From the IMG/VR virus record IMGVR_UViG_3300005511_000021: a stretch of DNA of 42,797 nucleotides; one strand, given 5' to 3'. The notes under the pieces are model-generated. The model did not search any database, was not told where the DNA came from, and saw only the letters and a program-made list of their open reading frames with translations. Of this stretch, positions 1 through 42,797 are shown piece after piece. The stretch comes from a virus. The position numbers and the translations under genes were made by a program. How positions within the stretch are numbered: position 1 is the first letter of the stretch; every line of letters begins with the position of its first letter.

Positions 1-120
1 AAGAGGTTGGAATTCGCCGCATCCTTGCGCGTCTGCCAGTTCTGGAACTGCCGGGCGCCAAGATCGCCGATCGTGCTTCCGAGGAGCTGCTGATTTGTGC
101 CTGAGCCATAGCGGCCGGCG
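1..120. repeat. Exact 120-bp terminal direct repeat, copy 1 (identical to 42678..42797)
   Basis: Base-by-base comparison of both window ends. The repeat lies inside a coding gene. Confidence 0.95.
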
Positions 121-515
121 GCCGATGCATTGCTGTTTACTGAATTCGTCGCCTGATCGATGACCTGTCGAAAGCCGGGATCTTCGTTGATGTTGAACGC
201 GCCGTTCGCCACCTGACGCGTGTTGTTCAGCGCTTCCAACTGGCCGGCGTTATAGCCGCCGTTGTTAATGACGCCCTGAAGCTGACCAGAGAGGCCGTTG
301 CCGTTGAGATTGGCAAGTGCCGCATCCTTGGTCTTATCCATGCCGGTCATGGTGTTGTTGCTCCACGGAACAACCGTGGAATCGTTATAGACCTGAGCGC
401 CTGTGCCGCTGTTGTAGAGGCTCTGCGCTGCGCCTATGCCCTGCTTGAGGGCTGGCTGCGCTTCCTTCCACGGCGCGGAATTGCTGCTGGTGGTCTGGGT
501 TCCGCCCTTGGCCAT
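1..515 (-). CDS. Virion internal/ejection-type protein, N-terminal part; the gene wraps through the window ends and continues at 42677..42368
   Basis: ATG at 515, 1 nt after the stop of 517..921, and open to the left edge. Via the 120-bp overlap the frame continues to TAA at 42368 (825 nt, 274 aa by my count). Gly/Asn/Gln/Ser-rich. Sits at the position of P22 gp7/gp20-type proteins. Confidence 0.75.
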   Translation of the reverse strand, partial: MAKGGTQTTSSNSAPWKEAQPALKQGIGAAQSLYNSGTGAQVYNDSTVVPWSNNTMTGMDKTKDAALANLNGNGLSGQLQGVINNGGYNAGQLEALNNTRQVANGAFNINEDPGFRQVIDQATNSVNSNASAAGRYGSGTNQQLLGSTIGDLGARQFQNWQTRKDAANSNL

Positions 516-516
516 C

Positions 517-921
517 CTAGATCTCCATAATGTAGGTCGATGTTAGGCGCTTGGCCTTTGGGTAGACTCTTTGAAGGCCTTCGCGGCCACTCGTCACAAG
601 CGCTGTTGCCCCACCCTGCTTCGCCATCTCTTCAGCAAATTGGACGAGCGGTTGAGCCCACGCCTTGAAGTCGTCTCCGACCAGCCCAAGGCACCGCAGA
701 ACAGTCCTTTGCGTCCATCTCTGGAACTGATAAATCGAAGCAGCCGCTAGCTTGCCGTCATTCTCGATGAGGACAAGGAAAGCATTCCCGGATCGGCACA
801 TCTGCCACAGGTCACCGCTGCTTAAGTCTCCACCGGCATCATCAAGCATAGCTTGCATGCGCTCAGCGAAGACCGGCCAAAAGTGATCGACCTCTGCTGA
901 ATTCGCGATGGCGATCCTCAC
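517..921 (-). CDS. Hypothetical virion-module protein with a weak GNAT-like fold signal
   Basis: 134-aa ORF, 4-nt overlap with the upstream gene. The segment LRCLGLVGDDFKAWAQPLVQFAEEMAKQGGATAL loosely resembles the acetyl-CoA motif A of GNATs. Function is uncertain. Confidence 0.65.
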   Translation of the reverse strand: MRIAIANSAEVDHFWPVFAERMQAMLDDAGGDLSSGDLWQMCRSGNAFLVLIENDGKLAAASIYQFQRWTQRTVLRCLGLVGDDFKAWAQPLVQFAEEMAKQGGATALVTSGREGLQRVYPKAKRLTSTYIMEI

Positions 922-1268
922 TGCGAGTTGACCAGATTCATTGTCATGGTGAGCGTCACAGTGACGGTGTTCGCGCCCTTGGCTCTGATCTCGTCAGAAG
1001 GCCAGAGGCGAAGCGGCAAGTCGGCCTCGATCAGTGTGTCATTGGCCGGGACGGACTTGCGCCAGATGAGACGCTCCGTTGTCGTGGCGGCGTCGTACCA
1101 GAACAGGTCACAGGTCACCGCGCCGCCGGTCGGATTGCAGAACGCCCATGACGACAGTGACATGGAATTGTCCGTCATCGCCGTGCCGACAAGCGTCGTG
1201 GTCGTACCGGCAAGCACCAGATGAACGGGCTTGGCGACGTTGCCGCCATAGTTTGCGTTGACGCTCAT
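918..1268 (-). CDS. Hypothetical virion protein (needle/plug position)
   Basis: 116-aa ORF directly abutting the stop of the upstream hub gene. Thr/Ser-rich, beta-type composition. Confidence 0.7.
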   Translation of the reverse strand: MSVNANYGGNVAKPVHLVLAGTTTTLVGTAMTDNSMSLSSWAFCNPTGGAVTCDLFWYDAATTTERLIWRKSVPANDTLIEADLPLRLWPSDEIRAKGANTVTVTLTMTMNLVNSQ

Positions 1269-2729
1269 CTACTGTTCCCCGCTCGGGGCAATGTTGTTGT
1301 CAGGCACATTTGCCGCCGAAACGACGCTCCAGACAGTCCCGGCGGCTATCTCAAGCCGGATCTTGTGCAGGCGACCATCCGACCGGAGCGGGCATAGGCC
1401 GGCGCGATTGGGCGAACTGGCGCTGGAGAACGTCACTGTTCCACCATGATAATCCGAGGTTCCGTCCTTGACGGTATAGGTTGGCGCATCGGTGACGACG
1501 CGAACGCCTGAGATGAAGGTCCGATATGTCTGGTTGATCTCGACATCCGCCGTGTCGATCGTCGCAGCCAGCGGAGAGCCGGAGAAGAACGCCAGCTTAT
1601 TATCCGTGGTGAACGTCGCCATTGTCGGCCGACCACCGAGGAAGATCCGGCTGTCGAAGGGCACGTCAACGGCATCGATATCTGCATAAAGGGCAGATAG
1701 ACCATCCCAGGTCACGCCAGGCGTCGTCAGGGCCACCACCTCGCCTACCTGCTGATCGGACTGACACCAGCGGTCCAGCTGCCAGTCATAACCGAGGCGG
1801 CGATATTGGCCGTTTGCCTGTCGGTATTTCCACCAGACGATCTTCTCGTATGGGTCTGCTACGCCTTGAACATCGCCAAGGAAGCTTTCGTCCACCTGCT
1901 CCAGAAACCACCGGTCGACACGTTCGGCGCCGATCGGCTGGCGCTGGGCACCGCCGAAGAAGCCATCCTCCGAATAATAGAAGAATTTCCCCGGCCCGAT
2001 CGAGACGATGGACCGCGGTGCAATCGTTCCCTGCTTCGGGTTCAGGACGGTGCGCGTGAAGGTAAAGCCCGAACTAGGAGCGAACGGGAAGAACTGCATG
2101 GCAGCGCGCTGGATGACGGAAAAGCCGCCCTGCTCCGCGAAGCCGCCCATGATCTCGTCACCCTCGGGCAATTCCTGATAATCCGAGCCTTTCTTGCCGA
2201 TTGTCCAGAATTCGCAGTCATTCAGGCCACTCCAGCGGACAATTCTCTCGCCATTTATGCCTTCTAGGTATCCAAGCACCACAAAGTCGCCTGATACCCA
2301 GGAATAGCGGGCTTTTGGCGGGCTTCCTGCCAGATCGGCGCAGACGCCGGCCGCCTCGATGTCATAGACCTGTATCGGGTTGTTCAGATTGTGGATCAGG
2401 AGCTGCGTTCCGAAGCGGGTAAACACCCAGGCATCGCCAAGAGGCACTGAATATGGCGCGCTCGGGCCTGAAATGTCATCCCAGGAGTAATCCGTGGTAT
2501 CGAGGCGATAGAGGCGCGTTTCCGTGCCGGCGATAATGACGTAATTGCCTGTGGAATCCCGGACATAGACCGCACCGCGGCATTCGCTTGCCAAAGCTTG
2601 CGAGATTTCGACGAGATCGGGCATCGGGCCCCAGCCATCGGCCACCGGCTGAGCATTGACGACGTTGTTGCTGGCTGAGCCGGTGAAATCGCTGCGGTCT
2701 GGCTCGAATGGCGGGAATGGGATATTCAC
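1269..2729 (-). CDS. Tail hub-like structural protein (P22 gp10 position), probably repeat/propeller-like
   Basis: ORF 1269..2861. I prefer the GTG at 2729, which overlaps the TGA of the upstream gene (GTGA) and gives 486 aa. The ATG at 2861 would overlap the upstream gene by 136 nt. Size and position match a P22 gp10-type hub. Confidence 0.75.
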   Translation of the reverse strand: MNIPFPPFEPDRSDFTGSASNNVVNAQPVADGWGPMPDLVEISQALASECRGAVYVRDSTGNYVIIAGTETRLYRLDTTDYSWDDISGPSAPYSVPLGDAWVFTRFGTQLLIHNLNNPIQVYDIEAAGVCADLAGSPPKARYSWVSGDFVVLGYLEGINGERIVRWSGLNDCEFWTIGKKGSDYQELPEGDEIMGGFAEQGGFSVIQRAAMQFFPFAPSSGFTFTRTVLNPKQGTIAPRSIVSIGPGKFFYYSEDGFFGGAQRQPIGAERVDRWFLEQVDESFLGDVQGVADPYEKIVWWKYRQANGQYRRLGYDWQLDRWCQSDQQVGEVVALTTPGVTWDGLSALYADIDAVDVPFDSRIFLGGRPTMATFTTDNKLAFFSGSPLAATIDTADVEINQTYRTFISGVRVVTDAPTYTVKDGTSDYHGGTVTFSSASSPNRAGLCPLRSDGRLHKIRLEIAAGTVWSVVSAANVPDNNIAPSGEQ

Positions 2730-3367
2730 GAAATGATATCCCTGATCGGCCAATATTTGCCGACGCTGGTGATTGCCGGATCCACGACCATCTGCCCGCG
2801 CTTCTTGCGCGCCTCGATATTGCGGGCCGACGTAAGGAAGGCGGTCAGCATCTGCGACCACATCGAAATGTCAGGTGACGACTTCACGTAGACGGAGCCC
2901 CAAACGATCGACGCGGCCATATAGAGATCTGGATTTTCCGTGAGGAAATCGTTAGTCGGCGCTGCGACGGAAAGAGCAAACCGGCCGGTGTAGACGAAGC
3001 GGAGCGGGTATGCCTGGTCAAGCTCCCGGTCGAAGACGATTTTTTTGCCCTCGACTGCCCAGGTCGTCGGCTCTCCAGCCGTGTCATATTTGGTAAAGGT
3101 GCCTAGCGCCTGTTTTGTAAGCTCGTATTCCTGCAAATTTGGGGTGATAAACAGAGCCGTTGGCTCGATCATCGACAGGCTTGTGATATCGATATAATCC
3201 TGGCCGGGGACACCAGCCAACGCTACCGTCGTGCCGACCTGCTTCAGTTCCCGGTTCAAGCCTGCCTCGCCAAGGGCGATGAAATCTGTAGCAACGCCTG
3301 CGACGTCGGAGCGCGCCATCCAATCGCTTATGGACGCCTGTAGTTCGGAATAATTACTGAACGGCAT
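2726..3367 (-). CDS. Head-to-tail adaptor candidate (called by position)
   Basis: 213-aa ORF between the coat region and the hub gene. 14-nt overlap with the upstream gene. Confidence 0.7.
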   Translation of the reverse strand: MPFSNYSELQASISDWMARSDVAGVATDFIALGEAGLNRELKQVGTTVALAGVPGQDYIDITSLSMIEPTALFITPNLQEYELTKQALGTFTKYDTAGEPTTWAVEGKKIVFDRELDQAYPLRFVYTGRFALSVAAPTNDFLTENPDLYMAASIVWGSVYVKSSPDISMWSQMLTAFLTSARNIEARKKRGQMVVDPAITSVGKYWPIRDIIS

Positions 3368-4043
3368 CGCAAACCGCCTTTGCCCCGCCAGGCTGGCGCA
3401 TCATGAATTCATGCAGGTTTCCCTTGAATTCATGGTCGCCGCTGTGGTGATTGATGTTGAGATTGGGGATCAGGGCGATTTCGCCGCCGCACTCGACCCA
3501 ACGCTTGGAAAAGGCATAATCCTCACCATACCAGACGCCATCGATGACGCCGTGATTGAAGAGATCGACCGATGGACTGTAGCGAACGCCGAAGGTCAGT
3601 TCCGGATAGGCCGTCATGAACCGGTCGACGCCTTCGCGGGTGATCTTCATGAACCCGGCAGGGATGCGGCTCGCCAGGAAGCAGCCATCCCGCACAACGG
3701 GACGGTCGGCGCCATCGGTGCGCCAGACTCCCATATAGACCTCTTCGTCCTTCTTGAACCGATATGTACCAGCGACAACATCGCCTTCGGTTTCAATCAA
3801 GGTCAGGAGGTCTTGCGGATCCCAACTTAAATCGTAGTCGAGGAAGACGATCACATCCGCCTTGGCGTCGAGCGCCTTCCTCAACATGGCCGCCCGCGCA
3901 TAGCTGATGTACGGGCAGCCTCTTTCTTCGACTGCGCCCTCTTCCCATCCTGCCGCCTTTATCAACGGCAGGGAGCGTTCAAGGGCCTCAACGAACGGCG
4001 CTGTAGGCCCTTGAAGGGAAGGAACGCAGAAAACGACCTTCAC
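3354..4043 (-). CDS. GT-A fold glycosyltransferase (family 2-like)
   Basis: N-terminal VVFCVPS strand, DxD-type FLDYDLSWD motif, GEDYAFSKRW motif. ATGA-type coupling to the upstream gene at 4040..4043. Confidence 0.75.
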   Translation of the reverse strand: MKVVFCVPSLQGPTAPFVEALERSLPLIKAAGWEEGAVEERGCPYISYARAAMLRKALDAKADVIVFLDYDLSWDPQDLLTLIETEGDVVAGTYRFKKDEEVYMGVWRTDGADRPVVRDGCFLASRIPAGFMKITREGVDRFMTAYPELTFGVRYSPSVDLFNHGVIDGVWYGEDYAFSKRWVECGGEIALIPNLNINHHSGDHEFKGNLHEFMMRQPGGAKAVCDAVQ

Positions 4044-4276
4044 GCGGAACCCTTCCAGATGCCAATCGCGGTGAGGGTGTTCATCACTTCAATCAGGGCC
4101 GCTTTCGTGGCCGTGTCGAGAGCGGTGGACGACGCCGTGCCGACGAGCGACGTTGCCTGAGCGGCAAGAGAGCGCTGCGCGATCGGTGTGACGCCGTAGA
4201 AGGCGATCTTGTCGGTGGTGGACTGGCCGAGCTTCGTGCCGTCAGAACCGCCATCGGAAAGCTGTTTCGTGGTCAT
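4040..4276 (-). CDS. Small Ala/Thr/Ser-rich virion-module protein
   Basis: Internal ATG at 4276 preceded by GGAAGGAG. The longer ORF to 4399 would overlap the coat gene. 78 aa. Confidence 0.7.
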   Translation of the reverse strand: MTTKQLSDGGSDGTKLGQSTTDKIAFYGVTPIAQRSLAAQATSLVGTASSTALDTATKAALIEVMNTLTAIGIWKGSA

Positions 4277-4298
4277 ATTCCTGCTCCTTCCGTTTCCG

Positions 4299-5546
4299 TT
4301 ACGGCGTGCCGCTGATGCGGGTTGCCAGACGGCCGTCGATGGTCTTTGTCCCGTAAAGGACGTCCAGACGCCACATGCTTTCGTCGGAGATACCGTCATA
4401 GACCGGGATCACGCGAACGCTGGTGCCCTTGTAGGTCTCGCGGCCAACGTCGACAGCGCCCGGAGGCGAGATGAGCGGCACGGTGATCAGCGCGAACGCC
4501 TTTTCCGTGAAGATCATGTTCTGGCGATAGTTGGTCGAAGCAGAGCCGACGAAGGTGACGGGCTGGTTGTTTAGGTCAGTGACGCCCTGGACATCGACGT
4601 TCTTGAACGCACCGGTCCAGATCATCGCCGGAGTGATGACGAGATCGGTTTCGGAGCCGGCGGCCGTCGCATCGGAAACGACCGTGAACATCTTCAGGAA
4701 CGACAGTGGCGCCTTGGTGACCGGGTTGACGTCATAGACGCCATCGATCGTGAAGACGTCGCCGGCTTTGACCGTCTGCGTTGCGCCGCCAAGCGCATCG
4801 ATGTGGATCGTCTGCTGATTGGTGTCCTTGACGTCGGCGTAGGTGATAGTCGAAGACGTGATGGACAGGTCGATCAGGATCGAGCCGGAGCGCGAGCCAG
4901 TCGTATGCGTGGCAACGTTCTGCGTCATGTACATGTCGACGTTGGCCACCATGCCGGTATTGCCCTGACGATAGGCAGGCTTGGTAATCGTGTCGTTGTA
5001 GAGCGTCGTCTGGGAGCCGACGAGTGCCCAGTGGTCAGCAGGGCAGAGAACCGATGTGCGTCCGTCCTGTGGTACGGCGCCCTCGTCGAGACGTTCCGGG
5101 CCCTTGGCGAAGTCCGCAAACGAATTGATGAGGTTTCCAGGTGTGCCGACCCAGTTCGGGACGTTCTTGTATTCCGCCATCAGATCGACGTCGATCTGAT
5201 TGGCAAGCTGGACCATTGCCGGCCGAATGACGCGCTCAGACAGATCCTTGATGTTCAAGGTCAGCTCCTGAGAGGTGAACTTGAAGTCGATGCCCTTGCG
5301 CTTGTTGACCTGAATGGTAGTCTTGCCTTCCGTCACGTTCTGAGCGGACGCTGTGGCGCCGTCGCGAACGGTGAAATCGGCAGGCTTGCGGATGCTGAGC
5401 GTGTCGCCGACCGTGTAGCCGTTGACCTTCTTGGTGATGTCTTCCTCGTAGCCGCGGAAGACTTTCCGGGCCATGACCAGCTCGTTGTCGAGAATAGCCA
5501 CGGCCGCCTTCGCGATGATGCTCGCGGAGAGCGTAGTATTTGCCAT
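4299..5546 (-). CDS. Major capsid protein, P22 coat-protein family
   Basis: 415 aa. The N-terminal pattern (LSASIIAKAAVAILDNELVMARKVFRGYEED...GDTLSIRKP...FTSQELTLNIKDLSERVIRPAMVQLANQIDVDL) is typical of P22-type coat proteins. Follows the scaffold gene. Confidence 0.88.
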   Translation of the reverse strand: MANTTLSASIIAKAAVAILDNELVMARKVFRGYEEDITKKVNGYTVGDTLSIRKPADFTVRDGATASAQNVTEGKTTIQVNKRKGIDFKFTSQELTLNIKDLSERVIRPAMVQLANQIDVDLMAEYKNVPNWVGTPGNLINSFADFAKGPERLDEGAVPQDGRTSVLCPADHWALVGSQTTLYNDTITKPAYRQGNTGMVANVDMYMTQNVATHTTGSRSGSILIDLSITSSTITYADVKDTNQQTIHIDALGGATQTVKAGDVFTIDGVYDVNPVTKAPLSFLKMFTVVSDATAAGSETDLVITPAMIWTGAFKNVDVQGVTDLNNQPVTFVGSASTNYRQNMIFTEKAFALITVPLISPPGAVDVGRETYKGTSVRVIPVYDGISDESMWRLDVLYGTKTIDGRLATRISGTP

Positions 5547-5575
5547 TTTCGTTTACCTTTGGGAAATGCGCCAGA

Positions 5576-6457
5576 TCAGCGCTTGTTGATCCATTTCGCG
5601 AAGTCCTCCATCGGCATCTTCTCCGGCGGCACGCGACCTGCCGTGGCCTTGGCGGCGACGGTTTCGAGTGGCTTGGGAACGATGGTGGTGGTTGGCTTCG
5701 GCTGTGCGGTCTTCTGCATCATTGCCTGATGGCCGAGATGGGCGAGGAAGAGGATTTCATAGGTCTGCGGGCTGTAGGCGTTCTGCAACGCTTCACGCGT
5801 AAAACCCTTGCCGAGTGCGAATTCCGTGATCTTCTTGTCCATGTCCTCGGTCCAGCCGGGGATGCTCTTTTCCGCAAACGCGCGTGTTTCCCGAAGTCGA
5901 TTGGCAGTTTCCTGCTTCGCTTTTTCGGACAGTTCGTTTGTCGTGTGTGTCAGGTAACCAGCGACCTGACCGCGCTCTTCCTTCAGCGTCTGGTAGTTCC
6001 GCCAGTGCGACATGGCCGCCATGGGGTCTTCCTGCTCAAGCTGCTGCCAATTGACGCCTTCGTATTGCTTCAACTGGGAATCGAGGTGATGAATGTGGGC
6101 TTTCGCCTCGATCACCTCCTGCGACGTCTGGAAGATCCGATCGGCTTCAGCGCGCTTTGCCTCTACGGCTTTGCGCTCCTCCGCGACTTCCTGGGTCTTC
6201 CGGGTGTAATCCTGCTGGCGAAGAAGCGCGTCCTTCAGTTCAGCTGGGATTTTGTGCTTCTTCCCGTCGTAGTCGACCTCGACAAGCTCGGGCTCTTGTG
6301 GTTCGCCTTCGCCTTCTTGGCCTTCCGCGCCCTCTGCTTCAGTCGTAGTTTCCTCGGTCTCGACGTCAGAAACTGCTTTGTCTGCCGTGTTGGTCTGCTG
6401 TTCTCCGCCTGCAGGCATAGCCTGTGCTTCGGCAACAGCCGTCAAAGCCTCATCCAT
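5576..6457 (-). CDS. Scaffolding protein
   Basis: 293 aa, very acidic and helical/coiled-coil composition, between portal and coat. GGAG Shine-Dalgarno. Confidence 0.8.
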   Translation of the reverse strand: MDEALTAVAEAQAMPAGGEQQTNTADKAVSDVETEETTTEAEGAEGQEGEGEPQEPELVEVDYDGKKHKIPAELKDALLRQQDYTRKTQEVAEERKAVEAKRAEADRIFQTSQEVIEAKAHIHHLDSQLKQYEGVNWQQLEQEDPMAAMSHWRNYQTLKEERGQVAGYLTHTTNELSEKAKQETANRLRETRAFAEKSIPGWTEDMDKKITEFALGKGFTREALQNAYSPQTYEILFLAHLGHQAMMQKTAQPKPTTTIVPKPLETVAAKATAGRVPPEKMPMEDFAKWINKR

Positions 6458-6502
6458 AGAGGTTCACTCCGTTTTCCGGTTGGTGATAGGGAATTGCGCC
6501 GC

Positions 6503-8557
6503 TTACCCTTGGCGCGTGGGAGCTTGTAAGGCCTGATTGGCCTTGGCGATGCTTGATTGATGGGCCTGTTCGGCCTTCTGAGCGACGGTCAAAGCGTGCG
6601 TCGTCACCTTTGTTTCTGCGTCCTGCCGAATCCTTATAGCTTCGTTGCGAAGGTCACCTTCGACCTCCATCCGCTTCGTGTCGGCGTTGAACTGGTCGAT
6701 GCTCTTATCGGCTTCCAGCGCCTGGACCTTCTGCGTCAGTTCCTGAATGGCCTGCTGACCATCTTGGATCATCTGCTGCACTTCAGGCGGCAAACCCTGC
6801 TGTTGCTTCAGCGCAGGGTTGATCGCCTTCAGACGCTCGGCAATCTCTTCAGCACCTGGCCAATCGAGGTTCTTCGCCAGAATGTCACCGATAACAGGAG
6901 CGGCATCCGGGAACGCCCGAACAAACTCAGTCATCTGGTAGGCAGCCTCTTCGCGGCGTGTGGTGAAGCTCGGGCCAGTGGTGACGGTGAGATCGTATTT
7001 GCCGGTCGTCAGGCTGTAGACGCCCTGAAGCGTCTCGCCTTGAGCGGTGACGACCGGCTGGCCATTCTGGTCAAGCTGCGGCTTCGGCTCTTGCGCGTTG
7101 ATAGTAGCGGCGCGCTGTGAGCCGTCTTCGCCGATCACGCGGATAATGCGCTCATTGGTATAGACCTTCGGAATCATGTCGATCAGGATGCGACCGGTAT
7201 GGCGAATGGCGCGCGACAGGTTGTCGATGAAGTGGAATGTCGCAACATCCCCTTCCCGCTGGCGAGCCATGATGGCCTTGCCGCTGGTTTCGTTCGAACG
7301 AGCACCAAGCGAAGCGTCATAGATGCCCATGATCGATTTCATGTCGTCGGAAGAGTTCAAAGCCTCCTGCAGAGCGCCGGCCGCCGGCCCGCTGTCTAGC
7401 GGGATGCGCTGTGGCGCGTCGCTATCATATTCAAGATAGGCGTGGCTTGTCGTGTTCGCCGTTGCCCAATTGCTCGCGTCACTGTCAAATGTGCCCTTGC
7501 GGCCGATCCATGGCGTCTTCGGCGCCAGCGCAACAAGTTCTGTCGACGTGGTACGCCAATAGTTGAACATGCGCTGCGCATCCTTGGCCCCGTGAATGAG
7601 GCTTCGGAAATAGCGCTTGCCCTCAACTATGATCTCGTCGCCATAGACGGGGACGATCGGGATATAGCAGCCGAGCCAGTCGTTCGTCTTGATGACGTCG
7701 GCGCCGGTCATGATGTATTGCGTGACCTTGTGCGACTTGGCCTCGCGTTCGCGCTGGACCTGAATCACGCCGTTATTGATCAAGACCATCGTCATCGGGT
7801 CTGACTTGATCAGATCCTCGTCGACAATGCGCCCGTCCGAGAGCAGGACGATTTTCTTGGTGGTCTCTTCGCGCTTCCACCATTCGCCGATCAGCACCGT
7901 CTTGTCATCGAGCCAATCGTTCGAGCGGTCCCACGCATCACTGTCGAAATCGATGGCGACGTCATCATCCTCGATGTTCTTCGCGCCCTTGTATTTGCGC
8001 TTGAACTCCTCTCGGCTGAGGCGGTCAACGATGAAGGCGCTGTTCCAGTCGGACGAATCCGCTTCCGTGCTGTCAGGGTCACCATAGACCGAGAACTGGT
8101 TCGAGACGCGCTTGATGCAGAGATCGAGGTCGAAACTGTCGGCATAGGCGTAATCGAGGCCGATTCTCCAATAGCCGAAGCCGCCTGAGACGCTGGCCTC
8201 GATCGCCGTGTCATAGGCAACATCGGCATTCGAGGTATATTCGATATTGCGGATCAGGCCGTTCATCACGTCGGCGGTGTGAACATCGGCGGCGCTATCG
8301 ACAGGATGCACCTTGATCGATGGCTTGTTCTGTCTGCTATCGTTGACGACCTGGCGAATGAAGGCCGGCATCTTGTTGATGGTCAGGCACGGCCGCTGCT
8401 CGATCTCGCGCTGCTTGACGATCTGCGCCGGCCATTGCTCTTCGAGGCGGGAAAACCTGATATCGTCGAGCGCCGTCATGCGGTTCTCGTTCTCAAAGTC
8501 AGAGACGCGCTGAAACGCTTCTTTGGCTTCGGTCAGGATGTCTTCCATATCAGCCAT
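6503..8557 (-). CDS. Portal protein (P22-type)
   Basis: 684 aa directly after terL. N-terminal DDIRFSRLEEQWP...RPCLTINKMPAFIRQVVNDSRQNKPSIKV pattern of P22-like portals. Long helical C-terminal barrel region. Confidence 0.9.
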   Translation of the reverse strand: MADMEDILTEAKEAFQRVSDFENENRMTALDDIRFSRLEEQWPAQIVKQREIEQRPCLTINKMPAFIRQVVNDSRQNKPSIKVHPVDSAADVHTADVMNGLIRNIEYTSNADVAYDTAIEASVSGGFGYWRIGLDYAYADSFDLDLCIKRVSNQFSVYGDPDSTEADSSDWNSAFIVDRLSREEFKRKYKGAKNIEDDDVAIDFDSDAWDRSNDWLDDKTVLIGEWWKREETTKKIVLLSDGRIVDEDLIKSDPMTMVLINNGVIQVQREREAKSHKVTQYIMTGADVIKTNDWLGCYIPIVPVYGDEIIVEGKRYFRSLIHGAKDAQRMFNYWRTTSTELVALAPKTPWIGRKGTFDSDASNWATANTTSHAYLEYDSDAPQRIPLDSGPAAGALQEALNSSDDMKSIMGIYDASLGARSNETSGKAIMARQREGDVATFHFIDNLSRAIRHTGRILIDMIPKVYTNERIIRVIGEDGSQRAATINAQEPKPQLDQNGQPVVTAQGETLQGVYSLTTGKYDLTVTTGPSFTTRREEAAYQMTEFVRAFPDAAPVIGDILAKNLDWPGAEEIAERLKAINPALKQQQGLPPEVQQMIQDGQQAIQELTQKVQALEADKSIDQFNADTKRMEVEGDLRNEAIRIRQDAETKVTTHALTVAQKAEQAHQSSIAKANQALQAPTRQG

Positions 8558-8560
8558 GAA

Positions 8561-9859
8561 TCATCCCATCCAGCCGCCGGCGACCGCGTTGCGCGGATCC
8601 TGCTTCTTCTTTGCTATAGGCTCTTCGTAGACGACGCAGCCGAGGCCAAAGCCATCCGCACCATGAGAGGCCCAATCGTGCTCAGGACCGAGGCCGATGC
8701 CCCGAGCCTCGTCTTTCTTTTCGTGATACCAGCCGAGAGCGGCGCGTCCCGCTTCTGTCGTGTCGGCGTTGAACCACATGTTCGGGAACAGCCTGCGGGC
8801 AGCTTCGATGCGAGCCGCAGCAGCGCCTTTGCCTTGGTTGGGGACCACCGTCACTCGATAGCCTGCATCACGCAGAGCGCTTTCGTAGGAGACGTCATAA
8901 ACCTTGTCGTTGGTTGAGCCGTCGTGTGGCAACCAGAATTGCGCGCGATCGGGCGTGTAGCCTTTGGACCTGCACCAGTTGAGATGGGCTGCGAGCGGCT
9001 GGCCTACAGCTTCGTAATAATCGAGCCAGCGGATTTCCTTGCCGATGAACTGGCAGGCCCAGATCGTGAAGGCGTCGGCCTTTGCACCCGTCCCGCCAAT
9101 GTCGCAGATCAGCCGAATAGTCATCAGCGGGTCAGCGGCCACCCTGCCTATGCGGCCTTCGTTCTTGGCGTCTGCAAGGTGTTTGGCGAAATATGCGCCG
9201 GCCGCCACGGTCAAATATCCACCTTCCCAGATATGGTCGTATTGATCGGGCTGCATGCGAAGGCAGTCGAGACGTTCCTGTTCAAGCTCAGGAGTGAGCC
9301 ATGGGTTGTCCCGCCAATTGGCGGTGACCAGCACCGAACCTGTCGGCTTTTCCTCGCCACACATCATCACGTCGACAGGATCAACCTTGCGGCGCGGGTT
9401 CCAGCTGAACCAGATCTCGGAGCCAGGTGCGCGGATCGTCGGCCGAAGAAGGTTCAGGGACCGCATCGAGGCTGTCTGCGCTTCCTCCCACCAAGCGCGC
9501 TTGAAGCCTTCGAGCGACTTGATCGATTCCGCTGTGTGATCCTGCATCCCCTGGAAGATGATCGCACCATCTCCTGGCGTTTCGATCGTATCGCGGAAGA
9601 CTTTGAACCCATCCGGTTCACCTAGGCGGAAATCTGCGAGCTTGCTTTCCAGCAGGCGCTTGGATGAGTCCGCGAGGGTTTTCTGGACTTCACGAATGCA
9701 GACAGAAAGCATCCCGCGCTCTGCAAGATGATCCTCGATCATCAGGCCGCCGAAGAAATGGCTTTTCCCTGAACCGCGCCCGCCCTTTGCGCCTTTGTAT
9801 CGAGATGGGGTTAGGAGAGGTTCGAAGACCTCAGCTGTTGGTATCTGGAGCGTTCGCAC
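8561..9859 (-). CDS. terL: Terminase large subunit (PBSX/Terminase_3-like)
   Basis: 432 aa, Walker A GGRGSGKSH near the N-terminus, C-terminal nuclease-type region. The start codon in the track is GTG at 9859. Confidence 0.92.
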   Translation of the reverse strand: MRTLQIPTAEVFEPLLTPSRYKGAKGGRGSGKSHFFGGLMIEDHLAERGMLSVCIREVQKTLADSSKRLLESKLADFRLGEPDGFKVFRDTIETPGDGAIIFQGMQDHTAESIKSLEGFKRAWWEEAQTASMRSLNLLRPTIRAPGSEIWFSWNPRRKVDPVDVMMCGEEKPTGSVLVTANWRDNPWLTPELEQERLDCLRMQPDQYDHIWEGGYLTVAAGAYFAKHLADAKNEGRIGRVAADPLMTIRLICDIGGTGAKADAFTIWACQFIGKEIRWLDYYEAVGQPLAAHLNWCRSKGYTPDRAQFWLPHDGSTNDKVYDVSYESALRDAGYRVTVVPNQGKGAAAARIEAARRLFPNMWFNADTTEAGRAALGWYHEKKDEARGIGLGPEHDWASHGADGFGLGCVVYEEPIAKKKQDPRNAVAGGWMG

Positions 9860-10118
9860 GGACTATGTGGCGTTCGATACGGTGAATGACCTCAAGCGGG
9901 TTCTCTTCATCGCCGACGATGGCTTGCGGCGACTTCCCGTCCATTCGGTCAGCAAGCTCTTTGATTGCATCAAGCTTGCCCTCTTCCGCAGCAGAGATCA
10001 GCTTCTTGGCGATGAGGCGAAGCCCACGCTGGTCAAGCTCAGCTGCGGCGAGTTCAATCCTGAGAGCATCGCGAAAGGGCTTTTCCTGCTTGCGCCCGCT
10101 GTTTGCATTGCCGGCCAT
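9831..10118 (-). CDS. terS: Terminase small subunit candidate
   Basis: Internal ATG at 10118 gives 95 aa starting MAGNANSGRKQEKPF, typical of small terminases. Overlaps the terL start by 29 nt. Confidence 0.65.
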   Translation of the reverse strand: MAGNANSGRKQEKPFRDALRIELAAAELDQRGLRLIAKKLISAAEEGKLDAIKELADRMDGKSPQAIVGDEENPLEVIHRIERHIVRANAPDTNS

Positions 10119-10193
10119 TTTAAAATGACCATCCGATTGATTTGAAAGCCATGTGCTGCACTCCCTTTCAGGTTGGTGCAAAATGTAATTGTG

Positions 10194-10457
10194 TTACGCC
10201 AGAGCGATGATGTTAGTCGCCGTTGTGCCAGTGAGGAGAACCATCTTCGTACGCACTGGGATGATCTGACCAGCCAGGACACCGGTTATCGTGACGTCGG
10301 CGAGTTTATCTGTTGCCGGGTCGAATGCCCGCACTGCAATGTTGCCGGCGCCACCAACGAAGATAGCGCGGGTGTGCTTTTTCAGTTCTGCACTATCGCT
10401 GGGTGTGACAGCCCACACGTAGCCTGCCGGCTTGATCTCGTCGATGCCGCTTGCCAT
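10194..10457 (-). CDS. Small beta-rich protein resembling the RcGTA head-spike base family (RCAP_rcc01079-like)
   Basis: 87 aa. VTPSDSAELKKHTRAIFVGGAGNIAV...GVLAGQIIPVRTKMVLLTGTTATNIIAL matches my recollection of that family. AGGAGA Shine-Dalgarno. Confidence 0.6.
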   Translation of the reverse strand: MASGIDEIKPAGYVWAVTPSDSAELKKHTRAIFVGGAGNIAVRAFDPATDKLADVTITGVLAGQIIPVRTKMVLLTGTTATNIIALA

Positions 10458-10473
10458 ATGGATTTCTCCTGAA

Positions 10474-10501
10474 TTGACTTCCCGTAGTTACGGGATAGAA
10501 T
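10474..10501 (+). promoter_or_regulatory. Sigma70-type promoter for the brnA-like gene
   Basis: TTGACT (10474..10479), 16-nt spacer, TAGAAT (10496..10501), about 30 nt upstream of ATG 10531. Confidence 0.55.
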
Positions 10502-10513
10502 GCCGTAGTTACG
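10482..10513 (+). promoter_or_regulatory. Two 11-bp direct repeats CCGTAGTTACG (candidate operator)
   Basis: Copies at 10482..10492 and 10503..10513, 21 bp centre to centre. They overlap the promoter spacer and the region just after the -10. Confidence 0.5.
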
Positions 10514-10530
10514 AAATTGCGAGGAATGCC

Positions 10531-10803
10531 ATGGCCATCAAATTCACAAACGGCCCAGAGAAATTTCAGGCTCGAAAAGAGCAGTTGAGGTCAGAAAACA
10601 AAGTGATGTCATCTATCCTGCAGCATACCGCTGACGGGACATTGAAGGCTCCGAAGACCAAAAGCGGCAGAAAGCCAGATCCAAATGCCAAGAAGCTCTT
10701 GACGCTTCGCCTTGATCCTCAGGTGATTGAGCATTTCAGATCTACCGGCGAAGGCTGGCAAACCCGCATGAACGAGGCGCTGCGAAAGGCTGCCGGCCTA
10801 TAG
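10531..10803 (+). CDS. brnA: BrnA-family antitoxin-like protein, orphan (no BrnT gene present)
   Basis: 90 aa. C-terminal KKLLTLRLDPQVIEHFRSTGEGWQTRMNEALRKA matches the BrnA signature (RLD..V...F...G.GWQTRiN.aLr). Opposite strand to all neighbours. Confidence 0.75.
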   Translation: MAIKFTNGPEKFQARKEQLRSENKVMSSILQHTADGTLKAPKTKSGRKPDPNAKKLLTLRLDPQVIEHFRSTGEGWQTRMNEALRKAAGL

Positions 10804-11001
10804 CGCGCTATTTTTGTTGAGATACTGCTCGCCTCGCTGAAACCCAGCAGCCGGCTTCTTCTCCAGCATCTCAGGAAGAGCCCGCAACAGATCCTCAGTC
10901 GAGGAAAATGCATAAATGGGCCACAAAGACCCATCATTCACGCCTTCCGAGAGTACCCATCCACCGTTGTTGGCTCGTCTCAGGGTGAAATCGTTGTTCA
11001 T
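10798..11001 (-). CDS. Hypothetical protein
   Basis: 67-aa ORF in the late-operon leader block. Converges on the brnA-like gene with a 6-nt overlap. Confidence 0.6.
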   Translation of the reverse strand: MNNDFTLRRANNGGWVLSEGVNDGSLWPIYAFSSTEDLLRALPEMLEKKPAAGFQRGEQYLNKNSAL

Positions 11002-11010
11002 AGCGCGCGC

Positions 11011-11229
11011 CTATATCTCTTTGGGTACGATCGATCTTGCATCAGCTGGCGAAGCGCCGCCTTGCGGGAAGTCCTCGGGGTGAACCTTCTTCCATTCGAC
11101 CCAGAATGCCGATGGGTGCAGATGAGCGAGCTTGCGGAATAGCTCAAGATCCTTGGATCTCAGAGCCTTGAGGAGCGGCAGGAACGGGCTTGGCTGAGAT
11201 TCTTCGTGCCTGATGGTGATCTGCATCAT
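11011..11229 (-). CDS. Hypothetical protein
   Basis: 72-aa ORF on the same strand as the operon. Confidence 0.6.
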   Translation of the reverse strand: MMQITIRHEESQPSPFLPLLKALRSKDLELFRKLAHLHPSAFWVEWKKVHPEDFPQGGASPADARSIVPKEI

Positions 11230-11269
11230 ATGAAATTCTCATATTGCTGGCGGCAGATCAACCGATCGC

Positions 11270-11407
11270 TCACAGCGCTCTCCACAATCCTTCACCGGGC
11301 GGTTCGTACCGTGTCTGGCACCCCGACAGAACGAAAGCAGCAGCAAGAGCAGCAATGACGATGGTGAGCCAGATGAGGCCGCGGGAATAGCGCTTCCAGA
11401 AGGTCAT
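11270..11407 (-). CDS. Micro-lipoprotein (45-aa precursor, about 16-aa mature)
   Basis: My translation is MTFWKRYSRGLIWLTIVIAALAAAFVLSGCQTRYEPPGEGLWRAL. It has a signal peptide plus the lipobox L-S-G-C. ATGA-coupled to the upstream gene. Below the ORF-track size cutoff. Confidence 0.5.
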   Translation of the reverse strand: MTFWKRYSRGLIWLTIVIAALAAAFVLSGCQTRYEPPGEGLWRAL

Positions 11408-11637
11408 GCTGCTAACTCGTCGACCCGGCGCAGGATATCGTGGCCGAACTCAGTTATCACCCAGCGCCGAGGATTCATTACGCATTGGATCATCCCAGCC
11501 TTTCGTAGCTGCTGGCGGATTCGGTCCTGCTTCCGATCGGCCGTTGGGAGCCATAGCCCATTCCTCAGCCGGTTTATGAAATCCATGTGGGCGTCGGTCA
11601 AATCCATTTCATGACCTCGGAATGAAGAGCCCGCCAT
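11404..11637 (-). CDS. Hypothetical protein
   Basis: 77-aa ORF. The alternative ATG at 11607 has a GAGG Shine-Dalgarno and would give 67 aa. Ends in LAA. Confidence 0.65.
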   Translation of the reverse strand: MAGSSFRGHEMDLTDAHMDFINRLRNGLWLPTADRKQDRIRQQLRKAGMIQCVMNPRRWVITEFGHDILRRVDELAA

Positions 11638-11769
11638 CCGGGTTTATCCGGTGACGGGCTGGGACTGGCTTGGGAAACTCCAGAGACAGTTCTTCTATGC
11701 GCTGGCTGTGAGCACCAGCAGAGACGCGGCGAAATCCGCAACAGAACCGTCTCGCAAATCACTGCCGAC

Positions 11770-11797
11770 ATATTAACCAAATCATTGTTAATGGCAA
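11770..11797 (-). promoter_or_regulatory. Candidate late promoter on the minus strand
   Basis: Minus strand reads TTGCCA (11797..11792), 16-nt spacer, TAATAT (11775..11770). It lies in an AT-rich 174-bp gap just downstream of the NusG-like gene. Confidence 0.45.
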
Positions 11798-11811
11798 GCG
11801 GGTTCAAACGG

Positions 11812-12423
11812 TTAGCTCGCCATATCCACAAGGTCGATCGGTATCTCTGCGTTTGCGAGTCCGTTTAGCCTCTCGATGATGACCTTGATCGTATTCCGCC
11901 CTGTGGCTGCGACGATGGTTGCACGGCGGCCGGCGAACAGCCTATGCTCCTTGCTGATGGTGACGACGCCGCCTGCTGGGAACTGTTCAGCGGCGACACG
12001 TCTGGTCACCTTGCGCAGCCGTTGCTCTTCCTGATAGGCCCTGAGCGCCTTGTGGTACTCATACAGATCGCGAAGGCTGGTCTCTGCCATCTGGATTAGG
12101 TCGATCTGGGCAGTTGGGAGCGGGATCGGTGTTCCCCCTACCCCGATGATCGAAGCGACGAAATCGCATTCGGCGACCTTCTTCCAGTTCTGTTCGTCCG
12201 GTATGGCCCGCATGAAGGCATAGCCAGGGATCAGCGGGAAGCGCTTGTCGATCGTCTTCTTTGTACGATGGTGGATCTTCATCGCCAGTTCCATCGGCAT
12301 GTAGTAGTCTATCCCCTCACGCTTCAGTGACCATTCGATATTTGTGATGCGCTCATCGTGCCTGTATGGCCGTGACGCTCCTGGCTTGAGCCTCAACGCG
12401 TACCAAGAAGTCTTGCCGCCCAT
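11812..12423 (-). CDS. NusG/RfaH-family transcription antitermination factor paralog
   Basis: 203 aa. NGN domain (WYALRLKPG...FPLIPGYAFMR...IIGVGGTPIPLP) and C-terminal KOW (FPAGGVVTISKEHRLFAGRRATIV) separated by a roughly 50-aa helical insert. Confidence 0.8.
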   Translation of the reverse strand: MGGKTSWYALRLKPGASRPYRHDERITNIEWSLKREGIDYYMPMELAMKIHHRTKKTIDKRFPLIPGYAFMRAIPDEQNWKKVAECDFVASIIGVGGTPIPLPTAQIDLIQMAETSLRDLYEYHKALRAYQEEQRLRKVTRRVAAEQFPAGGVVTISKEHRLFAGRRATIVAATGRNTIKVIIERLNGLANAEIPIDLVDMAS

Positions 12424-12433
12424 GGTTTCCTCG

Positions 12434-12637
12434 CTATGAAATGACCTGATGCCTGAACGCCGCCGCTATCAGGTGTGGAGTGTTGGCGGCGTCAAACTTC
12501 CGCCTGGCATTCTCGATGTGGTTTCGGATCGTGTGCTCGGAGAGATGAAGGATCGTCGATATTTCCCAAGCCGTCTTCCCATCCGCTATCCATTTGATGA
12601 CCTCGGTTTCGCGGGGAGTTATGTGCACGTCGCTCAT
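12434..12637 (-). CDS. LuxR/GerE-type HTH regulator, DNA-binding domain only
   Basis: 67 aa. ITPRETEVIKWIADGKTAWEISTILHLSEHTIRNHIENARRKF is a canonical GerE HTH. ATGA-coupled to the upstream gene. Confidence 0.85.
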   Translation of the reverse strand: MSDVHITPRETEVIKWIADGKTAWEISTILHLSEHTIRNHIENARRKFDAANTPHLIAAAFRHQVIS

Positions 12638-13149
12638 AGGCCCTCGTCCAGCGGGTAGACCGTTTCTCCGGCGGCCTTCATCGCCTTTATCTTGTGGACA
12701 GCATGGAGGACAGTCGTGTGATCGCGCAGGAATAGGTTGCCGACCATCGGCGTCGACATGTCTTCGCGCTGGGTATAGACCTCGTACATCGCGACTTGTC
12801 GGGCCCGGACTATGTTCCTGTCACGGTGTGGACCCTTGAGTTCCGCGAAGCTGACGCCGGGGAACTTCTCCAGCACTTCGAGGATGATCGCCTTTACCGG
12901 GCGCCCCTTCCCGACTGATGACTTCATCTCTGATGCCAGACGATCGAGGCAAGACCGGACGACCGATCGCCACACAGTGACGTGGCTGTCAAATGAGACC
13001 TGACGCCTCTTCCATTCCGGCCAATTCGCCTTGTCCTCAACCACCTTTACCGGCTTGACCAACGGCAGCTTAGCCGCTGGGGCGTTCCAGAGCCGCGCAT
13101 GGGCTGCTCTGTATCTTTCGTGCTGTTCCCTCAACGCTGATACGCTCAT
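12634..13149 (-). CDS. Protein with a DnaA C-terminal (domain IV) DNA-binding domain and no AAA+ module
   Basis: 171 aa. RDRNIVRARQVAMYEVYTQREDMSTPMVGNLFLRDHTTVLHAVHKIKAM matches the Bac_DnaA_C signature. Confidence 0.8.
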   Translation of the reverse strand: MSVSALREQHERYRAAHARLWNAPAAKLPLVKPVKVVEDKANWPEWKRRQVSFDSHVTVWRSVVRSCLDRLASEMKSSVGKGRPVKAIILEVLEKFPGVSFAELKGPHRDRNIVRARQVAMYEVYTQREDMSTPMVGNLFLRDHTTVLHAVHKIKAMKAAGETVYPLDEGL

Positions 13150-13325
13150 GCTATTCTGCCCTCACTGGTTACCATGTCTTGCTTCGTGAAAGAGCCCAGA
13201 ACACCACGGCTATCGCGAACATAATCGACGATCCAAAAATGGCGTCCGGCCAAGTGATCCCAGATTGCGTCATTGGGGTATCCCGTCCATGCAAAGAAGC
13301 CGAGCCGTAACCCATGCGTCGTCAT
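13146..13325 (-). CDS. Hypothetical protein; frame and start uncertain
   Basis: 59 aa from ATG 13325, ATGA-coupled to the downstream gene. It overlaps 13270..13569 by 56 nt. A third-frame 48-aa membrane-like ORF from ATG 13312 is an alternative. GC3 does not discriminate between them. Confidence 0.35.
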   Translation of the reverse strand: MTTHGLRLGFFAWTGYPNDAIWDHLAGRHFWIVDYVRDSRGVLGSFTKQDMVTSEGRIA

Positions 13326-13569
13326 CCTCTCCGTTGCAGGCTGAGTAGGCTTCGCATAGGGCTTTCGTGGCGCGCTTGAGTCTGTCGTGCTGCGCCATGA
13401 TATTAATTGCCTGGGTGGCAAACCTGTCGCGTTCGGCTATTGCCTCATCGCGCTCTCGACGGGCAAGATCGCGCTCGTATGCGTATTGGCTGATCTCAAC
13501 CTGCTTCCTGTATCCAGGCTCTCCCTTGCTCGGAGAGTGCATTTCGAAATTGTCGTCGTCTTCGCTCAT
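13270..13569 (-). CDS. Hypothetical protein
   Basis: 99-aa ORF, ATGA-coupled at 13566..13569, charged helical composition. Confidence 0.65.
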   Translation of the reverse strand: MSEDDDNFEMHSPSKGEPGYRKQVEISQYAYERDLARRERDEAIAERDRFATQAINIMAQHDRLKRATKALCEAYSACNGEDDDAWVTARLLCMDGIPQ

Positions 13570-14060
13570 TCTGCTGCGTCCTTCTGTTCGTTGTCTTCTG
13601 CCGCTCTCGCGATGATCGGATTATCCGGGAACATCGCCGCAAGCTTCTTCCGGGCGCTCAAGCTGCCATTCGTGGCGTCCTTGAGCAGTTGCATCTTTTC
13701 TTTTGAGACCTTCGGCTGTGGCTTCTCCTCGGGCGGCTCGATGCGTGGGCGGCGCTCCGCGGCGATCGACATTTGCTGGAACCGGCACTCTTCGGCAAAC
13801 TCTGCGCAGCTCGGGGCGAAGGCGTTATTGTGGTTTGCCACCTCTCCTCGCATGAACCTGCCGGCGGCTCGCGCCAGTGCTTCCGGCTCAATACCTCCAG
13901 ACGCCATAAGATATGCCCTGATCTGCATATCGGGATCAGTGCCGGCCGATGCTGGGAAGCCAGAAAGCATCGCCGCGATAATCGTTGCTGGTGAGGAAGT
14001 CGCGCGCTGCGTCACTGATCGTTCTCCGTCCAGATTTGCTTTGAATGGGCTGCGGTTCAT
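13566..14060 (-). CDS. Hypothetical protein (replication-module position)
   Basis: 164-aa ORF with AGGAG upstream of ATG 14060. It overlaps the upstream gene by 125 nt, so the start is uncertain. Confidence 0.6.
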   Translation of the reverse strand: MNRSPFKANLDGERSVTQRATSSPATIIAAMLSGFPASAGTDPDMQIRAYLMASGGIEPEALARAAGRFMRGEVANHNNAFAPSCAEFAEECRFQQMSIAAERRPRIEPPEEKPQPKVSKEKMQLLKDATNGSLSARKKLAAMFPDNPIIARAAEDNEQKDAAE

Positions 14061-14274
14061 CGCTCCAACGCTCCTGATTTAGCCAGGTCGTCGGGTGAGG
14101 GATGAACTGCTGTTCCTTGCTGGCGTAGTAGGCGAGTTGGCGTTGAAGGCCGGCCATGATGCCTTCGAAGCTTTCTAGCTTCAGGGCCTTCTCGAATGAC
14201 TTGCGGGCGGCGCCCTTGCCGATGCGACGGGGATAGGTGCGCCAGAACGTTTCGAATTGGTCTTCTCGTGTCAT
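13936..14274 (-). CDS. Conserved phage protein of the FWxxYPRR...IPHPxTWLNQERW type, often found in replication modules
   Basis: 112 aa. Contains FETFWRTYPRRIGKGAARKSFEKAL and FIPHPTTWLNQERWSDE. Confidence 0.7.
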   Translation of the reverse strand: MTREDQFETFWRTYPRRIGKGAARKSFEKALKLESFEGIMAGLQRQLAYYASKEQQFIPHPTTWLNQERWSDEPQPIQSKSGRRTISDAARDFLTSNDYRGDAFWLPSIGRH

Positions 14275-14846
14275 GCTTGTTTTCCCTCGTAGAAAATTCG
14301 CGGACCAATGTAGCTAGAGCCCTTCGGCCCCCATACATACCAAGCGTGATCTTCGGTTCCCGTCTCGCCATTGCCGGCCCAACTAATGCGATCGACGAGA
14401 TTTATTTTGGCCATGAACCGATCATTGTCGCGGAACAGATGATGGCGCGTCTTGCCGAAATCGAATTTGGCCGTGAGGAGCATGGCGACATTGCCAGCAC
14501 ATCGCTTCAGAGCCAGTTCGCAGAACTGGACGGCGAGACGGTTGCCCTTGCCGTAAGGGGGATTCGTGACAATGGCGTCTGGGCGCTCCGAAAGCAGTGG
14601 GGAAACAAAGCCGTTCAGGAAATCGAATGTCTCGCAGTGATCGCGGCCGTACCATTCGATGTCGCTTGTCCACACCTTGGCACCGTCCGTTCTCAGAACG
14701 TCAGCAATAGCGTGCCCACCAGCAGCCGGTTCCCAAACGAGATATCCTGTCATCGGGAAGCGGCGCAGAAGCGCCTGCGTTGCCCATGCCTCGGTCTGAT
14801 AGTAATTGTTTGCGACAAGTTCGAAGTTCGATGCGCGGACTGTCAT
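14271..14846 (-). CDS. DNA N6-adenine (or N4-cytosine) methyltransferase, small gamma-type
   Basis: SAM motif WEPAAGGHAIADVL followed by the catalytic IVTNPPYG. I prefer ATG 14846 (GGAGAGG Shine-Dalgarno, ATGA-coupled), giving 191 aa. Confidence 0.85.
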   Translation of the reverse strand: MTVRASNFELVANNYYQTEAWATQALLRRFPMTGYLVWEPAAGGHAIADVLRTDGAKVWTSDIEWYGRDHCETFDFLNGFVSPLLSERPDAIVTNPPYGKGNRLAVQFCELALKRCAGNVAMLLTAKFDFGKTRHHLFRDNDRFMAKINLVDRISWAGNGETGTEDHAWYVWGPKGSSYIGPRIFYEGKQA

Positions 14847-15133
14847 GCCACCTCTCCGCTCGATACAGCCACGGCCCAATCGATAGCTTCTTGTGCGCTA
14901 GAAAGCTTGACGACCTTGGAGCCGCGCCAGCCGTCGTTGAATTCCTGCTGGTTTTCATTCAGGCTCTTGCCGTAGCCCTTGTTGCCGGTCTTGCATTCGA
15001 CGAGGAAGTTGCGGCCTCGATGCCCGACAAGCAGATCCACCGGCTGATTGAGCCGATAGACGCTGAAGCCGCACTGGACGAGTGCGCTGACAATCTCGGG
15101 CTCGCTGATATCTCTTTTCGAAGCTCGTCTCAT
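14843..15133 (-). CDS. VRR-NUC-type PD-(D/E)xK nuclease
   Basis: 96 aa with PVDLLVGHRGRNFLVECKT...LNENQQEF (D...E.K core). Confidence 0.7.
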   Translation of the reverse strand: MRRASKRDISEPEIVSALVQCGFSVYRLNQPVDLLVGHRGRNFLVECKTGNKGYGKSLNENQQEFNDGWRGSKVVKLSSAQEAIDWAVAVSSGEVA

Positions 15134-15366
15134 CGGCGCGCCCTATCCCTGTAGTCGTGGCCGGCGAACTTGATCGGTGCACGCTTGCGCCGCGGCGGCT
15201 CGGCAAACCTCATCCGATAGGCGCCGGGGATAAAGCCATCAGGGCCTTCAACGTGTGACGTGCTGATCCACTGGAGGCCGTTGCTTGTGGCAGCTTTCAG
15301 AGCCGCGCGCTTCTGATCGTCAGAGGTGACGGTCTCTTCCCAGACATCGCAGTGTTTGTTGGTCAT
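15130..15366 (-). CDS. Hypothetical protein
   Basis: 78-aa ORF, ATGA-coupled at both ends. Confidence 0.65.
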   Translation of the reverse strand: MTNKHCDVWEETVTSDDQKRAALKAATSNGLQWISTSHVEGPDGFIPGAYRMRFAEPPRRKRAPIKFAGHDYRDRARR

Positions 15367-15563
15367 GCTGCGCCCCGTTTCCGCTCGATCGCGATCTCGT
15401 AGTCGTCGCGAACCTCTTTCAGCACATCGAGGCGGCGTTGCTTGACATCGATCTCATGCTGCGGGCGCTTTTTCGGACCATCGCCGAATGAGGCCAGCCA
15501 GGCGCGGGTGTTGAATATGATAGTGTCGATCTCGTCTTGCTTGTCTTGGAGGCTGAATTTCAT
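15363..15563 (-). CDS. Hypothetical protein
   Basis: ATG 15563 is ATGA-coupled to the upstream stop, giving 66 aa. Ends in GAA. Confidence 0.6.
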   Translation of the reverse strand: MKFSLQDKQDEIDTIIFNTRAWLASFGDGPKKRPQHEIDVKQRRLDVLKEVRDDYEIAIERKRGAA

Positions 15564-15874
15564 GGCGCTGGTGCCTCCCATTGTTCGCGGAATAGTTCGA
15601 AAACTGGCCTATCGACGGCCTCGAACGTCTGTGGCGTATCGGCAAAGAGCCCGTCAGATGACGAGATGACCAAGCCGTTCTCGATCAGGAACCGGCCAAC
15701 GCCAGTCGGGAATTTCACATTGTCGCGAACTGTGAAGTAGATGTAGCTACCGCCGATCGTCTTCGCCTCTTCGCTCTGCGAGAACTGACGGCAGAGGAGA
15801 CGGCCGCTGCGATGCAGCCGGTTGAACGCAACGATGATATTCTTGTTGAGCTTCCGTCTCTTTGGCTTTGTCAT
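15560..15874 (-). CDS. Hypothetical protein
   Basis: 104-aa ORF with a basic N-terminus. Confidence 0.65.
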   Translation of the reverse strand: MTKPKRRKLNKNIIVAFNRLHRSGRLLCRQFSQSEEAKTIGGSYIYFTVRDNVKFPTGVGRFLIENGLVISSSDGLFADTPQTFEAVDRPVFELFREQWEAPAP

Positions 15875-15916
15875 CTCGCCGCCTCGGGTGGTGGTTTATG
15901 CTTTGGGGTGGTGGGG

Positions 15917-16567
15917 TTAGGCTGCCTGTTGCTGAAGATTACCGGTGACGTATGGCGCCCACTGTGAGGCCATGGCCTCGGCTATGCCGGCGTAGGTCCG
16001 GCTGCGGTTCTTCCAGCGATCGGGACCGGGGCTTTCGTGGTGAACCTTGGCGCGCTCCGCATAGGGGAGCCTCATCATCTCGTCGTAGACATTGTTGCTG
16101 GGGACTAGCTGTGGAAGGTTCCTGAGCCACAGACATGTGCGCTTCACCTCCATATGGCCGAACTGCCACGGCTGGATTGACTGGGTGAAGTTCTGACCGA
16201 TCAGGCCGACCGCATGGCCTAGCATGACCGGGTTCTCTATCGCGATGTGCGGGATCTTCGCGCTCAGGAGCATACGAAAAAACGCTGCCGCCTCCTCCAT
16301 GCTCTTCCAGCGCTCATCGTTGCGGCCGTTTTCCTTCTTCATGCCTAGATAGAGGTGCTTCGCCCCGCTGTTGGCCATGTAGGTGCACGGCGGATGCGCG
16401 ATCATCAGATCCCACTTCAGATGCAAAACGGACTGCACTGGCGCCTCTATGTGCCATGTAGGATCCGCCTCGCTCGGCAGTATGTCGCACGACCAGGCAT
16501 CATGACCGAGTGCTCTGAAGGCGTCACGGACTCGGCCGGAGTATTCGCAGGCGACCAGAACCTTCAT
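15917..16567 (-). CDS. Short C5-cytosine DNA methyltransferase-like protein
   Basis: 216 aa. Motif I-like KVLVACEYSG, catalytic HPPC, IENP (ENV-like), C-terminal RSRTYAGIAEAMASQW. No obvious long target-recognition domain. Confidence 0.75.
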   Translation of the reverse strand: MKVLVACEYSGRVRDAFRALGHDAWSCDILPSEADPTWHIEAPVQSVLHLKWDLMIAHPPCTYMANSGAKHLYLGMKKENGRNDERWKSMEEAAAFFRMLLSAKIPHIAIENPVMLGHAVGLIGQNFTQSIQPWQFGHMEVKRTCLWLRNLPQLVPSNNVYDEMMRLPYAERAKVHHESPGPDRWKNRSRTYAGIAEAMASQWAPYVTGNLQQQAA

Positions 16568-16579
16568 TTCCGCATCCTC

Positions 16580-16978
16580 TTAATTTTGAGACGAATCCAT
16601 TCCCACGCCCGCCGAAGCAGGCTTTTCGTCAGCCTTTTCATTCTGTCCTCGCAGTCCCAGGCGCTGTGCCCGATACTTGTCCGCCGCTTCCTCGTTCGCG
16701 CGGCAGGCGGTGTCATAGGCGATCATCAGAGCGCGATAGACGGAGCCCGCTACGTCCTTCATCTCGGCCGTCTTGTATTGAAGACGGAAGAGATAGCTTT
16801 CCGGCACTCCGGTTTTCTTGGAGAGCCGATATCTTGCAGATTTTTCCCTATCGCCACGGCCGCGAAACTCACTGTCCATGAGTTCCTCAGCCCAGCCTTT
16901 TGCTTCAATCAACGCCATGCTTGTCATGTTGTCCTCGGAACCGTTCTTTCCGGATCTGGAAACGCTATTTCCGTTCAT
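16580..16978 (-). CDS. Hypothetical protein
   Basis: The track ORF starts at a TTG (17044) that lies inside a terminator T-tract. ATG 16978 or ATG 16927 (GAGGA upstream) is more plausible. Confidence 0.6.
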   Translation of the reverse strand: MNGNSVSRSGKNGSEDNMTSMALIEAKGWAEELMDSEFRGRGDREKSARYRLSKKTGVPESYLFRLQYKTAEMKDVAGSVYRALMIAYDTACRANEEAADKYRAQRLGLRGQNEKADEKPASAGVGMDSSQN

Positions 16979-17040
16979 CTGCGTGCCCCTGTGCGAAAGT
17001 CTCCTCGTTCGAAGGAGAGACCGATGCACAAGAGCGTCAC

Positions 17041-17093
17041 TCAAAACAAAGACGACGATGCCAAAATGCTTGCCGGCGTTCCGGCATCGTCGT
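17041..17093 (-). terminator. Candidate intrinsic terminator on the minus strand
   Basis: 11-bp stem ACGACGATGCC/GGCATCGTCGT (17052..17062 and 17083..17093) with an inner GCCGG/CCGGC stem. On the minus strand it is followed by CTTTGTTTTGA. Confidence 0.45.
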
Positions 17094-17231
17094 TGCCCAA
17101 GCGTCCGCCGCTGGGTATTCCCGTTATTCTCAGTTTCCAGGCCGACCGCCGCCGCTATCTAGGTCTGGAAGATGCAAGCGACCCGGTTGAGGGGTTTGAG
17201 TCGATCGGGTCGCTTGCCGTTCGTATCGTCG

Positions 17232-17247
17232 GGCAGTTTGAACTGCC
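17232..17247. promoter_or_regulatory. 16-bp palindrome GGCAGTT-TG-AACTGCC (candidate protein-binding site)
   Basis: 7-bp perfect arms, located in the 257-bp non-coding gap between two hairpins. Confidence 0.35.
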
Positions 17248-17249
17248 TC

Positions 17250-17298
17250 GGATAAAGGCGCTGGCGCAGGGTCGTAGGGGGCCAAGCCCTGCGCCAGC
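17250..17298 (-). terminator. GC-rich hairpin immediately after the stop of 17302..17643 (candidate terminator)
   Basis: 12-bp perfect stem GCTGGCGCAGGG/CCCTGCGCCAGC (17260..17271 and 17287..17298) with a 15-nt loop. On the minus strand it is followed by GCCTTTATCC, a weak U-tract. Confidence 0.4.
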
Positions 17299-17301
17299 CA
17301 C

Positions 17302-17643
17302 TCACGATCCCTGGGAGGAAGAAACGTGAGGATCTGGAATGTCGATGTTCAGTCGTTCGGCGACGATCGGGTGATGCTCTAGAAGCCATGCGTGGTGGTC
17401 ATATTCGTCGTCACCCATGTGCTGGAACCACGGCCATTCTTCACCCCAAGCGTCGTTCAGCTCTGCGTAGGCTCTTGCCGCCGCTTGGCACTCGACATGG
17501 GTATGAAGGCTGTAAGCATTGCCTTCGTAGATTCCAAACGAGTAGTGCGCTGGAGATCCAGCATCGATCCATCGATTGCACTGCTCGCAGACATGCCGCT
17601 TGCGCGTTGCCTTGATTTCGCGAGAGGACTGGAAGTCGCTCAT
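17302..17643 (-). CDS. Hypothetical Cys/His-containing protein
   Basis: 113-aa ORF with CEQCNRW...HTHVEC, possibly metal-binding. Confidence 0.65.
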   Translation of the reverse strand: MSDFQSSREIKATRKRHVCEQCNRWIDAGSPAHYSFGIYEGNAYSLHTHVECQAAARAYAELNDAWGEEWPWFQHMGDDEYDHHAWLLEHHPIVAERLNIDIPDPHVSSSQGS

Positions 17644-17810
17644 CTCGCCAACTCCTCCTTCAGGCAGACAGCGAGGCGATCGGCGAGGAAAGCCTCTACT
17701 TCGCCTTCGTCGTCTGCTCGTGGGTAGTTGATCTCCAGATTGCGCTTCAGGAGCTTGCCGAGGATGACAGAGAAGGCCAGGGCGGCTAGGAAAATTGCGA
17801 GGTAGGTCAT
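17640..17810 (-). CDS. Small single-pass membrane protein
   Basis: My translation is MTYLAIFLAALAFSVILGKLLKRNLEINYPRADDEGEVEAFLADRLAVCLKEELAR (56 aa). ATGA-coupled at both ends. Below the track cutoff. Confidence 0.5.
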   Translation of the reverse strand: MTYLAIFLAALAFSVILGKLLKRNLEINYPRADDEGEVEAFLADRLAVCLKEELAR

Positions 17811-18001
17811 ATGCTTTCGATCTCCCGGATTTCGTTGCTGATCGCTTGAAGCGCCTTAAAGACGGTGGCGAACTGATCTGCCGGGATCGTCACCTCGTCG
17901 TCGTACAGTTTGAAAAGGTTGGCCTGGGTGATGATGATGCTGCCGTCAGGCTTGCGCTCTATGGTGATTTCGCCGGGGGATTGGGGAGTTGGTTCGGTCA
18001 T
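17807..18001 (-). CDS. Hypothetical protein
   Basis: 64-aa ORF, ATGA-coupled. Confidence 0.6.
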   Translation of the reverse strand: MTEPTPQSPGEITIERKPDGSIIITQANLFKLYDDEVTIPADQFATVFKALQAISNEIREIESI

Positions 18002-18345
18002 GCTGCGTCCTCCTCATCAACTGGAGTGGCCCATTCCATGATTTCGATACCGCAATTGTCTGCAAGCGCTCTTTCAGCCGATGCGCCCTTTGATTTCTCC
18101 CATCCAGGAAGCAAAATCAGCAGGTCGGCCTCAAGGCAGATGAAAGACGAGTATGCCGCGAAAGCTGCCCTGATCGGGAACGGCTGCGTCGGATCTGGGT
18201 GTGGGAATTCTGATGGGTCGTATACGCGATGACCGTTAGCCCTGAGACCCGCCGCAACCTCCCGGAACAATGGGTAGTTCCGCTCTGGATAACCCTTCAT
18301 CGGGCCAGACAAGTAAATGATACGCGGTGTGACAGTGTCGCTCAT
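17998..18345 (-). CDS. DUF4406 / nucleoside 2-deoxyribosyltransferase-like protein
   Basis: 115 aa with IIYLSGPMKGYPERNYPLF...LEADLLILLPGWEKSKGASAERALA. Confidence 0.7.
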   Translation of the reverse strand: MSDTVTPRIIYLSGPMKGYPERNYPLFREVAAGLRANGHRVYDPSEFPHPDPTQPFPIRAAFAAYSSFICLEADLLILLPGWEKSKGASAERALADNCGIEIMEWATPVDEEDAA

Positions 18346-18647
18346 GCCGCACTCTCCTTTGCCCGCTGGGGATGGGTGGGGGATGGAGGGGCGGCCTCAT
18401 CGATTGCTGCGGTGTATTCGTCAACAGCCTTACGCACGTCGACACGGTACATGCCGGTCGCTTTTGAAACCTGTCCTTCGCTAAGGATGCCTTCGACGTG
18501 AAGACGGACAAGGACTGCCCTCATTCTGTCGCATGCCGCACAAGGGCCGGGAGAACGGCTATAGGATCCGTTGTGCCCAAGATGGCCGTACTTCTCGCGG
18601 CGCGTTTTCCATGCCCGTTTGCGTATTTCGCCGATGGATTCGCTCAT
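18342..18647 (-). CDS. Hypothetical protein
   Basis: 101-aa ORF, ATGA-coupled, ends in SAA. Confidence 0.65.
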   Translation of the reverse strand: MSESIGEIRKRAWKTRREKYGHLGHNGSYSRSPGPCAACDRMRAVLVRLHVEGILSEGQVSKATGMYRVDVRKAVDEYTAAIDEAAPPSPTHPQRAKESAA

Positions 18648-19021
18648 GCCGCAGCCTCGTCCAGATCAATCACGTACGTGAACTTGAATCCTCGCGACCA
18701 ACGGCGAAACTTCTCAGTGGTGGCGATATGAAGTTTCCCTTTGCCGAACTCGCGGCCATCCGGGTCAATCCATTTGACCGTATAGAAAACGCGCTCTGGG
18801 TATCTCCCAGGCTTGTGAACATCCACCACCGTGAGGACTTGGAATCCCTCTCCATCGGCAATGATGTCGGTTTCGTCGCCGTAGTACCCGGCCTCCTCAA
18901 AACGAGCACCTGGGGTCCACGTCTTCGTCTGATGTTCTCCGTCTTCATCGAAGGTGCTGTATGTTCCTCTGACGAAAGGATAACTGTTTCGGAACACTTG
19001 CCCTGCAGTGAACTCGCTCAT
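18644..19021 (-). CDS. Hypothetical protein
   Basis: 125-aa ORF, ATGA-coupled, ends in AAA. Confidence 0.65.
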   Translation of the reverse strand: MSEFTAGQVFRNSYPFVRGTYSTFDEDGEHQTKTWTPGARFEEAGYYGDETDIIADGEGFQVLTVVDVHKPGRYPERVFYTVKWIDPDGREFGKGKLHIATTEKFRRWSRGFKFTYVIDLDEAAA

Positions 19022-19095
19022 GCTGCGGACTCCTTCGACCGCTCCTGCTCATCAAGCCAGTCGACGACGCGCTGGTATGTGTTGATGTTGCTCAT
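19018..19095 (-). CDS. 25-aa coupling ORF (MSNINTYQRVVDWLDEQERSKESAA)
   Basis: ATGA overlaps at both ends exactly fill the gap between neighbouring genes. GGAG lies upstream. Confidence 0.4.
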   Translation of the reverse strand: MSNINTYQRVVDWLDEQERSKESAA

Positions 19096-19475
19096 GCCGC
19101 AGACTCCTCGACAGCGTGCAATTCAAACCAAAACCGGTGGACAGGAAGGGCTGGGAATTGGAACCCGACAGCATCGAGCCAATCGACGATCTCTCTCGTC
19201 AGGTTTGGCCGCCCAGACTTCTTTATTGCGACATACTGGCGATACTCTTCCAGGGTTTTCAGGCCCTTTGCGCAATTGCATGCCTTGCAGGCCGGGACCA
19301 TGTTTTCCAGCGTGTCAAGTCCGCCCTTTGCCTTTGGCAGCAGGTGATCCGCGTCCATCCAGGAATTGTACCGCCCTTCAATCGTATCGACTTCGTCTGG
19401 CGTCAGGGCGAGCCCGCAATAGTAGCAATGGCCACCCGTCTTGTTCCATACGGCTTGTCTCGTGAGGCTTTTCAT
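19092..19475 (-). CDS. HNH endonuclease
   Basis: ATG 19475 is ATGA-coupled, giving 127 aa. Contains CYYCGLAL...DADHLLPKAKGGLDTLENMVPACKACNCAKG. Confidence 0.85.
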   Translation of the reverse strand: MKSLTRQAVWNKTGGHCYYCGLALTPDEVDTIEGRYNSWMDADHLLPKAKGGLDTLENMVPACKACNCAKGLKTLEEYRQYVAIKKSGRPNLTREIVDWLDAVGFQFPALPVHRFWFELHAVEESAA

Positions 19476-19675
19476 GCTGCCGACTCCCGCGCCGGACGGA
19501 ATGCATCCGGGATCAGCTCCTCGCGAGAGATCCCGGTGAACTCCGACACTTCCGGCAGATATTCGACCGGAACGTTCTTCCATTGGGAGATCGTTGACGG
19601 CTGCAGACCAAGACGCTCAGCGAGCCTGACCTGTGTGCCGCGATTTGCTTTGAAGAATTCAATGAGCTTTTCCAT
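19472..19675 (-). CDS. Cro/YdaS-like HTH regulator, first gene of the leftward early operon
   Basis: 67 aa from ATG 19675. QVRLAERLGLQPSTISQWKN is an HTH. The track's TTG start at 19693 is the operator sequence TTGACTGAA. Confidence 0.75.
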   Translation of the reverse strand: MEKLIEFFKANRGTQVRLAERLGLQPSTISQWKNVPVEYLPEVSEFTGISREELIPDAFRPARESAA

Positions 19676-19684
19676 GCCCCCATA

Positions 19685-19727
19685 TTCAGTCAAAATGAAA
19701 TTCAGTCAAGCAAAATCTTTCAGTCGA
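19685..19727. promoter_or_regulatory. Three direct copies of the operator TTCAGTC(A/G)A in switch region 1
   Basis: Copies at 19685..19693, 19701..19709 and 19719..19727, between the divergent HTH genes. Confidence 0.6.
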
Positions 19728-19768
19728 GCGCTATGGAATGCATTTTTCTCATGAGCGAAAATTGAGGC

Positions 19769-20095
19769 ATGGGAACACGGAAGAAAACAGACGGCTCGAA
19801 CGGCCCTCGCCACTACATCAGGGAGTGGCGGAAGTACCGCGGCCTTACGCAGGAGCAGTTGGCGGGGAGACTGGGGGTTGTAACTTCTAGCGTCTCCCAG
19901 CTGGAAACCGGCAAGCAGGGCTATAGCCAGCCAATGCTTGAGGCGATCGCGGACGCGCTTGGTTGCGGGCCTGCAGATCTCCTGAATGTGAACCCGTTCA
20001 TGGAAGGCGAGGTCGTCGACCTGATGCGGCTCATCAACGACAAGAACCGCGACCAGGCCATCCGAGTGCTACGCGCGCTGACCGGCACGGATTAG
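19769..20095 (+). CDS. XRE-family HTH regulator with no S24 peptidase domain
   Basis: 108 aa. RGLTQEQLAGRLGVVTSSVSQLETGKQ is an HTH. Confidence 0.85.
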   Translation: MGTRKKTDGSNGPRHYIREWRKYRGLTQEQLAGRLGVVTSSVSQLETGKQGYSQPMLEAIADALGCGPADLLNVNPFMEGEVVDLMRLINDKNRDQAIRVLRALTGTD

Positions 20096-20304
20096 AGAAT
20101 TTTCGAAACCAAAACGAACTCGAGATTTTTGTCGACGGTGACGCGCCATTGTCCGCCGGCAAGTCTCCGCATGGTTTCTGACAGCTGGCCGGCCTCTTTC
20201 AAGCATACTTCCTGAGGCGACGACTGTGCCGACGCAGACTTGACGACGGTCGAAGCCGCCACGCCGGTTGCAATTGTTCTTATTATTTCCCGTCTTGTTT
20301 GCAT
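20092..20304 (-). CDS. Small exported protein with a twin-arginine signal peptide
   Basis: ATG 20304 with GGGGAG Shine-Dalgarno. MQTRREIIRTIATGVAASTVVKSASA then QSS. Mature part about 44 aa. Confidence 0.6.
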   Translation of the reverse strand: MQTRREIIRTIATGVAASTVVKSASAQSSPQEVCLKEAGQLSETMRRLAGGQWRVTVDKNLEFVLVSKIL

Positions 20305-20544
20305 ATGGCGCACTCCCCGCGATTTTCCTTGTAGGCTGAGGCTTTTTAGCAATTTATCAACTTCGAAAGTGCGCTATCCGGCACTTCTGCGGCGGGTGGT
20401 TAACGGATCGGCCAATGATCGAGGCGATTTCTAGCCATCGGATTCTATGCTTTCACAACACTGTCCCACCCTTCCAATTACTCCCCTCAGAGCAAGATCT
20501 TTATACCCTAAGATAACTCTGTTCTAAAACTGACCGTTCTAATG

Positions 20545-20592
20545 GGTGCATCACCACGCACCTCAGCAGGTGCATCACCACGCACCTCAGAA
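20545..20592. repeat. Tandem 24-bp direct repeat, 2 copies
   Basis: GGTGCATCACCACGCACCTCAGCA followed by GGTGCATCACCACGCACCTCAGAA. Each copy contains GGTGC...GCACC inverted arms. The second copy overlaps the stop codon of 20587..20940. Confidence 0.9.
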
Positions 20593-20940
20593 CGGGCCGG
20601 ACAATTCGACAGGGACAAGCTCGTAGGCATTAAACAATTTTGTATGGCCTGGGACTTTGACGCGGGTGGCCCTGATCAGCTTTTCGTCCTTCAGCTTCCT
20701 GACCGCGCTTTTGACGACGCGGACGCCGCAGTCCAGATCCTCGGCAATTCGGCTTTGAGATAGAACCCACGGCGTCGTCGGGTTGATGGCCGAGGCTATA
20801 CGGATTGCCACCAGCTTCTCCACATAGGTGTATTCGTCCTTTCTCTTGCAAAGGATGAACTTAATCCAGTTATCGCGCATCCGGTAAAACTGCCCTGCCG
20901 GAGAGAGCTTCTGCGTCTGTATGTCCATGCTCACAGACAT
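20587..20940 (-). CDS. Winged-helix DNA-binding protein (candidate repressor or initiator)
   Basis: 117 aa from ATG 20940. QSRIAEDLDCGVRVVKSAVRKLKDEKLI is wHTH-like. The track's TTG start at 20964 is operator sequence. Confidence 0.7.
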   Translation of the reverse strand: MSVSMDIQTQKLSPAGQFYRMRDNWIKFILCKRKDEYTYVEKLVAIRIASAINPTTPWVLSQSRIAEDLDCGVRVVKSAVRKLKDEKLIRATRVKVPGHTKLFNAYELVPVELSGPF

Positions 20941-20955
20941 AAGCCGGAAACAAAT

Positions 20956-20997
20956 TTCAGTCAAAGCGAAAATTCGTCTTGACTGAATTTCAGTCGC
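20956..20997. promoter_or_regulatory. Second operator set using the same TTCAGTC half-site, including a 15-bp perfect palindrome
   Basis: TTCAGTCAA at 20956..20964. GACTGAA-T-TTCAGTC palindrome at 20981..20995. The downstream TTCAGTCGCTCGCTATG parallels TTCAGTCGAGCGCTATG at 19719. Confidence 0.6.
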
Positions 20998-21045
20998 TCG
21001 CTATGTTCTCCTCAACGAAACGCAGAACAGCAGATCTCAGCCCAC

Positions 21046-21063
21046 GGCCGATCTGCAGCAACG
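21046..21063 (+). repeat. 18-bp leader repeat GGCCGATCTGCAGCAACG, copy 1
   Basis: Identical to 21297..21314. Ends 15 nt before ATG 21079. Confidence 0.9.
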
Positions 21064-21078
21064 AACCGAGGAACGACG

Positions 21079-21279
21079 ATGACGATCACCAAGCAAATCG
21101 AAATGGCCCGCAAGATGCTGAACGCCGGCAATGGCTCAGCTTATGCCCGCCTGATGTCTGGCTCGATCCGCGCTGCGATGAGCGACCGCGCTGCCAAGGC
21201 ATTCCGGGCTGCGATCGTCGAGGATGGCGCCGAGCGCTTCTTTGTCAATCTCAACACGAACTGCCCGCTGGCAGCCTGA
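21079..21279 (+). CDS. Hypothetical protein
   Basis: 66-aa ORF, first gene of the rightward operon, ends in PLAA. Confidence 0.65.
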   Translation: MTITKQIEMARKMLNAGNGSAYARLMSGSIRAAMSDRAAKAFRAAIVEDGAERFFVNLNTNCPLAA

Positions 21280-21296
21280 TAAATTTCACCAGCAGA

Positions 21297-21314
21297 GGCC
21301 GATCTGCAGCAACG
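21297..21314 (+). repeat. 18-bp leader repeat GGCCGATCTGCAGCAACG, copy 2
   Basis: Ends 6 nt before ATG 21321. Confidence 0.9.
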
Positions 21315-21320
21315 GGACGG

Positions 21321-21617
21321 ATGAAGATGATGGACGTTCAATTCAGCGAGAACCTTTCGATCGTAGCGAAGATTGCCGATCGGGCGGGCTCCGGGATCAT
21401 CATGGCTTCAGGCGGGCGCATAGCGTTCATGATGGACATGCTGGCAGCGGACGGCGTCAACGGGAATGACCCGATCGACTTCCAAGCCCTTCTCGCAGCC
21501 GATGATTTCAACTTCATGCACGACGTCTGCGGCATCACCAAGCACCTCGATCGCGATACGGGAAAGCTCGTTGACCACTTCAGGCCGCGCTTTTCACGCC
21601 ATCGGTCTGCCGCCTGA
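21321..21617 (+). CDS. Hypothetical protein
   Basis: 98 aa from the internal ATG of track ORF 20979..21617. Contains FNFMHDVCGITKHLDRDTGKL. Confidence 0.65.
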   Translation: MKMMDVQFSENLSIVAKIADRAGSGIIMASGGRIAFMMDMLAADGVNGNDPIDFQALLAADDFNFMHDVCGITKHLDRDTGKLVDHFRPRFSRHRSAA

Positions 21618-21663
21618 ACCACTCCCCCTGGCTCCCGATTGCCAGCTTGATTTGAGGACGACG

Positions 21664-21903
21664 ATGAGCACCATCAAGCAATTGAACTGGATAGAGAACG
21701 CCTCTCAGAAGAGCTTCGTTGCTGAGCCGTTCCCCGGCTTCAAATACGTCATCATCGACGATGACCGCGGGGTTGACTGGGGTATCGGCGGAGACGGGTG
21801 GAACCCGGTAGGCTCCGTTGATGAGGCAAAGACCGCCTGCCAGTTGGATTTCGCCGGTCGCGTTACAGCGCATCTCTCCGAAGATGATCTGGAGGGAATG
21901 TGA
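21664..21903 (+). CDS. Hypothetical protein; paralog-like to 27889..28167
   Basis: 79 aa. Shares the pattern L.W....SFA...G.Y.V....W.....EAK..CQ.D with 27889..28167. Confidence 0.6.
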   Translation: MSTIKQLNWIENASQKSFVAEPFPGFKYVIIDDDRGVDWGIGGDGWNPVGSVDEAKTACQLDFAGRVTAHLSEDDLEGM

Positions 21904-22157
21904 TGTCCGACACTTGCCCATACTGCAAAGGCACAGGGAAGATCGAGGCCACGCTGGCCGTCCGGCTTACCGCTCTTCGCCAAGTCAAAGGCGCCACCCA
22001 GGACGAAGTCGCTGATGCGGCAAGGGTTTCCCGTTCGCAGATCGCCAATCTTGAGCGAGGCCGAGGCGATCCTTCGATTTCATCGCTGATTGCACTCGCA
22101 GGCTATTTCGAGGTCAGCACCGATTATTTGCTCGGCATTGCGGAGGCACGCTCATGA
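21903..22157 (+). CDS. XRE-type HTH protein with an N-terminal CxxCxGxG zinc knuckle
   Basis: 84 aa. CPYCKGTG followed by ATQDEVADAARVSRSQIANLERG. Confidence 0.8.
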   Translation: MSDTCPYCKGTGKIEATLAVRLTALRQVKGATQDEVADAARVSRSQIANLERGRGDPSISSLIALAGYFEVSTDYLLGIAEARS

Positions 22158-22429
22158 GCCCGTTCGAAAACACATGGCGCATTGAAATCCTCAACCGCAC
22201 CGGATCCGTCAGCTATTTCTGCGGCTGGGATCGCGGAGAGCCAGACCTTTCCTCAAACCGCGAGGATGCGCTGGAATATTCCGACGTGATCGACGCAGCC
22301 CTTGACTACACGAAGATCGAGGGCCTCGGCCTCTCAGCCAGCATCGAGGTTTCGAAGCGGTTCACCGGCCACAGCGCCGCCGCTCGCCTTGAGCGCTTCT
22401 ATGCCGCCACCCTCCATGCAGCCGAATAG
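22154..22429 (+). CDS. Hypothetical protein
   Basis: 91-aa ORF, ATGA-coupled. Confidence 0.65.
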   Translation: MSPFENTWRIEILNRTGSVSYFCGWDRGEPDLSSNREDALEYSDVIDAALDYTKIEGLGLSASIEVSKRFTGHSAAARLERFYAATLHAAE

Positions 22430-22440
22430 GGAGCGAGACG

Positions 22441-22644
22441 ATGGAGTACATGGAAGCTCAGATGCAGGCTCGATACGACGCCTATAACGACGCTCTTAGG
22501 CAGGAAGAGGCTCGCGCTGACAACGCCGAGGCACTTGCATCCATCTTGCTTGAATGCCTCAAGGACGCCCGCCGTCTCCTCACCGATCAAGACGCTATCG
22601 ATCTCGTTCATATCGACGAGGTGATCGCCAAGGCAACCAAGTGA
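22441..22644 (+). CDS. Hypothetical helical protein
   Basis: 67-aa ORF. Confidence 0.6.
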   Translation: MEYMEAQMQARYDAYNDALRQEEARADNAEALASILLECLKDARRLLTDQDAIDLVHIDEVIAKATK

Positions 22645-22721
22645 CCAATACCACCCGGCAACGCCCTATCAATCCAATACCCGCCGCCTATGCGGCACAA
22701 CACCCCAAGGAGGGACATAGC

Positions 22722-22990
22722 ATGAAAGCAGTTTTGGTAACCACGGAACACCGCGGAGTTTTCGCCGGCCTGATCGAGGATGGTCAGGATCTCACGGCGC
22801 GCTCTATGCCGCTGAAGGCCGCCAAGATGGCGATCTATTGGGGCACCAAGCGCGGCGTCATGGAGCTTTGCAAGGACGGCCCGAACTCCAGCAGCAAGAT
22901 CAGCCTGCCGGCCGATATCCCGATGCTCCACAGCATCACGGCGATCTTCGACATTACGCCGGAAGCCTGGGCCAAGTGGGAAGCTGCCTG

Positions 22991-22991
<1 letters not shown>
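22722..22991 (+). CDS. Hypothetical protein
   Basis: 89 aa from ATG 22722 with AAGGAGGGA Shine-Dalgarno. Ends in EAA. Confidence 0.7.
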
Positions 22992-23488
<497 letters not shown>

Positions 23489-23590
23489 TCGAGTTCGGCG
23501 TCCGCCTCTTCACGGCGGCGGATTCCGAAAATGATCCCCACGCCCCTCCCCGCCGGGAGGAAGCCGAAGGCGATAGATGAGGAACGTAAC

Positions 23591-23806
23591 GTGAGCGAGA
23601 TACCAGACATACAATCCCGCGTGGCGGAGATCAACGCCAAGATCAAATCCGAACTTCTCCATGATCGCTTATCCGACGCCACAGCCAAGGCCATCGTGGT
23701 GGTGTGGATGGGGGCGGCTGTCTTCTTCGGGTTCATGCTTTCGGAGTCGCAGTTCAAAAATCAGGATCAAATCGCACAGGAGCAATATCATGCAAACCGC
23801 AATTGA
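23591..23806 (+). CDS. Small membrane protein
   Basis: I prefer GTG 23591 (GAGGAA Shine-Dalgarno, 7-nt spacing) over ATG 23531, which has none. TM segment AIVVVWMGAAVFFGFML. Confidence 0.55.
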   Translation: MSEIPDIQSRVAEINAKIKSELLHDRLSDATAKAIVVVWMGAAVFFGFMLSESQFKNQDQIAQEQYHANRN

Positions 23807-24599
23807 TGTACGCCACGAGCAGCCAACTGGCAAGCTGATCTCTGCCGCCGACGCTCCCATGGTCGCCATGATCGAGCGCATCGCCATGGACCCCAATATT
23901 CCGATCGACCGCCTCGAAAAGATGATGGCGATGAAGGAACGGATGGAAGACCGGGCGCGCGAAGATGCTGAGCGGGAAGCCCGCAAAGCCTATTATTTCG
24001 CCATGTCCCGCTGCCAGAAGGCGTTGCCGGTCGTCACCAAGACGAAGTGGAACGACCATACGAAATCAAACTATGCTGACCTTGCCGCTATCGAAGATCA
24101 GGCCATGCCGATCATTCATGATTTCGGCTTCGGCGTTAACTTCCAACCGGCCGGCTACAACGACAAGGGCGAACTGCAGATCAAGTGGACGATCAGCCAC
24201 GAAGAAGGTCACTCGGAAAGCGATATCGCCGGCATCCCTGTGGACGGCGCCGGGTCGCAAGGGAAGGTCAACAAGACCGGAACCCAGGCTTTCGGCTCGA
24301 CCGCCACCTATGGCCGTCGTTACCTCCTCTGCATGCTGTTCAATATAAGCACTGGGGACGATCGCGACGGCAACACCGTGCCGCCGGCTTCGAATGACCC
24401 GATCACCGACAAGCAGGCCGCTGAAATCCGCGGGCTTATCGAGCAGGGCGAGGTCGATACCGAAAAGTTCTGCGGGCGCTGGGGTATCGACGCAATAACC
24501 GATCTTCCCCAGCGCCAGTACGACGAAGTCGTTCTCAGTCTTCAGCAGCGCATTGCATGGCTTGCCAACCATAAGGCCCAAACGGGGAGCGCAGCATGA
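23790..24599 (+). CDS. erf: ERF-family single-strand annealing protein
   Basis: 269 aa. SNYADLAAIEDQAMPII and GSTATYGRRYLLCMLFNI are ERF signatures. Confidence 0.85.
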   Translation: MQTAIDVRHEQPTGKLISAADAPMVAMIERIAMDPNIPIDRLEKMMAMKERMEDRAREDAEREARKAYYFAMSRCQKALPVVTKTKWNDHTKSNYADLAAIEDQAMPIIHDFGFGVNFQPAGYNDKGELQIKWTISHEEGHSESDIAGIPVDGAGSQGKVNKTGTQAFGSTATYGRRYLLCMLFNISTGDDRDGNTVPPASNDPITDKQAAEIRGLIEQGEVDTEKFCGRWGIDAITDLPQRQYDEVVLSLQQRIAWLANHKAQTGSAA

Positions 24600-25255
24600 T
24601 CGATATCATCGAATGCGATCAGAATAGCCCTGAGTGGATCACCGCTCGCCTCGGCATCCCTACGGCAAGCAAGTTTGCCACTGTTATGGCGAAGGGCGAA
24701 GGCAAGACGCGCAGCGAGTATATGCGGAAACTTGCTGGGGAGATCCTGACCGAGGAGCCAGCAGAATCCTTCACCAGCGCCCATACTGAGCGCGGACACG
24801 ACATGGAGGGCATCGCTCGCGCGGAATATGCCTTTATCACCAACCAAGAGCCGCAACTGGTCGGGTTCATCCGAAACGGCAACAAGGGCGCAAGCCCGGA
24901 CAGCCTGATCGGCACAAACGGCGGCCTGGAGATCAAGACCGCGCTTCCTCATATCCAGATCGACCGCCTTGAGCGCAACCGCCTGCCGCCAGAGCACAAG
25001 GCTCAGGTTCAAGGGAACCTATGGATATCGGAGCGTGAATTCTGGGATTTTGTTTCCTATTGGCCCAAACTGCCGATGCTCACCGTCCGCGTCTATCGAG
25101 ACGAGGCGTTCATCAAGGAAATGTCGGACGAGATCGACCGGTTCAACGATGAGCTTGCCGCACTGGTCGAGCGCATCAAACGCTATGGCGTAAAGGATTC
25201 CGTCCCTCAAGATACGCTCGATGCTCTTCGGATGCATCCGGCAATGGCAGGCTGA
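24596..25255 (+). CDS. YqaJ-type (lambda Exo-like) exonuclease
   Basis: 219 aa. QNSPEWITARLGIPTASKF N-terminus and GASPDSLIGTNGGLEIKT PD-(D/E)xK core. Confidence 0.85.
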   Translation: MIDIIECDQNSPEWITARLGIPTASKFATVMAKGEGKTRSEYMRKLAGEILTEEPAESFTSAHTERGHDMEGIARAEYAFITNQEPQLVGFIRNGNKGASPDSLIGTNGGLEIKTALPHIQIDRLERNRLPPEHKAQVQGNLWISEREFWDFVSYWPKLPMLTVRVYRDEAFIKEMSDEIDRFNDELAALVERIKRYGVKDSVPQDTLDALRMHPAMAG

Positions 25256-25256
25256 C

Positions 25257-25673
25257 ATGGCGAAGAAAGCAGAAAAGCCCGTATACGCCTTCATTCGCAA
25301 GGGAAACTCGCTTATCCCGGAGATGCAGTATGATTTGCAAGCTCTTGACGGCGTAGACCAGGGCCAGCGCGTCCGTGTCGACGTGAAGCAGTGGCGGAAC
25401 ATGGGCCGTCTCAGAGCATATTGGGCCACGCTTCAGGACTGCATTGACGCCACTGGCTGCGCTGCGAGCAAGGAAGCTCTCGACGCCTATATCCGCCCCG
25501 CCGTCAACTTCGTCGACACGATACGGCTCGCGAACGGCCACCTCGTAGGTATCCCGCGCGCCATCAACACCCGCGAGTGCGACGAGCCCGAGATGATCGC
25601 GTTCTTCCTAGCGGTTGAGGAACTGCTTGCCAAGGATTTCGGATTCGTCAGCGAAAGGAAGATTGCAGCATGA
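25257..25673 (+). CDS. Hypothetical protein
   Basis: 138 aa from ATG 25257. Ends in IAA. Confidence 0.7.
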   Translation: MAKKAEKPVYAFIRKGNSLIPEMQYDLQALDGVDQGQRVRVDVKQWRNMGRLRAYWATLQDCIDATGCAASKEALDAYIRPAVNFVDTIRLANGHLVGIPRAINTRECDEPEMIAFFLAVEELLAKDFGFVSERKIAA

Positions 25674-25870
25674 GCGAGAAGCCGAAGCCCTGCCCCTTCT
25701 GCGGCGACGTTGAAAGTGTTTACCCGAGCTACGAATGGCCGGGAAGCGGAAAGCCATATGCGATCGACTGCATTCGCTGCGGCTTCGATTTCACGCCTCG
25801 CCCAGGGATGGACGTTATCAAGGTGTGGAACCGCCGCGCTGGCGAAAAAGACGAAGGGGATGTGTCATGA
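25670..25870 (+). CDS. lar: Lar-family restriction-alleviation zinc-ribbon protein
   Basis: 66 aa. KPCPFCG...CIRCGF...VWNRR. Confidence 0.75.
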   Translation: MSEKPKPCPFCGDVESVYPSYEWPGSGKPYAIDCIRCGFDFTPRPGMDVIKVWNRRAGEKDEGDVS

Positions 25871-26085
25871 GCGAGAAGATCTGCGCAACGTGCGGCAAGA
25901 AGCTTGAGTGGGTTGGAAGCGGTCCCGAGTGGATGAATTCCGAGCAGTGGGATGCCGTCAAAGCTGGTGATTACTTCGCGAAGTGCGACAAGACCACCCA
26001 CCCCAACGGCAACTGCTATTTCTGGCTCCGAGATGGCAAGGACGCCGTAGCCATGTCGCCGGTTGTTTCGGCAGGTGCAGCATGA
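25867..26085 (+). CDS. Hypothetical Cys-containing protein
   Basis: 72 aa, ATGA-coupled. It starts with the same 12 nt (ATGAGCGAGAAG) as the previous gene. Confidence 0.65.
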   Translation: MSEKICATCGKKLEWVGSGPEWMNSEQWDAVKAGDYFAKCDKTTHPNGNCYFWLRDGKDAVAMSPVVSAGAA

Positions 26086-26297
26086 GCAGGGTGTTCACAA
26101 AAGAGGAAAATGGGTCCGTCTATATGCGTCTCGTCACAACCCCTCAGACGCCGGACGAGATTGTCGAATATCTCCGCACTGAAGCATGCGTTGATGAACG
26201 CGGAATGCGTCGGCTTCCGAACTGGATCGATGATGAGGTGTTCGAAGCGGCCGCCGACCTGATCGACAAGCTTCGCGGGAAGGGCGGTGCAGCATGA
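26082..26297 (+). CDS. Hypothetical protein
   Basis: 71 aa with GCAGCATGA junctions at both ends. Confidence 0.65.
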   Translation: MSRVFTKEENGSVYMRLVTTPQTPDEIVEYLRTEACVDERGMRRLPNWIDDEVFEAAADLIDKLRGKGGAA

Positions 26298-26476
26298 GCG
26301 AGATAATCAGACGCCACGTCTCCCAGCATCCCCACGCCCGCGCCACCACCATCCAGTACCTGGCAAAGAGGGAGGAGACCACCAAGCAGCTCATGCGGGA
26401 AATCCTCGACGAGCAGCTTCGGCGCACTCCTGTCCCTTGGTGGAAGCGCCTGCGCAATATGCTTGGGAGGGTGTGA
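26294..26476 (+). CDS. Hypothetical basic protein
   Basis: 60-aa ORF, coupled. Confidence 0.6.
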   Translation: MSEIIRRHVSQHPHARATTIQYLAKREETTKQLMREILDEQLRRTPVPWWKRLRNMLGRV

Positions 26477-26841
26477 TGCGCCTCGAATTCTCCCGAAAGA
26501 CGAAAGCCGCCATCATCGCCCGCGCCGCCGGCAAATGCGAAGCCTGCGAAGCTGCTCTGAAGCCTGGAGAGGGAGAGGTGGATCACATACTCCCGTGCGC
26601 TTTAGGCGGAGAGCCCACGGTTGCCAACGGAAGATTGATCTGCCGCGTCTGTCATGTCGAAAAATCGGCGACCGATGTCCGCCGCATCCGCAAGGCCGAT
26701 CGAGCCCGCGACAAGGCTACCGGCGCCATCGCTCCCAAGCAGAAGATCAGATCCGCCGGATTTCCGGTATCGCGGAAGCCAGAGCGCCAGCCACGCCCAA
26801 CGTTGCCGTATCGGCAGCTTTATAGGCAGGAGACACCATGA
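26476..26841 (+). CDS. HNH endonuclease
   Basis: 121 aa from ATG 26476. CEACEAAL...VDHILPCALGGEPTVANGRLICRVCH. Confidence 0.85.
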   Translation: MRLEFSRKTKAAIIARAAGKCEACEAALKPGEGEVDHILPCALGGEPTVANGRLICRVCHVEKSATDVRRIRKADRARDKATGAIAPKQKIRSAGFPVSRKPERQPRPTLPYRQLYRQETP

Positions 26842-27218
26842 CCAACGAACATGAGCGCGGCGTGGAAGCTGCGACAGATATCCTCCTGTTGAGGGCACAT
26901 GAACTGTCTGCGCGAGAATTGGCCGAACGCGCCATCGCCGCCTATATCGAAGCGGTCGGCTTTGATTCAGCCCCCGTCCTCCTCTCCCGTATAGAGGAAC
27001 TGGAGACGCAGCTTGTATTGAGCAAGCCCCTGTATAGCCGGCGCCAGTTGGAGGCCAAGCTTGCAGAGGCGGTGAAGGTGATTGAGCCGTTTGCGCAGAT
27101 CGCCGACATGGAAGAACAAGCTGGGCCTATTGCCTCGGTCATCGTGAATGTTGCTCGCTGCCGGGACGCGCGCTCCTTCCTTCAGTCCCTTTCAAAGCCA
27201 GGGGTTTCCGATGACTGA
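26838..27218 (+). CDS. Hypothetical protein
   Basis: 126-aa ORF, ATGA-coupled. Confidence 0.65.
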   Translation: MTNEHERGVEAATDILLLRAHELSARELAERAIAAYIEAVGFDSAPVLLSRIEELETQLVLSKPLYSRRQLEAKLAEAVKVIEPFAQIADMEEQAGPIASVIVNVARCRDARSFLQSLSKPGVSDD

Positions 27219-27357
27219 CCATGACCGCGCATTCGAAGCCGCCTGGAAAGCCTGCTCCTCATGGGATGGAAAGATCACGAAGCCTGTGCTGCGGAAGGCG
27301 ATCGAGGCGTACTTGAGAGAAATCGAGGGTGGGGCTCGGAAAGGAGAGCACAAGTGA
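27211..27357 (+). CDS. Hypothetical small protein
   Basis: 48 aa from the internal ATG 27211. Confidence 0.5.
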   Translation: MTDHDRAFEAAWKACSSWDGKITKPVLRKAIEAYLREIEGGARKGEHK

Positions 27358-27629
27358 GCGAAACGAAAATTCCATATTCCTACCAAGTCCTTGAGATCGC
27401 GGACCTAAACCGCTTTCGCATTGGCGACAGGGTGAAGGTAACCCACCCAGATTTCGAAGCAGAATGGCGGAAATCAGAATGTATCATCATCGGTATCGAG
27501 CTTCGGAAACAGCATAGCCTTGGGATGATCTTCGAGGCCGATATCACGCTCCTGCACGATGTAGATCAAGTCTCTGATGGGTGGAAGCCTGCCGATCTTA
27601 CTCCAGCCCCTCAGGAGCCAACCCCATGA
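27354..27629 (+). CDS. Hypothetical protein
   Basis: GTG 27354 overlaps the upstream TGA (GTGA). 91 aa. Confidence 0.55.
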   Translation: MSETKIPYSYQVLEIADLNRFRIGDRVKVTHPDFEAEWRKSECIIIGIELRKQHSLGMIFEADITLLHDVDQVSDGWKPADLTPAPQEPTP

Positions 27630-27880
27630 CCATAGAGACGGAATTGCCGGCTGTGGAGGTGAAGGCGCAGATCACGGACATGCAAGAAGGAACCAAACGA
27701 ATGAAAGAGACATGGCCACAGCGAACAGCCCGTGAAATCTCTGAGACGCTCACGACGATAAGAACTCAGGTCGCGAATGGTATGTCACCCACTGATGCGA
27801 TCAATCGCTCGGCGCATACGGCTGAGACCTACGCAGCCGCCCTCAAAGAGTACAACCTGAAGCCTGTTATCCCGGATTGA
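27626..27880 (+). CDS. Hypothetical protein
   Basis: 84 aa from ATG 27626, ATGA-coupled. Confidence 0.6.
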   Translation: MTIETELPAVEVKAQITDMQEGTKRMKETWPQRTAREISETLTTIRTQVANGMSPTDAINRSAHTAETYAAALKEYNLKPVIPD

Positions 27881-27888
27881 GGTCAAAC

Positions 27889-28167
27889 ATGCATATCACC
27901 GATATAATGCCGCTGAAGTGGGAGTTAAACGCTGAAGGTCAATCGTTCGCGGATGTTTTCTTCGGACGTTATCACGTTCAGCGCAATCCCACTGATCGAT
28001 GGTGCTGGGGCTTGTCGTTTTACGGGGAATTCGGCGTTGGGCTTTACCAGACTGGCAACTTCGAAGCAGCTAAGGCATCATGCCAAGCCGATTACGAGCG
28101 TCGAATCCTATCCGCTCTCGTTCCAGCCGACGCCCTGAAAGAATTGGGGAAAGGGGATAGGAGATGA
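27889..28167 (+). CDS. Hypothetical protein; paralog-like to 21664..21903
   Basis: 92 aa from ATG 27889 with GAGG Shine-Dalgarno. Confidence 0.65.
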   Translation: MHITDIMPLKWELNAEGQSFADVFFGRYHVQRNPTDRWCWGLSFYGEFGVGLYQTGNFEAAKASCQADYERRILSALVPADALKELGKGDRR

Positions 28168-28592
28168 ATATCGAGGATGACGAACCGATTTCGCAGGGTC
28201 GCGTGTATTTCATCGTCGCCAGTAAGTCCGGAACCGTCAAAGTAGGGTTTTCAGCCAATCTGCGCAAGCGCATGATCGACCTGCAAACATCTGCCAGTGA
28301 GCCGTTGGCTCTGGTTTTCTCATGTGCTGGCGATCGCGAACTGGAAAGAGCGCTACATGCCTTCTTAGCGCCTCACGTCGTCTCTGGAGAGTGGTTCAGG
28401 TACGGGCCGCATATTCATGACCTGATCGACGAGATGTGGGATTTCCTGTCCGAGAAGGCGGTGGATGATGACGAATTCAGAGTTCCAATCACTGCGGATG
28501 AATTGAGGCGGATTGTGACCTCTCCGACCTACGGGAAGACTGACGCGGAAATTCATGCTGCCTGTGGAAACAATGTGGATAACCGGCCATGA
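28164..28592 (+). CDS. T5orf172 / GIY-YIG-like domain protein
   Basis: 142 aa. RVYFIVASKSGTVKVGFSANLRKRMIDLQT...ELERALHAFLAPHVVSGEWF. Confidence 0.75.
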   Translation: MNIEDDEPISQGRVYFIVASKSGTVKVGFSANLRKRMIDLQTSASEPLALVFSCAGDRELERALHAFLAPHVVSGEWFRYGPHIHDLIDEMWDFLSEKAVDDDEFRVPITADELRRIVTSPTYGKTDAEIHAACGNNVDNRP

Positions 28593-28795
28593 GCAGAGCC
28601 CGCACTTACACGAAGTCCGAAATCTCCGATGCTGCGGCTGCCGCGGCTAGCCATAACGTCCGGGTGGTCATGCACCCGAACGGCGAAATCGAATTCGCTC
28701 CGAAGAGTTTTACCGCGGTCGATCGAGAAGACGATACCGCCGAGAAGGCTTTGAGGAATTGGCAGAATGGAAGGCAAGCTGGTGGGCGTGCATAG
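28589..28795 (+). CDS. Hypothetical protein at the excisionase position, with no clear HTH
   Basis: 68-aa ORF, ATGA-coupled. Overlaps the int start by 29 nt. Confidence 0.55.
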   Translation: MSRARTYTKSEISDAAAAAASHNVRVVMHPNGEIEFAPKSFTAVDREDDTAEKALRNWQNGRQAGGRA

Positions 28796-29798
28796 GATCA
28801 AGGTCAAGCTGGCCGATGGGTCGGAAACGATCTACTACTATGCATGGCGGGGAAAAGGCGCACCGAGGATCCACGCCAAGCCGGGGACGAAAGCCTTTAC
28901 GCAGGAATTCGTTCGCCTCACCAGAGATCGGCCGGTGCACGTCGCATCCGGAACGATCGGCTCTCTTATCGAGGAATTCCGTTCCACCGCGAAATATAAG
29001 GCTCTAGGAGCCAATACCCGCAAGGACTATGAACGCATGTTCGGAGCTATCCGGGCTGAATACGAGTCCTTCCCGATTTCGGCCATAGAGGCTCGTGGAA
29101 GCCGAAAACTGTTCCTTGAGTGGCGAGACACCATGAAGGACGCGCCCCGCTCTGCTGATATGCACCTGGGGCTGCTGGCAAGGCTCTTCGCGTGGGCGAA
29201 GGACAACGAAACCATTCTCCGCAATCCGCTGGAGCGCGTCGAGCGCCTTCACGAGGGCAGCAGGCGGGACTCCGTATGGACGATGGATCAGATCAACACC
29301 GTTCTCACCAAGGCCGCTCCGCATCTTCGAAACGTGGCCTGTGTGGCGCTATGGACGATGCAGAGGCAGGCCGACCTGTTGACGATGCCGATGATCGCTT
29401 TCGATGGCGAGCGGGTATCGATCAAGCAGGGGAAGACGGGCGCGCGGGTTCGCATCACCGCAGCGCCGGCCATCTTGCCGATACTGCAGGAGGCCAAGAC
29501 CCATCAGCGCCAGCGCGTGCTGGTCAACTCATTCGGCCAAAACTGGACATCGAGCGGCTTCAAATCATCATGGGGGAAAGAGATGACGCGCCTCGGCATC
29601 AAAGGCGTGACCTTCCACGATCTGCGCGGAACGGCGATCACCTATGCCTATGCGAACCTCGATAGATCGCATGAGGAGAAGATCCAGCTTATCGCCGAGA
29701 TCTCGGGTCATTCTCGGGAGGATGCGGAGGGGATTATTCGGCGTCACTACCTGGCAGGCCAGGAGATTATCGACGCCATCAGCCGCGGAACGAAATGA
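28767..29798 (+). CDS. int: Tyrosine integrase
   Basis: 343 aa. C-terminal catalytic region has FHDLRGTAITYAY and HSREDAEGIIRRHY (R..HxxR..Y type). Adjacent to attP. Confidence 0.92.
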   Translation: MEGKLVGVHRIKVKLADGSETIYYYAWRGKGAPRIHAKPGTKAFTQEFVRLTRDRPVHVASGTIGSLIEEFRSTAKYKALGANTRKDYERMFGAIRAEYESFPISAIEARGSRKLFLEWRDTMKDAPRSADMHLGLLARLFAWAKDNETILRNPLERVERLHEGSRRDSVWTMDQINTVLTKAAPHLRNVACVALWTMQRQADLLTMPMIAFDGERVSIKQGKTGARVRITAAPAILPILQEAKTHQRQRVLVNSFGQNWTSSGFKSSWGKEMTRLGIKGVTFHDLRGTAITYAYANLDRSHEEKIQLIAEISGHSREDAEGIIRRHYLAGQEIIDAISRGTK

Positions 29799-29805
29799 GC
29801 ATAAT

Positions 29806-29833
29806 CTGTAAAATACGCGAAATGCTGTAAAAT
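29806..29833 (+). promoter_or_regulatory. Two arm-type repeats CTGTAAAAT on the P arm
   Basis: Copies at 29806..29814 and 29825..29833, in the same orientation as the copies at 29969 and 30022. Confidence 0.55.
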
Positions 29834-29878
29834 GGGTGGTGCTGGCGATGAAAATAGTGTATAAATATCAAGTGGTTA

Positions 29879-29927
29879 TGGTGCCCCCGCCAGGGTTCGA
29901 ACCCGGGACCCCCTGATTACAAATCCG
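29879..29927 (-). other. attP core: 3' portion of a tRNA-Thr(UGU)-like gene, not a complete tRNA
   Basis: Minus strand reads TTTGTAA (anticodon loop), TCAGG, GGGTC, CCGGG-TTCGAAC-CCTGG (T arm), CGGGGGC-A-CCA. No D arm or 5' acceptor strand lies upstream. Confidence 0.75.
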
Positions 29928-29968
29928 ATGGCATAAGCATGGATTTCAATTGGGTAGATGGAACTGGG

Positions 29969-30030
29969 CTGTAAAATGCAGCCGGAATTCACTCAATGAA
30001 TCTAGGAACGTCAAGAGTATATTGTAAAAT
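29969..30030 (+). promoter_or_regulatory. Two arm-type repeats (C/T)TGTAAAAT on the P' arm
   Basis: Copies at 29969..29977 and 30022..30030. Confidence 0.5.
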
Positions 30031-30086
30031 GAAATCCACAGAAATCGGCGCCTGTGGATAGTCCCCCATCCCTAAAGGAGAATGGA

Positions 30087-30341
30087 ATGGATATGATAGA
30101 GCGAGTGGCAAGAGCGATTGCCGCTAATCTAGACTTCAACACCACATGGGAAGATTGCGGCCCAGGTTTCCGTGAAACCTGCTTTGATCTAGCCAGAGCA
30201 GCGATCGAGGAAATGCGGAAGCCGACCGAACTGATGCTTGAGGACGCGATTGGGCATATGGATTCGTGGTCGAGCAATATGGCTTGGTGGGATGCGATGA
30301 TCACGGCCGCCCTCAAGGAACATGAGGGGGCGAAGGGATGA
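30087..30341 (+). CDS. Hypothetical protein (att-proximal cargo)
   Basis: 84 aa from ATG 30087 with AAGGAG Shine-Dalgarno at 6-nt spacing. Confidence 0.65.
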   Translation: MDMIERVARAIAANLDFNTTWEDCGPGFRETCFDLARAAIEEMRKPTELMLEDAIGHMDSWSSNMAWWDAMITAALKEHEGAKG

Positions 30342-30568
30342 GAACCGAAGAGCAGCGCGCGTGGCTTGATCAGCATCCGAATTTCGCGGAAGTTGTTCAC
30401 CTGGGAGTTTGGTCGTCTCACGATTGGCGTGACGAAGGGTGGCTATCAAAAAACGGGAAATATTTGATCGACGATGGGAAAACTCTTTTCGCCGCCAATT
30501 ACCCTGCTTGGTTTGGACGAACCGGAGCCATTCGAGTAGGGCGGAAAGTAGCGAGGGTCTTTGCTTAG
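30338..30568 (+). CDS. Hypothetical protein (att-proximal cargo)
   Basis: 76-aa ORF, ATGA-coupled. Confidence 0.6.
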   Translation: MRTEEQRAWLDQHPNFAEVVHLGVWSSHDWRDEGWLSKNGKYLIDDGKTLFAANYPAWFGRTGAIRVGRKVARVFA

Positions 30569-30658
30569 CCGCTACACCCCGCACGCCATCATCTTCGGAA
30601 TAGCTTTGATCGTGGTGATGGCGGTGGAGATCGGGAAGATGGTATGGAGGATGATGGG

Positions 30659-31024
30659 ATGAGAAAAATCGAAAGCCTACAAGATGACATGAACGGCACG
30701 GTTACCTATGAGATAGCCGAAGGCCGGTGGGTCACCTTGGATGCGAGGATCGTGCGAGAAATCGGGCTGAAGGCTGTCATGGAGAGCCATGGCGTTGAGA
30801 TGCCGACCGGACGGCTACCGGTCTTCCAGCGGGGCCGGGAGATCGGATCTTTGCCGGTGGCCTTCGACCCGCTGATGATCAAGTCAACGTCATTCCTCTA
30901 CGACCCTCGTCCCGGCGACTTCAGGCGCACCGATAAAGGCTGGGTCGCGGCGGATAACATGGGTCCGGGAGACTTCGAATGCATTCCAGAATTCAGTCGT
31001 TCTCTTGCCGAGAACTTTAATTAA
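30659..31024 (+). CDS. Hypothetical protein (att-proximal cargo)
   Basis: 121 aa from ATG 30659 with GGAGGA Shine-Dalgarno. Its stop overlaps the stop of the convergent gene within the palindrome TTAATTAA. Confidence 0.6.
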   Translation: MRKIESLQDDMNGTVTYEIAEGRWVTLDARIVREIGLKAVMESHGVEMPTGRLPVFQRGREIGSLPVAFDPLMIKSTSFLYDPRPGDFRRTDKGWVAADNMGPGDFECIPEFSRSLAENFN

Positions 31025-31448
31025 TCTTCAACCAATGCCTGAGAGCCGAAACTGCCCCATCGCTCGCCCAAGTGACAATAGCGCCGACTGTAAGGCCAGC
31101 AAACGCGATCAGACCTGAGATACCGTAGCCGATAGACTTCATGCGTCTCCACTCCTCTAGGGCCGGCTGTGTGGCAGCGTGGTTCTTGTCTACGGTATCC
31201 CGGAGGTTTTTTATCTCCTCCCGAAGAGTAGCATCAACGCCGCTGCTGATCTCGACGACCTTATCCAGCAGATTGATCTGTCGCATCTGTTCATCGAGCC
31301 GGCGATGAATGACAGACCGGCTTTCGTGGGCATTGTCCTTTTCGTCGCTCACGTCCTCCCTCAACAGGGAAACGCTTTCTTCAATGCCTGTGAGTCTGCC
31401 TTCGACCCGGCCAAGGGCGCGCAGGATATCGTCGTTGGATGTCATCAA
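31017..31448 (-). CDS. Coiled-coil protein with a C-terminal transmembrane helix (DUF1515-like); holin or lysis-regulator candidate
   Basis: 143 aa. Long helical region followed by IGYGISGLIAFAGLTVGAIVTWA. Confidence 0.65.
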   Translation of the reverse strand: MMTSNDDILRALGRVEGRLTGIEESVSLLREDVSDEKDNAHESRSVIHRRLDEQMRQINLLDKVVEISSGVDATLREEIKNLRDTVDKNHAATQPALEEWRRMKSIGYGISGLIAFAGLTVGAIVTWASDGAVSALRHWLKIN

Positions 31449-31543
31449 GTCCCTAAGCCCGCTGTGTCTGCATTTAGGTTTTCGAAATCAGACACTGGTA
31501 ACTTATGCCCAGCCATCGAGATTCCAGCTAATCTTGGTGGTTA

Positions 31544-31578
31544 GGTTTTCCGATCTGTTCGCTGCAGGTCGGAAAACC
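31544..31578 (-). terminator. 10-bp-stem hairpin 6 nt after the stop of the 839-aa gene
   Basis: GGTTTTCCGA (31544..31553) and TCGGAAAACC (31569..31578) with a 15-nt loop. No clear U-tract. Confidence 0.35.
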
Positions 31579-31584
31579 GATTGC

Positions 31585-34104
31585 TTATGCTACTTGGGGA
31601 AGAACCGGATGGTTCACGTCCCGAGCCAACAGCTTCGTGCGCAGTGTCGAATAGTCAACGTCCTGCACGTTCGCTGTCGCGTCGATCGCCATGGAAGCGA
31701 TAACGCCGGCCGCCTCGCCCTTGAGGCCGCCTGTCGGCTCCAGCCTACCCATATACCAGCAAAGGATCGTGCAGGAAGATCCCCACGGCACGACGACGTT
31801 CGTCTTTACCCCAACATCGGGAACGATCTCCTCAAGCGGTACAGGGGCCATCTTGTCGGCGCCGGCCACCAGCGAGCCGGGAACGCTGCCCTGCGTGTAT
31901 AGGAGGCCACCAGAGGCCACCTTCCACGGGGGATGCTTGTCGCAGTCATAGCTCGTCACGGCAATCGTCTTGTCGGATCTGAGAGCCGAGCCATCGACCT
32001 TGCAATAATCCTGCGCCGTCGAGACGTAGCCGGTGTTTTTCAGGCGCCAGATCGGATCGCGCTGATACGGGCGGTTCGGCCAGAACAGCAAGCCGCCGGG
32101 ACCGGGATCGAGGAACGTGCCTGCGTCGAGCCCGAGCGCTTGGAACTGTGTCACAAGAGTTCCGGGGATGCGGCCGTCCCCGGAGTTGGCGTGCCACCAG
32201 AACCAACCAAGCTGGTAGTCCCGAAGGTCATCGATCACGGCCAACTGCGCCGCACGGTTTGCCGCTGTGGCGTACCGATAGCCGCTGCCCGGCAAGTCGG
32301 TGGAGAGGCCGCCAGAACCGTTGTTCACGTCCATCTTGTTTGTCGAGCCACCAACCGCGAACTGCAGGATGGTGGTGGTGACCGCCGGATTGCCGATCGT
32401 AACGCCGGGGTTAAGGACATAGGCGCGAGCCGCGGTCTCGTAGCGAAGCGAATTGTAATTCCGATGCGGGTCCATGGTCGTCACTGGAACCATGCGGGCC
32501 ACGTCGGTCGTCATCGCAAGGCGATAGTTCATACTCTCGATCGACGGATCGACGCCATCAACGGTCAAGCCGGGCAGAGGCATTTCGCCCTGGATATCCG
32601 GCAGAAGACCGGACGCCTGGACGCCATCCGTGATGTAGGGGCTGATATCCGAGCCATAGGGCTTGCTCATCGAGCCGGATCCCTTGTAGCCGTTGTTGGC
32701 TTCGGAACCTGCGCCTGCAGCCTCGCTGCCCGTAAAGGTCGGGATGCCGGCCGACTTGTGGATATATTCGCCATCATAGTCCGCGGCGATGAACTGCCGA
32801 GCCGTGAATGTCCGCCCGTCGTTGGTCTTCAGCGCCGTGTCCTTCAGGCCGACCGATGTGATGGATTGGATACCGGTGGAGAAGTAGACCGGGATATCCT
32901 GCCCGAGAATGAGCGTTCCGTTCGTCCGTGCTGGGTCGAGCATGCGCCGAACGCCCTGGACGAACTGCCAGCTTTCGATCGAGTTACCCGTTTGCGTGTT
33001 GGTGTCCGCCCGGTTGATGATCGTGCTATTGGCCCAGGATGTGAGGTCTCGATAGAGTCCCTTCAGCGCCGTGAAGTTATAGCAGTCGACATAGGCCAGA
33101 CCGGATGCCGGCATGCCGCCGATATCCCAATCGGTTTTGGCGAGGTCGTCGAGCACCATGCAGACGGTCTTGCCTTCCTGCTTGGCGGCGTAGGCGGCAG
33201 AAACCCCTGTCCAGCTTGCGCCATAGACAACAACGTCATAATCGGCCGTCGTTGGGGCTTTGCCAGCGTCGTAGTAGTCGACCATGCCGAAGCGGATCTT
33301 GTAGTAATAATCCAGCAGGGCAGCACTGATCTCCATGCACTGGGCATCGGTCAGCCGCACCTTGAAGATGGCGAAGAGCCCGCAATCGTGCACGGACAGC
33401 GCGCCGCCGTTGATGCCGCCGAGATGGATGGTCGGATTGGTGGCAGGCGCGACATAGGTTGTGGACGGAGCTTCGCGCGTGATCCCGAATGTGTCGATGC
33501 TGTTCGAACGGAAGCTATACATGCCCTGGCCCGGGCTGATGGTCGCCGAAGTGGAAACGTAGTTCGCAGCCTGAAGACGCGCATTGATCTTGTTGGAGGC
33601 GTCCCGGATATTACCCCCGATGCCATCTGCGCCGGCCGTCTGCGCGCCGAAGTCACCGCTGCTGGCGGCGTTGCTGGACCGGGAATAGTAGAAGATCGTG
33701 AACTGGCCTTGGGCGAAGGTCTGCAGTCCGATGCCGGTGTTATATTTGGCTGTTGACAGCCAGCTTCCCCAGCGGTCGTTTGCCGTATAGGTCGGGACAC
33801 CCGCACCAGTCAGGGTCAGATCGTTCGTGCCGGGATGAAACTTGTTGACGCGGCTGTTGATTTCGGTCGGCGTGTCTGGCGAATACATGGCCAGGGCATC
33901 GGCCATGCTTACACCAGCGCCCTTGATGCGGACGATGAGCCGGTCAAAGGCAAGCTTCTGCCGTCTGGTCATCGGAATGCCGGCCGCCGTCTTCGACGTG
34001 TTGAGCGTATCGGTTTCCGTCTGGAACTGGAAATCCGGGAGCGATGTGCCCCCTCCTCCGCTTCTCACGCCTGTAAGGGCCAGGTTCAGTCCAAGCATGG
34101 TCAT
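31585..34104 (-). CDS. Tailspike-position protein: N-terminal virion/lectin-like region plus an FAD-dependent-oxidoreductase-type (PF12831-like) domain
   Basis: 839 aa. Dinucleotide-binding fingerprint DYDVVVYGASWTGVSAAYAAKQEGKTVCMVLDD around residue 290. C-terminal NVVVPWGSSCTILCWYMGRLEPTGGLKGEAAGVIASMAI resembles the closing segment of that family. Confidence 0.75.
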   Translation of the reverse strand: MTMLGLNLALTGVRSGGGGTSLPDFQFQTETDTLNTSKTAAGIPMTRRQKLAFDRLIVRIKGAGVSMADALAMYSPDTPTEINSRVNKFHPGTNDLTLTGAGVPTYTANDRWGSWLSTAKYNTGIGLQTFAQGQFTIFYYSRSSNAASSGDFGAQTAGADGIGGNIRDASNKINARLQAANYVSTSATISPGQGMYSFRSNSIDTFGITREAPSTTYVAPATNPTIHLGGINGGALSVHDCGLFAIFKVRLTDAQCMEISAALLDYYYKIRFGMVDYYDAGKAPTTADYDVVVYGASWTGVSAAYAAKQEGKTVCMVLDDLAKTDWDIGGMPASGLAYVDCYNFTALKGLYRDLTSWANSTIINRADTNTQTGNSIESWQFVQGVRRMLDPARTNGTLILGQDIPVYFSTGIQSITSVGLKDTALKTNDGRTFTARQFIAADYDGEYIHKSAGIPTFTGSEAAGAGSEANNGYKGSGSMSKPYGSDISPYITDGVQASGLLPDIQGEMPLPGLTVDGVDPSIESMNYRLAMTTDVARMVPVTTMDPHRNYNSLRYETAARAYVLNPGVTIGNPAVTTTILQFAVGGSTNKMDVNNGSGGLSTDLPGSGYRYATAANRAAQLAVIDDLRDYQLGWFWWHANSGDGRIPGTLVTQFQALGLDAGTFLDPGPGGLLFWPNRPYQRDPIWRLKNTGYVSTAQDYCKVDGSALRSDKTIAVTSYDCDKHPPWKVASGGLLYTQGSVPGSLVAGADKMAPVPLEEIVPDVGVKTNVVVPWGSSCTILCWYMGRLEPTGGLKGEAAGVIASMAIDATANVQDVDYSTLRTKLLARDVNHPVLPQVA

Positions 34105-34110
34105 GGGCGT

Positions 34111-34329
34111 CTACTTTCGGCAGGCCGGCAGTTTGTCGCACGTCTGATTATGCGCGACGACCTGCTTGGCGAAGGGGATATCGTTGGCGATGATGAATTT
34201 CCGGGTGACGGCAGACGGGCTTAGACGCTCGAATCCGGCACCGTCATTCGCAGAGGTTGTCGCCTGGCACCCAGACGCCGCCCAAGCGACGGCAAATATC
34301 GGCAGGAGAGAGTTTGCCAATCTCAGCAT
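34111..34329 (-). CDS. o-spanin (outer-membrane lipoprotein, Rz1-like)
   Basis: 72 aa. Signal peptide plus lipobox AASGC. Overlaps the 3' end of the i-spanin gene out of frame. Confidence 0.75.
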   Translation of the reverse strand: MLRLANSLLPIFAVAWAASGCQATTSANDGAGFERLSPSAVTRKFIIANDIPFAKQVVAHNQTCDKLPACRK

Positions 34330-34522
34330 TGGTTTTGCCTCGTTCTCGAATTAGATCCATCGATCGCTGAAGAGCAGCGGTGCGTTCTGCGTCCCTGCCC
34401 TCACTACGGGCCGCAGGAAGCCACCAGATAGCGTTTATGACGATCAGGATGGATGCGGAGGCTAAAGCCCCGGCAAGCGCTGCTGCGGGCAGCTTGAGGG
34501 CGTCAGGGATAAAGGAAAGCAT
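34244..34522 (-). CDS. i-spanin (Rz-like)
   Basis: 92 aa from the internal ATG 34522, which overlaps the endolysin TGA (ATGA). N-terminal TM LPAAALAGALASASILIVINAIWWL, then a charged periplasmic helix with C-terminal Cys residues. Confidence 0.7.
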   Translation of the reverse strand: MLSFIPDALKLPAAALAGALASASILIVINAIWWLPAARSEGRDAERTAALQRSMDLIRERGKTNAEIGKLSPADICRRLGGVWVPGDNLCE

Positions 34523-35211
34523 CAGTTCTTCATCCTGTCCCAGACGTATAGGCCGCCGCCGACAAGGCAGGCGATGACGAGGATGGCCGCGAGCGCGTAG
34601 GCGATCGGTCCATTGGTCGGAACGAACTGCAGTCCGCCACCAGACAGGAGCGCGGTCCCGGTGCTGAGCACCTTGCCGTTGATGAGCGGCGCGCGCTGCT
34701 TGTCGGCGATCGTGCCGGAAGACTGAACGAATGATCCCTCGGCCCAGAGCCCCGCCTCGGCCGCGCGCCGGTTGACAAGCCCCTGCATCGTCTTGCCCTT
34801 GGATTTCGTCCATTTGGCAAGCTCAGCCGGGACAGCGGCATAATTGCCGGTATTGAGCTTCTTCAGGAGCGTGGAAGATCGGAAGTTTGCTGCGCCGACG
34901 TTGAACGCAAAACTGACGAGAGCCGCAAACTGGTTGTCGTTGAGCGGAACCTTGACGCTGGCCTCTACGACAGCCTCGAACGCCGCCAGATCCTGATAGA
35001 GAAGATCGGTCGATTGCTGCGAGGTGATCGTCATGCCGGGGCGCACGTCGGGCCCAGTGTGCCCTACCCCGATTGTCAATGTTCCCTTGATCCTGTCGCC
35101 GCTCTTGATGCGGCGGCGATTGGATGGCGGGTCGAAGTCGTCATAGGCGAAGAGGATTTCCCCCTCCCACTGTTTAAGCTTCTGGATGCCATAAGCGCTG
35201 ATCTTGCGCAT
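34522..35211 (-). CDS. GH24 lysozyme (endolysin) with a C-terminal transmembrane helix
   Basis: WEGEILFAYDD...TLTIGVGHT carries the catalytic E/D/T pattern. C-terminal IAYALAAILVIACLVGGGLYVW. I prefer ATG 35211 (GGAGAGA Shine-Dalgarno), giving 229 aa. Confidence 0.88.
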   Translation of the reverse strand: MRKISAYGIQKLKQWEGEILFAYDDFDPPSNRRRIKSGDRIKGTLTIGVGHTGPDVRPGMTITSQQSTDLLYQDLAAFEAVVEASVKVPLNDNQFAALVSFAFNVGAANFRSSTLLKKLNTGNYAAVPAELAKWTKSKGKTMQGLVNRRAAEAGLWAEGSFVQSSGTIADKQRAPLINGKVLSTGTALLSGGGLQFVPTNGPIAYALAAILVIACLVGGGLYVWDRMKN

Positions 35212-35318
35212 GGGGTTTCTCTCCATTGGTGAAATAGGAAGGAGACTGCGCGCCAGTTGTGGACGAGCATGGAAGTCTCCAGATTGTCAGAAGATTCGCG
35301 TTAAGGTATGCATTGGGG

Positions 35319-36086
35319 ATGAAACTCATCCCGCTCTTGTTTTCAGCGCTGCTCTTTGCCTGCCAGGCGTTCGCCCAGGCTGGGCCGTCCGAGCCGCTTC
35401 TCGCCAAAATGATGGTCGCCCGGGACAGTTACGGAAGCGTGATCTTCACCTTTGGTGACAGCATCATGCGAGGCTATGCCCTCGGCTTCTTCCCGGACAG
35501 CTCGACGAAAGAACAGATGGACAATCCGGACTGGGAGCTTCGTTCCCCAGCCTCGCAGTTGCGCAGCCGTGGCTTCATGGCTGTCTACGCCGGCCTGAAC
35601 GGACAGCCTGATATGGTAGAGGATGGGGCAGAGTGGATTTCGGATCTCGTCAAGCGCGGCGTTATCCGCGATGGTGATGTGGTTGTGCTCGAAGACGCGG
35701 GACGCCACGACAAGGCCCCGATGGTATATTTCGACAACTGGTTGAAGATCGGCGCCGCGCTCAGGGGCGTTGATGTCAAGCTGATCATGATGACCATACC
35801 GGACGATATCAAATCCCCTGTTGTCGGTGGAGAACCTGCCGACCTATACCGCTATTCCATCGATTTCGGAGGGGTGAGCTATAACGATGCGACGACCTTT
35901 GCGGCCCATGTCCTCGGTGCCAAGCTTATTGACCTCAAAACCATGATAAACGAGGTCACGAAATCGGGGTATACCGTCCTGCATGATGACGGGATACATC
36001 AGAACATCAAAGGACAGACAATCATGGTGGATGCAATCATCCAAGAATGCACTGGCTCATATACTGGAAAGCACGCAGCGCGTTGA
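35319..36086 (+). CDS. Secreted SGNH/GDSL-family esterase (moron; opposite strand to the late operon)
   Basis: 255 aa from ATG 35319. Sec signal MKLIPLLFSALLFACQAFAQA. Block I FTFGDSIMRGYALG. Catalytic DDGIHQN. Confidence 0.85.
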   Translation: MKLIPLLFSALLFACQAFAQAGPSEPLLAKMMVARDSYGSVIFTFGDSIMRGYALGFFPDSSTKEQMDNPDWELRSPASQLRSRGFMAVYAGLNGQPDMVEDGAEWISDLVKRGVIRDGDVVVLEDAGRHDKAPMVYFDNWLKIGAALRGVDVKLIMMTIPDDIKSPVVGGEPADLYRYSIDFGGVSYNDATTFAAHVLGAKLIDLKTMINEVTKSGYTVLHDDGIHQNIKGQTIMVDAIIQECTGSYTGKHAAR

Positions 36087-36861
36087 AGGTCGTCGAGCCG
36101 TATTTCAGTTGGGCATATTGCGTATATGCGAGGTTCTTCAGCCCATTGCAGTCATTGATATAGGGCCGATACTGAAGCGCCTTGAGCAGTTCCCCCACCA
36201 TGAGGGCCTGCCCCCAGACATTCGGATGAATGTCGTCAGGATGCATCACATCAACGTTGTCGACTGATTTTGCCGATGACCGCCAGTTGTCCATTGCTGT
36301 CTTCATGTCGATCCAAAGCGTCTGGCCTCGCTCGTTCGGAATGGTCGCCTGATAGGCGGCCACGGTAGCGGCATTCATTGTGCGCTGATTGGGTGCCGTT
36401 CCGAAGAGGGTGCTGTACTGGCTGTCAGCCGCGGCATTCGGATAGCTGAACATGCTCATCATGACCAACGTGATATCGAAGCGGTCAACCACGGCGGCGC
36501 GGAACTGCTCCCATTGGCTTTGGTAGAGGTCAGGATCTTGGTTGTGCGGGCCGGCGTCTTCTGCCACGACAACATCGCCGCTGCGAATGGTTCCGTTGGC
36601 GACTAGGGCGCGGATAGAGGCAACCGTGGTCGATATGTCGGAACTGAGATTGACCGCGGGAATCCCAGTGTAATTGAATTCGTCTCGAATGCCGTTCTCG
36701 TAAAGCACGTTGTTTGCCATAGACGATATCGAGGCAAACAGCAGAATCGCATTCCGCGGGTCGCTTGGACCATTGGCGATGATCTGCTCGCTATATGCCC
36801 CGAGAGCATAGCCTTTCGAAAGGCTGTCGCCGATGAGATGGATGTGCCTGCGGTGCGTCAT
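36037..36861 (-). CDS. SGNH/GDSL-family esterase without a signal peptide, in the late operon next to the fibre gene
   Basis: 274 aa. IHLIGDSLSKGYALG, VVVAEDAGPHNQ, MHPDDIHPN. Clearly a paralog of 35319..36086. Confidence 0.85.
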   Translation of the reverse strand: MTHRRHIHLIGDSLSKGYALGAYSEQIIANGPSDPRNAILLFASISSMANNVLYENGIRDEFNYTGIPAVNLSSDISTTVASIRALVANGTIRSGDVVVAEDAGPHNQDPDLYQSQWEQFRAAVVDRFDITLVMMSMFSYPNAAADSQYSTLFGTAPNQRTMNAATVAAYQATIPNERGQTLWIDMKTAMDNWRSSAKSVDNVDVMHPDDIHPNVWGQALMVGELLKALQYRPYINDCNGLKNLAYTQYAQLKYGSTTFNALRAFQYMSQCILG

Positions 36862-36869
36862 GGTTTCTC

Positions 36870-38042
36870 CTAGAGAGTGTCGTCGTGCCAGCCGAAGGTC
36901 TCAATCTGGCGCTGGGAAACTGTGCCCGCGGCGATTGTCAGCGCCTGGTAGATCTGCCGGTTTGTGTTTGAGACGAAAGCGTCAATAACGATGCGATCGG
37001 CCGCGAGGCCACCGGCTGCGGTCAAGGCTTGCTGAATGGTGAATACAGCCGAACCAATGTCGGCATCCCCGACCAGATAGACTACGTTTGTAGAAGCTGC
37101 GAGAACCAACTGAGAGCCGAATATGGGCCTCACTGAAATTCCGGCCGGGATTGAAAGAGTTATCGTTTCACTGGTGAATGCGGTTGCAACAGTGCTGTCG
37201 ATCTTTGGCGCATTGCGCAGAAAACGCTTGTTATATTGCTTGAATCCGACAATCGCCGCGCTCTCCCGGAGAATTGATCCTATTCGGCGCTTGCGGTCGT
37301 AGTTCGTCGGCATGGTCGGGGAAGTGGCAGAGGTAGAAAACAGGACGTCTACCACGCCGGTATCTGACCTCTGGATAAGCCAGACATGATAGGTCGTATT
37401 CGCGATAGAGCCAGTATCGAGACCTCCCTGGTTCGTGCCGACTGCCCAGGATGCATCGAGGCGCTTGGTCAGCGCAGAGGCAAGCGTCATGAGATATGGG
37501 GTTGTACCGTCACTTGCGGCCGATCCCACAGCAATATCGATGTCATTTGTGGCGTCAGAGCCATTATTCGAAAGCGTGAGACCATAACGATGGCCCTGGA
37601 TCGCCATACCAATCGTAGCTTCGCCAGAAATAGCCGCATAGAAGGCTGTTCCATTGCAGCGAATGACAGCGCGTTGACCGTTGAGGACGGTAATCGTCGT
37701 CAGCCCGTTGATCAGCTCTGAACCGTTCGGGTCGATCGTGACATCCCCGCCGGAAGCAACAACGATGTGCTCCCATCCATTGGTCAGGGTGGCTGCTGCC
37801 GTTAGCCCAAGGGTGGCGCTTGCCGTGAAGAGCGACACTTGATTGTGATCAGCCTTGACCGCTGTATAGCCGGCGCCGCGAGACGTGAAGCGGGAGACGA
37901 GGTTTGATGCCCCTTGCGCCATCAGCTCCCGGAAGGCGTTGTCGAAGTTATTGACGTTGTTGGAGCCCTGCACACCGATATTGTTGATATCGGTGTTGTT
38001 CGATGCGGTAGCATCCCATTCGAGGACGTTGCTCTTTGCCAT
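36870..38042 (-). CDS. Tail fibre protein
   Basis: 390 aa. The N-terminus VLEWDATASNNTDINNIGVQGSNNVNNFDNAFRELMAQ is typical of alphaproteobacterial phage/GTA fibre N-termini. Confidence 0.75.
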   Translation of the reverse strand: MAKSNVLEWDATASNNTDINNIGVQGSNNVNNFDNAFRELMAQGASNLVSRFTSRGAGYTAVKADHNQVSLFTASATLGLTAAATLTNGWEHIVVASGGDVTIDPNGSELINGLTTITVLNGQRAVIRCNGTAFYAAISGEATIGMAIQGHRYGLTLSNNGSDATNDIDIAVGSAASDGTTPYLMTLASALTKRLDASWAVGTNQGGLDTGSIANTTYHVWLIQRSDTGVVDVLFSTSATSPTMPTNYDRKRRIGSILRESAAIVGFKQYNKRFLRNAPKIDSTVATAFTSETITLSIPAGISVRPIFGSQLVLAASTNVVYLVGDADIGSAVFTIQQALTAAGGLAADRIVIDAFVSNTNRQIYQALTIAAGTVSQRQIETFGWHDDTL

Positions 38043-38052
38043 CGGATATCCC

Positions 38053-39429
38053 TTACCAGAGCCCTGCGCTCATTTTGCCGTCAACGGCGTCCCTGAACTG
38101 TTTGCTTTCCGAATATGAACGGCGACCGGACTCGTTCAGTCCGGCGTATCCCGTCTGCTGTTGCTTGCTGTTCGGGTTTGCGGGTGGCGCTTCCGGGAAG
38201 AAGCTCCTGTTCGCCACGGTCTTGCCCAACAGGCCACCGGCAATGGCGCCGACCGGGCCGAGGGTCAGGCCGCCGAGAAGGCCGCCAAGAAGACCACCGC
38301 CAAGCGACCGGTTCTGCATCTGCTGCCTTGTCCGATCCGCATAAGCTTGGAATTCAGCTGGAGACGTCTGCGGGAGAGCGCCGCCCATAAGCGCCTGTTG
38401 CTGTTGGACCTGCCGATATTCCGGCATCGACATGAGCCCGCTTTGGACGGCCGGCGGCTGAACGCTCGATGTCTTGATCGAGGCAGGTTCATAGTCGCCC
38501 ATGGCTGGTTGCTCGACTGTCGCGGCAGTCGTCGGCGCGACCTGACCAGGCCAGTTGGTGGCGGGTGCCATGAGGTCGGGCAGAATGCCGGCGTTAAGCT
38601 GCTGGTCGAGAAGGCCGCGCTGAAGTTGCTGCGGTGTCGTGGCGACTGGGGAAGTCGGGCCAAGGCGCTCGGCATCGAACGCGCTTACCTGCTGTGGATC
38701 TTCGGAGAGCAGCCCGGAATAGTCGAAATAGGACGAGGCAGGAGATGCGACAGGTGCAGGGCCAAGACGGCCCATATCGGCCAATGTGGGCGCGGATGAT
38801 CCAAGGCGGGATGATCTCATACTGACAGGGGTCACGTCGGGTAATGCCTCCCTTTGAACGGGCGTCGGCGCGAAGGATGAAGCCAGCATCGGTGATGGCG
38901 CTGGGGTTGATGTAGAGAGAATGGCGTCGAACGGGTTGCTTGACGGGCGTGGCGTCGGCACGGCGTCATAGGCAAGTGCCGAAGAGACATTTGGGATATC
39001 CCTCGGCGGCGTTGCTGCATTAGGATTGCGCGCCGTCGCCAGTTCGACATGCCAGGGCTCATTCTTCAGCGGGAAGGAAAGGCCATGTGCCGGGGCATTC
39101 TCCCTCACCCACGCCTTGGCCTGCGGGGAGAGATATTTCAGGTCGGCGGCCATGCCCTTGTTGTGCTGGCTGCGGTTCGGAGGCGCGACCCATTGGCGTG
39201 CGGCCTGCGGAGATCCATATTTCTGCAGTGCACGGTTATAGAGTTCGGCTTGCTTGGCCGGCGACCGATACCCGGAAAACACCTGCAATTGCTGGCGGAT
39301 GCCATTAGGAGCCGTCGAGATGAGCCCCTGAAGAGCCGCCCTGAACTGCGCGTTCATGCCTGACAGCGCGTCTGGCCTTGTCGCACCGCCCACAGCGTAT
39401 GGCGACCAATCGAAATCAGCCATTGGCAT
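38053..39429 (-). CDS. Internal virion protein with an N-terminal M15 (VanY-type) peptidoglycan peptidase domain
   Basis: 458 aa. SGYRSPAKQAELY...SQHNKGMAADL zinc-peptidase motifs, a Pro/Ser-rich linker, and a Gly-rich hydrophobic C-terminal segment GGGLLGGLLGGLTLGPVGAIAGGLLG. Confidence 0.8.
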   Translation of the reverse strand: MPMADFDWSPYAVGGATRPDALSGMNAQFRAALQGLISTAPNGIRQQLQVFSGYRSPAKQAELYNRALQKYGSPQAARQWVAPPNRSQHNKGMAADLKYLSPQAKAWVRENAPAHGLSFPLKNEPWHVELATARNPNAATPPRDIPNVSSALAYDAVPTPRPSSNPFDAILSTSTPAPSPMLASSFAPTPVQREALPDVTPVSMRSSRLGSSAPTLADMGRLGPAPVASPASSYFDYSGLLSEDPQQVSAFDAERLGPTSPVATTPQQLQRGLLDQQLNAGILPDLMAPATNWPGQVAPTTAATVEQPAMGDYEPASIKTSSVQPPAVQSGLMSMPEYRQVQQQQALMGGALPQTSPAEFQAYADRTRQQMQNRSLGGGLLGGLLGGLTLGPVGAIAGGLLGKTVANRSFFPEAPPANPNSKQQQTGYAGLNESGRRSYSESKQFRDAVDGKMSAGLW

Positions 39430-39484
39430 TCCCCATGGATTACGTGTAAAATGCCGCGTCTGAGGGCATTAAAGGAAGATTGGG

Positions 39485-39682
39485 TTGGACGATAAGTTTG
39501 CGAAGCAAGTGGACCTGCACGAAAGCGAGTGGTCCAAAGCCGGGAAGAAAGAACCCTTTTGGGGTCCGGGGGCCTACTGGTTTTTCAACGTAACACTGCC
39601 GACGCTGGTTATTACGATTGCGCTGGCCTACGGCTTCGATTTTATCTTCGGCGCATCACTTGGCTCGCCGTTCCAGAGGTGA
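39485..39682 (+). CDS. Possible small membrane protein antisense to the virion operon
   Basis: 65 codons from TTG 39485, with AAGGAAG 6 nt upstream. TM segment YWFFNVTLPTLVITIALAYGFDFIF. GC3 about 69 percent by my count. It fills a 212-bp gap in the minus-strand operon. Confidence 0.45.
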   Translation: MDDKFAKQVDLHESEWSKAGKKEPFWGPGAYWFFNVTLPTLVITIALAYGFDFIFGASLGSPFQR

Positions 39683-41303
39683 CCGGAGCAATAAGCGGGT
39701 TGATGCGGTTTGAGATTGCCCCGAGGACAGGCGCATTCCCAGTTGCGGCAGCCGTCTGCAGAGCGTGAAGGCTTCTATTCGCGGCACGATCGACACTGCC
39801 GGCGGCAAGATGACCAACAGCACCTGGGGTGGCAAAACCGATGGCCGCACCAACTGGCCCGAAGATCCCGCCTATAGCCGAGCCCACTGCTGCGCCCGCC
39901 CCTGCTGATACGACGCCACGCGGCGCAAATTTAGCCACCCACTTAACGAGTGCCGGCGAAGAATTGCCGCGGGCCAACTGCCGAATGAGTGCGGTTTCTT
40001 CCGGCGTAAAGCTGCGCTCTTGCCGATTGACGATCCTCGTATAGAGCTGAGATGCCTTGTCGCGAACGGCGTTTTCCATACCAGACTGGGAATGGCGGCC
40101 AGACTTGACGTCGGCGAGGTCAAAAAGATCCTCGATCTTCTGCGTCTTCGTGCGCTGAGCCCAAAGATGATCGGCTTCTCGGAATGTGTTGAAAGCGTCT
40201 GGAGGCCCGACAACATGCTGTGGCGTGACGTTGTCAGCGAAGGCGTTCAGGATTTCGCGCATTCGGGACAAGGTACGCTCATCAGACGGGGTTGCTCGGC
40301 TGATAGCAAGGTCGATTTCCTGGCGAAGCTCATGAAACCGCTGCAAATCGATCGGCTGGCCTTGCAGAGCGTTAATATCGTCGATGAGGCCCGCTGTCTG
40401 TGGGCGTAGGTTTTCGTTGATGCGCCCGCCCGCGATGCGCATGTTCTGGAACATCCGGTTCGCAGATTGCGGCTCTATGGCAACACCAGACTGATAAGCT
40501 CGATCATAAAGCTGCTGGGAAGCGTCTGCGAGTTCCTGAGCAGTTGGAGCAGCGTTGTTTGCCGTATTGCGAGCCGCGCGAGAGGCCAAGGCATCCCCGA
40601 TGCGAGACGCAACGCCGCTGATCCCCGCGCCGAGAAGTGCGCCGTATGTGGCCCCTGTGCCGCGCTCGCCCGGCTTCGCTTCTCCAGCCCCCGTCACGCC
40701 GCCATATGTGGCGCCCTCGATCATCGCAGCGCCAGTCCGCCCGACAACGGGGAGATTGCGTCCAGCGACGAAATTTGGAAGCGCGCGCCCCATGATGAGG
40801 CCACCGCCGACGTCACCAGCAAGCGACGCGCCTGGGTTCTGCTGCCGAGCCGCAGTCTTCTTGGCATCTGCCTCAGCTTGAAGCCTGCCATAGTCGCCCT
40901 TGTTCACGTCGCTCCGAGCGAGAGCGGTCAACTCGTCATCCCACCCGAAGAGTGGAGAACGTTGTGCCGCGCTTGCGCCAGCGTCGATGGACTTGGCGAT
41001 CGACCCGAGCGGGTTCATCGAGCCCGCATAGATGCCACTGCTGTAGAACTCGTCGCGCTTGGCCTTGGCGTCGTTCACGCGCTGGGCATCGATCGCCGCG
41101 GCCGGGTTTTGCGTCATGTTCGACAGGCTGGAGGCAAGATCGCGAGTGTCAGCGCTTGCGGTGCTCAGGTCGTTCTCAGGAGCCGGAACCACGCCGATCT
41201 GAGCGGCGATCTCGTCGACAGTCTTGGCCTGATCTTCCGGCGAAAGCTGAAGGAAGGAATCATCCACCTTCACGCGCTTGCCCTGTATGTTGAGTGTCGG
41301 CAT
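39642..41303 (-). CDS. Ejection/internal virion protein (P22 gp16/gp20 position)
   Basis: 553 aa from ATG 41303 (TAATG overlap with the upstream stop). Ala/Gly-rich with hydrophobic Gly-zipper segments. Confidence 0.75.
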   Translation of the reverse strand: MPTLNIQGKRVKVDDSFLQLSPEDQAKTVDEIAAQIGVVPAPENDLSTASADTRDLASSLSNMTQNPAAAIDAQRVNDAKAKRDEFYSSGIYAGSMNPLGSIAKSIDAGASAAQRSPLFGWDDELTALARSDVNKGDYGRLQAEADAKKTAARQQNPGASLAGDVGGGLIMGRALPNFVAGRNLPVVGRTGAAMIEGATYGGVTGAGEAKPGERGTGATYGALLGAGISGVASRIGDALASRAARNTANNAAPTAQELADASQQLYDRAYQSGVAIEPQSANRMFQNMRIAGGRINENLRPQTAGLIDDINALQGQPIDLQRFHELRQEIDLAISRATPSDERTLSRMREILNAFADNVTPQHVVGPPDAFNTFREADHLWAQRTKTQKIEDLFDLADVKSGRHSQSGMENAVRDKASQLYTRIVNRQERSFTPEETALIRQLARGNSSPALVKWVAKFAPRGVVSAGAGAAVGSAIGGIFGPVGAAIGFATPGAVGHLAAGSVDRAANRSLHALQTAAATGNAPVLGAISNRINPLIAPVTSGTASQVMRRR

Positions 41304-42367
41304 TATGGTTCCATGCTCCATGGCACGCCGGTAGACGTTGTGTTGCCACCAGCGGCCGGGACAGCTGAATCCTGCCCAGACTGAGCCGCCAATGCCTCAA
41401 GGTCGCGCTTCTTCTGCTCGATAAACGCGCGAAGAACGACCTTCTTTTCCTGCGGAGACTTGTCGGGGTCACCGAGAGTATCACGCAAGGTTTCGCCTTC
41501 CTTCTGGGTGAACGCAGCCCCAAATGTATCGCGCAACAGCGGCAAGACTTGGTTGTCGACCGTTGAGATATATTGCGCCCGAGCTACCGCAGCATCTCTT
41601 GGCGCCATGCCGAGTTGCTTTCTGCCCAAATCAAGAATTTGCCCAGCGCCCGTATAGGTCGCTTTATCTGCCAGACTGTCGAGACTGTTTACGACTGCCT
41701 CAAGTCCCGGCATTTTGCTTGCCATGCTGTTGTATGCTGCCCTGGCTTCGCCCTGCGAAGCGCCAAGTTTCGTGTCGCTGGCAGCGCCGATCAAGTTCTT
41801 CGGCGTGTTGTTGACTACGGCACCGGTTCGGCTGTTCTGGCTGATGATCGCCGTGCCGGTATCGAGATTTTGAAGAACTGGAGTCGGTTCGAAATTACCC
41901 GTATCAAGCGGCTTGAATTTCCCAGTCTTTGAAACCTGCCCGAGCACAGTCTTACCGCTCTCATCCTTGCCCCATACAGGGGTGAGGCCCCATTCTTCAT
42001 CGCCGGCCGCAATGCTGGCTGGCGGGGTAACCCACTGGCCCGTCGAGGCGTCATAGAGGTTCTTGCCAGCCGTGATGAAGTTGTTCTTCGGCTTCTGAGA
42101 CTCGAGTTTCTGCTGGTAGAACAGCTTGTAGGCATCGCCGCCGGACAGCGCGCCGCTCTCGACGGCCGCGGCCAGATCCGGGTTCTGCTGGCGAAGGAAC
42201 TCCAGCGTCTTGTTGCGCTGGCGCACGCCTGCAACGCCTTGCGCGAGGCCGGCGACCTGCTGGGGCGCCGTAGCCCCACCAAGGAGGCCAGCACCAGCCT
42301 GGAGCAGCATGTCGCTGTTGTTGCGGAGGAACGGCTGGAAGCCATTTGCGAAGGGAGGGAGCGCCAT
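41303..42367 (-). CDS. Ejection/internal virion protein
   Basis: 354-aa ORF directly abutting the upstream stop. Confidence 0.75.
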   Translation of the reverse strand: MALPPFANGFQPFLRNNSDMLLQAGAGLLGGATAPQQVAGLAQGVAGVRQRNKTLEFLRQQNPDLAAAVESGALSGGDAYKLFYQQKLESQKPKNNFITAGKNLYDASTGQWVTPPASIAAGDEEWGLTPVWGKDESGKTVLGQVSKTGKFKPLDTGNFEPTPVLQNLDTGTAIISQNSRTGAVVNNTPKNLIGAASDTKLGASQGEARAAYNSMASKMPGLEAVVNSLDSLADKATYTGAGQILDLGRKQLGMAPRDAAVARAQYISTVDNQVLPLLRDTFGAAFTQKEGETLRDTLGDPDKSPQEKKVVLRAFIEQKKRDLEALAAQSGQDSAVPAAGGNTTSTGVPWSMEP

Positions 42368-42797
42368 TTATAGGAAACCTCCAAGGAGGCCGGCGCCTGT
42401 CGCGCCATAGCCAAGGGCCGTCAAGAATGGGTTTTGACCAGGCTGTGATTGCGTCTGAGAGCCGCCAAGTTGACCGGCGCCAGATGCGATAGCCTGGAGC
42501 CTGGAAAGGTTCTCCCAAGGCTTGTTCTGCTGCTCGTTGAAGACGCGGAGGCGATCGTTCATCAACCGCGTGGCATAATCGTCATCCATGCCGCCGACCT
42601 TCATCAAGTCCTGAGCCGGAGCCTGCATGCCGGAATAAGCCTGCCCGAGCTGACCGAATCCGGTCTGGCCCATGTTGAAGAGGTTGGAATTCGCCGCATC
42701 CTTGCGCGTCTGCCAGTTCTGGAACTGCCGGGCGCCAAGATCGCCGATCGTGCTTCCGAGGAGCTGCTGATTTGTGCCTGAGCCATAGCGGCCGGCG
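42368..42797 (-). CDS. C-terminal part of the wrap-around virion protein gene (same gene as 1..515)
   Basis: In frame with ATG 515 through the 120-bp overlap. Stop TAA at 42368..42370. Confidence 0.75.
   Translation of the reverse strand, partial: AGRYGSGTNQQLLGSTIGDLGARQFQNWQTRKDAANSNLFNMGQTGFGQLGQAYSGMQAPAQDLMKVGGMDDDYATRLMNDRLRVFNEQQNKPWENLSRLQAIASGAGQLGGSQTQSQPGQNPFLTALGYGATGAGLLGGFL
42678..42797. repeat. Exact 120-bp terminal direct repeat, copy 2
   Basis: Identical to 1..120. Confidence 0.95.

Follow-up and report, generated by a model that had tools for sequence, protein, structure and literature searches.

An exchangeable, candidate host-glycan-processing protein with a PF12831 FAD-oxidoreductase-type body in a phiU-like Rhizobium podovirus

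The closest described counterparts of the locus considered here are the modular tailspikes and second receptor-binding proteins of phages, such as P22 gp9, the SGNH esterase gp63.1 of G7C, and the second receptor-binding protein of Klebsiella KP32-type podoviruses, which carries a short N-terminal docking peptide. To our knowledge, the phage enzymes that act on surface glycans are drawn from a limited set of folds, namely, beta-helix lyases and hydrolases, sialidase-type propellers, and SGNH esterases. Here, we analyzed an 839-aa gene in the virus record IMGVR_UViG_3300005511_000021; the window, that is, the whole stretch of 42,797 nucleotides, is the complete circular genome of a phiU-like Rhizobium temperate podovirus. 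Like modular tailspikes, the gene stands at the end of a late operon, its product has an exchangeable body behind an N-terminus matched to the tail chassis, and esterase or propeller enzymes occupy the same slot in sister phages. Unlike them, it has a Rossmann/FAD-type PF12831 body without a beta-helix, its conserved N-terminus is just ~19 aa long, and it follows the lysis cassette. We propose, with a probability of roughly 0.55, that the gene encodes an exchangeable host-glycan-processing protein that is docked to the tail via its N-terminal peptide.

The gene that the initial annotation had placed at positions 31585–34104 is a genuine minus-strand ORF of 839 aa running from ATG to stop, and only two in-frame codons separate the upstream stop from the ATG. 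The locus comprises the following features.

31585–34104, minus strand: 839-aa ORF encoding an N-terminal peptide, a Gly linker, a ConA/LamG-type lectin module, and a putatively catalytic PF12831 Rossmann-type body
34111–34329, minus strand: o-spanin-like lipoprotein gene, the upstream flank of the slot, with its stop 6 nt ahead of the 839-aa ATG
31017–31448, minus strand: DUF1515-like gene (143 aa), the downstream flank of the slot, with a coiled coil and a C-terminal hydrophobic segment
31544–31578, no strand assigned: hairpin with a 15-bp stem, directly 3′ of the stop codon of the 839-aa gene
36870–38042, minus strand: tail fibre gene (390 aa), with the first 139 aa conserved and the remainder divergent

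The 839-aa gene is co-oriented with the late genes, abuts them, and is the last in the string of structural and lysis genes, proximal to att/int. The initial annotation was correct as regards the last large late gene and its att/int proximity, but not as regards a place directly after the fibre genes, from which it is separated by an endolysin gene and an i/o-spanin pair; its position past the lysis cassette does not correspond to that of P22 gene 9. In a promoter and terminator scan, no promoter-like site was found upstream of the gene, and the 3′ hairpin, which has no U-tract on the coding strand, was the only informative element. The DUF1515-like gene is kept across all phiU-like relatives.

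Among phiU-like phages, the slot between the o-spanin and DUF1515 genes is hypervariable, and relatives carry in it either SGNH esterases or a protein that combines a BNR_4 propeller with LamG. A peptide of ~19 aa followed by a Gly linker is common to the N-termini of all five slot proteins of these phages, whose bodies are of the PF12831, BNR_4, or SGNH type. These peptides are alike at the amino acid level, whereas their DNA and upstream context differ, a pattern that points to preservation by selection rather than by DNA identity. The LamG plus PF12831 body also occurs, at 62–88% identity, on lambda-J-type siphovirus prophages behind other N-terminal peptides; the peptide tracks the tail chassis and not the enzyme body. 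The locus thus has the shared N-terminal module and the exchangeable distal body of a tailspike or receptor-binding protein, although the AlphaFold2 model contains neither a parallel beta-helix nor another known depolymerase fold. A variable slot with a common N-terminal peptide, together with related bodies on other chassis, supports a swappable enzyme that acts on a host surface glycan and is probably docked to the virion. Related arrangements occur elsewhere: in an Agrobacterium vitis prophage, the homologue is the last late gene, with a 938-aa GDSL protein gene before it and DUF1515 after it, and the relative P0023, a PF12831 body without the LamG module, is also a last late gene preceded by that of a GDSL protein.

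The 839-aa protein itself can be divided as follows.

34048–34104, minus strand: residues 1–19, MTMLGLNLALTGVRSGGGG, chassis-specific N-terminal peptide with a poly-Gly linker; candidate docking peptide
33289–34044, minus strand: residues 21–272, a ConA/LamG-type jelly roll with two helices, presumably binding glycans
31630–33237, minus strand: residues 290–825, PF12831 "FAD dependent oxidoreductase" domain (hmmscan)
33145–33243, minus strand: residues 288–320, beta-alpha-beta dinucleotide-binding fingerprint with G295-A-S297-W-T-G300

Residues 1–19 were disordered in the AlphaFold2 model. A Sec signal peptide was considered for this stretch and rejected by eye, as it has no basic n-region, is polar in sister phages, and is followed by a Gly run. 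Residues 28–272 were modelled as two helices and a beta jelly roll, and Foldseek searches with residues 21–272 identified the lectin domains of trypanosomal trans-sialidases and domain 4 of the GH43 enzyme AbnA in the PDB (E = 1.6e−7), as well as, in BFVD, LamG-like modules of proteins and tail fibres from phages of Rhizobium and Sinorhizobium (E = 1.4e−14 to 1e−7). The region accordingly has the ConA-like lectin/LamG jelly-roll fold of these trans-sialidase, AbnA, and phage tail-fibre modules, and is set apart from them by a leading pair of helices and by the motif LPxFxxQxETxxL...RRxxxDRLIxxxK; no Pfam family matched it. A tblastn search of phages with the N-terminal domain returned one record, and a profile of the module built from 114 sequences matched the C-terminus of the slot protein of RHph_N3_2 (80.7 bits). 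Because the LamG-type module stands at the C-terminus in RHph_N3_2, the ~270-residue region is not the virion-attachment part, and any docking role would be left to residues 1–19. Of the two possibilities first raised for this region, a lectin-type jelly roll is therefore upheld and virion attachment is not.

The protein may instead be a soluble late enzyme outside the virion that is freed at lysis and thins the biofilm matrix or the EPS/CPS, letting progeny get away and reach new cells, with the N-terminal peptide serving otherwise, e.g., in translation, folding, or localization; we regard this as a real but clearly less probable alternative. It agrees with the position of the gene, which follows those of the endolysin and the spanins and starts 6 nt past the o-spanin stop, and with the membrane-type DUF1515 protein encoded downstream, because of which the 839-aa gene may sit within an extended lysis module. 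It also agrees with a 1984 paper by Hollingsworth et al., listed in PMC5061743, whose title refers to lyases that are induced by phage and act on polysaccharides of Rhizobium trifolii; we know of no work in which the genes for those EPS-degrading activities were identified. Furthermore, no known tail-attachment domain was recognized in the protein by the Pfam and PHROG scans, which, like the location past the lysis cassette and a presumed anchor of just ~19 aa, counts against a tail-docked enzyme. Against a soluble enzyme, the peptide tracks the chassis while the body swaps, and vice versa, as is usual for receptor-binding proteins carried on the particle. The two-domain architecture was present in 115 of the 179 relatives retrieved, and 31 of these 115 have N-terminal extensions of 92–1560 aa, which likewise argues against a soluble enzyme. 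Pfam and PHROG scans of the long extensions found Ig-like He_PIG repeats in three, one GH16, and two PHROGs of unknown function; because domain matches are so few, the label "tail-fibre-like" for these extensions rests mostly on appearance.

As had been proposed for the remainder of the protein, hmmscan assigned residues 290–825 to PF12831 (FAD_oxidored) with an E-value of 2.4e−26 and 93.4 bits (cutoff, 27), and the match spanned the full profile (positions 1–416 of 416). In the AlphaFold2 model of the whole protein (pLDDT, 84.2; pTM, 0.89), residues 286–839 formed a Rossmann-type two-domain body behind the jelly roll, and the beta-helix that had been said to be missing was indeed absent. The C-terminal part resembled MnmG, urocanate reductase, flavocytochrome c3, and KstD (Foldseek E-values of about 1e−6; probabilities of 0.98–1.0). 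These matches indicate an FAD-binding-domain fold and cover mainly the FAD-binding subdomain of ~170–200 residues, longer alignments having an rmsd of >15 Å. Compared with GR2-type flavoproteins (MnmG/GidA, the flavocytochrome c3 fumarate reductase, urocanate reductase, and 3-ketosteroid delta1-dehydrogenase), the FAD-binding subdomain has the same fold, and a GG-containing segment follows beta2 in both. In contrast to them, the P-loop has another residue in place of its second Gly, sequence matches end at ~45 residues, TM-scores are ≤0.28, and the remaining body is without a close solved counterpart. Searches of PDB sequences with the 839-aa protein, a core family member, and the family profile matched generic flavoproteins over no more than their first ~45 residues; an NCBIfam scan gave only sub-threshold matches to Rossmann N-termini, and no PHROG family matched the protein.

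The protein matched at least 1173 representative clusters, a scan of one genome per species gave at least 600 matches, and a profile search of a set of 5.8 billion proteins added one new sequence. The cellular relatives are found in Bacteroidota, Verrucomicrobiota, Planctomycetota, and Acidobacteriota; they carry signal peptides, in some cases with a CBM-like Golvesin_C domain, and the genes of some adjoin those of sulfatases, SusC/D, or SGNH (GDSL) esterases. The statement that the family clusters in polysaccharide-utilization loci held for one member, P0021, which adjoins SusC/SusD, three sulfatases, and one GH29, and only loosely for 56 further loci. A census of the neighborhoods of cellular relatives was diffuse, with the commonest family, sulfatase, making up 8 of the 112 neighbors. 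The query shares with this secreted clade (e.g., P0021 and P0022) the motif D-hhh-Y-G-x-[T/S]-x-x-[G/A/S], the segment GGM..GLG..D340, and the (near-)invariant residues R528, R560, D592, N594, R645, Y680, R682, Y719, D722, H724, R787, and E789. However, its identity to cellular members is 27–29%, its Pfam score is 93 bits as against 366–375 bits, and its N-terminus is a LamG module, where the cellular proteins have a signal peptide and in some cases Golvesin_C. We found no paper describing a characterized PF12831 glycan enzyme or a PF12831 domain in a phage receptor-binding protein, and no solved structure or paper that assigns a function to the clade. The papers gave no backing to "Xanthan lyase" as a name for the family.

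The dinucleotide-binding fingerprint quoted in the initial annotation, DYDVVVYGASWTGVSAAYAAKQEGKTVCMVLDD, was located at residues 288–320 (window positions 33145–33243). Its GxGxxG keeps the first and third Gly but has Ser (S297) for the second. Among phage-type sequences, 100 of 108 have T or S there, as do 39 of 45 cellular ones, and ~95% of the clade has a residue other than Gly at this position, giving a clade-wide P-loop motif of Y-G-x-[T/S]-x-x-[G/A/S]; one homologue with 79% identity keeps the canonical GSGPSG. Beyond beta2 the query has D319 and D320, one of which aligns with the Asp of thioredoxin reductase, but the acid canonical for beta2 is not a conserved feature of the clade, most members reading G-G-W-R-[D/E] there. 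No C-terminal motif of GD/GE type was recognized by eye in the clade alignment, in which the region expected for it reads N769-[LVF]-x-V-...-S777-x-[T/S]-...-R787-M-E789. Because the second Gly is Thr/Ser, the beta2 acid is not conserved, and the GD-type motif was not recognized, flavin binding by the 839-aa protein is uncertain on the sequence, and these altered FAD determinants, together with the cellular-clade residues missing from the query, count against the proposed glycan-processing enzyme. Thirteen polar residues are (near-)invariant in the clade and all are present in the query, i.e., the twelve just listed as shared with the cellular clade and D340. The conservation of the altered P-loop in both phage and cellular clades and these thirteen residues indicate an active site under selection, and five conserved Arg with Tyr, His, and Asp suggest a carboxylate-bearing substrate.

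The same residues speak to the idea that the protein is a receptor-binding protein that only binds, its Rossmann-type body having lost cofactor and catalysis to become a glycan-binding scaffold. The non-canonical P-loop, the unconserved beta2 acid, and the lack of a GD-type motif recognizable by eye would fit such a loss, as would the fact that the query is without H780, the GREA Arg, and the YxRExRR RR, all of which cellular members conserve. Nevertheless, the Y-G-x-T/S P-loop is itself strongly conserved in phage and cellular clades and the query retains all thirteen polar residues, and we consider this explanation improbable.

A fibre or decoration protein of the capsid or head that binds, and perhaps processes, polysaccharide is more improbable still. 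In four other phages (RHph_N3_19, RHph_I72, RHph_Y55, and the IMG/VR contig L026), full-length homologues do sit between the genes for the portal and the major capsid protein, which also counts against a tail-docked enzyme; however, the gene is at the tail/lysis end here as well as in the prophages of lambda-J type and of A. vitis, and its slot-mates in sister phages are esterases and propellers typical of tail spikes. It is just as hard to credit a lysogenic-conversion or auxiliary metabolic flavoenzyme that works inside the lysogen, e.g., on sugar-nucleotide or lipid-linked precursors, and is unrelated to the particle: the att/int-proximal gene, its annotation as an FAD-dependent oxidoreductase, and the missing signal peptide would suit it, but the gene abuts the late genes in their orientation with no promoter-like site found upstream in the scan, the product has a lectin-type module, homologues lie within head modules of other phages or bear long N-terminal extensions, and the cellular relatives are secreted.

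Returning to the exchangeable, tail-docked protein, cleavage of a host polysaccharide has contextual support only, from its slot-mates, the lectin module, the GDSL and sulfatase neighbors of its relatives, and the one relative fused to GH16. The title of the 1984 paper by Hollingsworth et al. counts for this main reading as well. The N-terminal peptide would anchor the protein on the tail, where the 390-aa fibre is a possible partner; such docking would resemble that in some Klebsiella podoviruses, whose second receptor-binding proteins have short N-terminal peptides. NAD-dependent GH4 and GH109 enzymes cleave glycosides with the assistance of their cofactor. A route of glycoside cleavage by C3 oxidation and beta-elimination is described in Agrobacterium tumefaciens (PMC10628242). 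The likeness to either is a mechanistic analogy only, as the folds and families differ. By this analogy, a bound dinucleotide could oxidize a sugar transiently or permanently and so leave a labile glycosidic bond, and polysaccharide cleavage is a candidate activity of the protein. The host EPS is an acidic polymer of an octasaccharide (Glc:GlcA:Gal, 5:2:1) with acetate, pyruvate, and 3-hydroxybutyrate (PMC5061743). The lectin module may bind Rhizobium LPS or EPS/CPS of this acidic, acylated kind, while the Rossmann-type domain with its dinucleotide (FAD or similar) would cleave or oxidatively modify the polysaccharide at an anionic sugar, probably jointly with the SGNH-like esterases of the phage, whose genes stand at 36037–36861 and 35259–36086. 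Because no characterized family member was found, this chemistry is a guess. It is more tentative than the swappable, docked protein that the PF12831 body may be a dinucleotide-dependent, particle-borne enzyme that cleaves or oxidizes acidic bacterial surface polysaccharide, and hence a new catalytic class of receptor-destroying protein.

If so, this would be the first function for a large secreted orphan clade in glycan-degrading Bacteroidota, Verrucomicrobiota, and Planctomycetota, and the protein might be one of the EPS-degrading activities that were reported in 1984 to be induced by phage in Rhizobium trifolii. Placed in an exchangeable slot, a Rossmann/FAD-type body would bring a further chemistry to host recognition, one not known there before, and the phage protein, with its defined host and defined polysaccharide, would open a tractable route into a widespread orphan family. 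For the biology of Rhizobium, the 839-aa protein and its BNR_4 and SGNH slot-mates are candidate genes for phage-induced EPS degradation, and they could help to study or engineer the host range of rhizobiophages.

The 839-aa protein is encoded by an ORF at 31585–34104 on the minus strand, and because just two in-frame codons separate the upstream stop codon from the ATG, it has no hidden longer N-terminus. A search against Pfam-A (hmmscan) matched PF12831 (FAD_oxidored) at residues 290–825 over the full length of the profile (positions 1–416 of 416; E-value 2.4e−26, 93.4 bits, gathering score 27), and by this profile match the protein is a PF12831 member, as the initial annotation had proposed; the dinucleotide-binding fingerprint quoted there lies at residues 288–320. 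An AlphaFold2 model built with 25 homologues as input (mean pLDDT 84.2, pTM 0.89) was divided as follows:

Residues 1–19, disordered segment
Residues 28–272, two helices, then a beta jelly roll
Residues 286–839, Rossmann-type two-domain body

The modeled protein contained no beta-helix, in agreement with the earlier view that a beta-helix depolymerase is replaced here by a jelly roll and a Rossmann-type body. In Foldseek searches of the PDB, the N-terminal part resembled the lectin domain of trypanosomal trans-sialidase and domain 4 of the GH43 arabinanase AbnA (E-values about 1e−7), and the C-terminal part resembled flavocytochrome c3, MnmG/GidA, SdhA, and urocanate reductase. The anticipated structural match to flavoenzymes was recovered mainly for the FAD-binding subdomain (approximately 170–200 residues), which the close matches covered; longer alignments with whole flavoenzymes had an rmsd of >15 Å, indicating that the remaining body is without a close solved counterpart. 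A separate model of the catalytic part alone (pLDDT 76.4) gave Foldseek TM-scores of ≤0.28, and sequence searches of the PDB matched only generic flavoproteins, over their first ~45 residues. The loop at residues 462–477 (window about 32674–32721), which bears a conserved G-[RS]-E-A...E...N-G motif, had a pLDDT of <50 in both models and may be a lid that becomes ordered only upon cofactor or substrate binding.

An exact 120-bp direct repeat occurs at the window ends (1–120 and 42678–42797), indicating that the window represents a complete genome of about 42.7 kb assembled as a circle; its closest relatives in the databases are phiU / RHph_N3_2 / RHph_I1_23-type phages of Rhizobium. The minus-strand late gene string, which continues across the window ends, starts with the large terminase, portal, scaffold, major capsid, and two virion structural proteins; injection-type proteins come next across the window ends, and the genes beyond them are as follows, together with the integrase:

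36870–38042, minus strand, 390-aa tail fibre, after the injection-type proteins
36037–36861, minus strand, 274-aa protein whose N-terminus contains a GDSL-type block (HLIGDSLSKG), next after the tail fibre
34522–35226, minus strand, Phage_lysozyme endolysin, after the 274-aa protein
Between the endolysin and 839-aa genes, minus strand, i-spanin/o-spanin pair
31585–34104, minus strand, 839-aa gene, after the spanin pair
31017–31448, minus strand, 143-aa DUF1515-like gene, after the 839-aa gene
28767–29798, strand opposite to the late genes, integrase

This order bears out the proposal that the 839-aa gene is the final large late gene and att-proximal, but it does not directly follow the fibre genes, because a lysis cassette intervenes. 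Its ATG lies 6 nt downstream of the o-spanin stop codon, and a hairpin with a 15-bp stem lies 3′ of its own stop codon. The 274-aa ORF had no Pfam or PHROG match, and its positional counterpart in RHph_Y25 is annotated "acetylesterase." On the opposite strand within the late region, a 275-aa ORF (35259–36086, plus strand) with weak, sub-threshold GDSL/SGNH matches and an apparent signal peptide following an internal Met (MKLIPLLFSALLFACQAFAQA) may encode a moron or lysogenic-conversion esterase. In the endolysin, a hydrophobic segment at the C-terminus (IAYALAAILVIACLVGGGLYVW) is an unusual C-terminal membrane anchor, not an N-terminal signal-anchor-release (SAR) sequence.

The sister phages shared the layout of the window but carried differing proteins in the slot flanked by the spanin and DUF1515 genes:

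Window, 839 aa, LamG and PF12831
RHph_N3_2 (EVB98_023; 18932–21022 of its locus, L004), 696 aa with a BNR_4 propeller domain
RHph_I1_23, 452 aa, SGNH-type
RHph_Y1_10, 452 aa, SGNH-type
RHph_Y25, 805 aa with GDSL domains

The flanking DUF1515 protein was 63–82% identical across these phages, and the 390-aa fibre was of the classic kind in which the N-terminus is conserved (55% over 139 aa) and the remainder diverges. Only the first ~19 residues (M..LGL[SN]L.[LI]....GGGG) were common to the five slot proteins. The codons of this peptide differ at many nucleotide positions, and in RHph_N3_2 the DNA upstream of the slot is unrelated and has an inserted HNH gene, indicating that the peptide is kept by protein-level selection and not by a common recombination junction. 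A profile of the query N-terminal module (114 sequences) matched residues 444–680 of the RHph_N3_2 slot protein (80.7 bits). That protein, composed of the common peptide, a BNR_4 propeller (residues 86–307), and this C-terminal LamG-type module, is a candidate second uncharacterised glycan enzyme. Since the module is found at either protein end, it is better read as glycan-binding than as a particle anchor; of the two roles initially offered for the ~270 N-terminal residues, the lectin fold is retained and virion attachment is not. The DUF1515-like gene (window 31017–31448, minus strand; L004 21155–21568; L005 12667–13029), which encodes a coiled coil with a C-terminal hydrophobic segment, lies 3′ of the slot in every phiU-like phage and, in an Agrobacterium vitis prophage, 3′ of the PF12831 homologue; it has a weak counterpart in a Microcystis phage and might belong to the lysis module.

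Prophage-like IMG/VR contigs carried bodies 67–88% identical to that of the query. Those of the phiU-like phage type (L014, L015, and L023) had an LGL-type N-terminal peptide, and those whose central tail fibre is of the lambda-J type (L016, L021, L022, L024, and L025) had unrelated N-terminal peptides, followed by a Gly-rich stretch and the conserved lectin-module start LP.F..Q.ET. In these sequences, the N-terminus tracks the phage type while the body swaps, and different bodies occur behind one N-terminus. Such two-way exchange is the usual signature of a particle-bound receptor-binding protein, and we infer this role for the 839-aa protein, a putative variant of the exchangeable phage receptor-binding/depolymerase proteins that resembles them in locus and not in fold. 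The strongest alternative is a soluble enzyme made together with the lysis proteins and set free when the cell lyses, as the gene position after the spanins and the lack of a recognisable anchor would suggest; the N-terminus linked to the phage type argues against it. In the A. vitis prophage, a full-length homologue (28% identity) is the final late gene, preceded by three small genes and the gene of a 938-aa GDSL protein and followed by a DUF1515 gene; P0023, a 1396-aa homologue with a PF12831 body and no LamG module, is likewise a final late gene after a GDSL protein. Four unrelated phages encode full-length LamG + PF12831 homologues between portal and major capsid, a location unexpected for a tail enzyme:

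3935–6484 (L001), 7899–10484 (L002), and 7911–10469 (L003), the loci of RHph_N3_19, RHph_I72, and RHph_Y55
7698–10460 (L026), IMG/VR contig

A head-associated role is therefore possible in those four phages, and a head-associated fibre, suggested by these head-module homologues, is a weaker alternative to a tail-bound receptor-binding protein for the query.

HMMER, run exhaustively against 1.84 billion cluster representatives, yielded 1173 matches to the query at E ≤1e−3 (160 at E ≤1e−30). The LamG + PF12831 architecture was found in 115 of 179 collected sequences, 31 of which had N-terminal extensions of 92–1560 aa. Among 24 extensions scanned against Pfam, three contained He_PIG Ig-like repeats and one contained a GH16 domain; two of eight long homologues scanned matched PHROGs of unknown function, and no scanned extension matched a named tail-fibre domain. 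In P0043 (2427 aa), the LamG + PF12831 body is preceded by Ig-like repeats and a GH16 domain, which would place two putative glycan-active modules in one fibre-like protein. A 328-kb IMG/VR contig labelled a giant-virus MAG (L029) encodes, at 7965–11090, a distant relative with 22% identity across the catalytic part. The catalytic-only relatives were mostly cellular proteins, with matches starting 7–60 residues from the N-terminus. Both cellular relatives examined had signal-peptide-like N-termini; the gene of one (P0021) is flanked by sulfatases, beside SusC/SusD and GH29, and the other (P0022) has a Golvesin_C CBM-like domain. When one genome per species was scanned, the best 80 of at least 600 matches came from Bacteroidota, Verrucomicrobiota, Planctomycetota, and Acidobacteriota. 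The commonest Pfam families among 112 immediate neighbors were Sulfatase (8), MFS (6), PF12831 paralogues (5), GDSL esterases (5), GFO_IDH_MocA (4), and TonB-dependent receptors (3), a neighborhood that is carbohydrate-flavored yet diffuse. The secretion of relatives, the lectin module, and the late-operon position all argue against another of the weaker alternatives, a lysogenic-conversion or metabolic flavoenzyme.

Flavin binding is favored by the FAD-domain fold, the retained first and third Gly of the P-loop, a conserved [LIV]-G-G-M-x-x-x-G-L-G-x-x-D340 segment after beta2, and, in the query, a separate Asp downstream of beta2 that lines up with the Asp of thioredoxin reductase. Several features speak against canonical binding. 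At the second Gly position of GxGxxG, 100 of 108 phage-type sequences and 39 of 45 cellular ones have Thr or Ser (Ser297 in the query), and the residue ahead of the first P-loop Gly is an invariant Tyr. In place of an acidic residue, the end of strand beta2 reads G-G-W-R-[D/E] in most members; no GD/GE-type motif was recognised by eye. Because the altered P-loop is strongly conserved, it looks like an adaptation, not decay. The name "flavoprotein" is premature for a protein with a predicted FAD-type fold. The active-site-like polar residues D340, R528, R560, D592, N594, R645, Y680, R682, Y719, D722, H724, R787, and E789, all present in the query, are (near-)invariant in both the phage-type and cellular clades, which makes a scaffold that only binds a weak alternative; five Arg together with Tyr, His, and Asp hint that the substrate is anionic. 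A few residues typical of the cellular clade (the GREA Arg, the RR of YxRExRR, and H780) are missing from the query lineage, which scores 93 bits against PF12831 versus 366–375 bits for cellular relatives; judged by these residues and scores, it is a divergent branch of the family.

As a receptor-binding protein, the 839-aa protein would dock to the tail through residues 1–19, and its lectin module would bind acidic, acylated EPS/CPS or LPS. The EPS of Rhizobium leguminosarum is a polymer of a Glc:GlcA:Gal 5:2:1 octasaccharide carrying acetate, pyruvate, and 3-hydroxybutyrate (PMC5061743). The Rossmann-type body, with a dinucleotide cofactor, would then cleave or oxidise the polymer at a carboxylate-bearing sugar, probably assisted by the SGNH-like proteins of the phage. 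Cofactor-assisted bond labilisation is used by the NAD-dependent GH4/GH109 enzymes, on other folds. It also underlies a C3-oxidation/beta-elimination route in Agrobacterium tumefaciens, again on another fold (PMC10628242). Both may serve as precedents for the chemistry, while their folds differ from that of the 839-aa protein. The literature searched contained no functional interpretation, characterised family member, or solved structure, and three GenBank phage records label homologues "FAD dependent oxidoreductase" or "hypothetical protein." Phage-induced lyases acting on Rhizobium trifolii polysaccharides were reportedly the subject, by title, of Hollingsworth et al. in 1984, and to our knowledge no gene was ever assigned to these activities. 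The slot proteins are candidates for the sources of the phage-induced activities reported then.

Follow-up and report, generated by a model that had tools for sequence, protein, structure and literature searches.

We propose that two convergent SGNH-fold hydrolase genes, lying where the receptor-binding module of temperate Rhizobium phages meets the lysis module, form a conserved cassette that edits the acylation of surface glycans, one in which a prophage-expressed periplasmic glycan deacylase serving surface conversion (type A) would be joined to a late receptor-processing esterase (type B). We favor this reading tentatively, giving it slightly less than an even chance of being right. It builds on a gene anatomy, a paralogy, a conserved synteny and orientation and a purifying selection that are directly observed, and on structural models that predict an SGNH fold with intact catalytic triads for both proteins. 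The window (the whole 42,797-nucleotide viral stretch analyzed here) carries an integrase, a P22-type portal and a terminase, and in gene content it is a P22-like temperate podophage of Rhizobium.

The type A gene (P0001, 255 aa) runs along the plus strand at 35319..36086, antisense to the late operon, and the type B gene (P0002, 274 aa) occupies the late, minus strand at 36037..36861, so that ORF coordinates place a 50-bp overlap of their 3' ends at 36037..36086. The convergent arrangement and the antisense orientation of the plus-strand copy, both reported in the initial annotation, are thus borne out by the ORF map. The ATG start of P0001 is common to its homologs, and an in-frame GTG further upstream, at 35259, is not conserved. 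The statement that type A is the only plus-strand gene of the region holds for substantial genes, from about 31.0 to 42.8 kb, and fails for a 65-codon plus-strand ORF at 39485..39682. The type B gene is immediately preceded on the minus strand by a gene (36870..38042) for a 390-aa fiber-type protein that finds no curated family match. Its N-terminal 137 aa are common to the Rhizobium podophages RHph_N3_2 and RHph_I1_23, and its roughly 240-aa C-terminal domain recurs in prophages of other morphotypes and is conserved in 42 phage records; on this evidence the protein behaves as a modular fiber, with an N-terminus that varies with phage type and a C-terminal domain that does not. On the other side of the pair, the GH24 endolysin gene (34522..35226, minus strand; Pfam Phage_lysozyme, E 6e-43; PHROG endolysin) is the first intact late gene downstream, and the late transcript must cross type A antisense to reach it.

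The length of the overlap differs between loci, being 50 bp in L001, L002, L009 and L011 and 8 bp in L003, and giving way to a 10-bp gap in L013. The overlapped tail of P0001 is modeled at pLDDT below 50 and is absent from the homologs P0016 and P0020, and the overlapped end of P0002 is a C-terminal helix at pLDDT 96-98. Because the length varies and the overprinted P0001 tail is disordered, a functional need for the overlap can be ruled out; it is incidental, and not a conserved feature of the pair.

The three sequence blocks on which paralogy was originally argued are all found in both proteins, as GDSIMRGYALG in P0001 and GDSLSKGYALG in P0002, as GVIRDGDVVVLEDAGRH and GTIRSGDVVVAEDAGPH, and as DDGIHQNIKGQTIMV and PDDIHPNVWGQALMV, respectively. 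BLASTP aligns the two at 29% identity over 244 columns with E 7e-17, which places the relationship far beyond chance, and an SGNH fold and an intact Ser/Asp/His triad are common to both. At the same time, the family tree assigns P0001 and P0002 to two deep subfamilies, types A and B, a split deep enough to rule out a recent tandem duplication or inversion as the source of the pair. With subfamilies that separated anciently and assort independently, the plus-strand gene can no longer be called a copy of the phage's own tool, as the initial annotation had it. Between loci, the late (type B) copies are 80-88% identical where the antisense (type A) copies are 51-89% identical; on these sequence comparisons, ancient paralogy and discordant divergence argue against tight co-specificity for one substrate.

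Motif alignment places the catalytic codons of P0001 at 35460-35462 (Ser48), 35988-35990 (Asp224) and 35997-35999 (His227) on the plus strand, and those of P0002 at 36823-36825 (Ser13), 36235-36237 (Asp209) and 36226-36228 (His212) on the minus strand. The Block I GDS, which contains S48 or S13, is invariant in all 26 aligned family members, and the Block V DxxH, which reads DGIH in P0001 (D224, H227) and DDIH in P0002 (D209, H212), has an invariant His and an Asp conserved in at least 90% of the same 26. A canonical Block III (G-x-N-D, with the oxyanion-hole Asn) is not seen in the alignment, every member having EDAG.H in its place. This motif stands after strand 3 (E121-124 in the P0001 model); its EDAG is invariant across the 26 members, as is N189, which follows strand 4. 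Since EDAG.H replaces the canonical Asn, the chemistry of the family may be atypical.

The AF2 models of P0001 (pLDDT 88) and P0002 (pLDDT 93, pTM 0.92) both show the three-layer alpha/beta/alpha, flavodoxin-like SGNH fold, and the top Foldseek matches, from the PDB in the case of P0001, are all SGNH/GDSL enzymes at probability 1.0. For the pair these matches include acetyl-esterases and the peptidoglycan O-acetyl enzymes Ape1, PatB and OatA; for P0002 they comprise GDSL proteins, OatA, PatB and carbohydrate acetylesterases and, among viral proteins, SGNH domains from the tail spikes of phages including PP99 (a deacetylase) and K30. In sequence searches P0001 scores 17.2 bits, below the Pfam gathering cut-offs of 23.6 and 32.9 for Lipase_GDSL and Lipase_GDSL_2, and P0002 matches neither model; PHROGs and NCBIfam return no meaningful match to either protein, and tblastn of both against 50,697 GenBank phages found nothing. 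We take the family to be a divergent SGNH group that lacks a curated model. It has 362 representatives at E<=1e-3, the homologs of P0001 fall into 15 clusters that are nearly all from Rhizobium, and it is rare, being present in 2 of 401 Rhizobiaceae species genomes. Estimates of dN/dS are 0.10-0.25 for P0001 and 0.04-0.16 for P0002, at saturated dS, and indicate purifying selection on both genes.

The N-terminus of P0001 has the features of a Sec signal peptide spanning residues 1-19 (35319-35375; MKLIPLLFSALLFACQAFA, followed by QA), in which a basic n-region leads into a hydrophobic core of 12 residues and then a site for cleavage after A-x-A; the parts read MK, LIPLLFSALLFA and CQAFA ahead of the QA. 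These features were assigned by inspection of the sequence rather than by a predictor; they are conserved in homologs, a signal peptide is nearly always present in the type A subfamily, and residues 1-17 have low AlphaFold confidence, in line with a leader. The Sec signal of the initial annotation therefore stands on inspection, and its description of the protein as secreted stands insofar as it means export to the periplasm; nothing beyond the periplasm is supported. A lipoprotein reading of the LFAC motif is ruled out because the Cys is not conserved in homologs.

Upstream of type A lies a conserved promoter-like or regulatory element, GATTGTCAGAAGATTCGCGTTAAGGTATGCAT (35282..35313, plus strand), of the form TTGTCA-N17-TATGCA and ending 5 nt before the ATG. 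Over 32-42 nt it is about 90% identical in the window, L002, L009, L011 and L017, although dS in the flanking coding DNA exceeds 1.4, and it is partly retained in L003. It occurs once in the window; a DNA pattern scan recovered it in the L017 contig only from IMG/VR and found nothing in GTDB species genomes. No canonical Shine-Dalgarno sequence precedes the ATG, and a scan for sigma-70 consensus promoters and terminators around the type A gene gave nothing above shuffled sequence, the element itself not being called.

P0002, as first reported, directly follows the fiber gene in the late operon and has no signal peptide; its GDS stands at residues 11-13, so that the protein starts at the catalytic strand. 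The initial annotation went further and proposed a virion-associated enzyme. The AF2 model is one compact domain, with no particle-binding or trimerization module N-terminal to the esterase domain, and the viral proteins that match its fold are 430-1170 aa long. Type B genes lie on the late strand right after the fiber, and only some of their products begin with a signal peptide: L006, L018 and L025, three relatives on the late strand, bear one, which is incompatible with virion assembly, and L023 has a signal-less distant family member directly after an S74-type tail fiber. Given the missing anchor domain and the three signal-bearing relatives, the association of type B with the virion is doubtful.

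The convergent pair recurs in seven distinct loci, from podovirus-, myovirus- and other-type Rhizobium prophages. Wherever context is available (11/11 loci), type A is read from the opposite strand, with the receptor-binding genes on one side and the endolysin gene abutting it on the other; it is paired with type B in 7 of these 11 and stands without it in L015, L017, L027 and L016. Type A thus has the placement of a moron, a separate unit opposite to the late operon of an integrase-bearing temperate phage. In L016, the type A ortholog (66% identical) heads an antisense run that continues on the same strand with an MBOAT gene, a 353-aa membrane-anchored protein without a family match, a second MBOAT and an AlgX-family acetyltransferase, and the slot therefore appears to carry surface-glycan acylation cargo. 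A metagenome scan returned one locus only, seemingly the L016 prophage again at the same 66% match. Elsewhere the same antisense slot is taken up by unrelated cargo: L006 and L001 have an HNH/HTH-like gene there, and RHph_N3_2 has an 86-aa ORF. In RHph_N3_2 a beta-helix (NosD-type) protein also takes the place of type B, which suggests that the post-fiber position is an exchangeable slot for glycan enzymes.

A general pathway can be sketched from these features. Type B would be made together with the fiber and would work beyond the cytoplasm, its target an acylated polysaccharide of the host envelope; it would either travel on or with the fiber or be released at lysis. Type A, a putative moron with its own conserved upstream element, would pass through Sec into the lysogen's periplasm and there most likely take an acyl group off a surface glycan still under synthesis (EPS, capsule or O-antigen), and the resulting surface conversion would lower adsorption of the phage itself and of its kin. 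Esterase activity, substrate, expression timing, virion association and the effect on adsorption are the parts of this pathway that we infer. By analogy with L016, type A may instead work in acyl transfer; since its ortholog there adjoins the MBOAT/AlgX acetyltransferase genes, removal and addition of an acyl group are both possible. In its most specific form the pathway would be a system that erases the receptor mark: type A strips the very acyl group that the fiber or type B needs for adsorption, neither the phage nor its kin can then recognize lysogens, and no progeny are lost to siblings. This form is possible, though we consider it rather unlikely, and in the literature searched we found no description of receptor erasure by an exported esterase paralog.

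The closest parallel in position is Pseudomonas phage JBD44, whose gp40-gp41 form a two-gene O-antigen acetylation system between tail spike and endolysin, the 'anti-Kronos' superinfection exclusion, with a tested effect: progeny are protected from re-adsorption to lysogens (bioRxiv 10.1101/2024.03.05.583538). Type A sits in the same slot, the JBD44 system likewise edits acylation of a receptor glycan, and the L016 relative has MBOAT/AlgX genes there. JBD44, however, uses two genes to add acetyl, whereas the window has a lone SGNH-fold enzyme, predicted to be exported and with no acyl-donor partner, plus a late SGNH paralog.

Salmonella phage epsilon15 offers a second parallel. In the classical O10 to O15 conversion the O-antigen of the epsilon15 lysogen lacks acetyl, a loss attributed to a block of the host acetyltransferase. 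Like the window, epsilon15 is a temperate podophage, and it combines a late SGNH deacetylase in its receptor-binding apparatus with a de-acetylated lysogen glycan; unlike in the window, the esterase is a domain of a trimeric tailspike and acetyl is not lost through an exported esterase paralog. The SGNH esterase of the tailspike is described in a paper whose Fig. 1b shows the O-antigen of the lysogenized strain next to the 6-O-acetylated O10 repeat (bioRxiv 10.64898/2026.07.31.742079). For the esterase-spike phage G7C, mutants without O-acetylation are fully resistant (PMC10743462). G7C gp63.1, the tail spike of Pectobacterium phage PP99 and SGNH receptor-binding proteins (RBPs) of Klebsiella prophages are virion SGNH deacetylases (PMC10743462, PMC13123978), and Klebsiella prophages also show stand-alone SGNH genes adjoining RBPs. 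P0002 resembles these deacetylases in fold and in its place in the receptor-binding module; they span 430-1170 aa and several domains, bind the particle through their N-termini and are usually trimeric, whereas P0002 is a single domain of 274 aa and some type B proteins bear a Sec signal.

More broadly, the host range of temperate phages is increasingly seen to depend heavily on phage esterases that recognize the acyl marks of surface glycans or take them off, and prophage genes that rewrite such marks decide both superinfection of the lysogen and survival of progeny. If type A does erase a mark used by the late apparatus of the same phage, a hydrolytic route would be added to those already known for serotype conversion and self-exclusion, which work through an acetyltransferase, a glucosyltransferase or an inhibitor. 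Acylation of rhizobial EPS and LPS also affects legume symbiosis, and such prophages could therefore alter traits of symbiosis or biofilm formation. With its small size, its modularity and a conserved 5' element open to testing, the cassette should be easy to study experimentally in laboratory Rhizobium strains.

A benefit to the host unrelated to phage receptors might also explain the exported type A enzyme, which would then trim acetyl, 3-hydroxybutanoyl or succinyl groups on EPS, LPS or periplasmic glucans with effects on biofilm, symbiosis or nutrient use, its adjacency to type B reflecting nothing more than a hot spot for morons. The unrelated cargo in L006, L001 and RHph_N3_2 and the independent assortment of types A and B fit this explanation, and there is a precedent in the NanS-p esterases of Stx prophages, glycan acetyl-esterases for which a host-benefit role was proposed. 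Like type A, NanS-p is an esterase-type prophage gene; it lies on the late strand, and NanS-p of phi24B (gp84) turned out to be a capsid decoration. Lambda bor, an exported lipoprotein expressed in the lysogen and transcribed next to the lysis genes in the direction opposite to the late operon, shares the antisense place of type A but has no enzymatic fold. Nonetheless, type A lies beside receptor-binding genes at every locus with context and is paired with type B at most of them, and the occupant of the same slot that has been tested, in JBD44, is an exclusion system; we therefore think a host-benefit role unlikely.

The invariable proximity of type A to the endolysin gene raises a further alternative, in which both esterases are accessories of lysis or release that de-O-acylate peptidoglycan or capsule for endolysin cutting or progeny escape. 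Type B would get out through holin lesions or, in its signal-bearing relatives, through Sec, and type A would be an exported helper made early or late rather than a lysogeny gene. As among endolysins, some members of subfamily B have a signal and others lack it, and the fold matches take in Ape1, PatB and OatA, but other SGNH esterases are matched at least as well as the peptidoglycan enzymes. Moreover, type A is antisense to the very operon that carries the lysis genes, with the late transcript reading through it, type B always follows the fiber and is replaced by the beta-helix protein in RHph_N3_2, and no MBOAT (PatA-type) gene was found in the two host genomes searched, G001 and G235. These points leave a lysis role quite improbable.

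PatA (an MBOAT), PatB (an SGNH transferase) and Ape1 (an SGNH esterase) form the O-acetylpeptidoglycan cluster, and AlgI/J/F/X are its alginate counterpart. These systems resemble the cassette in using periplasmic SGNH enzymes to put O-acyl groups onto envelope polymers or take them off, and in the MBOAT/AlgX co-location of L016; they differ in that the pair matches them at E 1e-3 or worse, lacks an MBOAT in the window and both host genomes, and stands in a phage context. (For the ALGX family, the control genomes themselves gave no match in the search of host genomes.) That type A is a periplasmic acyl-transferase of the PatB, AlgX, WssF or OafB-SGNH type, decorating a lysogen glycan from which the late type B esterase removes the group so that the phage penetrates decorated cells, would suit the L016 run, the non-canonical Block III Asn and the PatB and OatA fold matches, but it is very doubtful, with no MBOAT or AT3 acyl-donor partner seen beside type A in the window or at 10/11 loci, no MBOAT in the two host genomes, at least the second L016 MBOAT having an AlgX-family partner of its own and therefore no need of type A for that transfer, and the same invariant residues being found in cytoplasmic members that lack a signal and so could not serve as transferases in the periplasm.

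The DNA between the endolysin gene and the upstream element records some of the history of the locus. Comparison of DNA and protein with the DUF7940 gene of L002 shows that 35246..35270 on the minus strand is what is left of the 5' end (MLVHNWRA) of a first lysis gene of DUF7940 type, and by this comparison the remnant marks a recombination junction. Within the conserved block upstream of type A also lie the GGAG ribosome site and initial codons of this divergently oriented lysis gene; the block may itself be a recombination boundary.

The anatomy of the gene pair is real, conserved and maintained by selection. Both convergent reading frames lie where the initial annotation placed them, with their 50-bp 3' overlap: P0001 (type A, plus strand, 35319..36086) encodes 255 aa opening with a Sec-type leader, and P0002 (type B, minus strand, 36037..36861) encodes 274 aa without a signal peptide. 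Their paralogy is borne out by BLASTP (29% identity over 244 columns, E 7e-17), and all three motif blocks quoted in that annotation recur when the two proteins are compared. The plus-strand Sec signal is likewise upheld, as a predicted textbook leader (MK / LIPLLFSALLFA / CQAFA|QA); the leader is kept across homologues but its Cys varies, so a lipoprotein reading was rejected. The start was chosen from homologues, all of which begin MKLI..., and an in-frame GTG at 35259 was discarded for want of conservation. GC3 is ~0.68 in both genes, the same as in the remainder of the phage.

Pfam returned only below-threshold GDSL matches for P0001 and none for P0002. AlphaFold, given a 26-sequence alignment, produced confident models (pLDDT 88 for P0001, 93 for P0002), whose top Foldseek matches in the PDB were solely SGNH/GDSL enzymes, including the acetylxylan esterase Axe2, TesA, PatB, OatA, Ape1 and rhamnogalacturonan/mannan acetylesterases; against viral models, P0002 matched tail-spike SGNH domains, such as those of Pectobacterium phage PP99, K30, KPP21, LIT1 and Sf12. 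Judged by these models, the two are predicted SGNH-fold enzymes of a family without curation. Every sequence in the family alignment has the GDS serine and the DxxH histidine, and almost every one the Asp; the canonical Block III GxND is absent, an invariant EDAG.H standing in its place. An exhaustive profile search yields 362 representatives at E<=1e-3, of which 175 pass E<=1e-10; of 401 Rhizobiaceae species genomes just 2 have a member of the family, which is thus sporadic mobile cargo. Twin-arginine-like leaders (RR.FLAG...) open some members of the late-strand subfamily B (P0055, P0058, P0064 and P0067), which suggests that part of the family may be exported by Tat instead of Sec.

A P22-type portal (E 8e-198), terminase, NusG-like protein and tyrosine integrase mark the window as a temperate podophage, P22-like, with a Rhizobium-type host; among GenBank phages, only Rhizobium phages RHph_I1_23 and RHph_N3_2 are related to it at the nucleotide level. 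The late genes occupy the minus strand and run from ejection-type proteins through an M15/VanY peptidase, a 390-aa fibre-type protein and P0002, past the antisense strand of P0001, to a GH24 endolysin, spanin-like genes and an 839-aa lectin plus FAD_oxidored protein, so that the late transcript crosses ~0.8 kb antisense to P0001 before reaching the lysis genes. Relatives of the C-terminal domain of the fibre (36870-38042, residues ~145-330) occur in 42 GenBank phage records, among them an odd cross-phylum match of 60% identity over a stretch of Microcystis phage Mwe-JY13.

Family members sit in three genomic layouts. In the first, a late-strand, signal-less copy converges with an antisense, signal-bearing one (window, L001, L002, L003, L009, L011 and L013), in prophages of podovirus type (VanY, ejection genes), of myovirus type (baseplate wedge, sheath initiator) and with other tail modules. 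In the second, a lone antisense, signal-bearing copy converges on a large fibre/spike gene (L015, L017, L027) or stands first in a longer antisense run (L016); in the third (L006, L018, L025), a signal-bearing late-strand copy has no antisense partner. A maximum-likelihood tree of 100 members separates two groups at 99% support: subfamily A, with all antisense copies, mostly signal-bearing, and subfamily B, with all late-strand copies, in which the signal peptide has been gained or lost no fewer than five times. The earlier view of the plus-strand gene, as a copied version of a tool already in the phage, is contradicted by this split: the pair brings together two old paralogues, in a combination that recurs. 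Across five loci, identities among late copies (80-88%), antisense copies (51-89%) and fibre C-domains (44-91%) share no pattern, and such discordant divergence indicates mosaic exchange. Both genes evolve under purifying selection: dN/dS is 0.04-0.16 in the late copy and 0.10-0.25 in the antisense one, and most dS values exceed 1.

It is the convergent orientation, not the overlap, that is conserved. The overlap measures 50 bp in five loci and 8 bp in L003, and is absent from L013. In the P0001 model, the residues encoded by the overlap form a disordered tail, one that homologues including P0016 and P0020 lack. On these grounds we rejected the overlap as a selected device; the most plausible view is that the type A frame extends into the 3' end of the type B gene, where P0002 forms a confidently packed helix.

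Relatives carry other genes in these positions. In RHph_N3_2 (L029), the homologous fibre is followed by a 264-aa right-handed beta-helix (NosD-type) protein without an anchor domain (7196-7990), and an unrelated 86-aa gene (7987-8247, overlapping the beta-helix gene by 4 bp) lies antisense before the lysozyme, in the type A slot; L023 has a signal-less family member after an S74-type tail fibre. Thus glycan enzymes are exchanged for one another in the post-fibre slot. The slot on the antisense strand, that of the moron (prophage cargo gene), also houses HNH/HTH-like genes, and a Cys-rich protein of 205-230 aa whose C-terminus is an HTH-like tail, in or joining it at L006 8995-9612 (P0027) and L001 ~9790-10400, looks like a homing-endonuclease-type insertion. 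Differing glycan-enzyme proteins also fill the slot after the lysis cassette: the lectin plus FAD_oxidored protein in the window (31585-34104), a 394-aa canonical GDSL_2 SGNH protein in L002 (10885-12069), which therefore has three SGNH-type genes, and a Laminin_G_3 protein in L009 (4002-5402).

Phage glycan esterases and surface-conversion morons are known kinds, and the pair would belong to them. SGNH esterase receptor-binding proteins (RBPs) are established in G7C gp63.1, PP99 and the epsilon15 petal domain (PMC10743462; bioRxiv 10.64898/2026.07.31.742079), and are prevalent in Klebsiella prophages, where SGNH genes beside RBPs have been noted too (PMC13123978). E. coli 4s without O-acetylation is fully resistant to G7C (PMC10743462), so that erasing such a mark could, by analogy, plausibly serve in exclusion. 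Between its tail spike and endolysin, Pseudomonas phage JBD44 carries a two-gene O-antigen-acetylating system whose deletion lowers free progeny ~10^4-fold via re-adsorption to lysogens (bioRxiv 10.1101/2024.03.05.583538). In the literature searched, no paper was found to describe a prophage that exports an esterase both paralogous to, and paired with, a late one.

Overall, our favoured but tentative reading is that type B is a late esterase that would process the receptor, and type A a prophage-expressed periplasmic deacylase whose predicted change to a glycan would convert the lysogen surface. A host-benefit moron without relation to receptors is rather unlikely, and a role as accessories of lysis or release more doubtful again. 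In L016, a type A orthologue (66% identity to P0001) leads four co-directional genes, which encode in turn an MBOAT, a membrane-anchored protein of 353 aa without a family, another MBOAT and an acetyltransferase of the AlgX family; this five-gene antisense run, from lysozyme to beta-helix spike (5995-12334 of IMG/VR contig IMGVR_UViG_3300009765_000030), converges on the spike gene and is a candidate surface-polysaccharide O-acetylation island in the same slot, a double conversion island. From its gene content, the island would link type A both with cargo expressed from the prophage and with how a glycan outside the cytoplasm is acylated, in the esterase or the transferase direction alike. That type A is an acyl-transferase partner is nonetheless the least probable reading, for while the MBOAT/AlgX-family neighbours in L016 permit either direction of its chemistry, 10 of 11 loci have no MBOAT beside type A, two host genomes have no MBOAT, and the second L016 MBOAT, at least, has its own AlgX-family partner.

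The sequence GATTGTCAGAAGATTCGCGTTAAGGTATGCAT, just ahead of the type A ATG, is an element ~90% identical in the window, L002, L009, L011 and L017 and partly retained in L003; the coding DNA flanking it is saturated at synonymous sites. It reads TTGTCA-N17-TATGCA, at which a promoter consensus scan made no call, and ends 5 nt before the ATG. No usable Shine-Dalgarno sequence precedes that ATG, and the transcript may have a very short leader or none. The opposite strand of the element carries GGAG and the first codons of the first lysis gene, which in L002 is a DUF7940-type small membrane gene (9601-9855) preceding the lysozyme, and of which the window keeps only the first eight codons (MLVHNWRA; 35246-35270, minus strand). 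Homology between the window and L002 stops right after these codons; the lysis cassette was therefore swapped there, which may account for the lack of a holin next to the window endolysin. Since the start of the lysis gene falls within the element and the rest of that gene has been lost in the window, the element is probably also a recombination boundary.
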